DNA from: a virus
Virus record (IMG/VR): IMGVR_UViG_3300025840_000015
Coordinates: 1-64,000 of that record
Length of the DNA stretch: 64,000 nucleotides
Direction: 5' to 3' (one strand)
Shown one piece after another: positions 1 through 64,000 of this stretch. Under the pieces are notes generated by a model. The model had not been told where the DNA came from and did not search any database. It was given only the letters and a program-made list of their open reading frames with translations. A program made the translations under genes and the position numbers. How positions within the stretch are numbered: the first letter of the stretch is position 1; each line of letters opens with the position of its first letter.

Positions 1-914
1 TCATCAATCTGTTCTTGTTGACGAGCAAAGAAAGAATCAATCTCATTATGAATTTCAATATTCTTTCCAATAATAGTATCAAGATTCACCTGAGGAATCT
101 CAACGTAAGTGGTATCAGATGAATTATCGTTGATAAGTTCCTTCAACTTACTATCAAGAGATTCTGCGGTTTTAACTTCAGGTTCAGAACTTTCAGTTTC
201 TTGTTCATCACCCTCAGTAGATTGTTGTTCAGTGGACTGTTCTCCACCTTCAGATTGCTCCTGAGGTTGGCTTTCAGAAGACTGTGAATTTTCAGAAGAC
301 TGAGATCCCTCATCCGATTGAGTATTTCCCTCAGGATTCTGCTCTGCTGAAGACTCTTCTTTATTTTCCTTTTCTTTCTTACAATACTTATAAAGTTCTT
401 CAGCAGCAATCAGAACATCGGCAAAAGTTTCTGTATTAGCAATCAGATCAATAATTTCTGCTTCTTTACCTTGCTCAATACGGACATCAACAAAGTTGCC
501 AATCTTAAAGTAAAGGTTGGCACGGTCGGCAAGATTAAACTTAGAAATATCTTCATTAGCAATATCAAAGAAGTCTTGCTCATTCAGTTCTTTATATCCA
601 CGATAGAAAGACTTTCCGATACCAAGATACTTACGCTTCATCAATTTCTCAATGCGAGCATCTTCTACAATATTTACAAATTGAAGGGGAATACTAAAAT
701 ACCATTCATCACTTGGAGTGAAGAGTGCATGTCCAACCTCATGACCCACCAGCATGTCATATACGATGCTAGAAGCACGTTCCCACATAGGAAGAGTTAG
801 AACTCTATTCAGCACATCAAAAGATGCTGTAGAAACTTTCTTGTGCTCTACCACCAAATCCTCAGTGGCAAGCAGTTTGGCAAGTTGAGATTTGATTTCG
901 TGGTTGACGGTCAT
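1..914 (-). CDS. HExxH metallopeptidase-like protein conserved in T4-like cyanophages (runs off the left edge of the window)
   Basis: Hand translation from ATG at 914: MTVNHEIKSQLAKLLATEDLVVEH...LVGHEVGHALFTP...NIVEDARIEKLMKRKY, then an acidic S/E/Q linker. Missing from the ORF track because no stop lies in the window. Confidence 0.8.
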   Translation of the reverse strand, partial: MTVNHEIKSQLAKLLATEDLVVEHKKVSTASFDVLNRVLTLPMWERASSIVYDMLVGHEVGHALFTPSDEWYFSIPLQFVNIVEDARIEKLMKRKYLGIGKSFYRGYKELNEQDFFDIANEDISKFNLADRANLYFKIGNFVDVRIEQGKEAEIIDLIANTETFADVLIAAEELYKYCKKEKENKEESSAEQNPEGNTQSDEGSQSSENSQSSESQPQEQSEGGEQSTEQQSTEGDEQETESSEPEVKTAESLDSKLKELINDNSSDTTYVEIPQVNLDTIIGKNIEIHNEIDSFFARQQEQID

Positions 915-942
915 TGGTCTTTTGCGTGTGGACCCACTATAC

Positions 943-967
943 AAAAAAAGGAGGTCCGAAGACCTCC
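943..967 (-). terminator. Intrinsic terminator with UUCG tetraloop
   Basis: Minus strand GGAGGTC-TTCG-GACCTCC-TTTTTTT, just after the stop of 992..3070. Confidence 0.85.
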
Positions 968-991
968 TAGTGGACAGTTTAAAAAGTGGTC

Positions 992-3070
992 TCAACCGAG
1001 AATAGAGTTTTTCCAATCTTCACTCATTGCATTCATAATACTGAAAGCAGTCTTTTCACTATCAGCATATCCTTCTCTAATCAAATAATTAAAAATAATT
1101 GAGTTGTAATCATCCCTCACCAATTTAGTTGCTGGTTTGCCACCCATAGAAATAGTTCTCTCTTGAGATTTCTTTCTCATATCACGAAGTTCTTTTGCTT
1201 GACGTTGCATATAAGAAAGTTTTTCACCACCACTTACATCAGAAACAGTTCCACCTTTAGGTTTCATTGGAGAAGTTGCTTTTGCTCCACCAGTAGTTCT
1301 TGCTCCACCTGTAGATCCACCAGTAGTTCTTGCTCCACCTGTAGATCCACCAGTAGTTCTTGCTCCACCTGTAGATCCACCTGTAGTTCTTGCTCCACCT
1401 GTAGATCCACCAGTAGTTCTTGCTCCACCTGTAGATCTACCTGTTCTTCCACCTGTAGCTTTTTCTTTTGCTGATGATCCAATACCATCAACTGAAGAAT
1501 CTTTCTTTTTACCCATTCCCCCAGCAGCATATCCAGCAGCAACTCCCAATCCAGCAGCAAGAGCAGCTTTTCCAAATCCTGAACCTTTAGGTTTACCTCC
1601 AGTAGGTTCTGGTCCAGCAGATAAAGATTTATTGTCTGAAGTAGGTTTGTCAGATTTTGATGGTGATAAAGCTTTTGGTTTTTTTGGTCTTGGAGTCATA
1701 TCTCTAATTGATACTGCATCTATTCGCGCATCTGTAGCAGCACTACTACCAGTCTTTGCAAGTGGTCCTCCCTTAGTTGAAAGTGCTCCACCACTACCAG
1801 TCTTTGCAAGTGCTCCACCACTACCAGTCTTTACAATTGCTCCACCACTAGTCTTTCCGGTTGATCCACCTGATCCCCAAGCTGGTTTTGGTGCTCTACG
1901 TTCACCAGCCTTAATATCTCTGGTGCCCATCAAACCACCGCCAGACATTTTATTCATTCTTTCAACATCCATAAATTGTTGAGATCTTCCTGGCAATGAT
2001 GCCTTTGGTGAACTTCCACTGAGTTTAGGAGCTGATGTTACATCTCTAACTGATACTGGTTCTATTTTTCCACTTGCAACTCCACCACCTTTAGTAGACT
2101 TAACTATAGCACTAGATTTTGATGATGCTGGGGGAAGAGATGCTTTTGGTGCAGGTGATGGAGGAAGTGATCCTCCAGGAAGGCGACTGGATGGTCCAGT
2201 TTTTGGAATACCAAGTTGCTTTGTTGCTTTTTTGGGAAATTGATTCCAAGGATTGCCAATTTTACTGGAAACCTTTTTAGCGGCAGTCTTAACGGCGGGT
2301 AAAGCAGCAGATGCTGCAGTAGTTGCCGATCTAACAATTGGAGCTGCAGCTTTTGCAGCAGTCTTTGCACCTGGGAATGCCATCATCATGGCAGGAAGCA
2401 TTGTCGTAAGAGCAGTATCAGTTATTGCTCTCTTTTTAATCGTATCAGCTGATGGACCACCAGCTGCTTTATGTCTTTCCCATCCTTTTTGAATTGCAGA
2501 TGGTTGTCTCACTGCCAAAGATGACGATGCTTTCTTATCCTTGAGCATATCAAGATATTTTTCTGGTTTCTGTGAGGAAGGTCCAGGTGCAGCATTCTTG
2601 GCAGCTCTAGCAGTTGCCTGTCTTGCCAGTTCATCATTAGCTACATCACCAGATAATTTTTTTCCCTTAGAACTATATCCAACAGGTCTAATTCCCTTTT
2701 TGGCAAGGGTCTTTTGATTCATTCCAGTTGCTGCTGCTTTTTGAATCCCTGGTTTCAATTTCTTAAGAAGTCCACCGGCAGCCTTTAGTCCTCTAGAAAT
2801 TAATGCACCACGAACTTCATCAAGATACTCAACCTCTTCAGTTAAAATTGTATCAATACCGTAAGAGAATGATAGAACATCATAATAGAATTCTAATACT
2901 AATTCTTCATCTTTAAAGAGTTCTTCAACAAAATATTGAAGATCTGCTTCTTCTTCAAAGATCATCAAATCACTACAAAATTCAGATACTTCTTGAGAGA
3001 TATTATTTCCACTCCTATCATACACACTATTGTATGCTTCCATCAATCCGCTATAATCTTTAGAATTCAT
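992..3070 (-). CDS. Low-complexity basic protein, probable internal virion protein
   Basis: 692 aa. Acidic N-terminus (LMEAYNSVY), K/G/S/A-rich body, C-terminal YLIREGYADSEKTAFSIMNAMSEDW. Late promoter upstream. Confidence 0.6.
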   Translation of the reverse strand: MNSKDYSGLMEAYNSVYDRSGNNISQEVSEFCSDLMIFEEEADLQYFVEELFKDEELVLEFYYDVLSFSYGIDTILTEEVEYLDEVRGALISRGLKAAGGLLKKLKPGIQKAAATGMNQKTLAKKGIRPVGYSSKGKKLSGDVANDELARQATARAAKNAAPGPSSQKPEKYLDMLKDKKASSSLAVRQPSAIQKGWERHKAAGGPSADTIKKRAITDTALTTMLPAMMMAFPGAKTAAKAAAPIVRSATTAASAALPAVKTAAKKVSSKIGNPWNQFPKKATKQLGIPKTGPSSRLPGGSLPPSPAPKASLPPASSKSSAIVKSTKGGGVASGKIEPVSVRDVTSAPKLSGSSPKASLPGRSQQFMDVERMNKMSGGGLMGTRDIKAGERRAPKPAWGSGGSTGKTSGGAIVKTGSGGALAKTGSGGALSTKGGPLAKTGSSAATDARIDAVSIRDMTPRPKKPKALSPSKSDKPTSDNKSLSAGPEPTGGKPKGSGFGKAALAAGLGVAAGYAAGGMGKKKDSSVDGIGSSAKEKATGGRTGRSTGGARTTGGSTGGARTTGGSTGGARTTGGSTGGARTTGGSTGGARTTGGAKATSPMKPKGGTVSDVSGGEKLSYMQRQAKELRDMRKKSQERTISMGGKPATKLVRDDYNSIIFNYLIREGYADSEKTAFSIMNAMSEDWKNSILG
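1282..1458. repeat. 30-bp coding tandem repeat, about 5 copies (TTGGSTGGAR)
   Basis: Unit CCAGTAGTTCTTGCTCCACCTGTAGATCCA repeated in tandem. Confidence 0.95.
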
Positions 3071-3094
3071 CGCCCTTAAAATCTTGTTTAAAAA

Positions 3095-3102
3095 TATTTA
3101 TA
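3095..3102 (-). promoter_or_regulatory. T4-type late promoter TATAAATA
   Basis: Exact consensus about 25 bp upstream of the ATG at 3070. Confidence 0.8.
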
Positions 3103-3129
3103 AAAAAAAAGTGCCTTATTTAGGCACTT
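3102..3129 (-). terminator. Intrinsic terminator after gp46
   Basis: Minus strand AAGTGCCT-AAAT-AAGGCACTT followed by a T run. Confidence 0.75.
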
Positions 3130-3149
3130 CTGATTGGTTGTATATTTTG

Positions 3150-4862
3150 TTATTTTAAAATCCTCGAAAATCCTTTTACTTTTTCAAATTTTGTTACAGA
3201 ATCAAATCTGTCTTCCAATCCTACTTTATGTGATATTACAAAAATATTAGCATCTTTAATTACATATCTAATAATTTTTAAAAACTCTTCCGTTCCAAAT
3301 CCATCTAGAGAAGAATCAAAAACTTCATCCATAATCAACAAGTTAGTATTTACTGAGTTTTTAATTCTAGCAACTTCTCTCCAAGTGAAAAGAAGTGCTA
3401 GATCAATTCTCATTTTTTCACCTTCACTAAATGAAGAATATGAAAAATCTTCATGAATTGGAGATTCTATAGTTTCATCAAATTCTTCATCAAGTTTAAA
3501 GTTGATGAAGAATTCCATCATTTGCAAATAACGATTAACTTGTTGATTAATTAACGGAAGATATTTTTTAATAATTTTTGTTTTTACGCCATCATCTTTT
3601 AGTAAAGAATTGGCAAAATCGTAATAAACGATTTCTTGTTTTTTGTCTGATAGTTTTTCTGTTGTCTTGTGGAGATTTTCCTTAAATTGTTCTAATTTCT
3701 CATGTTCAGAATTTCTGTCCTGTAGCTGACTGGTAATAGTTTGAATTTCATGTTCAAGATCTCTGATTTGTCTATTGTTGATCTTAGACCTAGTATTGTT
3801 TTGAGAAATATCATGAGTTAATTTGTTAATCTCCTTGGAAAGTGCATTGAACTGACGCTCTCTTTCTTGTTCAGACTTAATTGATTTTTCAAGTTCTTCA
3901 TAACCTTCTTTAAGTTCTCTTGCTTTATTTTTAGCGTCACTAATTCTATTTAACCGAAAAGAATCTTCAATATTTTGTGTGCATGTTGGGCAAACCGTAT
4001 TTTTATCAAAAAATTCATACTCTTCAGTAATAACAGATACTTTTTGGGAGATTTTTCCTTTCAAATTGTTTAGTTTTACTAACTTATCTTTGTAGTTAAC
4101 TAACTTGTCTTGCTCTGATATTAGACTTTTAATTTCTTTGTGTAGTTCTTCATTAGTTTTTTCTAATTCATCAATTTCTTGATTGATAGAAATAATTTTA
4201 TTTTTGTTATCTAGTATTTTTGAATTTCCCAGGTTCTCAAGTTCTTCAATAAAGTTAGACTGCATTTCTACTTTATCAAAAAGACTCTCTTTTTTTACAT
4301 TTAATGATTTAATAATATCTCGTTCGAGTCTAATCTTATCCTTTATAACACCACTCATCACAGAGAATATTCTAATATCCAACAAATCTTCAATAACTTC
4401 TCTGCGATTAGCAGTTGTTAATTGCATAAAAGGAACAAAACTACTGCTACCAAGAATAACAATTTGGGTAAATGATTTGTAGTTTAATTTTAAAATATTT
4501 TCTTCAAGAATTCTTTGATTTGACCTATCGTCAGATTCTTTATGGAGAGTTATTCCATCAACTACAATGTCAAAGATATTTGGCTTTATACCTCTCCTTA
4601 CCAAATATTGCTTATCATTAATACTAAACTCAATTTCAACAACACAGTCTTTTTCATTTGTAGAGTTTACTAATTGAGGTTTTGTAATTTTCCTAAAACT
4701 TTTATTGAAGAGAACAAAAGTTAAAGCATCCAAAATAGTAGATTTTCCAGATCCATTTGATCCAACAATCAAATTAGTATTATTTTTTTGGAAGTTTACT
4801 TCTGTAAAATGATTTCCAGTGGAAAGGAAATTTTTATAACGAATTTTTTTAAAAGTTATCAT
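3150..4862 (-). CDS. gp46: Recombination endonuclease subunit, Rad50/SbcC-like ATPase
   Basis: Walker A GSNGSGKS, CPTC zinc hook, FSEGEK signature, LIMDEVFD Walker B. Confidence 0.97.
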   Translation of the reverse strand: MITFKKIRYKNFLSTGNHFTEVNFQKNNTNLIVGSNGSGKSTILDALTFVLFNKSFRKITKPQLVNSTNEKDCVVEIEFSINDKQYLVRRGIKPNIFDIVVDGITLHKESDDRSNQRILEENILKLNYKSFTQIVILGSSSFVPFMQLTTANRREVIEDLLDIRIFSVMSGVIKDKIRLERDIIKSLNVKKESLFDKVEMQSNFIEELENLGNSKILDNKNKIISINQEIDELEKTNEELHKEIKSLISEQDKLVNYKDKLVKLNNLKGKISQKVSVITEEYEFFDKNTVCPTCTQNIEDSFRLNRISDAKNKARELKEGYEELEKSIKSEQERERQFNALSKEINKLTHDISQNNTRSKINNRQIRDLEHEIQTITSQLQDRNSEHEKLEQFKENLHKTTEKLSDKKQEIVYYDFANSLLKDDGVKTKIIKKYLPLINQQVNRYLQMMEFFINFKLDEEFDETIESPIHEDFSYSSFSEGEKMRIDLALLFTWREVARIKNSVNTNLLIMDEVFDSSLDGFGTEEFLKIIRYVIKDANIFVISHKVGLEDRFDSVTKFEKVKGFSRILK

Positions 4863-5116
4863 TTTCTGGGGGGAACAACAATATCATCAGTAGTAATTAC
4901 AGCATACTTGTAGTTATACATTTTACAAGTTTTTATTGCAAGATCATCATCAACTTCAACTACATCCATCTCAGAAGATTCTTGGTCCTCTAGCATTAAT
5001 GCATATCTAGTTGCATCGTCTTCATCTTCGAAAAGAAACAATACTTTTTGACCATTTTGATCTTGAACTGCATAAGCTCCATCATCTCTATTATCTTTAA
5101 TTGTAAGAAGAAACAT
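4859..5116 (-). CDS. Small acidic hypothetical protein between gp47 and gp46
   Basis: 85 aa, abuts or overlaps both neighbours, LFEDEDDATRYA motif. Confidence 0.8.
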   Translation of the reverse strand: MFLLTIKDNRDDGAYAVQDQNGQKVLFLFEDEDDATRYALMLEDQESSEMDVVEVDDDLAIKTCKMYNYKYAVITTDDIVVPPRK

Positions 5117-6151
5117 TTAAGTTACCTCACAAGATTGCCTGTATATATCTTGAAAAATCATTTTTATTTTACCCTTGTCCAGATTAAATTCAGAATCATC
5201 AATATATCTATTCAATATTGACATTGTATTTTCTTCTTCATCTACTTCAAAATCTTCCTTTTCAATTATTATAAAATTTTCAATAATTTTGAGATCTTCA
5301 ACTCCAGCAAGATTTAGTTTGTCAATAAACTTATCAAACTCTTTTGGTTTTGATTTTTTCCTTACAACTACTTTGACAATTTTGTTTTTATACTTACTGA
5401 AATTAAATGTTTGAATGGGGGTATCATCATAATAAATGTTATGGAACAATTTGTAAGTGTTATTAATTGGAATAAGTTCTAAAGTTTCAGTATCAAAAAT
5501 GTGAAATCCTCTAGTATCATCAACATCTGTCCAATACATTTCATATGGATTCCCCAAATAGAAAATCTTTCCATTATCAGATCTTGTATGATAATGTCCA
5601 CTAAAAACTTTATCAAATTTATCAAATGATTTACTATCTAAACCATGTTCCATGATAACTTGCTTATTTACCCTAAAACCCTGAAACTCAAGATGTCCCA
5701 TTGCACATTTGCAATTTGTTTTTTTAATTAGTTCAAAAGTTTTTTCTTGATTTTCTTTATTAATCCAAGGAAGAAATAGAATACTCAAATTTCCAATTTT
5801 TACTTCTGATGGATCTTTATATGTAATAATGTTGTCGTATGTTTTTAACAAAAGTTCTGGAGAGTTTATATTGTTAGTATCTTTATAGTATACGTCATGA
5901 TTTCCAATAATCATATGAACATCATACTTTTTTAGATTATCAAATACAACCCTCTTAGACCATTCGAGACTTTGATAATCAATGGACTTTCTGCTATCAA
6001 AAGCATCTCCCATATGAATTACAGATTTTACATCATATTTTTCAAGTGTCGGGAAGAAGATATTCTTATAAAAAAGTTCAAAATAATCATGAAGATTCTT
6101 TGAACCTTTTTTTGCACCATAATGAGTATCTGTAATTACAGCAATTTTCAT
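5117..6151 (-). CDS. gp47: Recombination endonuclease subunit, Mre11/SbcD-like
   Basis: Metallophosphoesterase motifs DTH, GDAFD, GNHD, GHYH. Confidence 0.97.
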   Translation of the reverse strand: MKIAVITDTHYGAKKGSKNLHDYFELFYKNIFFPTLEKYDVKSVIHMGDAFDSRKSIDYQSLEWSKRVVFDNLKKYDVHMIIGNHDVYYKDTNNINSPELLLKTYDNIITYKDPSEVKIGNLSILFLPWINKENQEKTFELIKKTNCKCAMGHLEFQGFRVNKQVIMEHGLDSKSFDKFDKVFSGHYHTRSDNGKIFYLGNPYEMYWTDVDDTRGFHIFDTETLELIPINNTYKLFHNIYYDDTPIQTFNFSKYKNKIVKVVVRKKSKPKEFDKFIDKLNLAGVEDLKIIENFIIIEKEDFEVDEEENTMSILNRYIDDSEFNLDKGKIKMIFQDIYRQSCEVT

Positions 6152-6624
6152 CTGTTGTTTCGGTAATGAATTGAATCCTTAATGCTATTATACTCCGAAC
6201 TGTGCCCAGAAAGCAAGCTATTGTCAACCATCATGACTTCATCAAATCCAGTTCTTTCAATTATTTTGGCTTTAATTTCTAATTGCTTTTTCTCTTTTTG
6301 AATTCTTCTAAGAAAAGCGTAATGAATGATTTGCGTAAAATATGCAAATGGATTGGAAGATTTTTCTGGATCAAAGTTATGAATATATTCAACACAATTC
6401 TCAATTCCATCAGAGATCATATCTTCTCTAAACATGTAATTGACAAAGTTTGGTTTATATGATAAACGAGTTGCAATCTTAAAAAAACATTCACCCAAGT
6501 AGTTTGTAACTGGTGGTTTCGGTAAATCGTTTTCTCTAGAATGTTGTAATTTTTTTCTGTATACGATCAGTGCTTGTAACAACTCTTTGTTGTTGACATA
6601 ATGTTCTGTCTTTTTCTTTGGCAT
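6148..6624 (-). CDS. gp55: Late transcription sigma factor
   Basis: HYVNNKELL, YKPNFVNY, DMISDGIENC, NPFAYFTQI. Confidence 0.97.
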   Translation of the reverse strand: MPKKKTEHYVNNKELLQALIVYRKKLQHSRENDLPKPPVTNYLGECFFKIATRLSYKPNFVNYMFREDMISDGIENCVEYIHNFDPEKSSNPFAYFTQIIHYAFLRRIQKEKKQLEIKAKIIERTGFDEVMMVDNSLLSGHSSEYNSIKDSIHYRNNR

Positions 6625-6653
6625 GGCATTTTTGTATTCCTTTATTTGTTCAC

Positions 6654-6683
6654 ATTATACCACAGTATTGAAGTCTATTTCAA
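6654..6683 (-). promoter_or_regulatory. Sigma70-like promoter for gp55-47-46
   Basis: TTGAAA-N18-TATAAT on the minus strand. Confidence 0.7.
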
Positions 6684-6687
6684 CAGC

Positions 6688-6716
6688 TTGACATATGGTG
6701 CAAACATGATTAGAAT
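6688..6716 (+). promoter_or_regulatory. Sigma70-like promoter firing antisense into the uvsW operon
   Basis: TTGACA-N17-TAGAAT on the plus strand, with no sense gene downstream. Confidence 0.65.
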
Positions 6717-6749
6717 AGGTTTGTTCCCGTTAGAGAAAGATAATAGCTC

Positions 6750-7166
6750 TTAGCTTTCTTTAGAGTTATTGAAGATATTTTCAAGTTTCTTTCTAGCTTC
6801 TTTAACAGAATCTATATATCCCATCTTAGCTGATGGTTTTATCTTCCCAGAACTATTATTAGAAACACTTATTTCATCATATTCATCTTCATCAATGAAT
6901 TTATTGTAAAGATTTATTATCCTTTCATTACTAGTTTCTGTTATTGTAATGATCTTATCCATTTTAATAATATAGAAATCATCATCAGACATTTCCATCC
7001 AAGGTCTTACTTTTATGTGAACTCCTTGATGATTTTGAAATGTTTTCATTGTAACTGGATTCTGAAGAACAATAACAGTTTCTTCATTAGTATCATCTAC
7101 CATTACAAGAGACATTATCTCTTCTCCAGAAACCAGTTTGATAATTGCGTAAAACTCTTCTCCCAT
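6750..7166 (-). CDS. Conserved hypothetical protein, probable Sm-like beta fold
   Basis: IKLVSGEEI...LQNPV...PWM pattern, coupled to the uvsW stop. Confidence 0.75.
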   Translation of the reverse strand: MGEEFYAIIKLVSGEEIMSLVMVDDTNEETVIVLQNPVTMKTFQNHQGVHIKVRPWMEMSDDDFYIIKMDKIITITETSNERIINLYNKFIDEDEYDEISVSNNSSGKIKPSAKMGYIDSVKEARKKLENIFNNSKES

Positions 7167-8629
7167 TATTTTTTAAAAGGTATGTTTACAATATCGTAAT
7201 TAAAATTTTCTTCATTATAAATTTTAATTCTTTCTATTAAATGATTGAGTGTATAATTGTTTCTTGATTTGTAATTGATATCATCGGCAATATCATATAA
7301 AACTGCTTTAGTTTTATTATTTCCCTTTCTTAAAACTCTACCAATTGATTGCAAATTCCTAATTCTAGATTTTGATGGTGAAGCAAAGATTACATTATGC
7401 AAATTTTTAATATTGATACCAGTGCTAAAAGTGCCATAAGAAGCAACAATAATTGCATTGTCTTCCCTTTCTGTGATTTCTCTAACTTTTTCTCTATCTT
7501 CAGTGTCTACACCACCATGAACAAAAAATACATGACGATTTTCACTGATGCTATTATTTATTAAATTGTATAATGGTTCTCCATGACCTTCAACTCTTGC
7601 AAAAAGAACTAATGTATTTCCCTTTAGATCTAAAGCTAAATTTTTAATAAAATTATTTCTTTTCTCATGATTTATAATGTATTGAATTTCATCCTCAAAG
7701 GTTTCAAATTTATGTGGATTATGCTTAAGTAAAAGAACCTTAATATCTAATTTTGCAACATGACCTTTTTCCATCAATTCATTAGTTTTAATAATTTTAT
7801 ATGATGGTCCAAATAGTCCCTCTAAAACCCATTTATGTGTTTGGGTGCCATCTAGAGTTCCAGTAAATCCAAATCTATATTTTGCATCAGAAAGTTTTGT
7901 CATTATAGATACTAATGATTTTGATTTAAACTGGTGTGCTTCATCTCCAATTACTACATTAAATCTTGAAAAATATTGTCGAGGAAGTTTGTATATAGAT
8001 TGCCAGGTTGTAATAATTACTTGGGAATCTGTTTCTCTTTCCTTACCAGCATAAATTTTGTGGCAATATGAACCAACATCAAATCCATAATCTTCAAAAT
8101 CTTTATACATCTGCTCTACAAGGGATGTCGTTGGAACAACTAAAAGAATATTTTGTTGTTTCGCAACATAATATCTCACTACTGAATAAATCATCAATGA
8201 TTTTCCAGAAGCAGTTGGAGATATCAATAACTTTCTATTATGTCTTAAAGCGTCGTATACTCCCTCTATTTGGTAGTCACGGGGGGAATATTTGCAAATA
8301 GAATTCATGTAATCTTTGACACCCTCTTTTGAAATATTTTCATTCACTTCAAAAGGAAGACCATAATACTTATTATCTTTAAATTCATATGTATAATTAT
8401 ATTGCTCACAAAAACGAATAACTTTATCTAAAAGACCTACATATATTTCTTTAGTATTTACATTAAACAGATATATAAACCCATCCCACCATTTATTTTT
8501 GTATGCTGGAGCATACTTTGCATTTGGAACTTCAAATTGAAATGCATCTCTCAGTTCGTAGTAAATGTGAGGTTCTGCTTCAATCTGAAGAAATACTTCG
8601 TTCTTCTTTGAGATTACCAAATGGGACAT
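7166..8629 (-). CDS. uvsW: SF2 DNA helicase UvsW
   Basis: SPTASGKS, GDEAH, GFTGT, QSIGRVLR. Confidence 0.97.
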   Translation of the reverse strand: MSHLVISKKNEVFLQIEAEPHIYYELRDAFQFEVPNAKYAPAYKNKWWDGFIYLFNVNTKEIYVGLLDKVIRFCEQYNYTYEFKDNKYYGLPFEVNENISKEGVKDYMNSICKYSPRDYQIEGVYDALRHNRKLLISPTASGKSLMIYSVVRYYVAKQQNILLVVPTTSLVEQMYKDFEDYGFDVGSYCHKIYAGKERETDSQVIITTWQSIYKLPRQYFSRFNVVIGDEAHQFKSKSLVSIMTKLSDAKYRFGFTGTLDGTQTHKWVLEGLFGPSYKIIKTNELMEKGHVAKLDIKVLLLKHNPHKFETFEDEIQYIINHEKRNNFIKNLALDLKGNTLVLFARVEGHGEPLYNLINNSISENRHVFFVHGGVDTEDREKVREITEREDNAIIVASYGTFSTGINIKNLHNVIFASPSKSRIRNLQSIGRVLRKGNNKTKAVLYDIADDINYKSRNNYTLNHLIERIKIYNEENFNYDIVNIPFKK

Positions 8630-8664
8630 AAATTAATGTTCAATATAATAATATTTATTGACAA

Positions 8665-8691
8665 TAAAAAAACCTCTCAATGGGAGAGGTT
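8665..8691 (-). terminator. Intrinsic terminator after uvsY
   Basis: Minus strand AACCTCTC-CCATT-GAGAGGTT followed by a T run. Confidence 0.75.
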
Positions 8692-8697
8692 ATATTA

Positions 8698-9138
8698 TTA
8701 ATTAAATCCTGCTTGAAATCTATTCCATTCAATTGCATTCTTAATTTGAAATGTTCTATTTGATACTGTTTTAATTATCTCCTCAAGAAACTTGAGCATA
8801 ATATCATAATATCTGATTTTAAGATCAATTTTATTTAACCTCTCATCGGCATCTAGATGCCTCTGTAGCGCTTCTTTATCTCTGACTTTATATGGAAACG
8901 GTTCTTGGTCATAAACCTCTGCTGGTGCCTTTCCTGAGTAGTAGTTATATCGTTCAAGCTTTACTTTATTGTAAGTTTCTCTTGATTTTTCTCTAAGTAA
9001 AGTTATTGTATTATATAAAGTATAATACTTAGCATGTAACTGTGGTATCTTTAAAGATTCATCATGTAAATTATCAGGATCAATTACAGAATCTTTTTTC
9101 CACATATCCTGAATTTCATCTAGATTCATAATCATCAA
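8698..9138 (-). CDS. uvsY: Recombination mediator UvsY
   Basis: DSVIDPDNL...IPQLHAKY...FQIKNAIEW. Confidence 0.93.
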   Translation of the reverse strand: MMIMNLDEIQDMWKKDSVIDPDNLHDESLKIPQLHAKYYTLYNTITLLREKSRETYNKVKLERYNYYSGKAPAEVYDQEPFPYKVRDKEALQRHLDADERLNKIDLKIRYYDIMLKFLEEIIKTVSNRTFQIKNAIEWNRFQAGFN

Positions 9139-9146
9139 ATATTTTT

Positions 9147-9662
9147 TTATTGTATTGTATATACAGTATACTTGAAAGTTGCCTGTGCTGTAAAGTATTC
9201 TATGTCAGTTTCTGAAGCATTAAAGTCGAGTGAAGATAATGATACTGGATATAAATCTTGAAATATAACACTTCTTACTGTATTATAGTTACTATTTAAA
9301 ATATAAAGTGTCCCATCACTAAATCCTTCATTTATATCTTGAGATTCATCAGATGTAATTAAATCCTTATATTGTTTTGTTGTTTCTGGAAAACCAAGTC
9401 CTGTTATCCAATTGTGAATTTCCAAATAGTTTTCCATATTCTCATCAACTAAAAATGTTAATGTCAAATCATTATATGTAATTATATCCCCAGGAACATC
9501 AATGTTTTTTAAGTATGTTGCCTGCAATTCAGTCCCAAGACTAATAGCTGGTATTTTTGCAGTATTGCAAAAGAAGGATACTTTTTTATATTTTGATAAT
9601 GTAAATCTAAATCCAACTGGAGATAAAAAATTTCTATTTTCTATTTGATTTGGAAATGTCAT
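9147..9662 (-). CDS. gp3: Tail completion / tail tube terminator protein
   Basis: NFLSPVGFRF, FLVDENMENY, position after gp23. Confidence 0.88.
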   Translation of the reverse strand: MTFPNQIENRNFLSPVGFRFTLSKYKKVSFFCNTAKIPAISLGTELQATYLKNIDVPGDIITYNDLTLTFLVDENMENYLEIHNWITGLGFPETTKQYKDLITSDESQDINEGFSDGTLYILNSNYNTVRSVIFQDLYPVSLSSLDFNASETDIEYFTAQATFKYTVYTIQ

Positions 9663-9704
9663 TTTACCTTTCTTATTTATTTATTGGTCATTTTATTTTT
9701 ATAT

Positions 9705-9730
9705 AAAAAAAGAGGGTCTGAAGACCCTCC
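9705..9730 (-). terminator. Intrinsic terminator after gp23
   Basis: Minus strand GAGGGTC-TTCA-GACCCTC followed by a T run. Confidence 0.85.
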
Positions 9731-9758
9731 ATTTTTTATGAGTTGTGAATCTGATGGA

Positions 9759-11174
9759 TCACATGAGGTTCTGAACCTTGACTCTTCTGTAGTATACGTT
9801 CGAGTTGGTTGAGATGTTGTCAGGAGCAACAGATTCGGTTGCACCCTTAGCGAATGGATTAGCGACAACCGCATAGCGGGTCTTAAATCCAATCTTGGGC
9901 TGGAATGTTTGCTCACCAACGGCACGAACCATTTGGAGAGGAACGTATGGGCAATAGAATAGACCTGCATCATAAGGGTTGGTTCCCTTATAACCTACAA
10001 CGTAGAACTGGTTAGCAGCAACGTTTGCAGAATATGGATCGATGTAAACTCTATACTTACCTTGGAGAACACCAGCGAAGGTATTTCCAGTGTCATCAAC
10101 GTTCAAGTTAGCGTTGAGTGCAGGGGTATAATCCAGAACACCTGCCATCGTGAGTGCTGAAGCAACGTCTGCGGAGCAGAGGATCATGTTGCCCTTTCCT
10201 CTACGAGTTTGCTGTGCAATTGCGTTTGCATCGCGCTCGATCTGGAAGATAAGACCCTTGAACTTCTCAACTGACCAACGACCGTTTGAATCAACGTCAA
10301 GGTCAAAAGCACCAGGGGTAGCAGTGTTAACCTGAGCACCAGGAACAGCAACTTTATAGATGGTTCTGATGATTTCTCGGTTGATTTCAGCAAGAATTTC
10401 AGTGCTGAGGATGTTTGCCAACTCAGCTTCTGCATTCAGACCGTGGATTGCTCTGAGGTCTTGTGCAAGTTCTAGCGAATATTCTGCCTTGAGTGCGCGT
10501 GACTTAGCAGTTGCAGTAAGCTTTTCAATCGAGAACGCCATCTCGTTGAAATAGTTGTCTGCAGCATCTCCGAGTGCTTCAGAAGCACCGGTTTCCATAC
10601 CACCGCCAACGTTATACTGGCTATTGCCAGGAGCAGCGTTATTTGCTTGATTTGAAGCATCGAGGATTGAAGGATTGCTTCCACCTTGTGCCGTGGTTCC
10701 AAGACCAACGGTTCCATCGGTGAATCCACCTTCGAGATTGAGTCCCTTGTTCTGACCAGAGAATGCAGAATCGACTTCGTTGTAGAAAGTCTCTGCGCCA
10801 GTCTGGTTGTTGTAACGCGAACGCATTGCAAAGATGAGTCCGGTAGGACCATTCATTGGCTGAACGCCGCAAAGATCATAAGCGATCAGATTAGGCATTG
10901 AACGTCTGATTAGTGAAATCAGAACGGGATCAAAACCTGCAACAGGAGTTCCTGTTGTGTTTGAAGCACTACCACTAAATCCACCAGTTCCGGCAGAGTT
11001 TGTTGGGCTTGCTTCGCTGAGGAATGCTCTTTCCTCACGTAATTCTTTCTCTTGGTTCTCTAGCAGGATAGCAGTTACCGCTCTACGATGTGAATCTTTG
11101 ATTGGATCCATTCCTTGATAATCAAGGATTGGTGACCACTTCTCCTGCAGATATTCTGTATTGTACATCTGCAT
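9759..11174 (-). CDS. gp23: Major capsid protein
   Basis: GVQPMNGPTGLIFAMR, ELAQDLRAIHG, YCPYVPL, FQPKIGFKTRY. Confidence 0.99.
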   Translation of the reverse strand: MQMYNTEYLQEKWSPILDYQGMDPIKDSHRRAVTAILLENQEKELREERAFLSEASPTNSAGTGGFSGSASNTTGTPVAGFDPVLISLIRRSMPNLIAYDLCGVQPMNGPTGLIFAMRSRYNNQTGAETFYNEVDSAFSGQNKGLNLEGGFTDGTVGLGTTAQGGSNPSILDASNQANNAAPGNSQYNVGGGMETGASEALGDAADNYFNEMAFSIEKLTATAKSRALKAEYSLELAQDLRAIHGLNAEAELANILSTEILAEINREIIRTIYKVAVPGAQVNTATPGAFDLDVDSNGRWSVEKFKGLIFQIERDANAIAQQTRRGKGNMILCSADVASALTMAGVLDYTPALNANLNVDDTGNTFAGVLQGKYRVYIDPYSANVAANQFYVVGYKGTNPYDAGLFYCPYVPLQMVRAVGEQTFQPKIGFKTRYAVVANPFAKGATESVAPDNISTNSNVYYRRVKVQNLM

Positions 11175-11223
11175 TTGAGTTAACCTCTTTAAAAAAGTTT
11201 TGTTTGACTTTATGATTTAAAAA

Positions 11224-12345
11224 TCACTTTTTAGCGACTCTACTAAGAGTTTGAAGATAAGCATCCATTACTGAAGTTGCTGGAGTTGAAACTTCTGCTT
11301 CTTCGGTAAGTACTTCTTCATACAGACTCTCAGAGTCATCTCTTTGAGCACTAGTATTTGCTGGGAAATATGATTCTCTCAGAGTAACTAGTTTCTCACG
11401 ATAGCTCTCTTCACTATCAAACTCAACATTTTCGGCAAGAGAAGCGAGTTTGTCTTTTTGTGAGAGTGCAAGACCCTCAGCGACATCTGCAAAAATTACA
11501 TCAGCAACTGACTCTGCTAATCTTCTATTCAGAGCAACATTTCTTTCAATTTGCTCGTTGAGTTTTTCTTCCATTTCATCAAGTTTATCTACCATACTCT
11601 CGATTACATCATATTTATCTTCAGGGATTGTTACATAATGATCTTCAAAAAGACTCTTCATTCCATTTAGGAATGATTCTGTCATTTCAGACTTAAGACC
11701 GTGCTCTACTGCAAGTGCATTTTCTTGAATCCACTCGTCAGCAACATACTCAAGGTATGAATCGACACGATCTACAAGTTCTTCTTTAATCGTTTCTACT
11801 TCTTCGATTAAAGCATTTTGATAATTTTCTTCGAGTTGCTCTTTAATTTCATTTACTTTTGAATTAATTGCAGACTCAAAGATTAAACGTGCTTTTTCTT
11901 GGAACTCTTCAGAAAGATTTTCTCCTTCTAATAGAGCATTAACATCAGATTCAATATCGTATTCTAATACTTCTTCTTCCGTTACTTCTTCAGTTTCAAT
12001 TTCTTCATCAACCAAGTCCTCCTCAACAATCTCCTCTTCGGCAACAACTTCTTCAGAACTCTCAGTTTCTTCCTTTGCAGTTGCCATAGGTTCTGGTGCA
12101 GATGCCTTAGCATTTACAACATCTCTAACTTGAGATAAAGTTGCGCCAGGAGTTTTGAGAGCAGAAGAATCGTCATCGGGACGATAGTTTTCTGGAGTAG
12201 GGCCACCTAGATCTTCCCATGAACCAGTTTGACCTGGAACCATAACTCCAGATGCATTCTGTGCGATATTTTGCATGGGTTCGGCAGGTGCTGCCCCTTT
12301 GGTTACTACGTTTTCCATTTCTTGTAAATTACTACCAACGGACAT
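11224..12345 (-). CDS. gp22: Prohead core (scaffold) protein
   Basis: E-rich, LSEEFQEKARLIFESA, SYLEYVADEW; synteny. Confidence 0.93.
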   Translation of the reverse strand: MSVGSNLQEMENVVTKGAAPAEPMQNIAQNASGVMVPGQTGSWEDLGGPTPENYRPDDDSSALKTPGATLSQVRDVVNAKASAPEPMATAKEETESSEEVVAEEEIVEEDLVDEEIETEEVTEEEVLEYDIESDVNALLEGENLSEEFQEKARLIFESAINSKVNEIKEQLEENYQNALIEEVETIKEELVDRVDSYLEYVADEWIQENALAVEHGLKSEMTESFLNGMKSLFEDHYVTIPEDKYDVIESMVDKLDEMEEKLNEQIERNVALNRRLAESVADVIFADVAEGLALSQKDKLASLAENVEFDSEESYREKLVTLRESYFPANTSAQRDDSESLYEEVLTEEAEVSTPATSVMDAYLQTLSRVAKK

Positions 12346-12378
12346 TGTTTTTAGATCTTATTTGTTATAATCTATATT

Positions 12379-12386
12379 TATTTATA
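12379..12386 (-). promoter_or_regulatory. T4-type late promoter
   Basis: TATAAATA upstream of gp22. Confidence 0.75.
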
Positions 12387-12388
12387 AT

Positions 12389-13039
12389 TTAAAGATTTGA
12401 AAGAAATTCTTGGAATAAATTTAACTTATGTTCTTCCAAAGCTCTCTGTTGAACTAATGTATTAATTCTCTTTTGAGTTTTTTCGGCAAGATGTTCGCGA
12501 AGTTTTCCTCCTTCCCAAACCCATTCTTTACCCTCCATGATTCCTTGAACAAAGGCATCTGGAGCAGAAGGATCGGCAACAATATCAGCAGCAGTTGCTA
12601 ACATAAAGTCTTCACCAACAACTTTACAACCATTGCGATCTTCTTTCAAAGAACCAACACCACGTGAAGAAACACCAAGCATTACACCCTCATCAATAAG
12701 AGAAGATGCAATCTTTCCCATTGGAGTGCTTAGAAGTTGAGCTTTACCTTTAAAATTATTACCTTCTCTAACTAATGAGGTAATTTTATGGGAAACTCTA
12801 TCAAGATTAACTGTTGGACCATCTGGATGTCCGAGTTCACCAAGAGCACGTCCTTTGTTTACAAAATTCTCACAATATCTATTAACTTCTCTAGAAAGAG
12901 TATCTATTGGATACATTCTTCCATTGCGATTTTTAATATCTCCTTGTAAGAAGACTCCTTCAATATAGAGTTTTTTTGAACTTCCTTTACCTTCAGTAAT
13001 AATACTTACTTTAGATACTTCTTCTGTGATTAGTTTCAT
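12389..13039 (-). CDS. gp21: Prohead core protease
   Basis: NRNGRMY, ALGELGHP, GVSSRG, DIVADPSAPDA. Confidence 0.97.
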   Translation of the reverse strand: MKLITEEVSKVSIITEGKGSSKKLYIEGVFLQGDIKNRNGRMYPIDTLSREVNRYCENFVNKGRALGELGHPDGPTVNLDRVSHKITSLVREGNNFKGKAQLLSTPMGKIASSLIDEGVMLGVSSRGVGSLKEDRNGCKVVGEDFMLATAADIVADPSAPDAFVQGIMEGKEWVWEGGKLREHLAEKTQKRINTLVQQRALEEHKLNLFQEFLSNL

Positions 13040-13043
13040 TTTT

Positions 13044-13313
13044 TTAATTTGTGTATGCTACTTTATTCGCAAAGACTGTTGATGCTGTAATTACTCCACC
13101 TCCAGATAATTCACCAAGAACAGTTGCAGTATATTCTTTCTCTACTGTCAATCTTTCTCCAGCAGATAGATGAATTTCAACAGGGGATACACCATTATCA
13201 ATTATTAATTTTACTGCAGCGTTATTGGTATTAATGACCGAAAATACCGATGCATTATCAATAGTAGTGATTGTGGATAAATCAAATGATAAAGATAGTG
13301 GTTTTACCGTCAT
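13044..13313 (-). CDS. Hypothetical protein between gp20 and gp21
   Basis: 89-aa ORF tightly packed in the head operon. Confidence 0.7.
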   Translation of the reverse strand: MTVKPLSLSFDLSTITTIDNASVFSVINTNNAAVKLIIDNGVSPVEIHLSAGERLTVEKEYTATVLGELSGGGVITASTVFANKVAYTN

Positions 13314-13465
13314 TCTTCATTCCCTCTATTGAACATTGAATTTGCAACTTCTGGTCTAATCGAGTCAATTCTTTCAACAGATTTTGCAAATAATATTTGC
13401 TTTATACTATCTGAAATTTCAGATGGTGGCGAGTTAGTCGCAATCAAATCTATAAGTTCTTCCAT
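13310..13465 (-). CDS. Small protein in the prohead-core (gp67/68) position
   Basis: Hand translation, 51 aa MEELIDLIATNSPPSEISDSIKQILFAKSVERIDSIRPEVANSMFNRGNEE; ATGA overlap with the next ORF. Confidence 0.7.
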   Translation of the reverse strand: MEELIDLIATNSPPSEISDSIKQILFAKSVERIDSIRPEVANSMFNRGNEE

Positions 13466-13490
13466 AAAAATACAATGATTATTATAAATT

Positions 13491-13498
13491 TATTTATA
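13491..13498 (-). promoter_or_regulatory. T4-type late promoter
   Basis: TATAAATA overlapping the gp20 stop. Confidence 0.7.
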
Positions 13499-15152
13499 TT
13501 TTTCCTCCCTTAGGAGTTTTTGGCTCTGGAACTTCTACAGTAGAATCATCAATTCCTGGTTCCATTGGAACTTGTCCATTTTGACCTTGCTGCATGTCTC
13601 CTTCCATTGGAAGTGGATTTCCATTTTCATCAACAGGAGCATTTGGATCTGGTAGGATTCCTTTTTCAATTTCATCCTCAATTTGAATATCAATCTCTAT
13701 GATTTCAGAGTCAGTTTGACGTAAAATTCTTCTGCGAACATATTCAGTAGAGTAATATTTTCCAATGAAAGGTTCGACAGTAGTTGCTAAAGTTAGTCTA
13801 TTTGTTAGCAATTCTGCTTCTTTTAATTCTGCAAAATGATTGTCATATAAGAAATCATATTGAATATGATCACTCATTACATTCCAATCTTCCAAAGAAA
13901 CAATATTCTTAAGTATTAATTGACTCTTTAAAATATCATTGAACAAATTTGAGAATCTCTTTCTCAATCTACCCACAAATTTTGAGAACATTAATTCATC
14001 ACGAAGAATTTCAGATGATCTTCCCAGGTTAAATCCATCTCCACCACCAGCAATTCTTGTTTCTGGAACTCCTAATGATCTATAGAGTTTCTTTTGGAAA
14101 TATTCAACGTCAGATAGCTCACCAAGATTTTGTCCACCAGGAAGTGTTGTAATCTCGGTTCCTCTACCACCCTCTCTTCTTGGAAGCCAAAAATCTTCAA
14201 GCATACTCATATACTTTTTATCATCACGAATTTCGCCACTACTTGCATCATATACAAGTTTGTTTCTATAGCGAGACATGACTTCTCGCAAGTATTGCTC
14301 AGCCTTTACCTTTGGAAGATTGCCAACATCAATGTAGAAAATACGACGTTCTGGTGCTCTTGACAATCTATAGATGACGAGAGAATCTTCAATCATTCTC
14401 AATTGATTGACAGATTTAATTGCCTTATGCAAATAAGAAAGAATAGTTCCTTTATTCCTATCAACAAGACCTGAAGTGCAGTATGTGATAGAGTCTTTTG
14501 CAATTTTTATATTTTTCTTTGGCGCCGAAAATGCTGTTTGTCCAGAAGGAGTATATACATAATATTCTTCAATCTCAGGAAAATCATATGATTCTCCACT
14601 AGATCTTACATTTATGTTTATAGTTTGATCCGAATTCTTTTTCTTTTCTTGCCTTATATGTTTAATTTTTAGTGGATCAATATATCTTAGTTCTTGAATT
14701 CCTGCAGAGGGATTTTTTTGATCGATAACTTTCAAATAAAATACTCGCCCATCAACATACCAATTCCTAAAAATTTCATGAGATTTTCGATCAAAATCGA
14801 TCATCTCTTTAATATACTTAAATTCAGATCTTATAATTTCTTTAAGTTTATCACTTGCATTTAAGTTAGATAATTCAATTTCAACTGGAGAGTCATAAAG
14901 ATCACTTACAATCGCTTCATTTACAATGCTTTCAATAACATTGTCACATTCTGGATGAAGTGATATTTCTCTATATTTTTTAATTAAATCATGCTCTGTC
15001 TTATATACCCCTTCAATATCTACATATTGTCCGTAAAAACCTGACTGAATATAATAATCAACCCCGTCCTCATCTGACTGAGGAACGGGGGAAACTACAG
15101 AGTTGGGCTTATTATTGTTATCTTCAATCGAAAAACCAAAAAGTTTCGCCAT
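13494..15152 (-). CDS. gp20: Portal vertex protein
   Basis: YRLSRAPERRIFYIDVGNLP, EDFWLPRREGGRGTEITTLPGG. Confidence 0.99.
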   Translation of the reverse strand: MAKLFGFSIEDNNNKPNSVVSPVPQSDEDGVDYYIQSGFYGQYVDIEGVYKTEHDLIKKYREISLHPECDNVIESIVNEAIVSDLYDSPVEIELSNLNASDKLKEIIRSEFKYIKEMIDFDRKSHEIFRNWYVDGRVFYLKVIDQKNPSAGIQELRYIDPLKIKHIRQEKKKNSDQTININVRSSGESYDFPEIEEYYVYTPSGQTAFSAPKKNIKIAKDSITYCTSGLVDRNKGTILSYLHKAIKSVNQLRMIEDSLVIYRLSRAPERRIFYIDVGNLPKVKAEQYLREVMSRYRNKLVYDASSGEIRDDKKYMSMLEDFWLPRREGGRGTEITTLPGGQNLGELSDVEYFQKKLYRSLGVPETRIAGGGDGFNLGRSSEILRDELMFSKFVGRLRKRFSNLFNDILKSQLILKNIVSLEDWNVMSDHIQYDFLYDNHFAELKEAELLTNRLTLATTVEPFIGKYYSTEYVRRRILRQTDSEIIEIDIQIEDEIEKGILPDPNAPVDENGNPLPMEGDMQQGQNGQVPMEPGIDDSTVEVPEPKTPKGGKI

Positions 15153-15184
15153 TTTATAAACTTAATTTAACTTATCTTATATAT

Positions 15185-15775
15185 TTAGTTGATATTTCTT
15201 CCGCCAGCAGCAGAAGAGTTTCCTTTAATAGCTTCCCACCAGAGAATCTGGAATTCAACTGTAAATTGTTGAATTGTGCTGGTCTCATAATCAAGAGCAA
15301 TTGAACCAACTTGAGATGGGAAAATGTCATAGAAGTGATATGCTCTTAAAGTAGAACCATCACGATCTAGTTGATATACAAATGCATCTGCAGTATATGA
15401 AGATGGATCCGTTTCTCCAGTGCTATCTGAAACTCTATTAATTTTATTCATCCAGTTTTCAAAAGCAGATCTGATTGAAAAATCAGTATCATTCATAATG
15501 GTAACTGTCCAACTATCAAAGGTTCTGTCACCAGCAACCTGTAAAGTTCTTCCTCTAAAAGGAACAGCAATTGGAGCAATATTAGAAGCTGGAAGATTTG
15601 CAGCTTTTACTAAGAATCTCGATTTATCGAGAACTACTGAACTTGCTGGTGCAATTCCTGGGAAAGATAATACGACTTCAAAAAGGTTTGATCTTGCACC
15701 ACCACCGGTTAACCTTGATTTGAAGTCCGTAATTTTTCTTAGTGGTGGTGGATTAAATTGATTTCTTGTTGCCAT
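15185..15775 (-). CDS. gp19: Tail tube protein
   Basis: GGGARSNLFEV, PFRGR...AGDRTF..WTVT. Confidence 0.96.
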   Translation of the reverse strand: MATRNQFNPPPLRKITDFKSRLTGGGARSNLFEVVLSFPGIAPASSVVLDKSRFLVKAANLPASNIAPIAVPFRGRTLQVAGDRTFDSWTVTIMNDTDFSIRSAFENWMNKINRVSDSTGETDPSSYTADAFVYQLDRDGSTLRAYHFYDIFPSQVGSIALDYETSTIQQFTVEFQILWWEAIKGNSSAAGGRNIN

Positions 15776-15794
15776 TGTTTTTTAAACCTCTAAA

Positions 15795-18077
15795 TTAAAA
15801 GTTACCGATTACTTCTTCAAAATCAACACCAGTCTTAGTGGCAATAAAGTTCAGACCAACAAAATTAACTGATCTTGCAGGTTTAATGTAGATATCCGCA
15901 ATAAATTCATTATTATCAATTACTGCAGCAGTATTGTTGGTTTCATCACAAATGACAACATAATCAAAAATACCTCTCTTAGCCTGGACATCACGTAGGA
16001 AAGGTTCAACCGTATTTACAAAGTTTGTTCTTGTCAACTCATCATTAAATTCAAAGAGAGAATCTTTAGCAGCTCTTCCAATTGCCTCTTCTAGATAGAT
16101 AAACAATCTTCTAACATTAATTCTATCGAAAGCAGAAGCTTTTGCATATCCAGTTCTATCACCAAAGAGAACCATTCCAGATCCTGGCGAGAAGATTACT
16201 GGATTAATTCTATTTGTATAAAGTCTATCTCTTTGTGATTTTGTTGGATTATATGCAAGTTTTACAGAATTTAAAATTGCACCTCTATTTGTTCCTGCTG
16301 GTGAATACCATGGGAAATTATTAATGTCATTCCTTGCACAAATTCCAGCAATGTCTCCATTCAATGGAACATATTTAAATCCATTTGTAAATCTATCGAA
16401 CATATACTTATGTCCAGTATCAAATACTGCATAAGTAGAAGAAGTTATTGCAGAATAAAATTCTAAAATATTATTAGTAATATCTTCACTTGAAGATTTA
16501 ACTGATACTTTATCATTTGTATCAGTTAAAGATGCACCTCTATGTGGAGAAATGAATGCAATAGCATCTTTTCTTTGTTCTGCAACTTGAATTAACTTAT
16601 TTGCTAATGCTTGGGCAGATTCTTTACTATAAGCAGTAGATCCCATTAGCAGAAAATCTACATTAATTTCTTCAGTATTTTGGAATAAGTCATATCCAGA
16701 TACTAAATTTGGCAAGTCTGTTTCAAATGGTCCTTTACCATTAGCAGATGTTGTAATTCCAGATTCTCCATTATAATTTTTACCATTTACTAAAGTTAAT
16801 GTTCTTGATCCAAAAGAACCAAATATTAATCCATCTTTAGTTGGTTGATCCCAATTTTGAGTCTCTGGTAATGTTGGATCTCCCTCCTCCAAATAAGAAT
16901 ATGGCATCAACAAAACATTATCAGATGTTGAAGTAATTCCAGAAGGTCCGGACAAACCGTAAATATATGAAGAATTATCTAATAAAAACTTTCTCCAGTA
17001 AGAATCACTACCAACTGAAAATTTTGCGTTAGAAGCTTTAGAAAGATTTAGATTTTTTTCTAAAATTGTTCCAGCATTTCCTGTAATATTGCCAGAAGAA
17101 TCTATCACTACAATGTGAACTTCATCATCCAATGTTCCCCTAGATTCTGCAAATTGAGATGTTCCTGGTCTTGGAGCAATACTATTCCAATTTAAAGTGA
17201 CTTTTTCATTGACATCTATTGTTTGTTGATCAAACCAATCTTCCGTATTTGCAATTTTCCAGTATGAAGGAGTATTTAAATTACTTTCTATTTGCTTACC
17301 TTCAGTAAATTTATATACACCATATGGTGTATATTCTGCAGAACTAATTATATTATTATCCTCATCTACAATATAATTAACTTTAACGGTTAAAACATCA
17401 TAACCTGCTGCTCCTGAACCTGTAGATACTCCGGTAACAGTTCCTCTAAGAAGTACAGTTCCAATGCTAGTTGTAGTGCCAATTCCAGCAATGCTATCAG
17501 ATTCATATTTTTGATATACGATAGATCCTACTGATATGCCACTATCGGCAATACCGCTATTGTCAAGACCTATGCCAAGATCACTACGTGCTACAGAAAC
17601 ATATTGGTCACTTTGTGCATCAATTACTGCAACTTTTATTCCATTTGCCCAGGATCCTGGATTTTTTGCAGAAATGAAAACATTTGCAAGAGGATTTTCA
17701 TTATATCCTAAATTATTATAATCTTCATCACTTTCAATAGTAATTTCAGCATCTAAGTCAACTGCTTCGGAACTAAATCCAATAATACGTGCATTCTTAA
17801 GCTTATCACCACCAGCTCTTACTACATTTAAAGAACCTCCGTATGCCAAATAAGATGAAGCAACTAACCAGTGCTCAAATTGCTTATCATCTTGATATGG
17901 TTCTCCAAAATTGTTTAGTAAATCGTTTTCATTCTCTATTAAAATTGGATAATTTACAGGACCTTTTGCAAAAGGTGCTACAATTGCTCCAATTTTATCT
18001 GAAGATGGAGTTACTCTACCTACAGTTAAATCAATTTCTTTTACTACAATTCCAGGAGATGCTAAATTAAGTGGCAT
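15795..18077 (-). CDS. gp18: Tail sheath protein
   Basis: ASPGIVVKEIDLT, PWYSPAG, FDRINVRRLF, FEFNDELTR. Confidence 0.98.
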   Translation of the reverse strand: MPLNLASPGIVVKEIDLTVGRVTPSSDKIGAIVAPFAKGPVNYPILIENENDLLNNFGEPYQDDKQFEHWLVASSYLAYGGSLNVVRAGGDKLKNARIIGFSSEAVDLDAEITIESDEDYNNLGYNENPLANVFISAKNPGSWANGIKVAVIDAQSDQYVSVARSDLGIGLDNSGIADSGISVGSIVYQKYESDSIAGIGTTTSIGTVLLRGTVTGVSTGSGAAGYDVLTVKVNYIVDEDNNIISSAEYTPYGVYKFTEGKQIESNLNTPSYWKIANTEDWFDQQTIDVNEKVTLNWNSIAPRPGTSQFAESRGTLDDEVHIVVIDSSGNITGNAGTILEKNLNLSKASNAKFSVGSDSYWRKFLLDNSSYIYGLSGPSGITSTSDNVLLMPYSYLEEGDPTLPETQNWDQPTKDGLIFGSFGSRTLTLVNGKNYNGESGITTSANGKGPFETDLPNLVSGYDLFQNTEEINVDFLLMGSTAYSKESAQALANKLIQVAEQRKDAIAFISPHRGASLTDTNDKVSVKSSSEDITNNILEFYSAITSSTYAVFDTGHKYMFDRFTNGFKYVPLNGDIAGICARNDINNFPWYSPAGTNRGAILNSVKLAYNPTKSQRDRLYTNRINPVIFSPGSGMVLFGDRTGYAKASAFDRINVRRLFIYLEEAIGRAAKDSLFEFNDELTRTNFVNTVEPFLRDVQAKRGIFDYVVICDETNNTAAVIDNNEFIADIYIKPARSVNFVGLNFIATKTGVDFEEVIGNF

Positions 18078-18115
18078 CTTTTACTCTCCTACAAAAACCA
18101 GAATTAATCTAGAAA

Positions 18116-18123
18116 TATTTATA
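18116..18123 (-). promoter_or_regulatory. T4-type late promoter
   Basis: TATAAATA upstream of gp18. Confidence 0.8.
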
Positions 18124-18140
18124 AATTCCTCCTTTTTTAA

Positions 18141-19838
18141 CTACCTATAATCCCACATATATGACCTATCACCATATTCATCAACGTTCCATACGTCAAT
18201 TGCCTCATTTTTATTGTCTTTAGATGCTAACATCCAATAATCTCCAGTATTTTTATCTACAAAATTCTCCTCTTCACTTACACCATCTAAAATAAAACCA
18301 AATGGTGCCATATCTTGTTCTATTTGATTTTTTTGTTCTTCATAAATTCTTTTTCTAACGTCATTATCTGTCATTTCTCTAAAATAGTCTTGCGCAACTA
18401 ACCAAGAGAATATTACTAAGCACATTGCCAAGTCATCATTACATCCTTCTTCAGCTTCGAATGAATTATGCTTTTGGGAAAAAGTTGTTAATTCTGAAAT
18501 AATATCGTAATCTACAGTCAACAGTTTATCATCTTCTAATAATGTTTTTAAATTAGAACAACCCAATTTCTTAACAGCTGCAGTCATTCTAACGCCAAGT
18601 TGAGATTTCTTTCCACTAAATCCCGATCCAACAACTTGACCTGCACGCCCTCTCATGGCACACATTAATATGTTGTCATATTCCAAATCAAAGTGTAGAA
18701 TACTTGCTACTTGATCACCAATATCATTTACCTCAATCAAAATCCAAGCATCATTATATGCCTTTCCAATTTCTTGAATTATGCTTGGAAAAAGCATGGG
18801 CTTTATTTCATTGTTTCTATATTTTCCAACAACACGATAAGGAAATCTAGTTATGTCAAAAACAATGAATGCCGAATAATCGTTACCCATACCACGAGCA
18901 ACGTCAACTGTAATTAAATAATTATTATTTTTTTCTGGATTATGATATATGTCAAGACCTGCATTTTTTCTTAATGGGTCTTCATATACTAAATTTTTTA
19001 ATTTTGCTGGATTAATTAATGTATTGACAGACCCCAGAAATTCGCACTCAAACTCAACTTTGAACTGTTGCTCAGATGTATTCGCAATTGTCTGTTCTTT
19101 CCAAGCCTGGTCCCTTCCAGGGACCTCTGACCAATGAACTTCTGTGGGCACGTATTCATTCTTATCTCTTTCGGCATCATGCCACATTCGATAAAAATGA
19201 TTCATACCTCTAGGGGTAGAAACAATAATTACCTTTGTGCTTTGGCCAGAAGAAATAGTAGGATAAACAGAGGCAAAAAAGTCATCAGCAATGTGATTCG
19301 GGATGAAAGCGAATTCGTCAAGAAAGATGACATTATAGGATCCGCCTCGGACAGCAGATGAAGAAGTAGAGTTAGATGAAATTTTGGAGCCATTTTCTAA
19401 TTCTAAACTACCTTTGTTCCATGATATAATACCTTGCTGCATCCATTTTGGCAAGTTTTCATAAGCAAGTTGTAACCTTCCAAGAAGATCTCTTGCAGTT
19501 GATGCTTTGTTTGCTAGAATTGCTATGTTAACATTATCGTTAAAAACAGCGTAATGTAGAAGATATGATACACAAGTAGTAGACTTACCAGTCTGACGTG
19601 GCATTTTACAGATATTAAACCTATTATCATGGAAATTCTGAATAAGTTTTTCCTGAAATGGATACATCTCAAATGGCACAAGACCATGATCAAGAGAAAC
19701 AATCTTAATATAGTTTCTTGCAAAATATACTGGGTCTTCTTTACATTTAAGGAACTCAATAATTTGTTCCTCTGTAAACTCTATTTGGGTATTTGCCTTT
19801 TTTAAATTCGGATTACCAAGATAAATATCGTCACTCAT
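18141..19838 (-). CDS. gp17: Terminase large subunit
   Basis: PRQTGKST Walker A, IFLDEFAF Walker B, VDVARG and NDDLAM nuclease motifs. Start placed at MSDDIYLGNPNLK (19838) to avoid overlap with the upstream ORF. Confidence 0.98.
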   Translation of the reverse strand: MSDDIYLGNPNLKKANTQIEFTEEQIIEFLKCKEDPVYFARNYIKIVSLDHGLVPFEMYPFQEKLIQNFHDNRFNICKMPRQTGKSTTCVSYLLHYAVFNDNVNIAILANKASTARDLLGRLQLAYENLPKWMQQGIISWNKGSLELENGSKISSNSTSSSAVRGGSYNVIFLDEFAFIPNHIADDFFASVYPTISSGQSTKVIIVSTPRGMNHFYRMWHDAERDKNEYVPTEVHWSEVPGRDQAWKEQTIANTSEQQFKVEFECEFLGSVNTLINPAKLKNLVYEDPLRKNAGLDIYHNPEKNNNYLITVDVARGMGNDYSAFIVFDITRFPYRVVGKYRNNEIKPMLFPSIIQEIGKAYNDAWILIEVNDIGDQVASILHFDLEYDNILMCAMRGRAGQVVGSGFSGKKSQLGVRMTAAVKKLGCSNLKTLLEDDKLLTVDYDIISELTTFSQKHNSFEAEEGCNDDLAMCLVIFSWLVAQDYFREMTDNDVRKRIYEEQKNQIEQDMAPFGFILDGVSEEENFVDKNTGDYWMLASKDNKNEAIDVWNVDEYGDRSYMWDYR

Positions 19839-19842
19839 AAGA

Positions 19843-21204
19843 TTACCTAGTTTCTCTCCATTGAATTGAAACAAATGCTTCAGTATCTGCATTTGTAGTT
19901 AAGTTCTGTATCACTACAATGAACATATTGCTATCATTACTATCTATATTTTGGGCAATAAAGTTGGATTTTGCACTGGAAGGACTTAATGATATTGTTC
20001 CAGATGCTTGTTTTCCCGAAGGATTATTTGCTGCAACATAACCAGTTATTTTTGGGTATGCACCAATTAAGTTAAATGAAGTTTGAGCACTAAAGTTATA
20101 TTCAATAGAAGAATCTTCTCCAATACTTTCCCATGTTCCACCGGTTACATTTGAAGTATTTGGAACTCTATAAAGAGTCCATTTGCATGGTGATGATGTT
20201 GAAAGAATTTGAAGATCTGTAAGTCTTATTACAGATCTATTTGGATATCCATTAAAAGTATTTTTTAATCTAATAGCAGCAATGCATTTGATATGATTTG
20301 GAGAACTATTTGATCCAGTAATTGTAATTGGAGCAGTTACTCCAGCAGCATATTCAAGTCCACTTTCTTCATATCCACCTTCACTTAATACTGTAGAACA
20401 TATTTGTTGCATAGAAGTAATACCGATAGTAGAATCGGTATTTCTAACTTCACATCTAATAGGTAAAGATGGATGACTCCAATATACGTTTTCCTCTACA
20501 TTAGAATGATTAAATTCATGGCAGTAAATTAAATTTCCTCCAATAACAAACCCACACCTAATTCTACCTACTCCTAACCATTGAAAATCTGTTGCAAATA
20601 ACTGAGTTTTTGTAAAATTAAGACTTATTCCAGATTGAGTTGATCCATCAAGTTTGTCTAAATTCCAATCTGATTGATTTATAATAGTATCTGTAGCGAT
20701 TCCGGAAATATAATCTCTTTTTACAATAGAAATAGATCCATTACCATCTTGCTGAACAAATACTCCATTTCTATCATCAAAATATCCAGTTCTTTTTACT
20801 GTATTTTCTCTAACATCTTGGAAATTAAAACTTGAAAGTGCAAATTGAGATTTTCCTGGCATGTAATGGTGATACATTCTAGTTTGATGTATCACATAAT
20901 CAGAATTTCCATCTCCAACTATAAGTGATGCAGAAGCTTTATTTGTAAGATGTTCTACAGTAGATGCAGCTCCAACTTTTTTGGATAAAATATTTTCATT
21001 TAATCCATATTGATGGGAATAATCTGCAAGAGTAAATGGTTCTGATGTTCTTGATCTACCAAAAGCATCATATCCACCACTTCCTGCTCCTGTAGTTACC
21101 CCACAGTTGCCAATATTGCCGTATCTATCGGCACACATAAAAACTTCAAATAAAGTCCTTTCTTGATTCAAATAATCTTGTTGATTTTTATTCCACTGAG
21201 CCAT
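19843..21204 (-). CDS. Hypothetical beta-rich protein, probably virion-associated
   Basis: 453 aa, DAFGR, YMPGKSQ and DFQWLGVGRIRCGF motifs; lies in the gp16-gp17 insertion. Confidence 0.65.
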   Translation of the reverse strand: MAQWNKNQQDYLNQERTLFEVFMCADRYGNIGNCGVTTGAGSGGYDAFGRSRTSEPFTLADYSHQYGLNENILSKKVGAASTVEHLTNKASASLIVGDGNSDYVIHQTRMYHHYMPGKSQFALSSFNFQDVRENTVKRTGYFDDRNGVFVQQDGNGSISIVKRDYISGIATDTIINQSDWNLDKLDGSTQSGISLNFTKTQLFATDFQWLGVGRIRCGFVIGGNLIYCHEFNHSNVEENVYWSHPSLPIRCEVRNTDSTIGITSMQQICSTVLSEGGYEESGLEYAAGVTAPITITGSNSSPNHIKCIAAIRLKNTFNGYPNRSVIRLTDLQILSTSSPCKWTLYRVPNTSNVTGGTWESIGEDSSIEYNFSAQTSFNLIGAYPKITGYVAANNPSGKQASGTISLSPSSAKSNFIAQNIDSNDSNMFIVVIQNLTTNADTEAFVSIQWRETR

Positions 21205-21206
21205 AA

Positions 21207-21524
21207 TTAGTTAGTCCAAGTTAGTCTTTCTGGTTGATATCTTTGTAGTCCTGTAATTTTTAATGTGCTATTATTATTTACGTTTGATGGATAGATGTTA
21301 TGGACAACAGCACCTGGATATTCTCTTTGAATCTCTTCTCCAAGAGATTCTCTAGTTGGAATATTTGCACTAGTTAAATCCATTCTATACAAATTACCTT
21401 GCCACATTACATCTGCAGTAAATGACTCACCAAAATTTTTTGGTTCTGGTGAAGAGTTTCCAACATTCAATGTTCCGTTAAAATCACCTTGAATAGTGAT
21501 GTTTTCTGATAGATCTTTTTTCAT
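21207..21524 (-). CDS. Hypothetical protein
   Basis: 105-aa ORF, PTRESLGEEIQREYPGA. Confidence 0.75.
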   Translation of the reverse strand: MKKDLSENITIQGDFNGTLNVGNSSPEPKNFGESFTADVMWQGNLYRMDLTSANIPTRESLGEEIQREYPGAVVHNIYPSNVNNNSTLKITGLQRYQPERLTWTN

Positions 21525-21525
21525 T

Positions 21526-22488
21526 TTAGCAATTCCAGGCTCTGAGGGACTTGTTAATTCTGCTATCGGGATCTCTAGCAGTTTTATTTGATGTTAATTT
21601 ACTTTTCATTCCTTTCATTCGAGCACAAAAAGATGCTCTACGGGGATTTCCAACTTTTTTACTTGGTGCTTTAAGATCAGATCCGGGATTTTGTCTTTCA
21701 TATGATTTTCTTCCTTTCTCATTTAATCCACCTTCGGGATTTTTTCCGGATTTTCTAGTCCATGCCGCAGATTTTGCTTCAGACATGAATTGCGAAAATG
21801 TAATTCCATCAAGGGATTCGGATTTATTTCCCCAGCTAGAAGCACCAACTTTACGGCACTTTACCAATGCTCCAGATGCATATGCACTAGGCCAAACTTT
21901 ATATCTGGACTTTACCTTGTGGTAACAAGCATCTTTCTTTTCAGTGACCATTTTAGCTTTACCCCTTCTATTTGGATTAGGATCTTCTTTACGTTTTTTA
22001 GCAGCTCTCTTGTTTCTTTTATCTTTACTCATTGCAGCACGATCATCTGCATCTCTACAAAAAGGTTTAGTTTTCTGTCCAGGTTGTTTTGCGCATGGTT
22101 TACCATCATATTTACCTCCTGCCTGAACCCATCCACCACCTTTAAACCAATCTCTCAATGAATATCCAGGATCTTTTGCAGATTTTCCATCGCGCTTTTC
22201 ATCCAAAACTTCACCTTCAACTTCATAACCTGCCTTTACGCAGCGGTTGTAAGTTTTTCCAAATAATTTTTGAGTTCCTTTCTTTTTATATCCTTTCCAA
22301 CATTTTTTTGCTTCATCCATGTATCCAGAAGCAGCATCCATATTATGTTCAGTATCAGTAATCTTAGCTTGAACCCATGCAGGAATATTTTTTTCCTTTT
22401 TACCAAGAGACTTTCTCAGTTTTTTTATATTTTCTACAGTTTTATTCAACTGAGAATGTGCCATTGATATTTCATGGTCTTTTTTCAT
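21526..22488 (-). CDS. Modular basic Cys-containing protein, possible internal head polyprotein
   Basis: 320 aa of short K/R-rich modules, each preceded by a hydrophobic-x-E motif. Confidence 0.7.
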   Translation of the reverse strand: MKKDHEISMAHSQLNKTVENIKKLRKSLGKKEKNIPAWVQAKITDTEHNMDAASGYMDEAKKCWKGYKKKGTQKLFGKTYNRCVKAGYEVEGEVLDEKRDGKSAKDPGYSLRDWFKGGGWVQAGGKYDGKPCAKQPGQKTKPFCRDADDRAAMSKDKRNKRAAKKRKEDPNPNRRGKAKMVTEKKDACYHKVKSRYKVWPSAYASGALVKCRKVGASSWGNKSESLDGITFSQFMSEAKSAAWTRKSGKNPEGGLNEKGRKSYERQNPGSDLKAPSKKVGNPRRASFCARMKGMKSKLTSNKTARDPDSRINKSLRAWNC

Positions 22489-22495
22489 GAGAATT

Positions 22496-22912
22496 TTATT
22501 GATCTTTTGGCTTATTATTATTTAGAAATCCTTGTTTTAGTAATTTTGATAAATCTGAGGTCGATCCAACAAAAACTGCATTATTTGTAACGTTATTTGT
22601 TGTTTTAGTAACTTCAGAATCAATATCTCTAAGTTTTTTCTGTAGATCTATCAGTTTATCTGTAGTTTCTGAAACACTTTTTATTAACTGTCCAGCAACT
22701 TCATACGCTCTTGGACTTCCACCCTCACCTGCAACTTCCATCACTTCATTAATAGCTTCTTGTCCTTTTTCTATTAATGAATATAAATTTGCTCTAACAT
22801 AATCATAATCTTTATCTATATGATCAGATTTTTTGGATTTTACTATTTCAGTATTAGTTACAGTAGAGTCTACTTCTACTGGCAAAATATTGTCATCATT
22901 AATATTATCCAT
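22496..22912 (-). CDS. gp16: Terminase small subunit
   Basis: DYDYVRANLYSLIEKG, PRAYEVAGQLIK, VFVGST. Confidence 0.92.
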   Translation of the reverse strand: MDNINDDNILPVEVDSTVTNTEIVKSKKSDHIDKDYDYVRANLYSLIEKGQEAINEVMEVAGEGGSPRAYEVAGQLIKSVSETTDKLIDLQKKLRDIDSEVTKTTNNVTNNAVFVGSTSDLSKLLKQGFLNNNKPKDQ

Positions 22913-22916
22913 GTTA

Positions 22917-23714
22917 CTACTTGTCTAATTGATTTGTTGGACTATAATCTTTACTGTCAAAATACATTTCAATTGATTCTGTATATCCATAATCATCTCC
23001 AGGGTTTGCATCAATAGGATCTGGAGTAACAGTATATCTGACTTCTCTTGTTGCAGTTTTTATATTAGTATCAGCATACATATCAACTTGAACTTTTCTA
23101 ATGAGTCCATCTGTAGAATCTGCAATAGGACCAAATAAATATGTTTTTGCAGTAAAGTTAAAAGTATATATTAATATTCTTCTGCTATTAAAATCACCTT
23201 CATAATCATCAGTGAAATTTATACTATCCAAAACAATTGGAACATCTCTCTTTTCTCCAATAGAGTCTGCTAAGTCTATAGTTATATTGAATGAAGGTTG
23301 GAAAAATGGAAGTATTTGTTCGGTAACTTGTAGGGCATCATCTTGAAATTTTGACATTAGATTTAATTGAAACCCAATGTTATATGGAACTGGTAAAAAT
23401 ACCTTTTTAATATTTTGTCCATCACTGGATCTAAATGTTTGTGTTACAGAAGATTTTCTTGATGCATCATATTGTATTGATGTAACCTCAAAAGAAAGTC
23501 TTGGGAGAGTAATTGAAACTGGTTTATTTAATTGTTCCTCTTCTCTCAATCTAGCAAGAAATTTTTGAGTTGGTCCATAACTCAATGGAACTTCAATATC
23601 AGATAGAGTCTTTGATGTTGGATCAATATGCTTAATGTGGATAGTATTGAATAATGTCCCAAATCCAATTATTGTTTTTCTTATTATTTCGTGATAAAAA
23701 TATGTTCCTAACAT
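22917..23714 (-). CDS. gp15: Tail sheath stabilizer / completion protein
   Basis: YFYHEIIRK, VPLSYGP, LPRLSFE, QILPFFQP. Confidence 0.95.
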   Translation of the reverse strand: MLGTYFYHEIIRKTIIGFGTLFNTIHIKHIDPTSKTLSDIEVPLSYGPTQKFLARLREEEQLNKPVSITLPRLSFEVTSIQYDASRKSSVTQTFRSSDGQNIKKVFLPVPYNIGFQLNLMSKFQDDALQVTEQILPFFQPSFNITIDLADSIGEKRDVPIVLDSINFTDDYEGDFNSRRILIYTFNFTAKTYLFGPIADSTDGLIRKVQVDMYADTNIKTATREVRYTVTPDPIDANPGDDYGYTESIEMYFDSKDYSPTNQLDK

Positions 23715-25117
23715 TAGTAGTTCCCAAATGGATTTTCTTCTGTGAAATCTAAAATTTCAAAAGCTTCATTTTCAATATTAGTATTATCAGAATATTTATC
23801 ATTAGTATCTCTAGAATCATACTGTTTCACTACATAAGATGCTAGAGATGTTGATCCAACAACAGATTCTCCAGAATAGAACAATACATTATTTGTATCA
23901 CTAGATATTGGGGCAACATTTAACTTAAAGTTTAATGAATCCCATGACTTCACTCTTGCTTTTACGCCAGATTGTGAACCAGTAACTATTTCATTGAAAA
24001 TATAAGTTCCATATCCAATAGTTTCTGCTGGTAAGGATATACTAACATTTGGACCTGGAGACTTTTGAGTATATCCCAATCCCGTATTTGCAACATTTAT
24101 GGAGAATATCTGTCCATTTGTTACAGAAGCAATACCTACAGCAGTTGCAAAACCAATAGGATTATCGGATGGTGGATCTTCTACTGTTACAACAGCGGTT
24201 TCTGTAGTGTATCCACTTCCAAAATCAAACATTTTATAACCAACAACAGCAGTTCCCACACCAAGACTGCATGTTGCTATAGCTCCTCTACCCGTATCAC
24301 TAATTATTTCTATTTTTGGTGGGGTAATATAATTTACTCCAGCAAACGTTAATATAATTTCTTCAATTGAGTGGGTATTGTTTTTATTTGTTGTTACTGC
24401 TATCGCTTTTGCAGTAATTCCAATATTTGGTGGTGATTCTATTCTTATTTCTGGTGGAGTTAGATATCCATAACCATCGTTGTCAAGGTAAATTTTATCA
24501 ATATATCCTGTCCCCATAATTGCAGAAGCTCTTGCACTGGTTCCAGCACCAATAAATTCTACAGTAGTAATGTATCCTTCATCTTCTAATTGAGTATCAA
24601 TTTCTTCAATACTAGTATCAATAATTTCATTTTCATATCTGAATAGTTCACATCTCAATTCGTAAACATAATTCTTCTGTAGTTGGTAAAATGGAGATTC
24701 ATGTTCAACGTATTTAATTTCAAATATTCTTTCGCCTAGTGGGAAAAATATTAAATCACCCTCTTTTGGTCTATCTGATATTTCAATGTCTTGTAAATTT
24801 TTGATTAACGGTGTTATGTAAAGTTCAAATTTTTCTCTTGATATTACTAATGTTAAATCATCAGACTCTTGAATTCCAAATTTAGACAATAAAGTTCCTT
24901 GACCACCATATCCATCATATGTAGAAACGTATGCTTCTATAGGAAAAGCAGCATCAAATTTAGATTCTATTACTTCTCTTATTATGGTATTCTGTAAAAT
25001 ATATTTTCTTGGAATATAGTATACATCAACACCATACATTTTTATTTGTTCATTAACAAGATCTTGTATAAGACCTTGTTCACCCTTAGATCCTTGTAAG
25101 AAAAATGGATTTAACAT
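23714..25117 (-). CDS. gp14: Neck protein with C-terminal beta-repeat extension
   Basis: LNPFF, GVDVYYIPR, PKEGDLIFFP, FEIKYVEHE, DFTEENPFG. Confidence 0.93.
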   Translation of the reverse strand: MLNPFFLQGSKGEQGLIQDLVNEQIKMYGVDVYYIPRKYILQNTIIREVIESKFDAAFPIEAYVSTYDGYGGQGTLLSKFGIQESDDLTLVISREKFELYITPLIKNLQDIEISDRPKEGDLIFFPLGERIFEIKYVEHESPFYQLQKNYVYELRCELFRYENEIIDTSIEEIDTQLEDEGYITTVEFIGAGTSARASAIMGTGYIDKIYLDNDGYGYLTPPEIRIESPPNIGITAKAIAVTTNKNNTHSIEEIILTFAGVNYITPPKIEIISDTGRGAIATCSLGVGTAVVGYKMFDFGSGYTTETAVVTVEDPPSDNPIGFATAVGIASVTNGQIFSINVANTGLGYTQKSPGPNVSISLPAETIGYGTYIFNEIVTGSQSGVKARVKSWDSLNFKLNVAPISSDTNNVLFYSGESVVGSTSLASYVVKQYDSRDTNDKYSDNTNIENEAFEILDFTEENPFGNY

Positions 25118-25121
25118 ATTT

Positions 25122-25964
25122 TTATCCTATCATATCAAGTGGAGGTAATTCATAAGTTGAAGACATTTTAGACATTAAATCTTCTATTTCTCTTTGCCCA
25201 TCATCATAAAGTTGTCTTCCATTAAACTCCACTCCACCAGGAAGTTTTACTCCTTGGAATTTAATTAAGTTTTGTCCCCATTGCTTTTTAATAGATGATG
25301 TAATATACTGTTTTAGGAATGAATCATTCCATATTTCTTCATAATTTAATGGATCTAATGCTCTGTAGCAATCTATAATCATATATTCTCCTGCTGTTAA
25401 TGCAGACCAATCAATATCTAAATACAATCTATTAGATCTCTTATTAAATCTTATTTGCTTTTGTGTAGTGAGTAAAAAGTCAATATCTTCGAGATATGTT
25501 TTAGTCATTGCATAAGTTAAAAGTTCTGTTGATCCCCAATAATAAACATCATTCAAAAACAATTGATATTTTATACTAAACATACCACTTGCAATACTAT
25601 TAGAACCTTCAAATTGATATATTTTGTTGACACCTATCACATAATCTGGAATTTTTAAATAATTGCTGGTTTCTGCATATGTGAATGTAGTTGCTGTTCC
25701 AACTATATTAGTAGTAACTTCTGTTGATTCTACTCCAGGTCCATCTGTTTTACTTGCTCTTCCTCTATCAATATCTTCTTGAGTTATTTTATACTTCAGG
25801 TAAGTTTGAGCAACACCGTCAAAGTGACGTTCTTGAAAATATTGAATGCAATCATCAACAATATCATCAATTTGTTCTTCGGCAACATTTATCTCAAGGA
25901 CAGGTGCGCCTAACCTTCTTTTACAATATTCAATTAATTCTTTTCTACTTGAAGGTTTTGCCAT
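25122..25964 (-). CDS. gp13: Neck protein
   Basis: RRLGAPVLEINV, QWGQNLIKF, LPGGVEFNG. Confidence 0.95.
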   Translation of the reverse strand: MAKPSSRKELIEYCKRRLGAPVLEINVAEEQIDDIVDDCIQYFQERHFDGVAQTYLKYKITQEDIDRGRASKTDGPGVESTEVTTNIVGTATTFTYAETSNYLKIPDYVIGVNKIYQFEGSNSIASGMFSIKYQLFLNDVYYWGSTELLTYAMTKTYLEDIDFLLTTQKQIRFNKRSNRLYLDIDWSALTAGEYMIIDCYRALDPLNYEEIWNDSFLKQYITSSIKKQWGQNLIKFQGVKLPGGVEFNGRQLYDDGQREIEDLMSKMSSTYELPPLDMIG

Positions 25965-25987
25965 TAATAAAAATGCTCCTACAGGTA

Positions 25988-25995
25988 TATTTATA
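25988..25995 (-). promoter_or_regulatory. T4-type late promoter
   Basis: TATAAATA upstream of gp13. Confidence 0.75.
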
Positions 25996-26167
25996 TTTCA
26001 ACATTCATAAGAGAGGTAATCACTTCTTGTTGTTTAAGATACATTTTGCAGAAGTATTTTGATATATTTTTCAAATCATCCATTTCCATATTATCTACTA
26101 ATCTGGAAACCCTTTCATATTCAAAATTTTTGGACATTGAATCTAAAGAAATGCTATTTGGATCCAT
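25991..26167 (-). CDS. 58-aa helical protein, possibly NblA-like
   Basis: Hand translation MDPNSISLDSMSKNFEYERVSRLVDNMEMDDLKNISKYFCKMYLKQQEVITSLMNVEI. The ORF is well supported; the NblA similarity is by eye only. Confidence 0.55.
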   Translation of the reverse strand: MDPNSISLDSMSKNFEYERVSRLVDNMEMDDLKNISKYFCKMYLKQQEVITSLMNVEI

Positions 26168-26354
26168 TTATAATCTCCTTAAGTAATGATTTTATCTCTT
26201 CAATATCTTTTTTGATATTTTCTATTTCATTTTGTTTTTTCTTCCTATTATTTACAGTATTTAAATACTGATTATAGGAAAGATCATCAGTATTAACAAT
26301 AGATCCTGATCTTTCATCTCTGTATAAATTTGAATGTCCTTCTACTCTGATCAT
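26154..26354 (-). CDS. Small coiled-coil hypothetical protein
   Basis: VEGHSNLYRD..SGSIVN, C-terminal heptads. Confidence 0.8.
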   Translation of the reverse strand: MIRVEGHSNLYRDERSGSIVNTDDLSYNQYLNTVNNRKKKQNEIENIKKDIEEIKSLLKEIINGSK

Positions 26355-29300
26355 CTTACTGCAAGTGCTCTAACGTCTCTTAATACAATTGGATATGCCT
26401 GATTAGTTGATGACATAACAACTTTAATTTTAAATCCAATAAATTGTGGAAGATTTCCAACTGAGAATTCATAATCAAAAAATTCATTAGATTTACTTGG
26501 TCTAACAAATAAATCTGGCAATCCACTATTTCTAGATGGATCAACAACATCCAAATATCCATCTCCATCAGAATCTGATGTTAAATTATCATATCCTGGG
26601 AATAATTCATAATTCTGAAGAACTTCACTAGAATCAGGTCTAATTAAACTATATAGAACTCTAAAGTCTGCTGATGAATGTCTATATGCTGAAATAATAA
26701 CTTTGAGTGATGTTGCTGGATTTTTCAGCAAAATATCTCTAGTAACATATGTAGCAGCATGTGGATCTCTATCGAAAGTATTTACTCTTAAATCTGTAGA
26801 ATAATCTGTAATAGGACTATTCACTCTATAAGATCTAAATTCAGTAAAACAATTATCTAAGAAAACTATTGGTGATAGATATTGATTGCTTGTCTCTAAA
26901 GTTAATGCCGAAGTATATGATTTATTTCTGGGAAGTCCAGATAGGAAGTTATCTTCATTTACTTTTGAACAAACAATTCTAGTCTTATCGAAAGTATTTA
27001 AATTATTTAAAATTACGTCTTCAAATCCTAGATCCTCAAAAGATACTTCAGTTCCATTTGCACTTGTTCCACTAACAGATCGAATTCTTCCAGTAACTTT
27101 TGTGGAATTTGTTGGGGAAACTATATTAAAGTATGGAACGATTGCATTATATTGTATATTTTCTGATGCAAATACATTAGGTCCACCACAAGATAGTTGA
27201 GATGAGAACGATAGTAGTGGATAATTTAAAGTTGTATTATCAATTGATCTATCTGGACCATTTGCAGTTCTATCAATTTCAATAAAATATCTATCTATTC
27301 CTATGTCATAATCGCTAATTGTATGAGTGGTATTTATTCTCCTTAAAGATACTCCTTGCAATTCATATTTTCTTATCGGAGTTCCAGATGGATAGTCAAG
27401 TGTTAACGTTGAATCTTGTCCTCTAGAAACAATATCTAGAACTCCAGTTGAAGTGCTTTCATACTTTATAATTTCATTTTGAATAATTGCATATCCTGGA
27501 TTTTCACTACTTACTGGAACACCTTCAAAAGTTGAGAATTTATCAATATCGGATACCGAAATTGTAGAGTCTGAAGAAGATACTGCTTGTGTTATAGTGT
27601 ATGAAATATCTGATGGTAAAATTCCTGATAATTTTATTTTATTATTGCTTGCATACATTCCATGATTGAAATGATTTACCGCCATATATTTTCCAGAGAA
27701 TATTTCGGAAACAGTATTTGAATTTGTAATTAATACTGGAGGAGTAAATGTATTTCTATTTCCTCCACTATCATATACTACTAAATTATTTGTTCCATCT
27801 ACAGTAAATGATTCTCCTTGAACCCCACCAAGATATAATGTATTAATGATAGTTGGATCTGTAGTTACTATTAATCTTCCACCTCTACCATTTGCGGTAT
27901 CAACTTCAATAATACTTCCCTCAATATAACCTGATCCTAAATTAAATGGGGATGGAGTAGCACTAATAATCGCACCATCTGATGTAACTATGTCACATTC
28001 AAGCCCAAATGCATTACTTCCAACAGAACTTGTTGCAAAATTAAATCCATCTGAATATCCAGATCCGCCATCAAGAACTGCTAATGAAACTACAGATGCT
28101 CCAACAGAGACTACTGATCCATAATTTTGATCTTTTTCTGTTTCAGATATCTTTACTCCAATTATTGAATCAATATCATATCCGAGAGTTGAGATAGATA
28201 AATCATCGAAAGTTACAGATATTCTTCTTGGAATTGTGGTAACAGGATTTTCAGTTAATCTTCTTACATATCCATTACTCCTATCTAGGGTAGGATTGAA
28301 GAAATATGCATTTGCGGCAGAGTTTTTGAACTTGCAACGATACAGTCTAAACTTAAGATCTTGGAACTGATTTGGAGTCCAAATGGATCCGTTTTGCGAA
28401 AGGAAGAGACTACCCATCGCAAATTGTTGAGTATAGAATTGAGTTTCTGAATTTGGCAGAGTTGATGGTTTCAATACTGCTTTACCCATTTCTGCAATGA
28501 AAACTTCGTATTCAGTGCTTTCTGGTGCCAATAATACTATGGCATATTCCTGATTTGGTGCCAAATATATTGGATATGGTAGTTTTACTCTTGTTGCAAC
28601 ATCACCTGCAGTGGATGTTGCAATATCACTTGGTTTAAGAACAACTGGAGGTCCGATAACAACTCTAGTTGGAGTTCCCAATTCAACTGTCCTGATCTGA
28701 ACGGTAATTGGATTACTTCCAGAATCTTTATTTGCAAAGAAAAGATCAAATTCACATAGGAATGAACCTTCTTCATCATTATTAGTAGTTCCAGATCCTC
28801 CTACTGAGAATGATTGTGCAAGAGGATCAAAATATGCATCAACAGTGTTTTGAACAGTAGTAGTTGTTGTTACTACTGTCGTAACTGTAGTTACATTTGT
28901 TATGGTAGTTTGATACTCTTCAACAGTTCCTTCAGATAAATATTGTGCTTCTGCTGCTGAAATTTGAGTGCTTCCTGGTATTATTGGAGTATTATTTTGA
29001 CTAGATGTAATTCTAAATGTTTTTGTTCCAGTATTAATCCTTACAGATGGTGCAGGAACTGTATTTGGATCTTTAAGGAAGAATGAACCAGCAAGATCTC
29101 CAAAGTTATCTGAAACTAATTTCAAATCCTTAACATAAGAAACAGCACCACTAGTTTGTCCTATTAACTTTGTTCCAACATTTACATATCCAGAATATAA
29201 TCCCTGAGCTTCTTCTGAAAGTGCTAATAAATCAACGTTAATAACTTTAGAAGTATTTGTGTAGTCATCAGGTAAAAGTTCAGATCTAATATATGGGTTT

Positions 29301-32300
29301 ACTTCATATACAGTTGCTGGACTATTAAATGAACCAGTTTTATGATTTGGAGCTGCTACTCTAAAAGAAATAATTTGATTATTTTGTTTATCATATCCAA
29401 TAACAGTCTCACCAATTATATAATCTTTACTTGATCCATATTCTTGCAATGAACTATCTGAAGCAATTTCAATAAACTTTGGAATAAAGTCTACAGCACT
29501 GTTCCCGTCTAAGAATTGGTAATATCTAGTATATGGTTTTGTATTTGTTACATTAAAGGTAACATTCCTCGATCTCATATACTCTTCAGCATATGTGTCT
29601 ACAAGGTCAGTTCTACTTGAAGAGCTGAAAGAAGTGCTAGTTGATGTGGAAGTTGAAGTGCTACTTACTTGACCAGTAATAACTTCTAATCTTTCTCCTT
29701 GGGCAATATCCCAGTTTGCAATTTCAGTTACAATATCTCTACCTTGAACAGTTTGAGATGATGAAGAACTACTTGAATTTCTGATGTTAATGACAACATC
29801 TTCCAATTGAATAGTTCTTGTCCAATTATCTCTACTTGGGGATAATGTAACTAGTCCCCTATAAGTTACTACATGGAATGGATTTACATTTTCAACTTGA
29901 GTAGCTAAAGTCTGTTCTACCCATAATTCTGGTTCATAATCCAATAAGACACATGGACCTCTCTTTACAGCTTTAGTATCAATCAATTCATAATCGGTAG
30001 ATAAATCAATTTGACTATCTCCAACATTTAATTTTGGTGCTAGGAAATTCTTAAGACTATTTTTTGCAGATAGGGGAGTTAGTCCACCAAGATTATTACT
30101 TATTTCAGAAAAAGTATATAAAAGATCTGCTCTATCCAAATCTTTAAATGCATCTGCAAAAAATCCGGTCTTAAACCTATTAAATCCTTCAGCATCTTGT
30201 ATTTGAAGATTTTGAGTATTTAACTCCAAAAGTGATAAAGAAGTTACTCTTTCAAGATTTTCTAATCTATTTTCAATGACACCAATGTCTCTCATTGTAT
30301 ATCTTCGATTATCTTTAATCGTTATCAATGCATTTTTAATATCATATAGATATGGTGGAACTTCAACAGTTGCTAATTCCATTATATCATCTTTCTTTAC
30401 AGGAGATTTTGGATCTGAAGCAGATTGACCCTCAAGATAAATAAAGTTTCCATTTTTATCCAAATATACTTTGTCAATTCTTCCAAGATATCTGTCATAT
30501 GATAATAAAGCTCCTTCATTTGGAGATATATTTAAATCAATTTTAGTGCTAAAATCTCTATTTGTGTAGTAAAATGGTGATACGTTTGTTTGACTAAATC
30601 CTTCTGTTACTCTAGGTCTGAAATCCAGAACATCAGATGCTCTTATAGTTCCAGAATTCAGTAGTGGTATATTTTTATATTGGTCACTAGGATATGATAA
30701 AACCGAAATAATATCGCCAGTATCATTATTTGGAACAGAAAAATAATCAAATACTATTAGAAGTTTTTTGGATGGTTCTTCTTTAGATAGAACTCTTACT
30801 ATTCTAGAGTAATCATAATATTGTTCTCTTTGACCTTTATCTAATCTATAAGAATTTGTTAAATTCAAATAACTTCCATCAATTATTTCTCCAATTTCAC
30901 TAGATAATCCAGTTTCACTAAATGTTACTACTTCACTTTCTATAAATCTATTATTATTTAAATAAACAATCTCGACAGTCTCTGCAGATTTTGAAACTAC
31001 TCTTGCTATACATCTGCTAGAGTTTCCAATAACATTTTCACCAACAATAACATTTTCCTCAACATTTAATACAGAACTAAATGTCAATTTGTCTAAAACT
31101 GGAGCATTGGTATCTAAAGATTCATATACTGCCCACACTTTAACTACATCTGGATAATTCAGGCAAATTTCTTCATCTTGAACTCTTAAACCATAATATT
31201 GATTATATGCCAATCCGTCATTAATTGTTGTAGATGGGTCACTTCCAGACTCTTTATATTTTGATAATGTAATATTTGTTACTTGACTGCGAACTAATGT
31301 TTTTGATTTATTGGTTATATTTTGTCTACTAAAAGTTGCAATAATAACATCTGTTACTTTATTGGTATCATCGAAATTAGAAAATGTTACTTGATTTCCC
31401 GAAACTGTAACTTTAGTAGAATCTAAAGGCTCTATAGTTCCATCTGTATAATGAATGGAATATCTCTCTTCATCATATGGTAAGAAATTTGATGTATTTG
31501 GAACGTCAAAATCAGATACTGAAATTACAATAGGACTACCAGCTGATCTAGTTATATTAGTTTGAGCACTAAATGTTAAAGATACAGAACTTAAATCTAT
31601 AGAAGAAATTACTCTATCTGGAAGAGATTCATATAAACCTGTAGAATTAGTATTTACTACTCTTGGTGATCCTATAGAGAATGAAGATGCGGTGAAACTT
31701 CCTTGGACAGTTCCTTCACATACTCCAGCAACACTTAAAACTGATTCTAGTGTTAATGAAGAAGCATTTACTCCAGTAATAACATTATAAACTTCATCTG
31801 AAAAATCTGGATGCTGATATCTTACAATATCTCCAACATTAACTGTAGAAAATGAATTTCCAGGAGATGTTGCTTCACCAGTAGGTCCTATTACTAAAGT
31901 GTCTGAAGCATTAAATCCTACTGGGGTTACATTTTGTAAAACAGTGTCGCAAAGAAATGCATTTTGATATGAAGTATTTGCTACATCTTGATATACTTGC
32001 TTAATATCAGAAATACTATATGAAACTGCTGTGGAAATAATATAATTTGTTTCAAAACCATTAATTATTAACTTTTCACCAGAAGAAAATTTTCCAGAAG
32101 TTTGCGATAGTAATATAGTAGATGATCCTCCACCAGAAGTAACTGCATATCCAGTTGCACTACTATCTGCTCCTTTTACAAATGAAGATTCTGGCAATTC
32201 AGCATTAGATATTGTTCCACTAGTCAACGTTATCTTAGTGTATGTCTGAATATCATAAAGATAAAGATCCCAACTAGATTCTGGTCCAGTATATTTTGCA

Positions 32301-33634
32301 TCTGTCAATGAAAAACTATAAATTTTAGCTTCTCCAATTTTACTGGTAGTAAATGGATTGCCAGCAGTTCTTCTTGCATTATGCAACTCTACAATATAAT
32401 TTAATCTTGGTGCTCCATAAACATTATTTACTCTAATTAAATTTCCAAAATCAAAAGTAACTATTTGAGATTCTACTTTTTGCGTTTTTCTTGGTTTATT
32501 GGCATCAATTATTGTAGTGACTGGTTTGTCAATATCAAATCCTCTTACATATGCCTTTCCTGGTGATAATTTTAGGCACATTAAATCATCTGAAGGTATA
32601 TTACCCTCATCGGTAAATTCATTTTGGAAAAATAATCCTTCACTATCAATATTATTATTTAAAGAGTTGTGTAGTGATAATTTGAATGGTGCTACAGAAT
32701 AATTTCCAGATTCTTCAAATGTTCTTTTTGCCAGATAGTCTCTAATTAATGAATATTGGTTCTTTACTGTAATTTTCTTTATATCTCCACCATCTATTCT
32801 GAGAATTTCTATAAAATCGACATCAGATTCTACTGTTCCTAATTCTTTCTTATCTAAAGTTAATGTCAATTTAAATCTATCTGATCCTGGTGCTGAATAA
32901 TTATTAAATCCTTTAGCATTATCATACAATTGATTATCATCTTTAGCACTTACAATTTCTTCAGATACTTGAAGACCAACCCTGTATGATGGAGTATTTG
33001 TATAATAATCTAAAATTAAAGTTTGTTTATATACCTTTGCAAATGTCCCTCGTATGAAGTATATTCCATCAGTTATTGATACTGCAGACCCAATAGCGGT
33101 AGCGTCTACTTCCAATAAAGTTGCAAATGGAGTATCTTCATTAATTACAGTATTTTCACTATAAGTAATTGCTACGTTTGATATTAACGATTCTCCATCT
33201 TCAAAAGAACTAATAACATTATCATTATTAGCATCAAGATATTTTACATATAGTGTAATATAATCTAAATTGTTGGTTTCATTTGGAAATTCTATTCTCT
33301 GAACTATTGCAGTTACTCCAGAGGTTTCCCCTTCAATTTGCTTTCCTATATATTGCTCAATATATGATCGAATATCAATATTCGAGTATGTTTGATTTAA
33401 TTTAACAGCAAAATATTGAGGATCATATGTAACACTTCCAGGTATTACTAATGAACCCTCTTTAAATATATGACTTCCAAAGGATTCAATTTGATTTTGT
33501 AGTATTGACTGGAGATTATTTAATTCTCTAGACTGAATGGGAGTCCCAGGCTTAAATAATACTTTATAATAATTATCTTCAGCATCGAAATCATCAAAAT
33601 AAGGACTTACATTTAAATTAGTTTTTTGTGCCAT
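26351..33634 (-). CDS. Large virion structural protein (VrlC / DUF4815-like)
   Basis: 2427 aa. TNLNVSPYFDDFD, QSRELNNLQSILQNQIE, RTFEESGNY, RRYTMRDIG, DPLAQSF. Confidence 0.88.
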   Translation of the reverse strand: MAQKTNLNVSPYFDDFDAEDNYYKVLFKPGTPIQSRELNNLQSILQNQIESFGSHIFKEGSLVIPGSVTYDPQYFAVKLNQTYSNIDIRSYIEQYIGKQIEGETSGVTAIVQRIEFPNETNNLDYITLYVKYLDANNDNVISSFEDGESLISNVAITYSENTVINEDTPFATLLEVDATAIGSAVSITDGIYFIRGTFAKVYKQTLILDYYTNTPSYRVGLQVSEEIVSAKDDNQLYDNAKGFNNYSAPGSDRFKLTLTLDKKELGTVESDVDFIEILRIDGGDIKKITVKNQYSLIRDYLAKRTFEESGNYSVAPFKLSLHNSLNNNIDSEGLFFQNEFTDEGNIPSDDLMCLKLSPGKAYVRGFDIDKPVTTIIDANKPRKTQKVESQIVTFDFGNLIRVNNVYGAPRLNYIVELHNARRTAGNPFTTSKIGEAKIYSFSLTDAKYTGPESSWDLYLYDIQTYTKITLTSGTISNAELPESSFVKGADSSATGYAVTSGGGSSTILLSQTSGKFSSGEKLIINGFETNYIISTAVSYSISDIKQVYQDVANTSYQNAFLCDTVLQNVTPVGFNASDTLVIGPTGEATSPGNSFSTVNVGDIVRYQHPDFSDEVYNVITGVNASSLTLESVLSVAGVCEGTVQGSFTASSFSIGSPRVVNTNSTGLYESLPDRVISSIDLSSVSLTFSAQTNITRSAGSPIVISVSDFDVPNTSNFLPYDEERYSIHYTDGTIEPLDSTKVTVSGNQVTFSNFDDTNKVTDVIIATFSRQNITNKSKTLVRSQVTNITLSKYKESGSDPSTTINDGLAYNQYYGLRVQDEEICLNYPDVVKVWAVYESLDTNAPVLDKLTFSSVLNVEENVIVGENVIGNSSRCIARVVSKSAETVEIVYLNNNRFIESEVVTFSETGLSSEIGEIIDGSYLNLTNSYRLDKGQREQYYDYSRIVRVLSKEEPSKKLLIVFDYFSVPNNDTGDIISVLSYPSDQYKNIPLLNSGTIRASDVLDFRPRVTEGFSQTNVSPFYYTNRDFSTKIDLNISPNEGALLSYDRYLGRIDKVYLDKNGNFIYLEGQSASDPKSPVKKDDIMELATVEVPPYLYDIKNALITIKDNRRYTMRDIGVIENRLENLERVTSLSLLELNTQNLQIQDAEGFNRFKTGFFADAFKDLDRADLLYTFSEISNNLGGLTPLSAKNSLKNFLAPKLNVGDSQIDLSTDYELIDTKAVKRGPCVLLDYEPELWVEQTLATQVENVNPFHVVTYRGLVTLSPSRDNWTRTIQLEDVVINIRNSSSSSSSQTVQGRDIVTEIANWDIAQGERLEVITGQVSSTSTSTSTSTSFSSSSRTDLVDTYAEEYMRSRNVTFNVTNTKPYTRYYQFLDGNSAVDFIPKFIEIASDSSLQEYGSSKDYIIGETVIGYDKQNNQIISFRVAAPNHKTGSFNSPATVYEVNPYIRSELLPDDYTNTSKVINVDLLALSEEAQGLYSGYVNVGTKLIGQTSGAVSYVKDLKLVSDNFGDLAGSFFLKDPNTVPAPSVRINTGTKTFRITSSQNNTPIIPGSTQISAAEAQYLSEGTVEEYQTTITNVTTVTTVVTTTTTVQNTVDAYFDPLAQSFSVGGSGTTNNDEEGSFLCEFDLFFANKDSGSNPITVQIRTVELGTPTRVVIGPPVVLKPSDIATSTAGDVATRVKLPYPIYLAPNQEYAIVLLAPESTEYEVFIAEMGKAVLKPSTLPNSETQFYTQQFAMGSLFLSQNGSIWTPNQFQDLKFRLYRCKFKNSAANAYFFNPTLDRSNGYVRRLTENPVTTIPRRISVTFDDLSISTLGYDIDSIIGVKISETEKDQNYGSVVSVGASVVSLAVLDGGSGYSDGFNFATSSVGSNAFGLECDIVTSDGAIISATPSPFNLGSGYIEGSIIEVDTANGRGGRLIVTTDPTIINTLYLGGVQGESFTVDGTNNLVVYDSGGNRNTFTPPVLITNSNTVSEIFSGKYMAVNHFNHGMYASNNKIKLSGILPSDISYTITQAVSSSDSTISVSDIDKFSTFEGVPVSSENPGYAIIQNEIIKYESTSTGVLDIVSRGQDSTLTLDYPSGTPIRKYELQGVSLRRINTTHTISDYDIGIDRYFIEIDRTANGPDRSIDNTTLNYPLLSFSSQLSCGGPNVFASENIQYNAIVPYFNIVSPTNSTKVTGRIRSVSGTSANGTEVSFEDLGFEDVILNNLNTFDKTRIVCSKVNEDNFLSGLPRNKSYTSALTLETSNQYLSPIVFLDNCFTEFRSYRVNSPITDYSTDLRVNTFDRDPHAATYVTRDILLKNPATSLKVIISAYRHSSADFRVLYSLIRPDSSEVLQNYELFPGYDNLTSDSDGDGYLDVVDPSRNSGLPDLFVRPSKSNEFFDYEFSVGNLPQFIGFKIKVVMSSTNQAYPIVLRDVRALAVR

Positions 33635-33637
33635 TGG

Positions 33638-35209
33638 TTAAAATTCGAGAATGATTTTGATGTCTTCTTTTTGTCTTTCATTTCTATAGACTAGAGGTCT
33701 ATTGTCAATATATAAAATATCCCCCGTTCTTTTATTTATCTCTGAAGAAGCAAGTCCTTCAGTAAAATTGACTCCCAGATTTACAATTGAATTTTGGATG
33801 TTTGTAGTTATTCCAGAGAAATTTAAAATACTTCCAGAAAAACCACTAGATTCTCCAATTACGTTTAATCCTGCATTGGTAAAATCTATATTTCTCCCAT
33901 CAACAGAAACACCAATATAATCAGTTTCATCATTAGAATCACCATTATAAAGAGATCTATCAGTAAAATACTTTAAAACCTTAGTATCGTCATCATAAGA
34001 TGCTACATATCCAACTGCAGTCCCAACTCCAGTAATTGTTTGTTTAATTTTTTCTCCAACTGTTGGAGAAAATTCATTTACGCTATCAAAAATAATTGAT
34101 TGTAAATTTGAAAATTCTCCACCATAATAAATTTGATCCGATGCATATTCTTTTGGATTTTTTACAATACCAATTTGACAAAATCTAGAATTTACTGGAA
34201 AATCTCTAGTTGAAGAATCAAATCTAGTATATAATAATACCTTATCTGCACCCAATTCGGTGTAAATATCATACCCATGACCTTTTGATGGTGGGATAAT
34301 TGGAATTAATTTTGCTGGATTGGATATATTTCCAATTGGTTGTAAATTTCCTAAGTCAACAATACCATATGAATATCCAGAACCTCCGGAAGTTACGGTA
34401 GTATTAATTATTTCTCCTGCGGAATTTGTTTCTATTGAAACTTTAGCTCCAGAACCATCACCTAAGATTGAAACTTCACCTGAAGTATATCCTGAACCAC
34501 TTTCAGCAATAAAAACAGTTTTAATCTGATTTTCATTTAAATCAGAATTGCCATATTCTCTTACACTTACAATATTTGAGTCAGTTGATGTTGACCAGTC
34601 GTTTGGTAATGGTATATATTCTGTAGAATCAAATTTTATAATATCTGAAGGTGAAATAGTAAACAAATATTTCCACACATATCCATCTGAACCATTTCCT
34701 GCAGCAGATGGTTCTAAATCAGTAAATTTTGGTTCATATTGAGATTGATTTGCCTGATTATTTCCTGCACCACTTCCATTTTTTATGCAAATATACACAT
34801 TATATTCACTATTAATTACATAAAATTCAGAATCGAATAATCTTGGTCTTTTTGATACTGTAGTTAGATTTGAAAAACTATAATCATGTCTATACATATC
34901 ATATTTTTTACCTCTAACCCAATCAACTCTCTTCACAACTCTTCTTACACTAGAAGAAGTTACTCTTTTTCCAAAAAGTAGAGTATCTTTATATTGATTC
35001 AAATAGCTAAGATTATCAACTGGATTTGGGACAAAACCTTCAGAAACACCTGGAGATCCCTGCCAGTTTTCATTTCTAGCAAATCCAGTATAAACACTTG
35101 GATTTGGCAATCCAACCCAGATATAATAAGAATTTGTAGAATCTTTTATAGATTCTACAAAATTCGAAGAATTTTCAATTCTAAATTGATCTGTTACAAG
35201 TGCGGACAT
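33638..35209 (-). CDS. gp8: Baseplate wedge subunit
   Basis: YDMYRHDY, VYICI, DGYVWKYLFTI, RQKEDIKIILEF. Confidence 0.92.
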   Translation of the reverse strand: MSALVTDQFRIENSSNFVESIKDSTNSYYIWVGLPNPSVYTGFARNENWQGSPGVSEGFVPNPVDNLSYLNQYKDTLLFGKRVTSSSVRRVVKRVDWVRGKKYDMYRHDYSFSNLTTVSKRPRLFDSEFYVINSEYNVYICIKNGSGAGNNQANQSQYEPKFTDLEPSAAGNGSDGYVWKYLFTISPSDIIKFDSTEYIPLPNDWSTSTDSNIVSVREYGNSDLNENQIKTVFIAESGSGYTSGEVSILGDGSGAKVSIETNSAGEIINTTVTSGGSGYSYGIVDLGNLQPIGNISNPAKLIPIIPPSKGHGYDIYTELGADKVLLYTRFDSSTRDFPVNSRFCQIGIVKNPKEYASDQIYYGGEFSNLQSIIFDSVNEFSPTVGEKIKQTITGVGTAVGYVASYDDDTKVLKYFTDRSLYNGDSNDETDYIGVSVDGRNIDFTNAGLNVIGESSGFSGSILNFSGITTNIQNSIVNLGVNFTEGLASSEINKRTGDILYIDNRPLVYRNERQKEDIKIILEF

Positions 35210-35228
35210 CTATATAACTTTTTTCTTA

Positions 35229-35236
35229 TATTTATA
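35229..35236 (-). promoter_or_regulatory. T4-type late promoter
   Basis: TATAAATA upstream of gp8. Confidence 0.75.
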
Positions 35237-38200
35237 CTATTAGAGCACCACTATCTCTGAATCCAAAGTTTCTTCTCTGAATGATGGGATATGTTGATAA
35301 TCCAGAATTATATGAATCAGATGTCATACCAACACTAGAAGTATATCCCATTATATCAATATCTAGTGGATCAACAGATCTTCTCTGGAATCCAGAAAGT
35401 CTTCCCCAAGAAAGTTTTCCTACAGGATAATTTAATGTTCCTGAAGTTGTTATTCCAGAAAGATTTGATCCGGAATCGACATTGCATACTATAGTTCCAG
35501 TTGAAGAATTGAAAGATGCAACTTGATAAATGTTATTGACAAATGATGTGGATATTGATAAAGTATTTGATCCAGAATTATCTAAGGAAATGACTCCCTG
35601 TCCAACATTAGTCTCAGTAATATAAAATACTGTTCCAACAGTAAAATTAGTGAACGTGAATGGGTCTCTACTAATTACAAATTCAATTCCATCAGCAGCA
35701 CCAATTCCAGAAGTTGGAGATATGCTAGTTACACTAGCATTAAATCCTTCTAGATTATTTACGCCAGAAATTAATTCATAATTTTTTGATGGTATAGTTG
35801 TTCCAACTCCAACAGCGTTTGTAAATACAAGAGCATCAAAATTAATTATAGTTTCATCCTCATAATCAAATAAACTAATATCATCAACATATATTTCTGT
35901 TGAATTTGCATCAAAATTACTTATAATATTGGCAGTTGGATATACTTGAGATGATTTTAATCTTCTTGCTTTTGATAATTCCTCATTATTAAGTATTAAG
36001 TCAGATTTTTGTTTTGTCCAATGCAATGGCTTATAATTTTGATCATCTATACCAACATACTGATATATATTTGTCTGGAAAACATCAGAGCTTGTTATGG
36101 AATAAACAATTCTTTCATCTTGAGTTTTTGTATTTTCAATTTCATTGTTTAATACAATTTGAACAGTATCTCCAATTTGTATAGTTTCATCAATATCAAA
36201 TTGAAGACTATCTTCACCTCTAGTTCCTCTATAGAAGAAGACCTTAACGTCATCAGATTCTTTTGGCGGGAAAGTAAATGTGAATGTAGATCCACCATTA
36301 AATTGATATGATTTTATTGGTTCTTGTAAAACTCCATTTATAAAGATAACTAAAACATTGTTCAAATCAATCAATTCAGACTCTTCGTCAAGTTCATCAG
36401 TCTCAAAAGTTAAGTTTTCTCCTCTGTAAATTAGTGGGAATCTGACTCTCTTTCCATCTTGATATGGTGCTAAAGAATCTATATAATCAAGTTCCCCAAT
36501 CTGAATAGCACTAAATTCATCAGAAAATGTATCTACCACAGTAATTTCAAAATCATATATTGGAGCAGATAGATTTCTATCAGTAACTAGACCAATTGGT
36601 TTAAATACATCGCCTCTTCTAAAACCATAACCATTTCTAACAATATTAAATCCTTTAACTTCGTAAAGAGTAGAACCAATACCAACAGAATCACTTGGTC
36701 CTACATCTAAAGTTATAAGAGCACCAAATCCAGAGTCTGTTGTAGGTCCCTCTGATAGTCTAGAAACACCAATTATAGAGAGATTGCTATAAGATGGTGA
36801 TCCAACATTTATAAATGGATTTACATAACCTGTTCCACCGAAGACAACATCAAATGCCAGTGTTCCACCAGCACCAACAATTGCATTAATAATAGCATCA
36901 TCACCATTATGATCAGGATCGATAATTTCTACTGAAGGAATTTCATAATAACCAGAACCAATCTCATCAGATGGTTGTTCTCCTACAGAGATTATTGAAC
37001 CAGAATTTAAAACTGCTGTTACTGATGCTCCAACTAGAGGTGCAAAACCAAGTCCTGCAGTTGATCCATATGATACAATAACACCTCCTCTTGGAAGTTT
37101 ATTCTGATTTATATCAATTTCAGATAAGAAATCATTTTCTTCAAATGTTATTCCAGTGAAGGTGATACTAGATATTCCAAGATTGAGATCTTCCTCAATA
37201 ATATAATTATTATCGGAATTATTTTCAGTAGTTGGTGATTGGAAGACACCATTAATGAATACTAGTCCATTACCACCACTAGTTCCTAAACCTACAGTGT
37301 TTATTCCTTGAGCAGTTAATGTGAATGTTTGTCCAATTCCAGTAAATTGATCTGAAATGTCATCATATACTTCATTACTTTCATAACTCTTTCTCAAGAA
37401 TACTCTACCATTAAAACTATCTCGATCTATAGATAGATTACTTTCACTAGCACGAACTAAATCTAAATTATTTCCTTTTGGTGGATCAATGAAGTATATT
37501 TTATTTCCATTGATATTATATGCACCCCTATAGATTTGACAATTAGTTCCATCTAGATGAGATAACGCCTTAGATCCAAAAGATCCTCTAGAAACTTCAA
37601 CTAAAGGTTCATTTCCGGAGAATGTTATGGGACCTACACTTTCAGTTCCATATCCAACATTTTCAACTATTGCATATTCATCTTCAATCCTCAATACATC
37701 TTTAGGTCTAATTGAACTTATTCCACTAAGAGCAAAAGTAGTGGCACCAGCAGAAATTTGACCAGAATTGTTTGCAAGAACATGACTAATGTAGGTATAT
37801 GAAATTGGACTTTGAACTAAATTATTAATTGAAATTAAAGATTTTTCATTTTTCTTTACCATCTCAATTTGATGATAATTACCAATTCCAACAGAAGTAA
37901 ATGTAACACCATATCCGGCAGTAGCATATTCCTTTCTAGTTGCTACTCTAAATGTATCATTATCATCTCTAATAGCATATAATGTAGATGGTAGAAGATC
38001 AGTTAATACTCCAACATTATCCTCAGTTTCAACTATTCCTATAGGAGAACTTCCAATTCCTACAAACGTTGATCCTGGAGTATATTTTAATTCTTCCCCA
38101 GTATTAAATAAATGATCTTTAATATTGAATGAATTAGTAGAAAAATCTACTACACTAGTATTTGATGGATCAAAAGATTTTGCAAATATTGGAGAACCTT

Positions 38201-41200
38201 TATAATTCATTTCAAAATCAACTTTATATCCCAAATCTACATTGTTTCCATAATAATTTGCTAAACTTAGAGATTCATTAACTGGGGAATAATTCAAATC
38301 TAATGGTTGATTAATTTCATCGTAATCTTTATAGAAGCATTGATTAAAGGAAATAATTTCAACATCATCTGGGTATGAATAAGGTTTAAACGATAATTTA
38401 AACTGTCCAAGAGAAAAATCTCCAATAAATGTTCCTACACCAACTTCACTTCTAGCAGATAAGAATGGATATTCGGAAACATATACGTCAGAACCATCAA
38501 ATAATGAAATAACTTGATGGACTGAGCTAGTTTGACCAGTGCTTACCTTGACAGTTGATTTGACCGCAGAGAATAAATTAGAATCTATAGAGAATACTTC
38601 TCCAGTTCCTGATGTTATTGTATCAAATTGAGATTGATATAGAGCAGTTCTTTCGGATCCATCTGGTTGATTTTCTGAAAGGAATCTGTATGTCCCAATT
38701 CCCAAAGATGTAGATCCAAATGCAACACTTCTACTTCTAATAGTTAAGTTTTCCTCAGTGTTACTTGTATAATTTAATGATAACTCTCCGCCATCTAAAG
38801 ATGGTTCAAATTGCCCTAGTGAAGAGAAACTAAATCCATCTTCAGAATCAAAATAATATTGATTTATAAAAGTATCATTTCCATCATGTGAAACATAAAT
38901 TTCAACATAATTCATCTTAGATTTGTCATCATTCAATATTTGAATACTAGAATGGACAGCAGAGTAATCGTTAGTGTCTAAATTATAGACACTAGTAGAT
39001 ATGCCAGATTCTGCCTCCACATTGCTAGACAGTAATGAAATGCAACCTAATTCATTTGAATTTGATCCTACAAAATCATTAATAAATGTTTCCTTCAATA
39101 TTTTGAACGATATTGCAGAATTATCAGGATCTACTGGAAATGCATCAAGTATATAATTAAAGTTCACATCATATGATGGAATAATACTTTCTAATATATT
39201 TTCTCCGTTTGAAATTTGAGTTTTAAATAGAGAATATACACTTTCATCATCATTAAGTGAAATTATTTCATTAAATTGAATTTTTCCACTGATAATATCT
39301 TTGGAAAGTATTAAAAATTTATTATAATAATTTGAAGAATTTATTGATATAATTGTTTCATTTTCTTTTCTTTTATCATTTTTGCTTGAAAAATCATCAC
39401 TTATATCATCAATATCCAAAACTCTATTAGATTTGCAAAGAACAAAATCTAGCAAATATGTATTATTAAGTTTTACTGATCTAGAAACATCACTAGATCC
39501 ATTTTTAGTAACGTTTACATCTATTGCCAAATCAAAATCATTAATTCTATCAACTCTAAGCTCCGAGAAGAAACTATTTTTCAGTTCAAATTCAGTTTTT
39601 GACTCAGTAGATATTCCAGAATCTGCTTTACCAGTTATTTGAACATCTGCAAAATCTTTTAATCCACTTATATGGACTAATGGATTAATTACTGAAGATA
39701 TTTCATCCCATGTCTTGGTGCTCTTCACAGAATAAGACATTTTCTGATAATAATCATTATCAGAAAATACTTGGAAACTTTCACTTAATTTTCCAGTATT
39801 AAATGTCCACCCAAGATCTTTAACTATGGTCCAGGAAGAATTGTATACAGCATCACTAGATTTTATGTATGAAACTGTCCCTACACTTGAAGTATTTTCT
39901 CCCTTTAATATATCACCAATTTTTGGAGTAAAATTGCCCAATACTCTAATATTGGAAGTATTTGCCTTTGTAACTTTCAGTCCCGAATTTTCAAATCCAT
40001 TTCCACGATTTATAAGTAGATTTTCACCTTCAAAGAAAGATGAAAGAGATTTATCTATAGAGAATCTTGGGTAATTATCATATTTGATTATAGATGCAGA
40101 TCCTTCTTGAACTTGTTTAGGTGTTCCTGGATTATTTGAATAATTTGAAATATTAAATTCAACTTTTACTGGATTTGTATCAAAATATTGACTTACAGTA
40201 AAGAAGTTGTATCCATAATTCTCAGAATTGAATCCCGTTCCATCTGAAGATTGCTTTTCAATTCCTTCAACATATATTTTTTCTCCCAACTCAAATAATG
40301 GAGATGAGAATCCTGCAATTGGTGTTGTTATTGTGCAAGTTACTGTTCCAGATGGAGAATATTCTACTCGATCAATATTAACACCATTACTGTTATTAAT
40401 GGATCTAATTAATACTTCTCCATCTGGAAGACCGGCAGGAGATATGTTAATATCTACACTAGATATTGAAGATCCGGACATTATTGGATCTAAAAATCCA
40501 GAGTTTATAACTTCACCATTCTGTGGGTCAACTATTATCAATATTGGAGCAAAACTGTAATCAGATCCTCCATTCAATACACTTACAGAATTTATTTTAT
40601 TGGTATTTGTTAGATATAAAGATTTTGGAACACTAGCTACAGGTCTAATAGTATTATCTGATGAGTAATCAAAACCTTCATTTGTAATTCTGCTACTTAA
40701 TATCTTTCCGATAGATTTTGATGTTGGAACTAAGAATGCCCCTTTACCAAGAGAGCTGCTCACTGATAAGAATGAAGGTAAATTCTTAAGAGGGTAACCT
40801 TGATTAACTACGAATAGTTTTTTAATTGGACCTCTTGCACTTAATGATGTAGTGCTATATTCTAAACGATCACAGTCTGAAGAATTGTATGATAATCTTT
40901 CAGGTATTCTTGGTATACAAATATCAAAAGATTGATCAGTTATACCAATGATTGGAAATTCTCCATTATAAATGCTAGATTTATATGTTATTTGAGAATA
41001 TTGTTTTACATCTTTATCTGTAGTTGATACTGGAATTCCAGATTCTGTCAAATTGTAATACAATATTGCTGGAGTTTTATCAGTGTAATCTAAAATTAAT
41101 GCAGCATCAGTGGAAACACCTACAGTTCCAATTCCAGAAACTGCAAATAATCCATCATCTTTTATTGCATTAAATACATTTTCATATCCATCATCAGTGT

Positions 41201-44200
41201 AAACATTAAAACCATAACCAGACAATGAAGTATCTGATAGATCAAATACTAAATTATTATTCCTATAATTTGAAATTGGTGGATTTATTGAACTTATTAT
41301 CTGTAGATTTCCCCCAACAGATCCAAATGAAACTACAGTTGGTGGAGTTGAAATTGATTCTAAATATGTTTCTGACAATTTGATATTGTCATCATCAATT
41401 TTATATACGAAATATTCTCCAGTAGATAGTCCAGATATTACATTGTCTTCGGAGTCATAGAATATTTTTTGTCCGGTATGGAAATTATGTTGGTATATTG
41501 ATAATATATTATCAATATTGTTTACTTCTGAAGAAGTAAACTTGATTTCATTTATCAATAGATTTCCATCTTTATACTTAACTCTTATGGACGTGCTTGT
41601 TCCTATACCAACATTTAAATCTGGTCTAACATTTAATTTTACTTTATCACCAACTTGCAAATTATGAGAAGTTGAAATTGATACTGTGGTTGTAATTCTA
41701 TTAGAATCTGCAGTTATTTGATCCTCAACTGTAGTAAATTGATATCCATAATCATTTGAACCACCATCTAAGAAAAATAATCCATTCGAAAAAGTTGTAA
41801 GACCAACATTAGTTACAATTCCAATAAAATCAATTGATTTTTTAACAACATAAAATTCATTTACATCATCAGGGATATTAAATTCTGCATTTGTTTCAGG
41901 ACTTTTGACAGAAATTGGTAACGATGATGATTCTTTACTTAATATTATCTTGTCCGCAGTATTTAACTTATTATTTTGTAAAAGTATTGACTGTGATGGA
42001 ATAAATGTATTATAATTAGAATTTCCTATATTATAGGATACAGTAACGCCAAAACCAGTATTTACGCCTACAGAAAGGGCAATATTGGGATTGAAATATA
42101 AATTCCTAGATTTATTGGAAATAAATTTATCAACGGATTTTTCTATGGTAAAATAATCGGGCAAAAATTCTATATTAGCACCACTAGTATGTGCAGTTCC
42201 AGATACTGATCTTTCTACTTTTGCAATAGAAAATGTATTATAAAAATCTAGAATTTTAAATAATTCATCATCAATTCTTATGCTATTTCCAACTGATACA
42301 TTTTCTGGAATATAGCTCAAATATATGTCTGTAACTATTCCAGTAGTTGAATAATCACCGATAGATTCAAATAAGGTTGAATTTATAGTATCAAATTTAA
42401 CTTTATATGTATCATTTATTTTCAAACTATCAGTTGATAATCCACTAATTGTAATTATATCATCTACATTATATTCATGATATGGGAAAACATTGACTCT
42501 AATATAGTTTTTATCTTCCCATGAAAGAACTGAATTTGGATATGATATTAATTCTGTATCAATACTAGAAACTTCTTTTCCGGAAATTTCAGATACTTTT
42601 ACAAATGGTTTGTTTCTTAAATCTTCAACATCTTCAAAAACTACAGTATCATTTACTGAGTAATTATCTCCAGGTTCAATTATAGTCATTCCATCAATAC
42701 CACCGGTCGATATTGATTCTATTATAGATTCTTGATATGTTAATTTATTGGATTCTGATATAAAATCATTTGTTGAAAACTTATCACCAATTCCATATGG
42801 ATATGTATTTCTTAGTAATTTTGAACTATTAAAATCAAATGACTGATTTAAATTTTGATTTATTTTTAAATACTTCGATTTAAATTTATTTCCTATAAAA
42901 TATGGAAATTTTCCAATTATTCCTTCATCCACATTCAATTCGGTAGTTGCAAAATAAGCATAAACTCCATTTGGAAAATCTATAGTTTTTCCAAATCTAC
43001 CATTAAATTCATCTAAATCAGAATCTACAGAATATACATAGTCTTCTACAAAGTATCCTAAGGGGAAAATATCTTCAGAAGGTCTATTATCAATTGTAGT
43101 TAATTCGTAACCACTATTCAATAGTTTTATGTCGGAATTTATATCTTCTGGATCCGAATATCCATAAGATCCATAAATTGGATTTCCATCATATGCCCAT
43201 CCAATAATTTCTGAATGAGAACCATTAGTTCCACTAACATCATTTAATTTATTCTTAAGAGTATCTGAATAACTTACAACAGCATATTGCAAATTATTTC
43301 TACCTCTTATTAATAATTCTGATGATGGATCTCTATAGAAGTTATTCTGAATTCCATATCTAAAAGATATGTTTGGAGTTAGAGATCTTATATTTGCCCT
43401 TAAAACTGTTCCAGCACCAGGATTTAAAATGGTTACTGTAGTATCTGCTTGAGCATATCCACTTCCAGAATTCAGAACAGATACGCTGACAATTTTATTA
43501 TCTGAAAGTGTTGCTCTTAATACTGCACCAATTCCGGAACCATTCACTACCAAATCTGGAATTGAATAATAATTAGATCCTCCAAATAATACCTTAACAG
43601 AACTTATTTTTCCATCAACGATTACTGGATCAAGTATTGCACCAGAACCATTTTTAACTAAAATAGGTGGTCTATTATTAAAATTGAGACTATTTGATCC
43701 ATAGTCAGATCCACCATCATAAACATAAATCTGAGAGATTTCTCCTCTTATAATTGGAAATCCTTTCAATACAGTTTGAGTATTTCCAATTCCAGGAGAT
43801 GAATATCTAATATTAACACTAAATTCTGGATCACTGAAGATCTGATCACCAGATCCGGAATCGAATAATCTTGCCCTATATCTCCTCGAATAGTCGGTAA
43901 TATCTTTACCATCTTCACCAGCATATGCTAGTCCAAATGTATCATCATCAACTTTTAATACTCTATATTTGTCAGATGTTGATATTCCAGATATTGATGT
44001 TATTTCTGATTCGTAATTTACAATATCTCCATCAGAGAATCCATGATTTTTGTAGTTTATTGTGTTACTAAAAGTTGAAATTCCAGATGAAGATACTTTT
44101 AATCTTCTATTAGTATAATTAGAACCACCACTAACTACTAATATTTCAGATAGTTTATTTCTACCTGAAGATAAGAACTTATGAGTTCCCAAATCAGTTA

Positions 44201-47200
44201 CAGTTGTAAATCCTACTGGATTTAATTGTTGATAGTAGTTATTTAAACTATCATACAACTCAATTTTACTTCTATCCAATATTCTTGGATAGTATATTGC
44301 ATTATTAACTAATTTCTTAAATTCAAAAGCATTTACTGGAGTTCCATAATGATAAACTTTTCCAGTTCTTACTCCTGGTTCTCTTGCTCCAACTATAATT
44401 CTCCCACTTCCTATGGCAAGAGCAAATCCAAACTGATCTGATGCGGTAGAGTCTGTTGGAATTAATGTTGATAATAAATTTCCAGTAATATCATAAACAA
44501 AAACCTTTCCAGCAAAGGAATTGTAACCAAATGAAGATGTAACTATTCTTCCACTATTAATTTTGACATTTCTTCCCATATAATCTTGGGCAACACCAGC
44601 AGAATCTGTGAGTATATTCAACTCATTTCCTTCATAATCAAATAAGTAAATTGCACCTTTTTCTCCATCTCTATATGGAGCACCAACAGCGATTAAGTCT
44701 TCTTTTATACTTATTGAAGTTCCAAATCTATCTCCTATAGTAACACCACCACCAGATCCATCAGATGGAACAATCCTCCTAATAAAGTTTCCATTTACAT
44801 CATAAAGATATATTGCACCGATAAAATCAGCATAACCTACAGCACCAACGGCAATTAAATTATCGTTTATATCAACTGAAAAACCAAAGACTAAAGTAGC
44901 TTCTGGATCTGAAGGATATATTTTGTTTATTATATTTCCTTCTAAATCATAAATGTATGCAGCACCAGTTTGTAATCCATAATCATCATCATAACGAGAA
45001 CCAACTACAATTCTATCATTTCCAATAGCAATACTAAATCCAAATTGATCACCATCAGCAGCATCAAATGCCGTTATTTTACTCTTAAAATTGCCTTCAT
45101 AATCAAATAAGTATACAGCACCTCTACTTGTTGACTCAAATACTGCAGTAACTGCTATTACACCCTGTCCTATTGCAACTGCAGATCCAAACTGAGCATT
45201 GGTCTGCAAATCTGCTTCTGGGGCACTTAAAAGAATATATTCACTTCCATTTAAATCTGTAATGTATGCTTTACCAGCACCAGCATAAAGAGTAGCACCA
45301 ACAAATATTTCTGCTAAAGGGGCACCAATCACAACCTTATCAGAATCTATTGCTACAGATCCTCCAAATTGATCAAGACTAACTGCATCAAAAATATATT
45401 GATTTCTAAATGATGGTGTTGTGGTAGAATCTAATATTCTAGTTTTAATATTTACTTCAGAAAGTCCATTTGAGTTATATACAATTTCTTGACCATTAAT
45501 CAATCCATGGGCATTTTTAAAGGTTATGGTTCTTTCTTTTTTATCGATTCCTCCACCATCAGATACCAATCTAGTATCAAAATCAAGATTTCTTTCAACT
45601 TTTTCTACAACTGGTCTAAATTTTGCACCAGAACCGTTTCCACCATTAAATTCAATTGAAGTAATGTTATCAAAATCAAAGAAAGATTGGTCAATTAAAA
45701 TTTTATTTACTGATCCAGAAACTACTGGATAAAATTCTGCAGAACCATATGCAGGTTCGATCAGTGGTGGATTTGAAACATCATAATTGGATCCACCATT
45801 TAGAACATCTACACTTTCAATAGGTCCATAATAAACTTTATCATTAGTCTTATAACTGTAGATTTCTACACCATTTTTCAATATCCCTATTGGTCCAGGT
45901 TCAACTTCTGTTGGAAGACTACTATCAATAGTTTGGGATAGATTAATTTTATTTAATACTTTTTGTGGATACAATAATCCTTCTCTTTGATCAAAAAGAA
46001 CCAATCTATTTTCATTTTCTGGGAGAGTATCACCCAATGAAAGTCCAAAATATAAAAAGTCTTCGGAAGGAACATTAACTCCACTTTGATATAGTTTTAA
46101 ACTCTTTTTATCTTCTAATACTTCGACAAAATAAAATCCTTCTTCAAGATTAGTTATTGTCAGTGAAGGGTCTGGATAATAAAAAACTTTATCGCCAGTT
46201 AAGAATGAAATTGGAGTATCAAAGACGATAGTAGAATATTCTCTTTTAATTCCATCAAATCCACCAAACTTTTTAATCTTATACTCAAATGGTTTGATGT
46301 CTATTGGATATGATGGCAATGAGTTTGAAGCAATGTATGCAATATCAGAACCATCTTCATCATCAAAATATACATTTTGAATATCTGATGATATTACATC
46401 ATTTCCATATTTTACTGGAACATATTCTGAAGTTGCCTTATTCAGCAATCTTCTAGCATCATAAGTAAGATTTCTATTTAAATTTGATGTGCTTACACTT
46501 AAAGATATACTACCATCACTAGAAATTGATTGTATATTTACGTGCTCATACCCAGGAATTGCAAATTCAGTTCCTCTAGATAAGATTTCAACATAATCTC
46601 CAACTTTCAATGGAGTTTCTAAAACATTTGATGATATTCTTATCGTATTTCCACTATAAAAATTGATTTGATATCTTGAATTTGTATTATATACTAATGA
46701 ATTTGCAAATATCTCTTTCTTAGAAATTCCTTTAGTTACAATCTGACCAATACTTTCTGGATAAAGTGAGTCTCCAATTTCAAAATTGAAATCATCATTT
46801 TTTAAATCAAAATCTGAAAGGATTCCTGTAATTATAAAATCAACTCTTCTAGAGGTATCACCCTCTTCATAACCATAATAAGTATTGGTTCCGTAAATAA
46901 AATCAGTTTTATTTACAGTTACTGGGAAATCTCCATTAATATGGCATCCTAAAAATTGATTTACTGTTTTTTCAGTGTAGAAAATCTCAGTATTTCCTTT
47001 AAAGATACTTCCAGACTCTTCGAATCCTACAGTAGAATCTACAGTAATTGCAACTAAATCTGTATTCGATACTACTACAGTTTCTGAAACTCTACTATTT
47101 GTAGTGATATTGAAATTTCCGGTGATCGATGGATATGTATCATCATATCCTACAAATAAATTTAATCTATAATACTTGACTCCATTCTTGGTAAATGTAT

Positions 47201-48032
47201 CTATTTCAGATACAGATGCTGTTGTAAGATCATCTAAGTTCTTCAGAATAGTTTGACCTTCAAGGAGAGAAATGTCACCTGATATTGGTATTACAGTTAC
47301 TGATGATCTTTTTTTGTATGATGCATCAGATGGTTTAATTAGGAAATCTTCAAGATTGATTATACTTGGTGTTTCATTGTATAAGATATTAAACAGAATT
47401 CTAAAAGATTCATATGTTCCTTTAGATTCATAAAGACTTCTTGCCTCTTTTATAAAATTAGATACATTAAGTTCTACAGAAAAATCTAGGTCTTCTAGTC
47501 CTGGTGCCAAAGAAAACTTTAATTTTTTATAAAATTCTTTTAAAAATAGTGAGCTTAAATTCTTTACAGAACTATTTACAGTATGTGCAGATGCAGAAGA
47601 TTTTTCAAATACTAATTCTTCCTTATTGATTTCTTGATGGTAATCAGTAATACCACTAAATCCTCTTATACATCCAATAAATGAAGTCTCATCGGAATCA
47701 AGATAAGTGATAATTTCATTGTCAATTTTTAAAAGACCATATTTTTTTGGAAATGATTTTGTGCTTGATACATTGATAGTAGTTGACTGAGAAGTAATTG
47801 AAGTTGTTAAAGTTACTTCTCCAACAATAACCTCAGTAGTTAGATTATCTAACTTAATATATTGGTCCAGATTTTCTGCAATATCTACAGGACCACCTTG
47901 ATGTTCCTGCGAAATATAATATTGATTTAAGAATTCTACGAACTTTGGATTTTCATCTGCTATAAATTCTGGGAGTTGACTTCTTATTAAGTCTTGAATT
48001 TTTATTCTAGTATCAAAATTTGCTCTTTGCAT
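35232..48032 (-). CDS. gp7: Giant baseplate wedge initiator (gp7-like) with beta-repeat modules and an FG-GAP propeller insert
   Basis: 4266 aa between gp6 and gp8. QLPEFI, YESKGT..SFRILF, IGWAYDGNPIYG, DNDYYQKMSY..K..VHISG. Confidence 0.85.
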   Translation of the reverse strand: MQRANFDTRIKIQDLIRSQLPEFIADENPKFVEFLNQYYISQEHQGGPVDIAENLDQYIKLDNLTTEVIVGEVTLTTSITSQSTTINVSSTKSFPKKYGLLKIDNEIITYLDSDETSFIGCIRGFSGITDYHQEINKEELVFEKSSASAHTVNSSVKNLSSLFLKEFYKKLKFSLAPGLEDLDFSVELNVSNFIKEARSLYESKGTYESFRILFNILYNETPSIINLEDFLIKPSDASYKKRSSVTVIPISGDISLLEGQTILKNLDDLTTASVSEIDTFTKNGVKYYRLNLFVGYDDTYPSITGNFNITTNSRVSETVVVSNTDLVAITVDSTVGFEESGSIFKGNTEIFYTEKTVNQFLGCHINGDFPVTVNKTDFIYGTNTYYGYEEGDTSRRVDFIITGILSDFDLKNDDFNFEIGDSLYPESIGQIVTKGISKKEIFANSLVYNTNSRYQINFYSGNTIRISSNVLETPLKVGDYVEILSRGTEFAIPGYEHVNIQSISSDGSISLSVSTSNLNRNLTYDARRLLNKATSEYVPVKYGNDVISSDIQNVYFDDEDGSDIAYIASNSLPSYPIDIKPFEYKIKKFGGFDGIKREYSTIVFDTPISFLTGDKVFYYPDPSLTITNLEEGFYFVEVLEDKKSLKLYQSGVNVPSEDFLYFGLSLGDTLPENENRLVLFDQREGLLYPQKVLNKINLSQTIDSSLPTEVEPGPIGILKNGVEIYSYKTNDKVYYGPIESVDVLNGGSNYDVSNPPLIEPAYGSAEFYPVVSGSVNKILIDQSFFDFDNITSIEFNGGNGSGAKFRPVVEKVERNLDFDTRLVSDGGGIDKKERTITFKNAHGLINGQEIVYNSNGLSEVNIKTRILDSTTTPSFRNQYIFDAVSLDQFGGSVAIDSDKVVIGAPLAEIFVGATLYAGAGKAYITDLNGSEYILLSAPEADLQTNAQFGSAVAIGQGVIAVTAVFESTSRGAVYLFDYEGNFKSKITAFDAADGDQFGFSIAIGNDRIVVGSRYDDDYGLQTGAAYIYDLEGNIINKIYPSDPEATLVFGFSVDINDNLIAVGAVGYADFIGAIYLYDVNGNFIRRIVPSDGSGGGVTIGDRFGTSISIKEDLIAVGAPYRDGEKGAIYLFDYEGNELNILTDSAGVAQDYMGRNVKINSGRIVTSSFGYNSFAGKVFVYDITGNLLSTLIPTDSTASDQFGFALAIGSGRIIVGAREPGVRTGKVYHYGTPVNAFEFKKLVNNAIYYPRILDRSKIELYDSLNNYYQQLNPVGFTTVTDLGTHKFLSSGRNKLSEILVVSGGSNYTNRRLKVSSSGISTFSNTINYKNHGFSDGDIVNYESEITSISGISTSDKYRVLKVDDDTFGLAYAGEDGKDITDYSRRYRARLFDSGSGDQIFSDPEFSVNIRYSSPGIGNTQTVLKGFPIIRGEISQIYVYDGGSDYGSNSLNFNNRPPILVKNGSGAILDPVIVDGKISSVKVLFGGSNYYSIPDLVVNGSGIGAVLRATLSDNKIVSVSVLNSGSGYAQADTTVTILNPGAGTVLRANIRSLTPNISFRYGIQNNFYRDPSSELLIRGRNNLQYAVVSYSDTLKNKLNDVSGTNGSHSEIIGWAYDGNPIYGSYGYSDPEDINSDIKLLNSGYELTTIDNRPSEDIFPLGYFVEDYVYSVDSDLDEFNGRFGKTIDFPNGVYAYFATTELNVDEGIIGKFPYFIGNKFKSKYLKINQNLNQSFDFNSSKLLRNTYPYGIGDKFSTNDFISESNKLTYQESIIESISTGGIDGMTIIEPGDNYSVNDTVVFEDVEDLRNKPFVKVSEISGKEVSSIDTELISYPNSVLSWEDKNYIRVNVFPYHEYNVDDIITISGLSTDSLKINDTYKVKFDTINSTLFESIGDYSTTGIVTDIYLSYIPENVSVGNSIRIDDELFKILDFYNTFSIAKVERSVSGTAHTSGANIEFLPDYFTIEKSVDKFISNKSRNLYFNPNIALSVGVNTGFGVTVSYNIGNSNYNTFIPSQSILLQNNKLNTADKIILSKESSSLPISVKSPETNAEFNIPDDVNEFYVVKKSIDFIGIVTNVGLTTFSNGLFFLDGGSNDYGYQFTTVEDQITADSNRITTTVSISTSHNLQVGDKVKLNVRPDLNVGIGTSTSIRVKYKDGNLLINEIKFTSSEVNNIDNILSIYQHNFHTGQKIFYDSEDNVISGLSTGEYFVYKIDDDNIKLSETYLESISTPPTVVSFGSVGGNLQIISSINPPISNYRNNNLVFDLSDTSLSGYGFNVYTDDGYENVFNAIKDDGLFAVSGIGTVGVSTDAALILDYTDKTPAILYYNLTESGIPVSTTDKDVKQYSQITYKSSIYNGEFPIIGITDQSFDICIPRIPERLSYNSSDCDRLEYSTTSLSARGPIKKLFVVNQGYPLKNLPSFLSVSSSLGKGAFLVPTSKSIGKILSSRITNEGFDYSSDNTIRPVASVPKSLYLTNTNKINSVSVLNGGSDYSFAPILIIVDPQNGEVINSGFLDPIMSGSSISSVDINISPAGLPDGEVLIRSINNSNGVNIDRVEYSPSGTVTCTITTPIAGFSSPLFELGEKIYVEGIEKQSSDGTGFNSENYGYNFFTVSQYFDTNPVKVEFNISNYSNNPGTPKQVQEGSASIIKYDNYPRFSIDKSLSSFFEGENLLINRGNGFENSGLKVTKANTSNIRVLGNFTPKIGDILKGENTSSVGTVSYIKSSDAVYNSSWTIVKDLGWTFNTGKLSESFQVFSDNDYYQKMSYSVKSTKTWDEISSVINPLVHISGLKDFADVQITGKADSGISTESKTEFELKNSFFSELRVDRINDFDLAIDVNVTKNGSSDVSRSVKLNNTYLLDFVLCKSNRVLDIDDISDDFSSKNDKRKENETIISINSSNYYNKFLILSKDIISGKIQFNEIISLNDDESVYSLFKTQISNGENILESIIPSYDVNFNYILDAFPVDPDNSAISFKILKETFINDFVGSNSNELGCISLLSSNVEAESGISTSVYNLDTNDYSAVHSSIQILNDDKSKMNYVEIYVSHDGNDTFINQYYFDSEDGFSFSSLGQFEPSLDGGELSLNYTSNTEENLTIRSRSVAFGSTSLGIGTYRFLSENQPDGSERTALYQSQFDTITSGTGEVFSIDSNLFSAVKSTVKVSTGQTSSVHQVISLFDGSDVYVSEYPFLSARSEVGVGTFIGDFSLGQFKLSFKPYSYPDDVEIISFNQCFYKDYDEINQPLDLNYSPVNESLSLANYYGNNVDLGYKVDFEMNYKGSPIFAKSFDPSNTSVVDFSTNSFNIKDHLFNTGEELKYTPGSTFVGIGSSPIGIVETEDNVGVLTDLLPSTLYAIRDDNDTFRVATRKEYATAGYGVTFTSVGIGNYHQIEMVKKNEKSLISINNLVQSPISYTYISHVLANNSGQISAGATTFALSGISSIRPKDVLRIEDEYAIVENVGYGTESVGPITFSGNEPLVEVSRGSFGSKALSHLDGTNCQIYRGAYNINGNKIYFIDPPKGNNLDLVRASESNLSIDRDSFNGRVFLRKSYESNEVYDDISDQFTGIGQTFTLTAQGINTVGLGTSGGNGLVFINGVFQSPTTENNSDNNYIIEEDLNLGISSITFTGITFEENDFLSEIDINQNKLPRGGVIVSYGSTAGLGFAPLVGASVTAVLNSGSIISVGEQPSDEIGSGYYEIPSVEIIDPDHNGDDAIINAIVGAGGTLAFDVVFGGTGYVNPFINVGSPSYSNLSIIGVSRLSEGPTTDSGFGALITLDVGPSDSVGIGSTLYEVKGFNIVRNGYGFRRGDVFKPIGLVTDRNLSAPIYDFEITVVDTFSDEFSAIQIGELDYIDSLAPYQDGKRVRFPLIYRGENLTFETDELDEESELIDLNNVLVIFINGVLQEPIKSYQFNGGSTFTFTFPPKESDDVKVFFYRGTRGEDSLQFDIDETIQIGDTVQIVLNNEIENTKTQDERIVYSITSSDVFQTNIYQYVGIDDQNYKPLHWTKQKSDLILNNEELSKARRLKSSQVYPTANIISNFDANSTEIYVDDISLFDYEDETIINFDALVFTNAVGVGTTIPSKNYELISGVNNLEGFNASVTSISPTSGIGAADGIEFVISRDPFTFTNFTVGTVFYITETNVGQGVISLDNSGSNTLSISTSFVNNIYQVASFNSSTGTIVCNVDSGSNLSGITTSGTLNYPVGKLSWGRLSGFQRRSVDPLDIDIMGYTSSVGMTSDSYNSGLSTYPIIQRRNFGFRDSGALIV

Positions 48033-48033
48033 A

Positions 48034-49980
48034 TTATGACCTCGTTAAACTCCCGTTGGAATAGCTTGAACTATAATAATTTTTATTGAAAATGATTCCA
48101 GAATTATCTTCACCAGATGAAATGGTATCTTTAATCATATTTATTTTACTTTTTGAAATATCAAATGAAACATAAAGATCCTTTAATCCGAGAACATCAT
48201 TTGATTCTGGGAATGCTTGAATCTCAATAATATTATTTGTCAGTGCAGTTTCTGTAATGATAATATTATTAATTATAATTTCTCCAGTTTCATAATTAAC
48301 TGATCCTGCAGACTTAACAACAACAGTTGGTGCAAATTCATCTGAAGCATTTTCTTGTATTTCATTTGATGGTTTTACAATTGATAATACACCAGTCTTT
48401 TTATCTGAATTTGGTGTATCAGTAAAGTAAACAGTGTCAAGTTCATTCAAAATTTTAAATCCAGTTGATTTAATATTATACTTATCATTCACATGGAATT
48501 TATTACCAAAGCAAATTTCATATTGTGCAAATGTATTGATTAGAGCTTTTAAGTCTCTTCTAATAATTACCTTTGTAATATTGGATGTAATTGCAGAATC
48601 TGTATTATCAATAATCTGCAATACTTTACTATACTTGAATCTTCCACCAAATTTATTCAAATCTACTGATTTCGAATAAGAAGTTAGTGATGATATTACT
48701 TTACTATTCAGATCAGATACGTTAGAAATTCTATTAAAGTTATAATATACTGAACTATTAATTTCAACATATAGAATCTTAAGATCAACTATTTTCTGAT
48801 TAATTCCAGAAATGCTATATCTCTTAAGTTCTGATAGAATCTGCTCTTTATCAAAGTCAGATACAAACGTTCCATTTTTTGGTTTTATACTAATCAAAAC
48901 ATTTCCATATTGAGGAGGATCTAGTTCTTCTCCACCAACAACAGAAACAGATTCTGCATTCTTGTAGATTTTAGATTTTATAATAGTTTCATAGTCAGTG
49001 CTGGTTACTGCTCTATTTTGTGAAGAATATAATCTTGGTGCAAAATATCGAACAGAATCAATGCTTTCAATATCAGATCCATTAATTGATTTTCTATTTG
49101 TAGTTACATTAACCGTATTTGTTGGTATTGCAATATTATCTCTATCATCTCTCAAAGTTCCCGCAAATGAGAATGAATCTACTCCATTACCATCTTTACC
49201 CGATGTTATAATGTAATTTGCAGTTATTACATCTGCATTTTGAAGTTCTTTTCCAAATATACCATTACCAAACAGTAATTGATACTTTTCACCCTCTACT
49301 TCTTGTAGGAGATAAACTAAAGAGTTTCTATCAACATCGACAATATTTTCTACTAATCTATATTGATCACCAAGACCGACATCATTTGCTGATCTAACAT
49401 AAGTTCTTATAGTTGTTGAGTCAATAAAAGAGTTATCTAAAATAAATTTTTGATCTATGGAAGAATCTACTGTAAATCTTTTGGTTAAAAGTGTTCCTTC
49501 CTTAATATCAATATTATTAAATGATGCAACACCATTTGTTACTGTCGTTGTGATACTTTCACTAATTGAAAATACAAATGAAGAAGATCTTACAGTTCCT
49601 GTGCAAACTAGTCCAGGTCTTAATGTAAGTGTTGCAGGATAAATTGGAGTATTATCCGCAAGAAATTCTACCGGATCCACTTCAATATTGAAAGATACAT
49701 TTGCAGTTGCCGCTTTTCTTGAACTTGGAACATATCCAATATTTCTTGCAAGAGCAACAACGTTTTGCCTTAATGTTGCAGAGTCTAAAAAGGACTCATT
49801 AACAATCATACTGCTATTAAATGCAGTGATGTAGGTGTTGTATGCTAGTGTATCGATTAAAACTGAAAAATTAGATCCCTCAAAGTCAAAATCAGTAAAT
49901 GTTGAGTTTGCTCTAAGATAATCTTTGATGGAATCTCTTATTTGGTCGAAATCGAGATTTGTAAATTTGGTAAAAGGCAT
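48034..49980 (-). CDS. gp6: Baseplate wedge subunit
   Basis: LDFDQI, DFDFEGSN, ESFLDSATLR, QNRAVTSTDY. Confidence 0.96.
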   Translation of the reverse strand: MPFTKFTNLDFDQIRDSIKDYLRANSTFTDFDFEGSNFSVLIDTLAYNTYITAFNSSMIVNESFLDSATLRQNVVALARNIGYVPSSRKAATANVSFNIEVDPVEFLADNTPIYPATLTLRPGLVCTGTVRSSSFVFSISESITTTVTNGVASFNNIDIKEGTLLTKRFTVDSSIDQKFILDNSFIDSTTIRTYVRSANDVGLGDQYRLVENIVDVDRNSLVYLLQEVEGEKYQLLFGNGIFGKELQNADVITANYIITSGKDGNGVDSFSFAGTLRDDRDNIAIPTNTVNVTTNRKSINGSDIESIDSVRYFAPRLYSSQNRAVTSTDYETIIKSKIYKNAESVSVVGGEELDPPQYGNVLISIKPKNGTFVSDFDKEQILSELKRYSISGINQKIVDLKILYVEINSSVYYNFNRISNVSDLNSKVISSLTSYSKSVDLNKFGGRFKYSKVLQIIDNTDSAITSNITKVIIRRDLKALINTFAQYEICFGNKFHVNDKYNIKSTGFKILNELDTVYFTDTPNSDKKTGVLSIVKPSNEIQENASDEFAPTVVVKSAGSVNYETGEIIINNIIITETALTNNIIEIQAFPESNDVLGLKDLYVSFDISKSKINMIKDTISSGEDNSGIIFNKNYYSSSYSNGSLTRS

Positions 49981-49984
49981 TTTT

Positions 49985-50386
49985 TTATCTTGTTGCCTCT
50001 AGGATGAATGAGAACTGTTGTGTTGGAATTTCTTGTCCAATGACATCAAATATAATTGTAACTTCAAAAGTGTTTTCATCTGGTGATGGTTCCACTTCAA
50101 CATCGATATTTTCAACTCTTGGTTCATAATTTATGATAACTTCCTTTATTTTTTCCTGAATTTCAATGGCAGTTCCATAATCTACGAAGTCAAAGAGACT
50201 ACTCCTTACATCTGAACCAAGATCCGAGTTAAAAAAGCGCTCATTTTTCATTGTTTCAATCAAATTTCGAACCGAACGTATGATTGCATTACGATCTTTG
50301 ATAATTGGGATGTCTTTTGTTACCGGATGTGGATCAAAGGATAGACTAATATCTTTAAAAGATCTAGATACCCTAGTTACTGCCAT
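49985..50386 (-). CDS. gp25: Baseplate wedge / sheath initiator
   Basis: FKDISLSF, ERFFNSDLGS, NYEPRV. Confidence 0.95.
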   Translation of the reverse strand: MAVTRVSRSFKDISLSFDPHPVTKDIPIIKDRNAIIRSVRNLIETMKNERFFNSDLGSDVRSSLFDFVDYGTAIEIQEKIKEVIINYEPRVENIDVEVEPSPDENTFEVTIIFDVIGQEIPTQQFSFILEATR

Positions 50387-50423
50387 TTTTTAGAAAGTTT
50401 TTAAATATTTATCAACTATTTTC

Positions 50424-50765
50424 TCATCTATCCATCTGTCGATAACAGTAATTGTAAGAATCTAGGTATTTTAGCAGTTCAATTGCAATAATTCCGGGAT
50501 TTTTTTCGCCACAAGTGTAAATATCGATCGCTAAACAACCGTTTTCGGGCCAGGTGTGACAAGAAACATGACTTTCTGCAAGTGTAATGACGACTGTGCA
50601 ACCTTGTGGTATGAAACAATGTGAAAAAACGTTCAAAATGGTCATGCCAGAACGATTTATGCCGTCGATCATGACTTTTTTGAGCGAATCTATGTCATTT
50701 AATGTGTCAAATTTGACATCATATACCTCTAAGAGTATATGCTTACCCATGGAAATGTTTTTCAA
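50424..50765 (-). CDS. speD: S-adenosylmethionine decarboxylase proenzyme
   Basis: GKHILLE, F.PQGCT, LAE-SH.S.HTWPE pyruvoyl cleavage site, DIYTCG. The start may be the internal Met (MGKHILLE). Confidence 0.93.
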   Translation of the reverse strand: MKNISMGKHILLEVYDVKFDTLNDIDSLKKVMIDGINRSGMTILNVFSHCFIPQGCTVVITLAESHVSCHTWPENGCLAIDIYTCGEKNPGIIAIELLKYLDSYNYCYRQMDR

Positions 50766-50808
50766 TTCGATGATGCTCTAAAAATTTTATTTATTCTTGA
50801 TTTTGCAC

Positions 50809-50836
50809 AAAAAAATCCCCCCAAAAGGGAGGATTT
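50809..50836 (-). terminator. Probable intrinsic terminator upstream of speD
   Basis: Imperfect AAATCC..CCC / GGG..GGATTT hairpin followed by a T run on the minus strand. Confidence 0.6.
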
Positions 50837-50842
50837 GAAGAA

Positions 50843-50995
50843 TTATTTGCCTTGTCCCCGGTATTTTTTACGAGCTTTATTACGAGCGGTAGCGGCATAC
50901 TTGGTTCCATCACCATCTCCCTGACGAGTCTTCTTAGGAGGACCCGGAGAATATGAGGTTTTGTAGAGTCCACTGCCAACTTTTGATCTTGCCAT
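50843..50995 (-). CDS. 50-aa very basic protein
   Basis: Hand translation MARSKVGSGLYKTSYSPGPPKKTRQGDGDGTKYAATARNKARKKYRGQGK, GAGG upstream. Confidence 0.8.
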   Translation of the reverse strand: MARSKVGSGLYKTSYSPGPPKKTRQGDGDGTKYAATARNKARKKYRGQGK

Positions 50996-50999
50996 GATT

Positions 51000-51170
51000 T
51001 TAGTCCTCGATTAGTGTAATTTTTGTTTCAATAGAGTCGGGAGATGGACATCCTGTCTTATAAAATTGCTCTGAGAGGATGTCCATGGTGTCAAAATACT
51101 CATCTTCGGTCAGATTTGTGTATAAAACCTGACCATCACTGAGAATTGAGTATCTTTCTCTGTCTGTCAT
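51000..51170 (-). CDS. 56-aa acidic hypothetical protein
   Basis: Hand translation MTDRERYSILSDGQVLYTNLTEDEYFDTMDILSEQFYKTGCPSPDSIETKITLIED; TGATG coupling to the upstream gene. Confidence 0.75.
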   Translation of the reverse strand: MTDRERYSILSDGQVLYTNLTEDEYFDTMDILSEQFYKTGCPSPDSIETKITLIED

Positions 51171-51934
51171 CAGATAACGCGAGTCTTTTCGTGTCCAACG
51201 CGAATGCGAGGATCACACCAAATCTCAAAACCTGCTGAGATTGCATCCAGACAGAAGGATACGTCCTCTCCACACATGTCCTGAACGTTACCAGACTCAA
51301 ATACTTGCATCTTGGGAGCAAACCAGGGATACTTCATCTCTTCGTGCTCAAATACTCCGTTCTTAATCAGGACCCATCCAAATCCTGTGTAGTCAACAGT
51401 GAATGGTTTGCGGCGCTTGGAGATACTCTCAAGCGTTTCGTGATTCATCACACCACCATTGCCACGGAAGTCCTCTTCGTCCAGCCAATGAGCAACTGAT
51501 GTGGTGCGACCGTCCTCAGTGCAATACCAACCTGCTGCAATTTCTTTGTCCATCAGAACCAATTGATAAAGTTTTTCTGTGTTGAAAACAATATCAGAAT
51601 CAATCCAAAGTTGATAATCATAATTAAGTTTTCCATCCCACGGAAGTTGATCAGGTCCACGCAGAACGTTCGCTCCTAAACACTTGCAACGTGCAAAGTT
51701 TACCATTGACGAATAATCCTGCGAGATCTGGATAGATGCTCCGCACTTCACCAAGTCAAATGCCATCTGCACAAAGGACTTGAGGAATTGATATGAAACT
51801 CCACGTCCTGGGAGACAAAATACGATTGTCTTGCCCCTCAGCATTTCTTTTGCCTGCTCATAATCCCACGTGGTGGCGGCGGAATCTGAATTCGTGGCAG
51901 GCGTTTTTGCTTTTACTGTAAATCCTTTAGACAT
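51170..51934 (-). CDS. GT-A fold glycosyltransferase-like protein
   Basis: WIDSDI (DxD) motif, GFGWVLIK, GEDVSFC, VGHEK. Confidence 0.8.
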   Translation of the reverse strand: MSKGFTVKAKTPATNSDSAATTWDYEQAKEMLRGKTIVFCLPGRGVSYQFLKSFVQMAFDLVKCGASIQISQDYSSMVNFARCKCLGANVLRGPDQLPWDGKLNYDYQLWIDSDIVFNTEKLYQLVLMDKEIAAGWYCTEDGRTTSVAHWLDEEDFRGNGGVMNHETLESISKRRKPFTVDYTGFGWVLIKNGVFEHEEMKYPWFAPKMQVFESGNVQDMCGEDVSFCLDAISAGFEIWCDPRIRVGHEKTRVI

Positions 51935-51956
51935 AATAGAAAGTTGTTACTGCAAT

Positions 51957-51985
51957 ATCATACGGTATTATGTAGGTTTTGTCAA
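51957..51985 (-). promoter_or_regulatory. Sigma70-like promoter
   Basis: TTGACA-N17-TATGAT upstream of the glycosyltransferase. Confidence 0.8.
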
Positions 51986-52158
51986 CCTCGGTCAGTCACG
52001 ATCAGACAATCTCCATCAACCTCGATGTTTAGGTTTGTGCCCTCATACCATCCCTTCTCATCGAGAATCCACTGGGGAATTGTGATAAAAAATTCACCGC
52101 TAACTGTATCCACCTCTACGGTTGTTAAATTTTCTGCGCGATTTTTTTTCATTTTCAT
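51982..52158 (-). CDS. AbrB/SpoVT-like small DNA-binding protein
   Basis: FITIPQWILDEKGWYEGTNLNIEVDG swapped-hairpin pattern; start trimmed to MKMKKN. Confidence 0.7.
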   Translation of the reverse strand: MKMKKNRAENLTTVEVDTVSGEFFITIPQWILDEKGWYEGTNLNIEVDGDCLIVTDRG

Positions 52159-52359
52159 GTTTTCTTCTCTAGTTTTTATATAGGACTTTGAGGATTTTTG
52201 TGGGCACGAAAAATTTTTTGAATCGAGAAGCGTTTTATATTTACTTCGCGATCGTAACACTTTATAGATTAGGGTAGTTAGGGGTTTTATATACGGGGGG
52301 GGCATGGATCGGATCATCGGCGCCCCGCCCGCGCGGGGCACTGTGTTTTACGAAGATTG

Positions 52360-52388
52360 GGGCGGCAGGGTATAAAGAACTGCCGCCC
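52360..52388. terminator. GC hairpin after the 139-aa ORF
   Basis: GGGCGGCAG-N11-CTGCCGCCC; the loop contains TATAAAGAA. Confidence 0.55.
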
Positions 52389-52400
52389 GCTAAGTGTAAC

Positions 52401-52820
52401 TTAGAGTCCGAACTTTTCCCGACAGATAGGACCGATTCCTAACTCTATTGAAAGAGGGTTAGTTAGTTCACGAGCGCAACACGAGCAGGTGCCAGTATTC
52501 TGCCCGTAAAGTTTAGCGGCAGAGTAAGGATCAGCGGCGACGGATTGCACCCGTTTGATTAGATCAACCTCACCCAGATTAGTGGCGTTAGAAGTGATCC
52601 AACCCAGATAAATGTTGCTCATTGTGCCCCACTGATTAACCTCTTTATCGTGAGAAAAAACATACATTTTTCCCTGATATTTCGAGGGTTTAACTATAAA
52701 GTCTTGGAATCGCATTGTGATTCGCTTAAGACCGCGATTCTGTGCCTCTTCAATTGCATTAATGATCCCGCTAAAGTTATGGGCGGGAATGGCATTGTGG
52801 CGGATGATGGGATGGCGCAT
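52401..52820 (-). CDS. Protein with C-terminal DUF6011-like zinc finger
   Basis: CSCCARELTNPLSIELGIGPIC. Confidence 0.8.
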   Translation of the reverse strand: MRHPIIRHNAIPAHNFSGIINAIEEAQNRGLKRITMRFQDFIVKPSKYQGKMYVFSHDKEVNQWGTMSNIYLGWITSNATNLGEVDLIKRVQSVAADPYSAAKLYGQNTGTCSCCARELTNPLSIELGIGPICREKFGL

Positions 52821-52915
52821 GATGCTTACCGGTGGTTTGGTTGGTGCGGGTTCTGCCCCGCGTGATCTAATGGTAAAGAGTAAGGGGGGGAGAATGCCCC
52901 CCCGTTAACATTAGT

Positions 52916-53215
52916 TCACACTCCCAGGAACCGGGCGATCCGCTCACGCTTGCGAAGCGGCAGGAGGCGTTTGTAGGAAACAAAGGAGCGGCGCCCAATG
53001 CTGTATTCATAGCGGCGCACCATCCCTTGTGCCGCCATCTCCTTAAGAAGGATGGAAACGGTGGTGCGTGCCTCCTTGGGCATCCCCAGCGCCCGGTTGA
53101 TCTCAGAGGGTCCAAGACCGTGGCGGGTTTTGTCCCCATCCATCGGCAGAACCGACAGGATCGCCCATTGGTAGGTTGCGCCGAATGCCTTGCGATCGGT
53201 GATGGTGGTGAACAT
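52916..53215 (-). CDS. Winged-helix DNA-binding protein
   Basis: LGPSEINRALGM...TVSILLKEMAAQGMVRR followed by a beta wing. Confidence 0.7.
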   Translation of the reverse strand: MFTTITDRKAFGATYQWAILSVLPMDGDKTRHGLGPSEINRALGMPKEARTTVSILLKEMAAQGMVRRYEYSIGRRSFVSYKRLLPLRKRERIARFLGV

Positions 53216-53279
53216 GGTTCAGTGGTGGTGAACGACCCCCATAAATTACCGGATCCACAGGAACCTGCCAACGTGGGGT

Positions 53280-53303
53280 TGTGACACCTTTAGGATTGGC
53301 ACA
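53280..53303. promoter_or_regulatory. 24-bp palindromic element (representative of about 12 copies)
   Basis: TGTGACACC-N6-ATTGGCACA, upstream of TTGGCA-N17-TAATTT on the minus strand. Confidence 0.7.
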
Positions 53304-53314
53304 ACCCCAGTTTG

Positions 53315-53506
53315 TATAAAGAATAAAACAAGGATTGCAAGATATAAAGAATAAGACAGGACTGAATGTAAAGAATAAACCACACCACTGACCAATAGTT
53401 TACATTCAATCCTGTGTTATTCTTTATACTCAGAGAAAATATAAAGAATAAAGAACTGATTAGGATTCATTCTTTATTCTTTATACTCAGTGTTAAGTAT
53501 AAAGAT
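53315..53506. repeat. AT-rich cluster of TATAAAGAATAA motifs forming inverted repeats
   Basis: 30-bp arms 53343-53372 / 53399-53428 (28/30 match); 16-bp perfect arms 53440-53455 / 53470-53485. Confidence 0.9.
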
Positions 53507-53512
53507 TAAGAT

Positions 53513-53623
53513 TTATTTCTTTTTCCTCCTTTTGTTTGCTGATTGTTTCTTCGGTGTTAGAATGTTCTTAAACCTTTTATCAGGACGTGATTTACCATCC
53601 CGATGAATCCATTTGTTTGCCAT
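53513..53623 (-). CDS. 36-aa basic peptide
   Basis: MANKWIHRDGKSRPDKRFKNILTPKKQSANKRRKKK. Confidence 0.5.
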   Translation of the reverse strand: MANKWIHRDGKSRPDKRFKNILTPKKQSANKRRKKK

Positions 53624-53628
53624 GTTCT

Positions 53629-53793
53629 TTATACAAACTGTGCAGGTGAACCACAAGACTGATAGAATCTAATCATTCTCTCTGCCTCTTCCTTTGTAGT
53701 GAAAGATTGTGTTCGCCATTGGCATTCATTATATGGTGATATGTATTTAATTGTGAAACCAATTGAATTAATTTGTTTTTGATTGTTGTTCAT
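53629..53793 (-). CDS. 54-aa hypothetical protein
   Basis: MNNNQKQINSIGFTIKYISPYNECQWRTQSFTTKEEAERMIRFYQSCGSPAQFV. Confidence 0.65.
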   Translation of the reverse strand: MNNNQKQINSIGFTIKYISPYNECQWRTQSFTTKEEAERMIRFYQSCGSPAQFV

Positions 53794-53880
53794 TGTTTGG
53801 TGTTTGTTTTAATGTTGTTTTATTGTATTGTGCGCACACATCTCGTCGAGATTCTGTATGCGCACATCTCGTCGAGATTT

Positions 53881-54015
53881 CTATACTTCCTCAACCTCCA
53901 ATCCAAGGAGTTGATCAACAGTAACCTCCAAAAGTGCTGCCAATTCTTCATCACTCATCCATGTGATGTCGATCGGCATTTCTTCGATCTGTGCGGTGGT
54001 GGTGAAGTGATCCAT
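53881..54015 (-). CDS. 44-aa acidic protein
   Basis: MDHFTTTAQIEEMPIDITWMSDEELAALLEVTVDQLLGLEVEEV, with an ACC-rich leader. Confidence 0.65.
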   Translation of the reverse strand: MDHFTTTAQIEEMPIDITWMSDEELAALLEVTVDQLLGLEVEEV

Positions 54016-54101
54016 GGTTTCTGGTGGTGGTGCGGGTTCCTGTCCCGCTTGCTCTAATGGTAAAGGGTAATGGGGGCGTTGCCGCCCCCCTGGCAGACGG
54101 T

Positions 54102-54311
54102 TCAGCGATTGGCACGACGGCGGCGGATCTCATCGCCATAGGTGTGCGCCTCATCGTCGTAACGACCCTCAGCGATGGGGTTCCATCCCCGCATTGCCTC
54201 AGCGGCGCGGCGGGCATCCTGGGCGCTCCAGAGCAGCGCCTCATCGCTCATGCTCTTGGCACGTGCCTCCCAAGTGGCGAAATCAGCGGCGGTGGCGTAA
54301 GTGGCGATCAT
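54102..54311 (-). CDS. 69-aa hypothetical early protein
   Basis: MIATYATAADF...YDDEAHTYGDEIRRR; start trimmed to follow the TACAAT box and leader. Confidence 0.7.
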   Translation of the reverse strand: MIATYATAADFATWEARAKSMSDEALLWSAQDARRAAEAMRGWNPIAEGRYDDEAHTYGDEIRRRRANR

Positions 54312-54450
54312 GGTCCGGTGGTGTGAACTGCGATAATTGTAGCAGATAATTGGGGGGGGAGAGAGGAGGAGATCGATCGAATCCCCATTGTGACGATTTA
54401 TGAACAGTCCACCGATTGTCTGATTCTGGCGCCGGGCGCGTGTAGAATAA

Positions 54451-54512
54451 GGGGACAATCAGATGAGGGGTGGGGTAACCCCGTTGATGAAATGGTCGCC
54501 ACGCCCCCTGCG
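54451..54512 (+). ncRNA. Candidate structured small RNA, copy A
   Basis: TAGAAT -10 box, then GGGGACAATC..GAGGGG..GGGGTAACCCC..GATGA..TCGCCAC GCCCCCTGC; paralogue at 56620. Confidence 0.5.
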
Positions 54513-54638
54513 CAATTTTATTTGCGAACAATTGTGAAATGTGTTGACCCGACCGGATCCCCTATGCTAGGATTGGGGTAGAACCTTTTGTATGTTACGG
54601 ATTGTTAAAGAAAGGGGGCGTTGCCGCCCCGTTGTGGT

Positions 54639-54926
54639 TCAATGGAAAAAGTCGTAAGGCGTTTGCTCTGTCGGATCATATCCCTCCCAGAGCATTGCTA
54701 CAGTGCTAGCAATGCTGCGCTCTGCCTTCCAGCAGTCTAGGATGACATCCAGTGCCCAACCGTCATCAAGGGTGGCAGGGGGGCATTCCTGCGCCTCCAC
54801 AGCATCCCAGAACTCTCCAAAGGACTCATCCTGCCAGCAGGATTCGGAATCCAGCGCCATGCGCCGGTTGTATTCTTGGCGCTCTTGGCGCTCCATCTCT
54901 GCAAGGGTGCTGTTGTGAAAATCCAT
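54639..54926 (-). CDS. 95-aa acidic hypothetical early protein
   Basis: MDFHNSTLAEMERQE..., own -10 box and ACC leader, GC hairpin downstream. Confidence 0.7.
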   Translation of the reverse strand: MDFHNSTLAEMERQERQEYNRRMALDSESCWQDESFGEFWDAVEAQECPPATLDDGWALDVILDCWKAERSIASTVAMLWEGYDPTEQTPYDFFH

Positions 54927-55001
54927 GGTTCCGGTGTGGTGCGGTTTGCTTTGAAAGTATAGAGGCAAAGGGAGCAGGGGTCAACCTGCCCCCCGTAGGG
55001 A

Positions 55002-55175
55002 TCAGACCGTCTGATCCTTAATGGCATCATGTACCTCTCCCAGCATGTCATACCAACGGGTTAGACCTTTTTGACCCATTTCGTGCCCTTTGGCGGACAG
55101 GAGCGCGATTCGGATCGTATCCCAATCGCCTGCGGCAAGGGTGACGGTTTTGTTTTTGGTGGTGGTGGTGCTCAT
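55002..55175 (-). CDS. 57-aa hypothetical early protein
   Basis: MSTTTTKNKTVTLAAGDWDTIRIALLSAKGHEMGQKGLTRWYDMLGEVHDAIKDQTV; promoter ATGACG-N17-TAGGAT. Confidence 0.65.
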   Translation of the reverse strand: MSTTTTKNKTVTLAAGDWDTIRIALLSAKGHEMGQKGLTRWYDMLGEVHDAIKDQTV

Positions 55176-55264
55176 CAGTCTCGGGTGTGGTGCGGGTTCC
55201 TGTCCCGCTTGAGCATATCCTACATCAGAAGGGGGGATCCGTCATCCCCCCCAGTGGACGGTGG

Positions 55265-55927
55265 TCAGACCGTCACAATCCTGTCTGCCTTTTTCTTTGC
55301 TGTTCCATGCGACGGAAAACATACAATAACGTTACGGTCGGAGTTAGCACAAATGCCGCAAGTTGCACATGTAACATTATCATGAATCTTTGCAGGGCAG
55401 ACTACACATTTGCGACCGTTGGTTGTTGTGAAGAACCGGCGCGATTCTGTGGAGGGAACAACAGCAACGGCAGGGATTCCGTGCTCTGTCATCACTTTAT
55501 CAGCAACCTCTACAGACTCACAGGATGCAGAGATTGTGAAACCTTTGCTGTTTGCTTCCTTGATAATTTCAAGGTTCTCAGTGTTGAGAACGTGGTGAGT
55601 GTAAGTGTAACCTTTGCGCCCTTTGTTTGCTGCCACCAGATCAGCAACACTGGCGCGATCGATGTTCCCATCAACATGGGGCAGATCACCGGATACGTTG
55701 TGGCGCCAGATCTGACCGCGTGCAATCCGGCGAACCTTAGAGAGGAATTCCTCCCATACAATGCCGGTTTCGGATACCTTGCGCCATGCCGCGCCCTGGA
55801 AGTGGAATTTGGCGTAGCACGCTTCCGCCATGGGGCAGGTAGCGGGGCAGGATGCCTGTTCAGTGGTGCTGGCAGGGATCCTGCCAAGTTGGGCGTTGCT
55901 GCTGGCGGGGTTGAAAGAGACGCGCAT
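55265..55927 (-). CDS. Cys-rich phage protein, possible Fe-S (radical-SAM-like) enzyme
   Basis: SCPATCPMAEACYA, RHNVSGDL, GYTYTH, CPA...TCATCGIC...H. Confidence 0.7.
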   Translation of the reverse strand: MRVSFNPASSNAQLGRIPASTTEQASCPATCPMAEACYAKFHFQGAAWRKVSETGIVWEEFLSKVRRIARGQIWRHNVSGDLPHVDGNIDRASVADLVAANKGRKGYTYTHHVLNTENLEIIKEANSKGFTISASCESVEVADKVMTEHGIPAVAVVPSTESRRFFTTTNGRKCVVCPAKIHDNVTCATCGICANSDRNVIVCFPSHGTAKKKADRIVTV

Positions 55928-55997
55928 TGGTGTGGTTGCGACTGATCAAACAATAACAGGGGGGAGAGCGCCTGCCAACCCCCCTAGTGGACGGTTA

Positions 55998-56477
55998 TCA
56001 GATCGCCACACCATCCTGGCGAAGGCGATCCACAAGACGGGATGCCATGGCGCCACAATGGGGGCACTTTGTGGCGTATTTGATCTCTGATTTAATTTTA
56101 TGATCTTTCACCCGTGCGAACTTATAACGATAAACTTTGCTAAGTGTAAGCATTGCCTGCCTTTTTGTAATGTCGTTTTCATCAATCTCACGGTAGATTG
56201 TCACCAGATTGTGATAGGACAGGGTAGGATTACGGCGGATTTGATTCAATCGTGAAACTGCAAGTTTGGCGAATACTGCATCACCAGTAGTTTCAGTGAC
56301 TACATCAATCAGATAATCGTGAAAAGCAATAAGTTCTTCTTCTTTCTTTTGCTGCTGTTCTTTCTGTTCTTCCTCTTTCTTGATTGATTCGATCTGGGAG
56401 GTAATTTCCCGGAAAGATTCCACGAACTGCTTCTGCAGTTCGTTCAGGTTTGCGGTGAGAGTTTGGAGGTCGCTCAT
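55998..56477 (-). CDS. 159-aa protein with N-terminal coiled coil and C-terminal CPHC
   Basis: Start trimmed to MSDLQTLTAN. Confidence 0.75.
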   Translation of the reverse strand: MSDLQTLTANLNELQKQFVESFREITSQIESIKKEEEQKEQQQKKEEELIAFHDYLIDVVTETTGDAVFAKLAVSRLNQIRRNPTLSYHNLVTIYREIDENDITKRQAMLTLSKVYRYKFARVKDHKIKSEIKYATKCPHCGAMASRLVDRLRQDGVAI

Positions 56478-56619
56478 TGTTCTGGGTTGGGGTGGAATCG
56501 GATCCGTTTGTCCGATGGGCACAGTATGCCCCGGCAAGACGGGGCAGATCAACCAACCCTGTGCCACTACCAGAACCGTCCACAAGGGCGTTGTAAGGTC
56601 TTAAAATGCTCTATTGTAT

Positions 56620-56682
56620 GGGGACAATCGAAAGAGGGGAGGGGTATCCCTGTAGACGACAATACATCGCCACCGCCCCTGC
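56620..56682 (+). ncRNA. Candidate structured small RNA, copy B
   Basis: TATTGT -10 box, then GGGGACAATC..GAGGGG..GGGGTATCCC..GACGA..TCGCCAC CGCCCCTGC. Confidence 0.5.
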
Positions 56683-56707
56683 CATAAAATAATTGTTTCA
56701 ATATGTT

Positions 56708-56880
56708 AAAAAAAAGGATCCCGCACCACCAGGATCCTCTAGACTCCAATCACCAGATACGCTATACCCATATTTTATCTTAACGTTCTCGCAGAGTGAC
56801 TTTTTTTTTCTTTACAATGTGGGCAAACTCCTTCCCACACGGATAACTTTATTTTAGAGAGGCAAATCCCTTCCTCTTAA
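56708..56880 (-). ncRNA. Candidate non-coding RNA or long 3' UTR with twin hairpins and a terminator
   Basis: AGAGG-AAGGGATTTG-CCTCT and GTGGG-AAGGAGTTTG-CCCAC hairpins, ending in AGGATCC-N10-GGATCCT plus a T run. Confidence 0.45.
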
Positions 56881-56882
56881 GA

Positions 56883-57077
56883 TTATTGTATCATCCAATG
56901 TGGGTCATTGTCAAGTGCAACCCAGAAAAAGTTACGATTGTTTGCACTTCTTAAGAATAGTTTGTTGTTCACGATTTGTTCAATAATGCATACAGAATCG
57001 CGTGCCATTAAATTGGCGAATCTGTTTTTTGCTTTTGATGAAATCGGTTTGACTTGAATGGTTTCCATGATGTCCAT
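56883..57077 (-). CDS. 64-aa hypothetical protein
   Basis: VKPISSKAKNRFANLM...FFWV...DPHW; TATAAT upstream. Confidence 0.75.
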   Translation of the reverse strand: MDIMETIQVKPISSKAKNRFANLMARDSVCIIEQIVNNKLFLRSANNRNFFWVALDNDPHWMIQ

Positions 57078-57171
57078 TGCAATGTGTTCATTATAATGGA
57101 TGGTGATAATCTCGTCGAGATTGTGTGTGCCAATTGTTATGGTGTCACAATCTCGACGAGATCCTTTTAGA

Positions 57172-57393
57172 TCACTGCTTGACGAGAGTCAGTTGATTCT
57201 CACGCAGTGCATTGTTGAAAAACTTACCAACGCTACCATCAGAATTGATGGTTTCCGTCAGAGTCGAAATAAACTGTTCTGCATTAACCACACCGTAGGT
57301 ATAGTCTCGACCACCAGTAAAGGTGACGGTCACTTGATCATCGACAACATCAGAGATAGATTCGATGGCGGAAGAAGTGAACTTAGGGAACAT
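57172..57393 (-). CDS. KTSC-domain protein
   Basis: SSAI..I....VTVTF..G..Y.Y.V...SVGKFFN. Confidence 0.8.
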   Translation of the reverse strand: MFPKFTSSAIESISDVVDDQVTVTFTGGRDYTYGVVNAEQFISTLTETINSDGSVGKFFNNALRENQLTLVKQ

Positions 57394-57464
57394 GATTTAG
57401 AATTGTGTAAAGGAACAGATGGAGTCTTTAGGGCGCTGCCGTTCCCTGTGTGATCAGTCTAGCA

Positions 57465-57611
57465 TCAGAACTCGATGGTGTCTAGTGTAGGACAAACAGT
57501 TTCGCCAGATTCACAAGTGTCACTCCCATCACAGAGAACATCAAGAATTCGAAGGATTTCTGATCCATTGGAACCTTTGCGGAGTGCGTGGATGTAAAGT
57601 TCTTTAGTCAT
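57465..57611 (-). CDS. 48-aa hypothetical protein
   Basis: MTKELYIHALRKGSNGSEILRILD; TAGAAT upstream. Confidence 0.65.
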   Translation of the reverse strand: MTKELYIHALRKGSNGSEILRILDVLCDGSDTCESGETVCPTLDTIEF

Positions 57612-57681
57612 TGTTGCCTTTGGTTGACTCTGTAATTCTAAGGGCATGGCGGGGACATTGCTGCCCCCCTTGTGCCACTGC

Positions 57682-58188
57682 TCAGACTGTCATAAGGAGA
57701 GCAGGTTGTTCTGTAACGAAATCATACTCTTGGGTGTTAGTGTCACCCCAACCCAGTTTCCAACACTGCCATCCCAAACCAGGAGTAAACAGATAGCACC
57801 ATTCCTCTCCACAATCACCTGAGAGAAACTCATCGAAGTTGCTCATCCTAGGAGGAGCATCTTCACCTCGCTCACTATAATACAGTGGAGCAGGTTTTGC
57901 TTTTACTGGAGAATAGACCCACTGTTCATTATCAGTGGTGATATATTCTACAGTTCTGTTACCCTCAGAATCATAGATCTCTTTTTTGAGAGGAACAGAA
58001 TCCCAACGATGTGTGGTGTGCAACTGCCCCATATCACCACCGTTGATGAGTTCTTCTACCTGTTCTTTATACAGGTAGTTGTCAATAAGTTGGCGACCAT
58101 TGTGTTGAATGTAACCATCATAATGACAGTAAACACTAATGATTTGATCGGGTCCGAGAGCAAGACCGATGCGAGAGCGAGTTCCCAT
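57682..58188 (-). CDS. Conserved phage hypothetical protein
   Basis: MGTRSRIG...SVYCHYDGY...GEEWCYLF pattern. Confidence 0.8.
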   Translation of the reverse strand: MGTRSRIGLALGPDQIISVYCHYDGYIQHNGRQLIDNYLYKEQVEELINGGDMGQLHTTHRWDSVPLKKEIYDSEGNRTVEYITTDNEQWVYSPVKAKPAPLYYSERGEDAPPRMSNFDEFLSGDCGEEWCYLFTPGLGWQCWKLGWGDTNTQEYDFVTEQPALLMTV

Positions 58189-58254
58189 GGTGTGTTGGGT
58201 GAACTGAGATCAGTGTAGCAGGTTTGGGGGATGCTGTCATCCCCCTGTCAGGAA

Positions 58255-58431
58255 TCAGTAACTCAGATCCTCCAGATATTCTGTGAAGATTTCTGACACT
58301 TCATCCCATTGGGCGTCCGTCAGAAAACCGCACTGATCCTCCATCCAGTTGGAAACCATAGACCAGTCTGCATCCATCTCTTGGATGAACTGGGGCAGGG
58401 ACTGGAGAGCACTGATGAAATTAGAAGTCAT
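58255..58431 (-). CDS. 58-aa acidic protein
   Basis: MTSNFISALQSLPQFIQEMDADWSMVSNWMEDQCGFLTDAQWDEVSEIFTEYLEDLSY. Confidence 0.65.
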   Translation of the reverse strand: MTSNFISALQSLPQFIQEMDADWSMVSNWMEDQCGFLTDAQWDEVSEIFTEYLEDLSY

Positions 58432-58555
58432 GGTCGGAGTTGAGTTCCTGTTGAAAGTCTAGCATGGATTCCTGCATTTCGGGGATGTCGAAGATCTCAC
58501 CCGGAGAATCCATGATCTCATTCCAGAGATCAGTGTCGATCAGATCAAATTCCAT
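58421..58555 (-). CDS. 44-aa acidic protein
   Basis: MEFDLIDTDLWNEIMDSPGEIFDIPEMQESMLDFQQELNSDHDF. Confidence 0.6.
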   Translation of the reverse strand: MEFDLIDTDLWNEIMDSPGEIFDIPEMQESMLDFQQELNSDHDF

Positions 58556-58739
58556 GAAGATTCTTAAGGTCTTGGATGGTGTGAGAGAGACCTGCCTTGC
58601 AGTATCCTACAGCATATGGGTAGGAACAGTCAAGATCACAGTCAGGTTTTGTTAGGTCTTGGGGACGTGCTGAGTATAGAACTTTTTGCATCCATTCCAG
58701 TTCCTGAATGATTTTTTCCAGTTTGGTTTTGTCGGTCAT
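58545..58739 (-). CDS. 64-aa hypothetical protein
   Basis: SYPYAVGYCK motif; palindrome and promoter upstream. Confidence 0.7.
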   Translation of the reverse strand: MTDKTKLEKIIQELEWMQKVLYSARPQDLTKPDCDLDCSYPYAVGYCKAGLSHTIQDLKNLHGI

Positions 58740-58818
58740 TGGAGTTGGGTTCCGAACAAACGAATCATCTCACGGATTCCGGAGGGATGCAACGTGCCAG
58801 TGGACAGTCTATAAAGTG

Positions 58819-58944
58819 TCACCTGCGATAGGGAGAACTCCACCATTTGCGGTATGCAGTGTAAAGAATCACTGCAGTCGAAACGATACCGACCAGACCC
58901 AGAACTGTCACAGGGTCGCCGGAGAAATCATAAGTGTCTGGCAT
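58819..58944 (-). CDS. 41-aa single-TM peptide
   Basis: MPDTYDFSGDPVTVLGLVGIVSTAVILYTAYRKWWSSPYRR. Confidence 0.6.
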   Translation of the reverse strand: MPDTYDFSGDPVTVLGLVGIVSTAVILYTAYRKWWSSPYRR

Positions 58945-58950
58945 AATGAA

Positions 58951-59103
58951 TCAAAAAAACGGATCAACTTCGCGAATTGTAACATCAACTTCCTCTCCAC
59001 CTTCAAGACCTAAAAGGTCTCTCCAGTCGAGTTTGTCAATGTCCAGATCATCATAACATGCAATGTCAAGTGTGACTGTGACTAAACGCTTTTGTGCTAG
59101 CAT
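58951..59103 (-). CDS. 50-aa acidic protein
   Basis: MLAQKRLVTVTLDIACYDDLDIDKLDWRDLLGLEGGEEVDVTIREVDPFF. Confidence 0.65.
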   Translation of the reverse strand: MLAQKRLVTVTLDIACYDDLDIDKLDWRDLLGLEGGEEVDVTIREVDPFF

Positions 59104-59133
59104 GTGTCTTATGAGTATTGTTGATGTATTGTA

Positions 59134-59301
59134 TCATGCATAATGCTTATATGCAAGATCCTGATAGTCATTGTCACACCTATCATAATCCTCATCATTG
59201 TCGTCATAAGACTCAAGACGAGAATAATGTTCGTAGTATGAGTCTTCGTCAAGACAATGATCATTGATGGTGATGTAGTCGAGATCGTAGTCGTCGTACA
59301 T
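59134..59301 (-). CDS. 55-aa Asp/Tyr-rich protein
   Basis: MYDDYDLDYITINDHCLDEDSYYEHYSRLESYDDNDEDYDRCDNDYQDLAYKHYA. Confidence 0.6.
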   Translation of the reverse strand: MYDDYDLDYITINDHCLDEDSYYEHYSRLESYDDNDEDYDRCDNDYQDLAYKHYA

Positions 59302-59533
59302 AACTCGTCGAGATTCTACTGTTTACTTGTGTATTGTAGCATGATTCTCGTCGAGATACAACTAATTGCCTGATATATTCTCGTCGAGATCTCATACCAT
59401 ATATGTATAAAAACGTCAAGGAATTGTGTGGATTTGCAAATTTTTATGTCTGGATGTGAAGATTTTTGCCGGGCGCTTGACATTTTCGGCGTCTTGTGAT
59501 AGTGCGCACGCCAAACTCACAAGACCTGGGCAC

Positions 59534-59635
59534 ATTACCATAAGATATAAGAGTTATTACCATAAGATACCAGGCACATTACCATAAGATATAAGAACCA
59601 TTATCATAAGATATAAAAGTTATTATCATAAGATA
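59534..59635 (+). repeat. Five direct repeats ATTAYCATAAGATA with an exact 22-bp period (iteron-like)
   Basis: Copies start at 59534, 59556, 59578, 59600, 59622; an AT-rich tract follows. Confidence 0.95.
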
Positions 59636-59774
59636 TAAGAGTTCAAAACCCTTTATTTATACAATTTAACTTCATTTTAATCTCTTATATCCTGATTTCA
59701 ACAAAAAATGCCCAAAAAAGCACTGTTACAATATAAATTACATACATACAATACAGTTAAACACTATTGCCCCA

Positions 59775-60479
59775 ATGTCAGGCGCCATTTACCTCATAAT
59801 CAACAAACAAAATGGACACAAATACATAGGAAAAACCACAGATTCAATAGATTCTGCCTGGAAAGAGCATATTATCCTATCAAATCGTATGGATAGGAAT
59901 CCACTACATCTTGCTCTTCGTAAGTATAAACCTCACATGTTTTTACTTAAACCAATAGAGGATGTAGATAATAATTTAGATGAAAGATATGATTATTGGT
60001 TAGATAGATATAATCCAGAATACAATTCTAACTCCTTTACTGATGAGAATACTGAAGTTAAAACAATTGAAGTAAAGAAAGAAATAGTTTCTACCCCCAA
60101 AAAGAAGTCTAAAAGACCAGAAAAAACCAAGGGATACACAATACAAGGTATGAATCTGGCAACTGGTGAGATTAGAACATGGGAATCTGCCAGGGAGGCA
60201 GCACGTGATATTACTGGTGATGCAAAGAAGAATTCAAATATATTACGATGTGCTCGTAATGGATATAAGTATTATGATCATGTATGGAAAATTATTGAAG
60301 ACTTTAGATTCAGAAAAGTGAAGGCGGTAAATAGAAAAACATGGCAGGAATTTCACTTTGACAATATAGCAGATGTATTTAAAAAGACCGGTGTTAAAAG
60401 AGATCCACGTTTAAAGAAAGTATTAGAAAGTAATGGTAGATTAACATGGAAAGGATATATGTGGTTCTATACGGAGTAA
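59775..60479 (+). CDS. GIY-YIG-family protein with two NUMOD1-like DNA-binding repeats, predicted catalytically inactive
   Basis: AIY-X10-YIG, WESAREAAR..I..C....Y...W and F.NIADV...L......GYMW; Ala28 and Tyr72 at the catalytic Arg and Glu positions. Confidence 0.85.
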   Translation: MSGAIYLIINKQNGHKYIGKTTDSIDSAWKEHIILSNRMDRNPLHLALRKYKPHMFLLKPIEDVDNNLDERYDYWLDRYNPEYNSNSFTDENTEVKTIEVKKEIVSTPKKKSKRPEKTKGYTIQGMNLATGEIRTWESAREAARDITGDAKKNSNILRCARNGYKYYDHVWKIIEDFRFRKVKAVNRKTWQEFHFDNIADVFKKTGVKRDPRLKKVLESNGRLTWKGYMWFYTE

Positions 60480-60483
60480 ACAA

Positions 60484-60654
60484 ATGAAACGCCCATTAAA
60501 CACATGTTTTGATTGCGACTATACATGGTATCCACGTGGTCATTATATAAGTAAACACTGTCCCCATTGTGGTTCTAATAACGTAGGCATACAATACATA
60601 CAAATAATCCCACTACTGTTAATAGTGGGACTACTGTTGTTTATTTTAATTTAA
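60484..60654 (+). CDS. 56-aa zinc-ribbon protein with C-terminal TM helix
   Basis: MKRPLNTCFDCDYTWYPRGHYISKHCPHCGSNNVGIQYIQIIPLLLIVGLLLFILI. Confidence 0.7.
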   Translation: MKRPLNTCFDCDYTWYPRGHYISKHCPHCGSNNVGIQYIQIIPLLLIVGLLLFILI

Positions 60655-60656
60655 TT

Positions 60657-60884
60657 TCAATCCTCGAACCTTTCGTTCCATTTACCATGAAACTTTTGCA
60701 TAATACCCTCAATCATTTTGTGCCTTTTGGAAAGATATGATTCTGGGTCCATGTTATGCAGTTCGGTGATATTACCAAATGAAAAGAACATAGAATCCAG
60801 TGTATGACACATGATCTCATTCATAATCTCATGTTCTTCAACAGTAAATGTGAGCGCAATGTCATGCTCTTTCATGGTCTTCAT
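60657..60884 (-). CDS. Hypothetical protein
   Basis: 75-aa ORF in a contiguous minus-strand run. Confidence 0.65.
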   Translation of the reverse strand: MKTMKEHDIALTFTVEEHEIMNEIMCHTLDSMFFSFGNITELHNMDPESYLSKRHKMIEGIMQKFHGKWNERFED

Positions 60885-61095
60885 GTTTAGATTTCCTTGA
60901 TTTTGTTTTAACTAATTGGTCAATTTGATTCCGATAACATAATACCAGAACATGATACTTTTGATGTATGGATGGATCCGGCATTGGCGTTGTTGAAACT
61001 TCTATCGTAATATATTCAGTTCCAACATGATAAACCCATCCCTCAATGTTTTGTTGTTCCCAGACAACATAATCATTTTCTTTTGGACTATACAT
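60862..61095 (-). CDS. Small SH3-like hypothetical protein
   Basis: Y.PK.NDYV.W...EGWVY.V..EYITIE. Confidence 0.7.
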   Translation of the reverse strand: MYSPKENDYVVWEQQNIEGWVYHVGTEYITIEVSTTPMPDPSIHQKYHVLVLCYRNQIDQLVKTKSRKSKHEDHERA

Positions 61096-61255
61096 CCCTC
61101 ACTGCACGTAGATAATTAGGATTAATTCCACGTCCAACATATTCTGACAATAGTGCATCACATCGTTCCCGTGTTAATTGTCTTGCAGATGGATCAATTA
61201 GTTCCCATCCATTCGTATAAAGTTCTTCAATACGATAAAGAATTGTTTCAGTCAT
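61088..61255 (-). CDS. 55-aa hypothetical protein
   Basis: MTETILYRIEELYTNGWELIDPSARQLTRERCDALLSEYVGRGINPNYLRAVRDV. Confidence 0.7.
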   Translation of the reverse strand: MTETILYRIEELYTNGWELIDPSARQLTRERCDALLSEYVGRGINPNYLRAVRDV

Positions 61256-61482
61256 GTCGTAAACTCCGATACAATACCAGACTCATGATCACCATCCAAG
61301 GGATACACTAGAGCACTCTGAATACTTGGCATGATGTTATGCACATAGGTATCATCATAAGTATCTGACGACGAGAGAATATCAAATACCTCCGAATCGT
61401 TCTCTCCAATTACGGCAACAATACCGCCATATTCAGAACTTGGAAATGGAACCCAATAATCCACCAGATAGATGTTTTTCAT
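61252..61482 (-). CDS. Conserved hypothetical protein
   Basis: YLVDYWVPFPSSEYGG motif. Confidence 0.8.
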   Translation of the reverse strand: MKNIYLVDYWVPFPSSEYGGIVAVIGENDSEVFDILSSSDTYDDTYVHNIMPSIQSALVYPLDGDHESGIVSEFTT

Positions 61483-61530
61483 TAGTTCAGTTAAATTACC
61501 ATGTCAGTTTAGTTTAGTTTGTTTGATTTG

Positions 61531-61707
61531 TCAAATAATGAATTCGGACAAATAATAATCAACGGTGATCTCCAGTTTTTCCGCCTGGCGTTCATAGAAC
61601 ATCTTCATCTCTTGACGATCATGATAATCATCAATCTCCTGTTCGGCATGTTCCATGAAGTCCTGCCATGCACGAATGAACATTTCAATTTCCTTTTGTT
61701 CCATCAT
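61531..61707 (-). CDS. Small acidic hypothetical protein
   Basis: C-terminal ERQAEKLEITVDYYLSEFI; start trimmed to MMEQKE (approximate). Confidence 0.65.
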   Translation of the reverse strand: MMEQKEIEMFIRAWQDFMEHAEQEIDDYHDRQEMKMFYERQAEKLEITVDYYLSEFII

Positions 61708-62113
61708 TAAATTGTTTGTAAAGAACAGTTTCAAGTAGTGCCGCCTCTTTTTCATGTGGTTGATCCTCATATGAAAGATCCTCCACACTGACCAGATTAT
61801 AACACAATCTACCACGTCGGTAGGTCAGTTTACCATCAATCCATTGTGATACATGCACCATCTCATGTAACAATACCCGAACATAATCCTCGGCATCCAG
61901 ATAGGTCTGAATCTCAATTAGAAAATCTCTGGGATTCTTGGATTTGGCATCAACCACATCACAATAACCCCAGACATGTTCACGCTTTAATCCACGGTGC
62001 AATACATTAATCGTCACAAAATAATCGGGATAATAAGTTTCCAAATACCATGCAATTACATTCTCACATAGTTTCTTGGAATAACCATATCCCTCATGTA
62101 AAATTAATGTCAT
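61685..62113 (-). CDS. Zincin-like metallopeptidase
   Basis: LLHEMVHVSQ...Y..QPHEKEA. Confidence 0.8.
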   Translation of the reverse strand: MTLILHEGYGYSKKLCENVIAWYLETYYPDYFVTINVLHRGLKREHVWGYCDVVDAKSKNPRDFLIEIQTYLDAEDYVRVLLHEMVHVSQWIDGKLTYRRGRLCYNLVSVEDLSYEDQPHEKEAALLETVLYKQFNDGTKGN

Positions 62114-62205
62114 GTTAAAATGGCGAAAAACAATCGTGTCATCCAGTTCATGAAAATAAAGAAACTGGAAACAAACATAATCTTTTCAAGTCGTGATAAC
62201 ATCAT
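62110..62205 (-). CDS. 31-aa hydrophobic peptide
   Basis: MMLSRLEKIMFVSSFFIFMNWMTRLFFAILT, coupled to both neighbours. Confidence 0.5.
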   Translation of the reverse strand: MMLSRLEKIMFVSSFFIFMNWMTRLFFAILT

Positions 62206-62459
62206 TAGTAATAGTGCCTTCTACAGGGAACATTTTCATACCATGTTCTTACATAACCCGATCTCCATCTGTTACCGGGAATATATTCCTCCCGGCGGAC
62301 TCTCTTGGTGCAATGAACATGACGATGATGATGACGATGACGTGATCTGTGATCACTATCCTCCTCTACAAATGGTTCCCAAAATTGTTGCCATGTGATG
62401 GCATTTGCCGGGGAACATAAAAGAATACCCGAAATTGCCAGGACTAATAGTTTTTCCAT
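62205..62459 (-). CDS. Signal-peptide protein with a His/Arg-rich tract
   Basis: MEKLLVLAISGILLCSPANA-ITW, HRSRHRHHHRHVHC. Confidence 0.7.
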   Translation of the reverse strand: MEKLLVLAISGILLCSPANAITWQQFWEPFVEEDSDHRSRHRHHHRHVHCTKRVRREEYIPGNRWRSGYVRTWYENVPCRRHYY

Positions 62460-62554
62460 TTATCATCCAAATGATCTAAATGATTTAGTCTGGAACTGAA
62501 CAGTGAAAAACATGCCCATGCAACTCCAAGTGAAATGATCAGAAAATAGATCAT
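62444..62554 (-). CDS. 36-aa single-TM peptide
   Basis: MIYFLIISLGVAWACFSLFSSRLNHLDHLDDKWKNY. Confidence 0.5.
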   Translation of the reverse strand: MIYFLIISLGVAWACFSLFSSRLNHLDHLDDKWKNY

Positions 62555-62724
62555 GCGGCATCATCCATGTGATCATCAACCAGTGATGAATCAGGAAGAT
62601 TGTTGATCCGAGACTTCATTCGATTCATCTTGGAAATCTCCCATCCGTTCATTTCTGCATCATGCACCACACCATCCAATTGGCGGCGCTCGCTTTCCGT
62701 ATGATAATGACGATAATCGTTCAT
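62551..62724 (-). CDS. 57-aa hypothetical protein
   Basis: MNDYRHYHTESERRQLDGVVHDAEMNGWEISKMNRMKSRINNLPDSSLVDDHMDDAA; GAGGAG upstream. Confidence 0.6.
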   Translation of the reverse strand: MNDYRHYHTESERRQLDGVVHDAEMNGWEISKMNRMKSRINNLPDSSLVDDHMDDAA

Positions 62725-62761
62725 GATTCATCTCCTCAGATAACATGTTCATTATAACACA

Positions 62762-63253
62762 TCATTTCTGATAAAGGTATCCTCCAGACCAATCGGCATT
62801 TTCAAACAGATACTCACGATCTTCGATCAATCGCAAATCATAACGAACTCCCTTGGCAGGAGACTTCCATGATGCAGACTTATAAACTTCACCGGTCTTA
62901 CGATCCACAAAACAATGCACGGAACGTTGACCACCACCATCAATGAATACAATCTTGTGATATTTCTTACCGCTCACAATCTCATAATCAATGTCACATC
63001 CACCATTCTTCAGTTCAACAATCTTATTAAGATGATACTGATACGTGGCAGAATTAGGATCCTGCTCCGGTGCGGCAGCATTTAGAATAGAACGCTCGTG
63101 ACCACGAATTGCATAATCACGATAGTTATCCTTCAGGGCATCAATCAGCATCAGAGACCACTTACGAACATTCAGTTCAATGGTGTTCCTGGCATCCTGC
63201 TGGGATGCATATTCTGCGAAGGTTGGATTGGGAAGTGAGATCATGGTGATCAC
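62762..63253 (-). CDS. Conserved cyanophage-type hypothetical protein
   Basis: GKKYHKI...SVHCFVDRKTGEVYKSASWKSPAKGVRY...ADWSGGYLY; promoter TTGCCG-N18-TATAAT. Confidence 0.85.
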   Translation of the reverse strand: MITMISLPNPTFAEYASQQDARNTIELNVRKWSLMLIDALKDNYRDYAIRGHERSILNAAAPEQDPNSATYQYHLNKIVELKNGGCDIDYEIVSGKKYHKIVFIDGGGQRSVHCFVDRKTGEVYKSASWKSPAKGVRYDLRLIEDREYLFENADWSGGYLYQK

Positions 63254-63330
63254 CCTTGATTACCTCCATATTATAAGGACTCACAAGGCGCTTCGGCAAT
63301 GCCGTTGTGACAGTTCTTCATGTGGACACT

Positions 63331-63364
63331 AAAAAGCGCCCTGAAGAGTCTCAGAGCGCTTTTT
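63331..63364. terminator. Bidirectional-type intrinsic terminator
   Basis: AAAAAGCGCCCTGA-AGAGTC-TCAGAGCGCTTTTT. Confidence 0.7.
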
Positions 63365-63373
63365 GTGGAAGGA

Positions 63374-63520
63374 TTAGCGAGCATATCTACATTTTGGATT
63401 CTCCATCTGTTCGGCACAAATAGAATCATATGCATCCAACATCTTCATATCTCTATTTGAGAGAAATGAATTATACATCAAAATACCAATTACGGCAAGA
63501 AAAATGTAAGAGGTTTTCAT
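63374..63520 (-). CDS. 48-aa membrane-anchored peptide
   Basis: MKTSYIFLAVIGILMYNSFLSNRDMKMLDAYDSICAEQMENPKCRYAR. Confidence 0.65.
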   Translation of the reverse strand: MKTSYIFLAVIGILMYNSFLSNRDMKMLDAYDSICAEQMENPKCRYAR

Positions 63521-63522
63521 TT

Positions 63523-63681
63523 TCAATCAATGTCGGTGTAAAGAAACTTGTTATCTGGAAAAATACCCATTTCTTCGCATCGCACTTCATAGGCAATTCG
63601 CTTTAGCAACTGCAAATCATAATTTTCAATGCTTTTAATCATGGTGCGACGAATCTGGGCAGTTTGAGTGTCGTCTTTCAT
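63523..63681 (-). CDS. 52-aa hypothetical protein
   Basis: MKDDTQTAQIRRTMIKSIENYDLQLLKRIAYEVRCEEMGIFPDNKFLYTDID. Confidence 0.65.
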   Translation of the reverse strand: MKDDTQTAQIRRTMIKSIENYDLQLLKRIAYEVRCEEMGIFPDNKFLYTDID

Positions 63682-63684
63682 GGT

Positions 63685-63849
63685 TCAGAGAGATTCGATG
63701 ATGGCGCGACGTGCTTGCATCGCGGTAAATTGATTGGGGAAAGTTGCGATCTTGGTGAAATCGTCTCTCCAGTATAGTGCCCATTTGGAGGTTCCCAGCA
63801 TTGCTTGAACCTTGATGGGATTGTCGATTCCCAGTGGATAGGGTTTCAT
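63685..63849 (-). CDS. 54-aa hypothetical protein
   Basis: MKPYPLGIDNPIKVQAMLGTSKWALYWRDDFTKIATFPNQFTAMQARRAIIESL; GGAGG upstream. Confidence 0.65.
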   Translation of the reverse strand: MKPYPLGIDNPIKVQAMLGTSKWALYWRDDFTKIATFPNQFTAMQARRAIIESL

Positions 63850-64000
63850 GGGGTTGCCTCCCTTGATTTCCTAATAATACATGATCCATGCCATGCCACA
63901 ACCACCAATGGACCAGTCCAAAAACTGGCACAAAAAAAGGAAGACTCTCGCCTTCCTCTGATAATGATTTCAGTAAAGAATTACCGATTATGCAACTCTT

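Follow-up and report, generated by a model that had tools for sequence, protein, structure and literature searches.

Paralogous elements with one conserved hairpin, most likely encoding a small RNA, are oriented against the genes of T4-like phages

The locus and its two elements

The window analysed here, a stretch of 64,000 nucleotides, comprises the first 64 kb of an incomplete 116-kb IMG/VR contig. Its large genes encode homologues of the T4 major head, portal, sheath, terminase, and baseplate-wedge proteins, and the contig is therefore assigned to a T4-like myovirus. Nearly all genes of the 116-kb contig lie on the minus strand, and ARAGORN revealed no tRNA or tmRNA in the 64-kb window. 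The two elements described here are situated in an island of small genes with a GC content of 44-55%, in a genome of about 30% GC. The proteins encoded around them are mostly without known function, and a DUF7227 protein is encoded between copy 1 and copy 2. Elsewhere in the window, a repeat search displayed iteron-like 22-bp repeats at 59529-59638.

Upstream of copy 1 lies a 24-bp imperfect palindrome (TGTG...CCAC, 54389-54412) that is shared with a divergent minus-strand gene. It is followed on the plus strand by the -10 hexamer TAGAAT (54443-54448), of the form TANNNT that stands at a fixed offset in the homologues, and by a conserved core running from the predicted start A54455 to CUGC (54455-54511, plus strand), recognised by covariance model R1 with an E value of 6e-14 and by alignments. 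This plus-strand core includes a hairpin (54467-54482) in which 54467-54471 pair with 54478-54482 around the loop GGGGUA (54472-54477), and a conserved unpaired block (G-NN-GAYG ... UCGCCAC, 54483-54502) whose alignment columns are invariant or nearly so and have no covarying partner; a variable GC-rich hexamer, CUGC, and an AU-rich stretch come last (54503-54530). A GC hairpin preceded by an A-run (54614-54630) serves the convergent minus-strand gene as terminator and may be a weak stop for a copy 1 transcript.

Copy 2, also on the plus strand, is built alike. Its 24-bp imperfect palindrome occupies 56560-56583, its -10 hexamer TATTGT 56612-56617, and its conserved core, which has its predicted start at A56624 and extends past CUGCC to include AUAAAAUAAU, 56624-56693 (covariance model R1, E 5e-18, and alignments). 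The hairpin (56636-56651) pairs 56636-56640 with 56647-56651 around a GGGGUA loop at 56641-56646, and the alignment columns place the conserved unpaired block (56652-56673) in the subtype with ACAUCGCCAC. A hairpin GGATCC...GGATCC following a run of eight A (56716-56737) is a minus-strand terminator and, again, a possible weak stop for the transcript of this copy. In both copies GGGGACAATC begins 2 nt past the end of the -10 hexamer, at 54451 and 56620, and a repeat search of the window aligned the two over 43 nt at 79% identity. A regular expression and the covariance model agreed on exactly two copies in the 116-kb genome, with no further model matches.

An earlier note, made from the letters of this stretch, had described two plus-strand copies with hexamers, shared blocks in the same order, and AT-rich tails, and the sequence does read so. 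The palindrome that it placed about 30 bp away, also serving a divergent minus-strand gene, lies at a measured distance of 30 nt from the hexamer in copy 1 and 28 nt in copy 2. In its other orientation, the 24-bp palindrome precedes the minus-strand genes at 55254-55279, 55987-56010, and 57670-57694.

A conserved family with its own promoter, oriented against the genes

Viral contigs were scanned twice with patterns and metagenome contigs once, the latter scan providing more than 119 loci, and a DNA profile was run over the loci obtained, which added more; together, these searches uncovered at least 186 distinct cores and at least 293 profile matches in at least 242 public loci. The elements thus form a family, as the earlier note had supposed, and because this family is large, a chance likeness of the two window copies is excluded. 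Metagenomes from lakes, estuaries, and other aquatic settings are rich in its members. By BLAST and covariance-model searches, the element was recovered, unannotated, from the cultured freshwater Synechococcus myoviruses S-SRM01, with two copies 1.5 kb apart, and DSL-LC03, with one copy. The copies of S-SRM01 flank a DUF7227 gene and an adjoining gene, which is the same gene order as in the window around copy 2. With the covariance model, two copies were found in a complete 279-kb contig and none in the marine phage S-SKS1 or in phage S-2L.

In multi-copy loci, neighbouring copies share a strand in 44 of the 51 cases listed, at a median spacing of 1.6 kb, and the loci listed include some with two or more copies on one strand, spaced 0.8-3.8 kb. 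Two subtypes are usually present together in one genome, including that of the window. A pattern scan of cellular genomes yielded a single true match among those listed, a 4.9-kb MAG contig, and 151 genomes sampled from the phylum to which an Obscuribacterales MAG belongs gave no match to the covariance model.

The covariance models of Rfam 15 gave no match in the 64-kb window at gathering score, and at E values up to 10 the stretch 54300-56900 displayed one chance snoRNA match, located elsewhere in that stretch. A counterpart of the family was not found in Rfam or in the searched literature. The earlier note had not recognised a known family in it; of the checks proposed there, the Rfam scan came back empty and the covariance-model search returned homologues with a covarying hairpin.

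Comparison of the homologues also provided insight into the promoter. A TANNNT hexamer stands at a fixed distance from the core in 183 of the 186 distinct homologues listed, exactly 16 nt before GAGGGG in 142 of them; at almost all other offsets the count is six or fewer, with one other peak of 49 at 11 nt. A sigma-70-type polymerase is expected to start at the seventh base after the -10 hexamer, and this base is an A in 179 of the 183 homologues listed. Since the four bases preceding this A differ among lineages, the GGGG with which the motif opens probably belongs to the promoter discriminator, as DNA and not as RNA, and the RNA is predicted to begin with the A of ACAA, at 54455 in copy 1 and 56624 in copy 2. 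The -35 region is weak on average, so that promoter activity may depend on an additional factor, and some members carry a perfect TTGACA-17-TATAAT. In 137 of the 183 homologues listed, 29-31 nt separate the end of the right palindrome half-site from the -10 hexamer, and because of this set distance the element has the promoter architecture of the surrounding early genes. By this comparison, each element would possess a bacterial-type promoter of its own; the plus-strand promoter of the earlier note is thereby borne out as a conserved, host-type TANNNT.

The orientation of the elements was claimed to be against the gene flow, and this holds for 135 of the 142 elements with recognisable neighbours (95%), which are antisense to all identifiable ones; a few elements have the opposite orientation with respect to the same neighbours. 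The convergent gene is not constant across lineages, and gene content varies around the constant element. A 54-aa protein adjoins it in 58 of 122 loci, for which neither a family match nor a homologue in cultured phages was found. No plus-strand gene block was found downstream of the window elements. Stop-to-stop open frames downstream were also considered as genes and discarded as uninformative in GC-rich DNA, the real genes being on the other strand; inspection of one locus (L057) showed its real downstream genes to lie on the opposite strand.

This orientation could mean that the element is a cis-acting antisense unit, whose backward promoter fires into the terminator and 3' end of the preceding gene and which acts through colliding polymerases or through a duplex with the 3' end of the message, the core only stabilising the transcript or setting its level. 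The retention of the anti-gene direction in 135 of 142 elements would fit such a unit, as would a transcript converging on the terminator of its neighbour, which is two-way in many homologues, and the location of nearly all genes on the minus strand. We consider it unlikely, however, in view of a convergent gene that differs by lineage while the core sequence is conserved far from any overlap, and of a fixed loop and a fixed platform of 30 nt that exceed the needs of a stabiliser.

One covarying hairpin and a conserved unpaired block

The earlier note had proposed a multi-stem RNA. RNAalifold on 101 sequences and a mutual-information scan both returned a single 5-bp hairpin instead, with no Watson-Crick covariation outside it in the scan, whose top pair is the innermost pair of the stem (C-G 104, A-U 57, U-A 15, and U-G 8). 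A GGG-TAW-CCC hairpin had been suggested at this position; a hairpin is indeed there, but the register was wrong, the true stem having the form GGGGN/N'CCCY around a loop of six nucleotides. Two other suggested stems can form in the two copies and fail in the family: the closing stem of AGGGG with CCCCT is paired in 65% of cells and lacks compensation, and the pairing of YGA with TCG is no better than shuffled columns.

As the search patterns had fixed most of the stem bases, divergent profile and model matches and both S-SRM01 copies were put into the set used for testing the hairpin. In this expanded set, the helix is 99.5-99.8% paired and displays two-sided compensatory changes at four of its five pairs, the pair types being GC/AU/CG, GC/UA/AU, GC/CG, and CG/AU/UA/GC/UG. 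None of 500 shuffles reached the observed value, and slid controls were 44-60% paired. In copy 1 of S-SRM01, two stem pairs are swapped and pairing is kept. This 5-bp hairpin is the one helix supported in the family.

While the stem sequence changes freely, the six-base loop is conserved with the consensus RRGGUM. Its first and last bases covary in a non-Watson-Crick manner (G:A 129, A:C 40, and A:A 17), as is typical of non-canonical pairs that close RNA loops. The terminal stem pair is G-U in about 90% of the sequences and the inner variable pair U-G in four to eight; read from the minus strand, both would turn into A-C mismatches, and the folded strand is therefore the plus strand.

Further structure was sought and not retained. 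Folding energies of the core, with both strands folded singly, were no better than those of shuffles (z from -1.3 to +0.3). An alternative long-range fold of members with a C-rich tail is not conserved in the second subtype and shows no covariation. A long-range stem between promoter spacer and variable tail pairs 12 of 14 bases in copy 1, yet cognate combinations are no better than non-cognate ones (-16.8 versus -15.8 kcal/mol, median rank 39 of 98), and a complementary 6-mer was found in 20 sequences compared to 15 +/- 3.

These hairpin data also bear on a reading at the DNA level, in which the element is a cassette junction of the PeSL (promoter-early stem-loop) kind, a conserved promoter and stem-loop retained mainly for regulating nearby genes and as a joint at which recombination swaps cassettes, any RNA being a by-product. 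A T4-like phage with a GC-rich island of small genes is the setting in which such a junction might be looked for, and neighbours that vary around a constant element, same-strand copies 0.8-3.8 kb apart, and a few inverted copies suit it as well. Compensatory changes, a G-U bias confined to one strand, and covariation of the loop, however, indicate that selection has acted on a single strand in its folded form. Together with a promoter that runs backwards into a conserved non-coding segment, unlike PeSL promoters, which share the direction of the genes and drive an ORF, they make this reading a decidedly unlikely one.

On the 3' side of the hairpin follow about 30 conserved bases without a pairing partner, ending in UCGNCAC, and then a hypervariable GC-rich hexamer, CWGCC, and the AU-rich stretch. 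The conserved unpaired block could equally be read as DNA. A conserved ORF is absent on either strand, since copies and subtypes differ by indels of 1-2 nt that put every reading frame out of register, and copy 2 lacks a start codon; a peptide-coding reading of either strand is ruled out by these indels, in agreement with the earlier statement that neither copy has a credible ORF. An antitoxin RNA of type I or III was likewise rejected, there being no ORF overlap and no tandem array at the elements.

Downstream, a plus-strand hairpin with a U-run is found in 48 of 102 homologues, mostly 100-120 nt from the start, and 33 of the 102 have a terminator-like site at 100-120 nt. This terminator is usually two-way and common to the convergent gene. 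By the same criteria, no canonical plus-strand terminator was detected for the two window copies, whose downstream hairpins lack a U-run. The size of the RNA is uncertain to this extent; the conserved core would account for about 60-70 nt, and many homologues appear to terminate at 100-120 nt.

The order of promoter, G-runs on the non-template strand, and AU-rich stretch, as well as the usual two copies per genome, recall the T4 origins ori(uvsY) and ori(34), where RNA made from a promoter primes replication. A G-rich RNA of the present element might similarly stay hybridised in the AT-rich stretch downstream and prime DNA synthesis. We regard such an origin transcript as highly unlikely: a covarying hairpin with a fixed loop is not a feature of T4 origins, many homologues have a terminator close downstream, AT-richness is not above the level of the whole genome, and the 22-bp iteron-like repeats at 59529-59638 represent another origin candidate.

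Proposed role and comparison with known systems

To our knowledge, descriptions of small RNAs encoded by phages are few, and for cyanophages there are hardly any. The most likely product of the family described here is a small RNA with a single conserved hairpin, transcribed against the phage genes. The combination of a stem free to vary with a fixed loop and an adjoining unpaired platform that is likewise fixed resembles an RNA that binds a partner, and we therefore favour a trans-acting early small RNA: each copy would be a phage gene of its own for a small non-coding RNA, acting in trans early in infection, a reading to which we assign a probability of roughly one half. Host RNA polymerase would start at the -10-dependent promoter with its weak -35, next to an upstream 24-bp palindromic site common to the neighbouring early genes, and would transcribe the plus strand against the gene flow from the A seven bases past the hexamer (54455 and 56624). 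The resulting RNA would consist of a short leader, the 5-bp hairpin with its RRGGUM loop, about 30 unpaired bases, the variable hexamer with CWGCC, and the AU-rich stretch, and in many relatives its 3' end would be set by the two-way terminator 100-120 nt from the start. Acting in trans during early infection, it would offer the fixed loop and the unpaired platform as surfaces to be read by a protein or RNA partner, and its backward orientation would keep it out of read-through messages.

Regarding the partner, predicted duplexes with the start regions of phage early genes were no better than those of shuffles, and complementary matches in the sampled genomes were scattered and at chance level. 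A search for complementarity between the element and its own locus or flanks likewise gave no signal. As a tentative extension, the loop and the 30-nt platform might be the binding site of a host or phage protein, the RNA being an early decoy or a component of an RNP for the takeover of the cell, deployed by freshwater T4-like cyanophages as two diverged paralogues per genome. With S-SRM01 and DSL-LC03, two cultured phage-host pairs carry the family, and its expression and function are directly testable.

Among known phage elements, the layout of lambda nut invites a comparison with antitermination sites. Like nut (boxA and boxB) and the put sites of HK022, the present elements occur as two paralogous copies per genome just past early promoters, and each has a short hairpin with a fixed loop, here of 5 bp and with loop ends that covary like a sheared pair, beside a conserved linear element. 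A nascent RNA of this kind could let RNA polymerase pass terminators and give rise to a long antisense RNA. This is very improbable, as there are no same-strand genes downstream that could be expressed, the 6-nt loop RRGGUM is not a GNRA-like pentaloop, a boxA consensus is absent, and one hairpin is conserved, compared to two in put.

The OOP RNA of lambda overlaps the 3' end of one gene, cII, and pairs with it. RNAs of this type share with the predicted transcript the short length, a promoter of their own, the lack of an ORF, and convergence on a neighbouring gene. In the present family, by contrast, the elements converge on differing genes and no overlap extends into their conserved part, and there is no relation in sequence or in Rfam. 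Short antisense RNAs of phages have been reviewed (PMC12197685).

The non-coding RNAs listed for cyanophages, namely CfrI, PhotoRC-II, wcaG, manA, glnA, and abiF (PMC9964418), are all Rfam families, none of which matched in the window. They are likewise RNA elements of T4-like cyanophages, but act mostly as cis-regulatory leaders of genes, whereas the present element has no downstream gene.

In their setting, the elements come close to the PeSL cassettes of T4-type phages (PMC2839356, PMC4122927), which also lie in a hyperplastic region of small genes, combine an intergenic host-type early promoter with a terminator stem-loop, and recur as repeated modules that flank variable ORFs. A promoter and a terminator stem-loop between ORFs are present in our family too, but the promoter does not drive the adjacent ORF, 135 of 142 elements being antisense: a PeSL promoter runs with the genes and drives the next ORF, while the present one runs backwards with no ORF to follow. 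Moreover, the -35 is weak, a conserved palindrome lies upstream, and a conserved segment of 60-70 nt with a covarying hairpin takes a place where PeSL carries no conserved RNA. The promoter, strand, and hairpin of the family are clear by comparison alone. The family also indicates that intergenic cassettes in the hyperplastic regions of T4-like phages can hold putative RNA genes besides promoters and terminators.

Operator-like palindromes and early-gene leaders

Many promoters of the GC-rich island of small genes surrounding both copies of the element, a family of predicted plus-strand antisense small-RNA genes (54455-54511 and 56624-56693), carry a TGTGCCA-N10-TGGCACA-type palindrome, 24 bp long, about 30 nt 5' of the -10 hexamer. 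It was located at 55254-55279, 55987-56010 and 57670-57694, and also at 54389-54412 and 56560-56583, and appears to be the site of a single regulator governing the early genes together with both copies of the element. A second palindrome, ATCTCGTCGAGAT, which occurs in pairs 5' of other small genes (53837-53878, 57106-57162 and 59342-59390), is an operator-like site distinct from the 24-bp type.

Three early genes also have a conserved minus-strand leader in common (52840-52889, 54027-54076 and 55187-55236), in which a hairpin forms the extreme 5' end and the remainder, as far as the start codon, is a CA-rich ACCAC stretch. CA-rich leaders devoid of a Shine-Dalgarno sequence, with ACC directly preceding the ATG, were found in most early genes here.

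Repeats, a second promoter-like site and a plus-strand gene

Five tandem 22-bp repeats at 59529-59638 are iteron-like in appearance, and the array is a possible replication origin or binding array. A GIY-YIG/HNH homing-endonuclease gene (59775-60479) is one of very few genes on the plus strand. Copies of TATAAAGAATAAA / TTCTTTATAC in direct and inverted orientation are densely clustered at 53308-53640, and this short repeat is also present 3' of the element in the cultured freshwater Synechococcus phage DSL-LC03 (L154, 4090-4140). On the plus strand at 54544-54590, a second promoter-like site, TTGACC-18 nt-TAGGAT, is followed by GGGGTAGAACC; a unit formed by the TAGGAT hexamer and GTAGAACC recurs near the element in other loci, where both orientations were seen.

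Variation of the element among homologous loci

In some homologous loci (L151, L129, L056 and L075), the stretch separating the palindrome from the -10 hexamer perfectly repeats a portion of the transcribed core in inverted orientation, amounting to 22 nt at about 10427-10450 of L151, and the portion of the core that is copied differs by lineage. The GC-rich hexamer, a block following the conserved unpaired bases of the core, varies widely among genomes; it is the same or almost the same in both paralogues of one genome at L067, L010 and L050, a match absent from other loci. Such identity within a genome could be due to gene conversion or to a common genome-specific partner.

Island composition and likeness to other cyanophages

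The GC content of the island (52000-58000) is 44-55%, compared to about 30% for the genome, and pieces of it are similar to freshwater and marine cyanophages; among these, the 69-aa gene at 54102-54311 is matched by an unannotated stretch of phage S-2L. This contrast and the piecewise resemblance suggest imported cassettes. Immediately 3' of copy 2, positions 56707-56803 show 77% identity to marine phage S-SKS1, in a stretch that carries no annotation and adjoins a tRNA-Leu gene. A 10-codon ORF and a terminator lie on the minus strand of 56707-56803.

Follow-up and report, generated by a model that had tools for sequence, protein, structure and literature searches.

A predicted small RNA gene family of cyanophages with an invariant terminator hexaloop complementary to leaders of early genes

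The locus and its predicted transcript

The window analysed here, i.e. the first 64 kb of an IMG/VR record of 116 kb, carries all of its genes on the minus strand, and its large open reading frames (ORFs) match T4-type baseplate and head-closure families. A search of the window with ARAGORN returned no tRNA and no tmRNA. The body of the genome has a GC content of ~30%; the region from 51 to 59 kb is a mosaic of small-gene cassettes, some of which are GC-rich (up to 57%) and others AT-rich. An ORF of 64 amino acids in this region (56883 to 57077, minus strand) belongs to phrog_1653 in PHROGs, a family of unknown function, and a Pfam search with its protein gave no match. The segment that follows it on the minus strand (56878-56708) is the subject of this work, Synechococcus phages being the closest cultured relatives for this region. 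The original prediction described the segment as free of ORFs; there is indeed no conserved ORF, although two short ORFs called mechanically overlap it. The homologues described below differ from each other by insertions and deletions that are not multiples of three and by compensatory changes in stems, which argues that the segment is non-coding.

A sigma-70-type promoter is predicted inside the last codons of the 64-aa ORF (56885 to 56914, minus strand), comprising TTGACA (56914-56909), an 18-nt spacer and a TG-extended TACAAT (56890-56885). With a score of 11/12 with TG, it is the best promoter-like site in the region 50000-64000. The arrangement TTGACA..TACA(A/C)T is kept in the relatives L007, L008, SRM01, L125, L132, L082, L129 and L144, including L008, in which it outlasts the decay of the overlapping 64-aa ORF. 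The freshwater and 'marine2' clades have TTGACA-N17/18-TACA(A/C)T, with the first conserved hairpin (P1) a few bases further on, and contigs of the L072 type have another promoter, which is operator-rich and contains TGcTATAAT. In the window, ~7 nt separate the end of the promoter from the first hairpin of the segment, implying a unit that consists of promoter, ~170 nt and terminator.

The predicted transcript of ~170 nt (56708 to 56878, minus strand) contains a family core (~120 nt) corresponding to 56841-56707. Upstream of the core lies an extra 5' hairpin, AGAGG-AAGGGAUUUG-CCUCU (56858 to 56877, minus strand), which, as judged by its sequence and fold and by comparison with P1 of L072 and SRM01, is a second copy of the freshwater-type P1 and occurs only in this phage. 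P1 itself, GUGGG-AAGGAGUUUG-CCCAC (56819 to 56838, minus strand), has a purine-rich centre within a GGAA..GUU.GCC frame that is invariant in the columns of alignment A2. It is followed by the conserved AAAGUCACUCUGCGAG (56788 to 56803, minus strand), in which AAAGU.AC is invariant in the same columns and UCACUC is the probable 5' strand of a long-range helix, P2, with its partner strand GGUGAU at 56754-56749 (minus strand). The terminator hairpin P3 (56713 to 56740, minus strand), located by a terminator scan, has its 5' arm at 56740-56730, its loop at 56729-56724 and its 3' arm at 56723-56713, the latter running into a U8 tract at 56715-56708 (minus strand). Read along the minus strand, 56740-56708 is AGAGGAUCCUG-GUGGUG-CGGGAUCCUUU and then the U tract, i.e. 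a textbook intrinsic terminator, and each complete genome has exactly one terminator with a GUGGUG hexaloop.

We consider it very probable that 56878-56708 (minus strand) is a small non-coding RNA (sRNA) gene belonging to a conserved, phage-specific family. As predicted from sequence, the sRNA has its own strong host-type (early) promoter and an intrinsic terminator, and its architecture comprises P1, an invariant single-stranded AAAGU, a probable long-range P2 and P3 with the invariant GUGGUG. The original prediction had allowed for either an sRNA or an RNA derived from a 3' UTR; the segment's own predicted promoter and terminator, together with covarying helices, point to a discrete RNA rather than to a passive 3' UTR.

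Distribution and conservation of the RNA family

BLAST gave distant matches to S-SKS1 and S-SRM01 and to no others, and a near-identity search of 50,697 phage records gave none. Pattern scans of IMG/VR recovered ~60 homologous loci, which lie on cyanophage contigs with one copy per genome. A covariance model, R1, built from A2, matched the window at 56707-56841 (E=5e-18); it matched once each in the window's genome, S-SKS1 and S-SRM01, and had no match in T4. In a sample of 151 genomes of the class Cyanobacteriia and 3 further cyanobacterial genomes R1 found no homologue, and a search for the exact motif across 185,579 prokaryote species genomes turned up nothing beyond chance occurrences in coding DNA; with no homologue in the motif scan or in the 154 cyanobacterial genomes sampled, a host origin of the sRNA is not supported. 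Rfam 15 contained no match to the element in the window (E up to 10) or in S-SKS1 or S-SRM01 (E up to 5-10), a negative result that takes in T-box, Yfr1/2, 6S, tmRNA, wcaG, manA, glnA and PhotoRC. The absence of an Rfam 15 family and the chance-only nature of the prokaryote matches imply that this is a phage-specific RNA family outside the public library. A published catalogue of ~10,000 candidate viral structured RNAs may include the element (PMC10690425).

Two of the carriers are cultured phages, and two virus morphotypes are represented. In the marine siphovirus S-SKS1 the homologue occupies an unannotated spot directly after tRNA-Leu, and in the freshwater myovirus S-SRM01 it overlaps annotation only at the 3' end of the 64-aa CDS, i.e. 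in the promoter region. In S-SKS1-like contigs, which form the largest clade of carriers, P1 begins 2-8 nt past the 3' end of the tRNA gene, so that the 5' end of the RNA in this clade would come from tRNA processing. The same 5' end is thus predicted to be reached in two ways, from a promoter inside the end of the 64-aa ORF or by processing of a tRNA precursor. Homologues of the 64-aa ORF are present in Bellamy, S-SM2, S-CREM1, DSL-LC02 and S-B05, where other ORFs follow directly and no sRNA is found. The occurrence of the gene without the sRNA in these five marine cyanomyoviruses implies that the sRNA is an autonomous, mobile module and not the 3' UTR of one gene; a tie of the sRNA to the 64-aa protein was rejected on the same evidence. 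All known carriers infect Synechococcus-type hosts.

Alignments A1 and A2 have an invariant P1 frame (GGAA...GUU.GCC), an invariant AAAGU.AC, a variable middle and the terminator. All 10 stem pairs of P3 covary, with 100% of cells paired, as do 3/5 pairs of P1; over P1 and P3 together, 13/15 pairs have changed on both sides and 96.8% of cells are paired. The observed covariation score was reached by 0/500 shuffles. P2 (UYACYC with GRGUGA just before the terminator) was proposed by RNAalifold and by a per-sequence search. Its changes are consistent (C-G/U-A/U-G) but one-sided, with no clean double compensations, and the L129 type has no P2 with at least 5 contiguous bp. We regard this long-range helix as likely, being less well supported than P1 and P3.

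The first scan had selected on the loop sequence, and sampling was redone without the loop. Searching with the 5' motif only gave 58 loci, 51 of which are complete family members, with GUGGUG at the apex in 51/51. A route via the neighbouring DUF7227 gene gave 6 further homologues, again with GUGGUG in 6/6; these include L411, a decayed copy that has lost its 5' half and kept GUGGUG. The hexaloop is accordingly invariant in 57/57 homologues retrieved without its use, and is carried by at least 17 stem versions (CCUG/CGGG, CGGG/CCCG, GGGA/UCCC, UGGA/UCCA, UGGG/CCCA, GGUG/CGCC and CAGG/CCUG among them). That the loop is fixed across freely covarying stems implies that only its six bases are constrained in the terminator, and hence that the flanks, which form most of the 16-nt match to a leader described below, are ordinary stem. 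The P1 frame and AAAGU are conserved as strongly as the loop. On this comparative evidence the P3 hexaloop is predicted to be a functional site.

Complementarity to early-gene leaders

As the original prediction stated, 5'-UGGUGGUGCGGGAUCC-3' in the terminator (56731-56716) is complementary at 15/16 positions to GGAACCCGCACCACCA (54040-54025) in the leader of the gene 53881-54015. This leader (54016 to 54050, minus strand) contains a hairpin, GCGGG-ACAGGAA-CCCGC (54048-54032), followed by ACCACCACCAGAAACC. Shorter versions of the target, described for three other genes, are likewise present. The leader of the gene 55002-55175 (55176 to 55210, minus strand), orthologues of which are present in L125 and L132, has the same 5' hairpin and GGAACCCGCACCAC at 55200-55187; that of the gene starting at 54926 (54927 to 54955, minus strand) has CCGCACCAC at 54944-54936 and CCGCACCACACCGGAACC directly before the AUG; and that of the gene 52401-52820 (52821 to 52862, minus strand) has a hairpin, GCGGGG-CAGAA-CCCGC, then ACCAACC, with GAACCCGCACCA at 52853-52842 and an imperfect core (CACCAA). 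In addition, the leader of the gene starting at 54311 (54312 to 54330, minus strand) has a CACCAC box at 54323-54318, and that of the gene starting at 53215 (53216 to 53235, minus strand) has CACCACCAC at 53230-53222. The gene starting at 53215 gave weak HTH-like matches, below Pfam cut-offs. Most of the complementary stretch had been taken to be an exposed loop of 10 nt, which our predictions contradict: the loop has six bases, and the U and CG that flank it are predicted to form base pairs.

The GC-rich genes at 52.8-55.2 kb lie in PeSL-like cassettes, each comprising a Gn-loop-Cn hairpin, a TAnnAT box, a leader of ~30 nt and a small ORF. The hairpins are at about 55255, 54995, 54630, 54087 and 52903, each followed by its TAnnAT box and short leader; by inspection, the leader cassettes agree with the published description of PeSLs (PMC4122927). 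The early leaders are CA-rich and have no Shine-Dalgarno (SD) sequence. CACCAC occurs 6-25 nt before the AUG in 5/6 of the GC-rich early genes at 52.8-55.2 kb, and the hairpin GCGGG-ACAGGAA-CCCGC opens two of these leaders.

With at most one mismatch, the 11-mer CCCGCACCACC occurs 5 times in the window, compared with 0.06 expected from shuffles; 4/5 of these occurrences are in paralogous leaders, so that the independent event is the match of the terminator to the leader family. Given the CACCAC core, the match of 9/10 flank bases has p ~9e-4 by composition-preserving permutation of the flank bases. Among 11,614 sense-strand windows of the 116-kb record, the hairpin finds its best non-self duplex partner in the leader at 54026 (z ~-5), with a coding site at 55889 being nearly as good. 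Opening of the hexaloop is predicted to cost 0, and pairing by the loop only to net ~-6 kcal/mol. Pairing over 10-16 nt with the leaders at 54026 and 55186 is predicted to net ~-8 to -10 kcal/mol, the opening costs paid being 6-14 kcal/mol for the terminator and 4-6 kcal/mol for the leader hairpin. On these models, an interaction of the sRNA with the leaders is feasible but not compelling.

In L125, S-SRM01, L132/L143 and L129/L140/L144 the sRNA gene is followed by an array of leaders of the (U)UCACACCAC type or with CACCAC. Among the 4096 hexamers, CACCAC ranks 8th by count and 16th by z-score in the leaders (-30 to -1) of the freshwater clades, in which CACACC and CCACAC are commoner; it is thus one of several CA-rich leader words, and part of the match could be compositional. 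Among relatives retrieved via the DUF7227 protein, CACCAC is present in 20/262 leaders in sRNA loci versus 4/263 in loci without an sRNA within 10 kb (p=7e-4), a comparison that is confounded by relatedness. The enrichment in sRNA loci applies to CACCAC and ACCACA; CAACCA, ACCAAC and overall C+A content are equal in the two sets. Even so confounded, the enrichment of CACCAC constitutes the strongest comparative support for a putative functional link between the sRNA and the leaders.

The complementarity had been expected to persist in related phages, and it does so as CACCAC arrays in three clades; the S-SKS1 clade, by contrast, keeps the GUGGUG loop with leaders that are AT-rich and in which CACCAC is no motif (rank 323). 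No conserved leader target was found in S-SKS1, the best flank match lying off the predicted ORF starts and apparently inside coding sequence. The co-variation of loop region and leaders that was anticipated across related phages is not observed: the cognate variant of the sRNA stem is the best match to the leaders in just 3/19 genomes or contigs, and the 55186 leader has the same sequence in its L125 and L132 orthologues, despite the different sRNA stems of these two. The L132 leader sequence AGGUUCCCGCACCAC is perfectly complementary, over 15 nt, to the terminator of the S-SKS1/L082 type and not to L132's own; cassettes may have been shuffled among phages whose sRNA variants differ, or the leader may descend from a terminator fragment in inverted orientation. 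This leader type was detected in just a few freshwater contigs and the terminator is widespread, implying that any descent runs from terminator to leader; the alternative offered at the outset, that the segment is an inverted relic of a leader, therefore has the direction reversed.

Possible functions and relation to known RNAs

It is possible, though short of probable, that the sRNA docks on the CACCAC boxes of neighbouring early leaders and represses them. The hexaloop GUGGUG would then be the seed of a trans-acting antisense RNA that kisses a single-stranded CACCAC box 6-25 nt upstream of the AUG, its targets being the CA-rich, SD-less leaders of the cassettes of small early genes that come directly after the sRNA gene. 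For two leaders of this phage, pairing could reach into the stabilising hairpin at the 5' end and so span 16-17 nt. With the ribosome landing site occupied and the 5' hairpin opened, the translation and stability of several early mRNAs would fall as the sRNA accumulates, in what may be an RNA counterpart of the T4 early-gene shut-off by RegA and RegB. With respect to a seed, GUGGUG is invariant and unpaired, and CACCAC is enriched in the leaders of three clades and not in those of the S-SKS1 clade. Six base pairs from a hairpin loop would, however, make a weak interaction, and docking on leaders leaves the conservation of P1 and AAAGU unexplained. An extension of this proposal, about which we are doubtful, is that the sRNA is a portable early shut-off RNA, with GUGGUG as a universal key and CACCAC as the lock in mobile SD-less cassettes of both myo- and siphoviruses; a cassette gained by recombination would then fall under the temporal control of the resident sRNA.

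There is an equal chance, again not a preponderant one, that the invariant loops (GUGGUG, the P1 frame and AAAGU) instead serve a host picocyanobacterial RNA, or an RNA-binding protein, common to the carriers, and that the leader match is a by-product or a lineage add-on. A shared host partner would fit with the loop being equally invariant in S-SKS1-like siphoviruses without CACCAC leaders, with the invariance of several further parts of the RNA, with every known carrier infecting Synechococcus-type hosts and with the absence of flank co-variation. It does not account for the specific enrichment of CACCAC/ACCACA in sRNA loci, or for the linkage of the sRNA to CACCAC-leader arrays in three clades, and no candidate host target emerged; moreover, the 9/10 flank match and the exact 15-nt match in L132 are unlikely by composition alone.

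It is unlikely that the match stems from shared ancestry, a mobile promoter-leader cassette having taken up an inverted copy of part of an sRNA terminator; on that view the two RNAs would not regulate each other, and the hairpin would simply terminate an RNA with some other role. Consistent with this view, the leaders lie in PeSL-like cassettes (Gn-loop-Cn and early promoter) of a kind that shuffles by recombination (PMC2839356, PMC4122927), and two leader variants fit two terminator variants near-exactly (AGGAACCCGCACCAC the window type, AGGUUCCCGCACCAC the S-SKS1/L082 type), neither of them tracking the resident sRNA; the rarity of the leader type relative to the widespread terminator also agrees with such copying. 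An inverted hairpin, on the other hand, is still a hairpin, yet the leader uses these bases as a loop and as the 3' arm of another stem, so that no simple inversion is involved. Copying also leaves unexplained both the CACCAC in many unrelated leaders without the flanks and the invariance of the loop. Should one cell make both RNAs early, complementarity of 15-16 nt would further be expected to have consequences.

Two remaining proposals are each highly improbable. The 3' tail of 16S rRNA contains CUCCUU and AUCAC, and, speculatively, the P1 loop (AAGGAG:CUCCUU) and the hexaloop (GUGGU:AUCAC) might bind it, mask the anti-SD sequence and so favour SD-less phage mRNAs. A universal host target of this type would explain invariance in all clades; in addition, all variants have an SD-like P1 centre (GGAG, GGGG, AGGG, GAGG, UGGG), and the early leaders of the phage are without SD. 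Nevertheless, this SD-like centre is the variable part of P1 and the frame is the invariant part, so that P1 looks structural rather than like a pairing site; its centre is perhaps a constrained tetraloop, and GUGGU:AUCAC amounts to only 5 bp, one of them a wobble. The other proposal denies a separate RNA: the segment, which ends in a terminator and is flanked by the 64-aa ORF and the following transcription unit, would serve the 64-aa gene as 3' UTR and terminator, or act in cis on the downstream genes as an attenuator. This is at odds with the segment's own conserved promoter and predicted start just 5' of the first hairpin, with the element's occurrence without the gene (after tRNAs, behind the L072-type operator-rich promoter and beside the decayed ORF of L008), with the gene's occurrence without the element in five marine myoviruses and with the differences in downstream genes between clades.

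Other candidate identities were also rejected. The loop region resembles GGGUGGNACC and could, as in a T-box, pair with the ACCA ends of tRNAs; a T-box was rejected because Rfam gives no T-box match, because conservation is limited to GUGGUG and because the flanking stem bases covary. Pairing with the 3' end of the adjacent tRNA-Leu was rejected because it depends on variable stem bases, and a start-stop (AUGUAA) or small ORF downstream of the SD-like loop of P1 because the AUG is not conserved.

Returning to the docking of the hexaloop on leaders, precedents exist in Staphylococcus aureus, where invariant loop motifs of RNAIII (hairpins H7, H13 and H14) and RsaE/RoxS, terminator hairpin included, contact the ribosome-binding regions of several mRNAs; in this way a single loop-seed sRNA of a Gram-positive bacterium controls many targets. 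The resemblance of the phage sRNA lies in its terminator hexaloop, which is invariant and complementary to a box a short way before the AUG of several genes. Their seeds, however, are C-rich (UCCC) and pair with the SD sequence, whereas here a G/U-rich loop faces CACCAC in SD-less leaders; there is no sequence or structural homology, and the sRNA is a functional analogue at most, not a member. With type I 3'-UTR sRNAs such as MicL and DapZ, it shares a promoter in the last codons of the upstream ORF and the use of the gene's terminator. It differs from them in being phage-encoded and portable, being found without the ORF after tRNAs in the S-SKS1 clade, and it has no homology to them.

The S-SKS1-like sRNA lies directly after tRNA genes, as rnaD and rnaC of T4 lie after tRNA-Arg, and this position implies release by tRNA-processing enzymes. 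T4 RNAs C and D, unlike the sRNA, have tRNA-like 3' ends (T-arm-like GGGUUCGAAUCCC; ...GCACCA) and no GUGGUG terminator. Identity with these stable RNAs was rejected, the sequences being dissimilar and R1 having no match in T4, with only the post-tRNA position shared.

The putative targets resemble PeSL cassettes in that their hyperplastic region, mosaic in GC content, repeats a module of Gn-loop-Cn hairpin, early -10 box, short leader and small ORF. What marks this lineage is the CACCAC box and the 5' hairpin in the leaders. PeSLs of T4-type phages have been described as modules of recombination and regulation (PMC2839356, PMC4122927), and we found no report in the literature of a trans-acting RNA that recognises PeSL leaders. 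The non-coding RNAs known from cyanophages comprise the CfrI antisense RNA, PhotoRC-II, wcaG, manA and glnA (PMC9964418). These are cis-regulatory or cis-antisense, whereas the sRNA is a predicted free-standing promoter-terminator unit that matches none of them. In putative function it comes nearest to RNAIII and RsaE, and in position to type I 3'-UTR sRNAs and to RNAs C and D of T4, without belonging to any of these groups. A literature search for transcriptomes of the two cultured carriers, S-SRM01 and S-SKS1, found none.

Cyanophages shape marine and freshwater primary production. To our knowledge, very few phage-encoded small RNAs have known roles, and we know of no free-standing trans-acting sRNA that has been characterised in cyanophages. 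The family described here is compact and widespread and has an unusually clear signature, namely a fully covarying stem round an invariant six-base loop. Even if its target lies in the host, the family merits a public covariance model and annotation in S-SKS1 and S-SRM01. The sRNA also provides a concrete hypothesis that is open to testing by mutation. If the loop does dock on CACCAC leaders, this would explain how early genes without SD sequences are turned off in T4-like cyanophages and how newly acquired cassettes are integrated into the infection programme.

The module downstream of the small RNA and its genomic setting

Directly 3' of the terminator of the predicted small RNA (sRNA) gene, alignment reveals a second conserved non-coding module, which, if read on the minus strand, lies in the window at 56470-56705 and again, as a second copy at 54.4 kb, at 54305-54545. 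Alignment likewise places it in four related phage loci (L007, 1556-1772; L008, 2804-3022; L010, 1650-1865; L125, 4500-4622). The module has three parts, i.e. a block GCAGGGGCGGUGGCGAUG...GGGAUACCCCUCCCCUC, a promoter-like site (TTGnnn..TAnnnT) and a long putative 5' UTR with conserved GUGGCACAAGG...GGGGCAU, after which variable genes follow.

The region from 51000 to 59000 is a mosaic with respect to GC content, in which small early-gene cassettes of 55-57% GC, a host-like composition in a genome of ~30% GC overall, alternate with cassettes of ~30-40% GC. The borders of the GC-rich cassettes are Gn-loop-Cn hairpins accompanied by -10 boxes (PeSL-like). Between cassettes, in an AT-rich, ORF-poor stretch (53300-53510, minus strand), TTATTCTTTATA / TATAAAGAATAA recurs six times or more in direct and inverted orientation, an arrangement that resembles iterons or a regulator-binding array. 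The baseplate genes have among them two exceptionally long ORFs (4266 aa and 2427 aa; minus strand, 26351-48032), which presumably encode virion structural or fibre proteins.

The small RNA in related phages

The related locus L411 has a decayed copy of the sRNA (4872-4980), with AAT-rich simple repeats in place of the 5' half and a retained terminator, the stem of which is compensated (GGAUCCUG-GUGGUG-CAGGAUCC). In L421, a relative with a homologue of the neighbouring DUF7227 gene, no sRNA was found within the 10 kb searched. The leader of this homologue (about 9940-10000) retains the 5' hairpin GCGGGA-CAGAGA-UCCCGC, followed by CCCACC in place of ACCACC; anecdotally, this fits loss of the putative target box where the sRNA is missing.

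For siphovirus S-SKS1, the record (HQ633071, 178089-178500, corresponding to L009 1179-1596) annotates one tRNA; a second tRNA, found by Rfam at L009 1179-1251, and the sRNA at L009 1470-1596 are both missing from the annotation.

Operator-like sites in the early region

Operator-like palindromes, ATCTCG(A/T)CGAGAT, occur in 2-3 copies around AT-rich early-gene promoters, including that of the 64-aa ORF lying 5' of the sRNA (56883-57077, minus strand). In the window they are located on the minus strand at 57095-57170 and 53825-53880, and in relatives at L007 1150-1250, L008 2460-2550 and L125 3920-4020. In contigs of the L072 type, repeated ACTAGAT boxes flank the sRNA promoter in place of the palindromes. 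The palindromes and boxes suggest control of this region by a DNA-binding regulator.

Follow-up and report, generated by a model that had tools for sequence, protein, structure and literature searches.

A GIY-YIG homing-endonuclease-family protein without its catalytic arginine and glutamate, encoded at a conserved non-coding module of T4-like cyanophages

Homing endonucleases are usually pictured as cycling through invasion, fixation, and decay. The locus described here raises the question of what a protein of such a family does once its catalytic residues have been replaced in an intact reading frame, and of whether a phased repeat array just upstream of its gene belongs to it. Inspection of the DNA without database searches (the sequence-only reading) had suggested a homing endonuclease repurposed to bind that array, either as an origin-binding protein or as a regulator. 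The analysis reported here leads to an answer to which we assign a probability of about 60%: the protein is a free-standing, non-cutting member of its family, retained as a DNA-binding protein that acts at or near a conserved non-coding module. Literature searches found no paper on this module or on catalytic loss in this GIY-YIG family.

The window, meaning the whole stretch of 64,000 nucleotides analyzed, is the first 64 kb of a 116-kb IMG/VR contig (IMGVR_UViG_3300025840_000015) with an estimated completeness of 54%. DNA and protein matches give its affinity as the T4-like cyanophages (Kyanoviridae), and the nearest isolate is the freshwater Synechococcus phage S-SRM01. Almost all window genes are carried on the minus strand, and the GIY-YIG gene is the exception that the sequence-only reading had noticed, as the sole plus-strand open reading frame of at least 130 aa that does not overlap minus-strand frames. 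The start given in that reading, 59470, is the beginning of the upstream non-coding region; the gene itself begins at 59775. Features of the locus are listed in Table 1.

Table 1. Features of the locus, with coordinates in the 64,000-nucleotide window
Feature	Coordinates	Strand	Remarks
Hyperacidic 55-aa gene	59134-59301	-	First in leftward early operon; conserved left neighbor of the module; from the open reading frame list
11-bp palindrome TCTCGTCGAGA, three copies	59303-59389		Divergent control region
Promoter-like element	59444-59536	+	Conserved; nhmmer profile match, E 4e-9
Tandem array, 5 units of 22 bp	59534-59643	+	Fast-changing repeat zone of the module
AT-rich stretch, GC 20-24%	59600-59750		Between the array and the GIY-YIG gene
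Exact T4-type late-promoter consensus TATAAATA	59654-59661	-	Points into the array; read from sequence
GIY-YIG homing-endonuclease-family gene, 234 aa	59775-60479	+	ATG at 59775 to stop at 60479
Small gene, 56 aa	60484-60654	+	CxxC...CxxC zinc ribbon, then hydrophobic tail
Hairpin, 15-pair stem	60603-60635		End of plus-strand island; terminator-like, shared with convergent minus-strand genes

The module is the far side of a divergent control region that heads the leftward early operon. The hyperacidic gene at its left is syntenic with S-SRM01, and in 64 of 69 unique loci a leftward gene whose product starts M-Y-D/E-D/E-Y-D/E lies about 190 to 215 nt upstream of the module's -35 hexamer. The palindrome TCTCGTCGAGA has 14 matches across the window against 0.3 expected, every one of them intergenic and in the early region, and in related loci it is abundant at the same place, filling the interval from the hyperacidic gene to the promoter-like element. 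Downstream neighbors of the module vary (DUF6171, 2OG-Fe(II) oxygenase, and other DUFs) and are accessory, with no replication genes among them.

Within the module the order is a GC-rich box, a sigma-70-type promoter-like element, and a zone, prone to expansion and contraction, of ATAAG-type direct repeats, often followed by a second set of short repeats with a hairpin and then by an AT-rich end. In the window, the element consists of a -35 hexamer TTGACA (59477-59482), a 17-bp spacer with TG at 59497-59498, and a weak -10 hexamer, TAGTGC (59500-59505), flanked by an 8-bp inverted repeat (59491-59498 and 59518-59525) that is perfect in the window and carries mismatches in L208, the 92% relative, and at many other loci. 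The element is a putative promoter; because the window's -10 hexamer is poor, expression from it is uncertain.

The element occurs once per locus, and one 22-mer of it is identical in loci whose proteins are only about 35-45% identical to the window protein. Scanning viral contigs with this 22-mer returned 119 loci, 101 of them with enough downstream sequence. A gene of the GIY-YIG family lies 158-451 nt downstream of the element on the same strand in 54 of the 101; the other 47 have no family gene and instead show about 200-300 bp of non-coding repeats and a hairpin, followed by convergent minus-strand genes. S-SRM01 likewise carries the module, at around 85.3-85.6 kb, without the GIY-YIG gene. 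When an nhmmer profile was built from gene-less loci only, it matched the element ahead of the gene at 77 of 85 gene-bearing loci that had been identified independently. A BLASTN search of a phage collection recovered the canonical element only from S-SRM01 and one marine single-cell virus record, and no Rfam family was found within 59250-59800. The module is a previously undescribed feature of T4-like cyanophages, both freshwater and marine, with a core better conserved than the neighboring proteins.

The module is independent of the gene and serves as its landing site. Two loci illustrate the insertion, L015 with the gene and L184 without it: beyond the 3' junction, in the flank of L015 distal to the gene, the two are 93% identical, and the junction coincides with the gene's stop codon, so that the gene and a leader of about 110 nt sit between the AT-rich 3' end of the module and the terminator of the convergent gene. 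Presence/absence polymorphism at a fixed site is seen for the family in this pair and in the 54 occupied and 47 empty modules; the loci compared included no empty-site allele from the clade to which the window copy belongs. Family genes occupy one stereotyped insertion site, the 3' end of the module. In this the family resembles T4 Seg and other free-standing phage endonucleases, as a stand-alone gene between conserved phage genes on the strand opposite to its neighbors, with presence/absence polymorphism between near-identical flanks and with the site taken by another endonuclease family in a relative, since S-SRM01 has there, on the other strand, a gene for an HNH endonuclease. Unlike in the T4 Seg case, the landing site is no gene but the conserved non-coding module, which has received at least two endonuclease families and contains a rapidly changing repeat zone.

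The array that drew attention to the locus is real: Tandem Repeats Finder reports a period of 22 and 5.0 copies, and a 14-bp core recurs five times without mismatch at 59534, 59556, 59578, 59600, and 59622, a spacing of exactly 22 bp, and is absent elsewhere in the 116-kb contig. As the sequence-only reading had described, it lies upstream of the gene, ending 131 bp before the ATG, and is followed by an AT-rich tract. Many relatives also have tandem arrays, with periods of about 10, 11, or 20-23 bp, located between -100 and -350 relative to the start codon; the units differ among them and have an ATAAG-type core in common. Array density is 1.58 per kb in the module's repeat zone versus 0.054 per kb elsewhere in the same loci. 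Sets of ATTCTCA-type and TTCCACA-type short repeats occur independently of gene presence and of catalytic class.

The array is placed between the rightward sigma-70-type promoter-like element and the leftward late-promoter consensus, and an ATAAATA-type motif resembling TATAAATA is found at the same place in many related loci. Two other identities for the array were rejected. As a structured RNA or a hidden ribosome-binding site it folds no better than shuffles (z scores of -1.2 and -1.1 for the array strands and +0.75 for the leader to the start codon), and a reading of the repeats as late promoters fits some opposite-strand arrays but fails for that of the window. Four facts, namely the exact phasing, the recurrence of the motif in inverted form around the -10 hexamer, the lack of RNA structure, and the position between promoters, make the array a candidate set of DNA-level protein-binding sites for a factor other than, or besides, the window protein.

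If that factor were the window protein, the five repeats would form a multi-site operator bound by its two DNA-binding repeats, which would repress or roadblock the upstream promoter in a multiplied version of I-TevI autoregulation. The I-TevI precedent, the position of the array between the promoter-like element and the gene, and the exact 22-bp phasing are in keeping with this. Strong arrays are also somewhat commoner in gene-bearing modules (18 of 40, 45%) than in gene-less ones (7 of 35, 20%; P = 0.03), which leaves room for a functional link between gene and repeats. Against it, arrays and these repeat motifs are also found where no family gene is present, similar repeat units adjoin proteins of different clades, and the tie between array and Arg/Glu loss that the sequence-only reading had proposed to test is not significant, strong arrays lying next to 4 of 26 intact (15%) and 15 of 47 non-intact homologues (32%; Fisher P = 0.17). 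That reading had further proposed to test whether the repeats co-vary with the NUMOD1 helices of the protein. The array differs between the window and L208, having been rebuilt with another unit, of 21 bp in L208, whereas the DNA-binding halves differ by only 7 non-synonymous changes. Since the rebuilt array lies between flanks that are about 93-95% identical (estimated by eye over aligned non-coding stretches), the repeat zone turns over fast and is untied to the catalytic state of its neighbor. In the window, the repeat zone of the module takes the form of the 22-bp array, which was not made for the window protein. Its proposed standing as this protein's own iteron or operator set is not supported: 47 of 101 loci have the module with repeats but no family gene, and arrays also adjoin intact homologues. 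We consider the operator unlikely.

The protein itself belongs to a family of free-standing homing endonucleases found in T4-like cyanophages. The GIY-YIG domain recognized by the sequence-only reading matches Pfam PF01541 with 25 bits (cut-off, 22.6), PHROG 3404 matches the full length (E 6e-27), and TIGR01453 (group I intron endonuclease) spans the full length below threshold (44 versus 56 bits). An AlphaFold model of the protein (mean pLDDT, 83) has three folded parts. Residues 2-87 superpose on the I-TevI catalytic domain (1LN0) with a Z score of 11.8 and an rmsd of 2.3 Å; scores against other GIY-YIG proteins are 8.0 for T4 EndoII and 6.4 for UvrC. Residues 88-117, approximately, form a basic linker that is of low confidence and disordered in the model. 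From about residue 116 to 177, the protein resembles the C-terminal DNA-binding part of I-HmuI (residues 106-174; Z 7.3) and the helix-turn-helix of I-TevI (1T2T, residues 198-244; Z 5.2), and residues 179-233 are a second copy of the strand-strand-helix-helix-strand unit found there. The NUMOD1 label given earlier to this half has partial backing in the structural likeness to the DNA-binding parts of I-HmuI and I-TevI, but the window protein has no Pfam NUMOD1 match at E ≤ 1; in a wider alignment, NUMOD1 matches 14 of 44 family members and I-HmuI_NUMOD-like 12 of 44.

The nuclease fold, the flexible linker, the C-terminal DNA-binding part with its helix-turn-helix-like unit, and the full-length match to TIGR01453 all recall I-TevI. 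The differences are that I-TevI is encoded in the td intron of phage T4, whereas the window gene is free-standing, and that the window protein has two tandem DNA-binding repeats, no zinc finger that could be detected, and replacements of the catalytic Arg and Glu. HMMER alignment to 1LN0 and 1MK0 bears out those replacements as first read by eye: catalytic Arg27 of I-TevI corresponds to Ala28 (GCC, 59856-59858), and catalytic, metal-binding Glu75 corresponds to Tyr72 (TAT, 59988-59990). The two codons are each two changes away from Arg or Glu. The frame is intact and the scaffold residues Tyr6, Tyr17, Gly19, His32, and Asn84 are kept, as had been described. In the window clade the Lys that neighbors the catalytic Arg is also replaced, by Ser. 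The Ala/Tyr state is common to relatives of 97%, 92%, and 83% identity; Asp73, one position after Tyr72, is Asn in the same three relatives and so is not a conserved substitute. The two I-TevI structures used for the alignment are themselves the R27A (1LN0) and E75A (1MK0) mutants of the catalytic domain, both of which are reportedly catalytically dead. By this analogy, the window protein very probably cannot cut DNA.

Beyond the three close relatives, of which the 92% one (L208) comes from a metagenome scan, relatives of 30-47% identity were found at more than 150 loci in viral and metagenome contigs. Among 126 unique coding sequences, Arg and Glu are both present in 35, Arg alone is missing from 18, both are missing from 73, and in no case is Glu alone missing, so about 72% are without at least one catalytic residue. 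Homologues that retain both, whose existence the sequence-only reading had counted against its own proposal, are thus present. The Arg27 position is occupied by R, E, V, I, A, K, T, or Q, and the Glu75 position by E, T, K, L, V, Y, I, M, R, or Q. A maximum-likelihood tree from which the Arg and Glu columns were left out implies a minimum of 13 switches in Arg status and a minimum of 8 in Glu status. Among 101 GIY-YIG relatives that are more distant and similar in the N-terminal domain only, 94 keep both residues; the intact state is therefore ancestral and the family unusually prone to loss. That Arg goes first and Glu is never lost by itself is expected if catalysis ceases once Arg is lost and Glu can then drift. 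Non-intact sequences preserve the scaffold (Tyr6 in 100%, Tyr17 in 97%, His32 in 89%, and Asn84 in 96%). A stem branch 1.11 substitutions per site long leads to the window's Ala/Tyr clade, which is nested in a supported group with members that keep Arg and Glu; a relative of about 40% identity with the same Ala/Tyr state is perhaps part of the clade (SH-aLRT 91, long branch).

Lineages that look catalytically dead are still under purifying selection. The dN/dS comparison proposed in the sequence-only reading was made between the window and L208, whose proteins are 92% identical, and gives a dN of 0.043, a dS of 0.414, and an omega of 0.10; the nuclease domain (omega 0.20) and the DNA-binding half (0.05) are each under purifying selection, with non-synonymous changes far below the neutral expectation (binomial P from 4e-4 to 3e-15; overall, 3e-15). 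Other clades without the Arg/Glu pair have median omegas of 0.07-0.22, against 0.25 for members that keep both, all of these being Nei-Gojobori values from non-independent pairs. Most lineages of the family have lost the catalytic Arg and Glu, Arg first, yet the whole protein is selected, nuclease fold included, a second departure from the T4 Seg pattern. The family is a natural series for asking what a non-cutting GIY-YIG scaffold does.

The nuclease domain is as constrained in the dead-looking clades as in the intact ones, and its Tyr6, Tyr17, His32, and Asn84 are conserved. This constraint could mean that some activity remains or has been rewired, and not that the domain serves structure alone. 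The window protein might then still be a nuclease, cutting or nicking with other residues of a rewired active site, as the strength of selection and the retention of His45 together with the four residues just named would allow. In many lineages, moreover, the Arg position is occupied by Glu and the Glu position by a residue that is not acidic, and the Glu so placed could be a migrated metal ligand. In the window clade, however, the two catalytic positions hold Ala and Tyr and the neighboring Lys is Ser, the only acidic residue nearby is the unconserved Asp73, and the reported inactivity of the two I-TevI mutants points the same way. The absence of Glu loss with Arg kept (0 of 126) is also what would be expected if loss of Arg first lifts the constraint on Glu. 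Continued cutting by rewired residues seems to us quite improbable.

A retained non-cutting protein accounts better for these observations. In outline, the small clade of the window replaced the catalytic Arg and Glu and the neighboring Lys; cleavage would have been lost, and the nuclease fold and both DNA-binding repeats have been kept under purifying selection. The protein is predicted to bind DNA site-specifically at or near the old target of the family, that is, the module or its junction. Its role would most likely be to tune either its own expression or the transcription that starts at the module's promoter, in the way that I-TevI acts at its operator. I-TevI is a GIY-YIG homing endonuclease that also acts as a repressor through its DNA-binding domain, and its operator is bound without being cut (PMC2988022). 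Purifying selection in dead-looking lineages makes a selected, non-cutting DNA-binding role plausible. The repurposing first suggested for this protein is supported by the loss of residues in an intact frame, the selection, and the long stem among intact members, but the tie to the array as origin or operator is not supported.

T4 origins oriF and oriG consist of a promoter and a downstream unwinding element, and oriE consists of repeats. The module shares with such origins, and with iteron origins, helically phased direct repeats by an AT-rich tract, an inward promoter-like element, and single-copy occurrence in the contig. It differs in having no Rep-type gene, in that the adjacent gene is dispensable for it, and in that the array has been rebuilt between near-identical phages. 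We know of no replication origin or master early-control region mapped in T4-like cyanophages, and the module, carried by the cultured phage S-SRM01, is a concrete candidate for either. A T4-type transcript-primed origin at the module is possible. Were the module a cis-acting hub of this kind, whether a transcript-primed origin like oriF/oriG or a master early control, homing endonucleases would have landed repeatedly beside it, and their nuclease-dead descendants would have been kept as trans-acting factors that bind and tune the hub or interfere with it in co-infecting rivals. This wider scheme is speculative, and we would not expect it to hold.

A selfish gene that became fixed and is now degenerating, without a function of its own, would fit the expected fate of homing endonuclease genes, which lose activity after fixation, and would fit the many losses of catalytic residues in this family. 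But the dN/dS of 0.10 at a dS of 0.41, a gene in which no frameshifts or stops were found, the conservation of Ala and Tyr in relatives down to 83% identity, and the constraint on both domains make decay very unlikely. The burst of change on the stem branch followed by constraint favors a changed but selected function, and the intact frame, the residue loss, the purifying selection, and the nesting of the long stem together fit a non-cutting derivative better than decay.

Plasmid iteron origins have a Rep initiator, and the sequence-only reading had likened the locus to such an origin beside its initiator gene. That the array and the AT-rich tract are an origin and the dead endonuclease its origin-binding initiator is extremely improbable: the phased repeats beside the tract and the single-copy element would suit it, but the gene is missing from about half of the module-bearing phages and so is no essential initiator for the module, repeats occur without it (S-SRM01 included), homologues with an intact nuclease hold the same position, cumulative GC skew has no turning point at the site, and the only profiles matching the window protein are GIY-YIG and group I intron endonuclease ones, with no initiator-type (Rep or DnaA-like) domain found. 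An iteron-recognizing nuclease of the GIY-YIG superfamily does exist, which is a point in favor of that reading. Odn of phage ICP1, an origin-directed nuclease of the T5orf172/GIY-YIG superfamily, retains the catalytic Arg and Glu and cleaves the iterons of a rival element, from whose initiator its DNA-binding domain is copied (PMC8263062). Both Odn and the window protein resemble homing endonucleases and are associated with phased repeats of a non-coding control region; unlike Odn, the window protein is without the catalytic Arg and Glu, and no DNA-binding domain copied from an initiator was found in it.

The small zinc-ribbon gene begins 4 nt past the stop codon of the GIY-YIG gene, and its product has no match to curated families. 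Homologues of 44-60% identity lie 3' of the family gene in five other loci and directly 3' of the module in three gene-less loci. Because the zinc-ribbon gene follows the family gene in six loci and the module itself in three, the plus-strand island is modular.

The anchor gene of the control region is the small hyperacidic protein gene that lies to the left of the conserved noncoding module and is kept as its neighbour in 64 of the 69 unique loci. What follows the module on its 3′ side varies. In some relatives, a conserved gene for a 56-aa protein, with a zinc ribbon (CxxC...CxxC) and a hydrophobic tail and with no match among curated families, comes directly after the module, without an endonuclease gene between them. 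In S-SRM01 the gene after the module encodes an HNH endonuclease and lies on the opposite strand, and therefore one landing site has been used by two endonuclease families, HNH and GIY-YIG. Coordinates and example loci are listed in the table.

Features of the control region and of related loci
Feature	Position or loci	Details
TCTCGTCGAGA copies	52056, 53841, 53867, 57110, 57151, 59303, 59346, 59379	span 52056-59389 of the window
Hyperacidic small protein gene	window 59134-59301; left flank of L089-L207	start M-Y-D-D-Y-D
Second 22-bp tandem duplication	window 59425-59467	2 copies, 80% match
56-aa zinc-ribbon protein gene	window 60484-60654	
Module and HNH gene of S-SRM01	L003 5150-5930	
ATTCTCA-type set	e.g., L100, L112, L126	
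TTCCACA-type set	e.g., L111, L116, L166	

In related loci, the part of the module that separates its repeat zone from its AT-rich end carries one of two alternative sets, each made of a 7- to 8-bp word present in two or three direct copies and one inverted copy, giving a hairpin. Neither the ATTCTCA-type nor the TTCCACA-type set is present in the window's module; the ATTCTCA word occurs within the array unit of the window's 92% relative (L208). In the repeat zones of three other loci (L163, L196, and L124), some units can be read as GGAGG, a strong ribosome-binding motif, then a short spacer, an ATG, and a stop 2 to 4 codons on, and from their sequence these look like tandem mini-ORFs. This pattern is absent from the repeat units of the window. 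The second tandem duplication sits immediately upstream of the window's −35 element and extends the AT-rich sequence that precedes the promoter-like element.

Across the alignment of the GIY-YIG family, proteins with Glu at the position of I-TevI Arg27 nearly always have a nonacidic residue (T, L, V, K, Y, R, or M) at that of Glu75. This pairing resembles a charge relocation, which, judging from the alignment, might mark a rewired site in the clades with Glu at the Arg position, though not in the window's own clade.

The 11-bp palindrome TCTCGTCGAGA is strongly overrepresented in the window (14 strand matches versus 0.3 expected), where its sites lie only between genes, all within the early region; many copies are found in the same control region of related phages. 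The block of small early genes coincides with an island of 44 to 55% GC (52000-58000) in a genome otherwise of ~30% GC.
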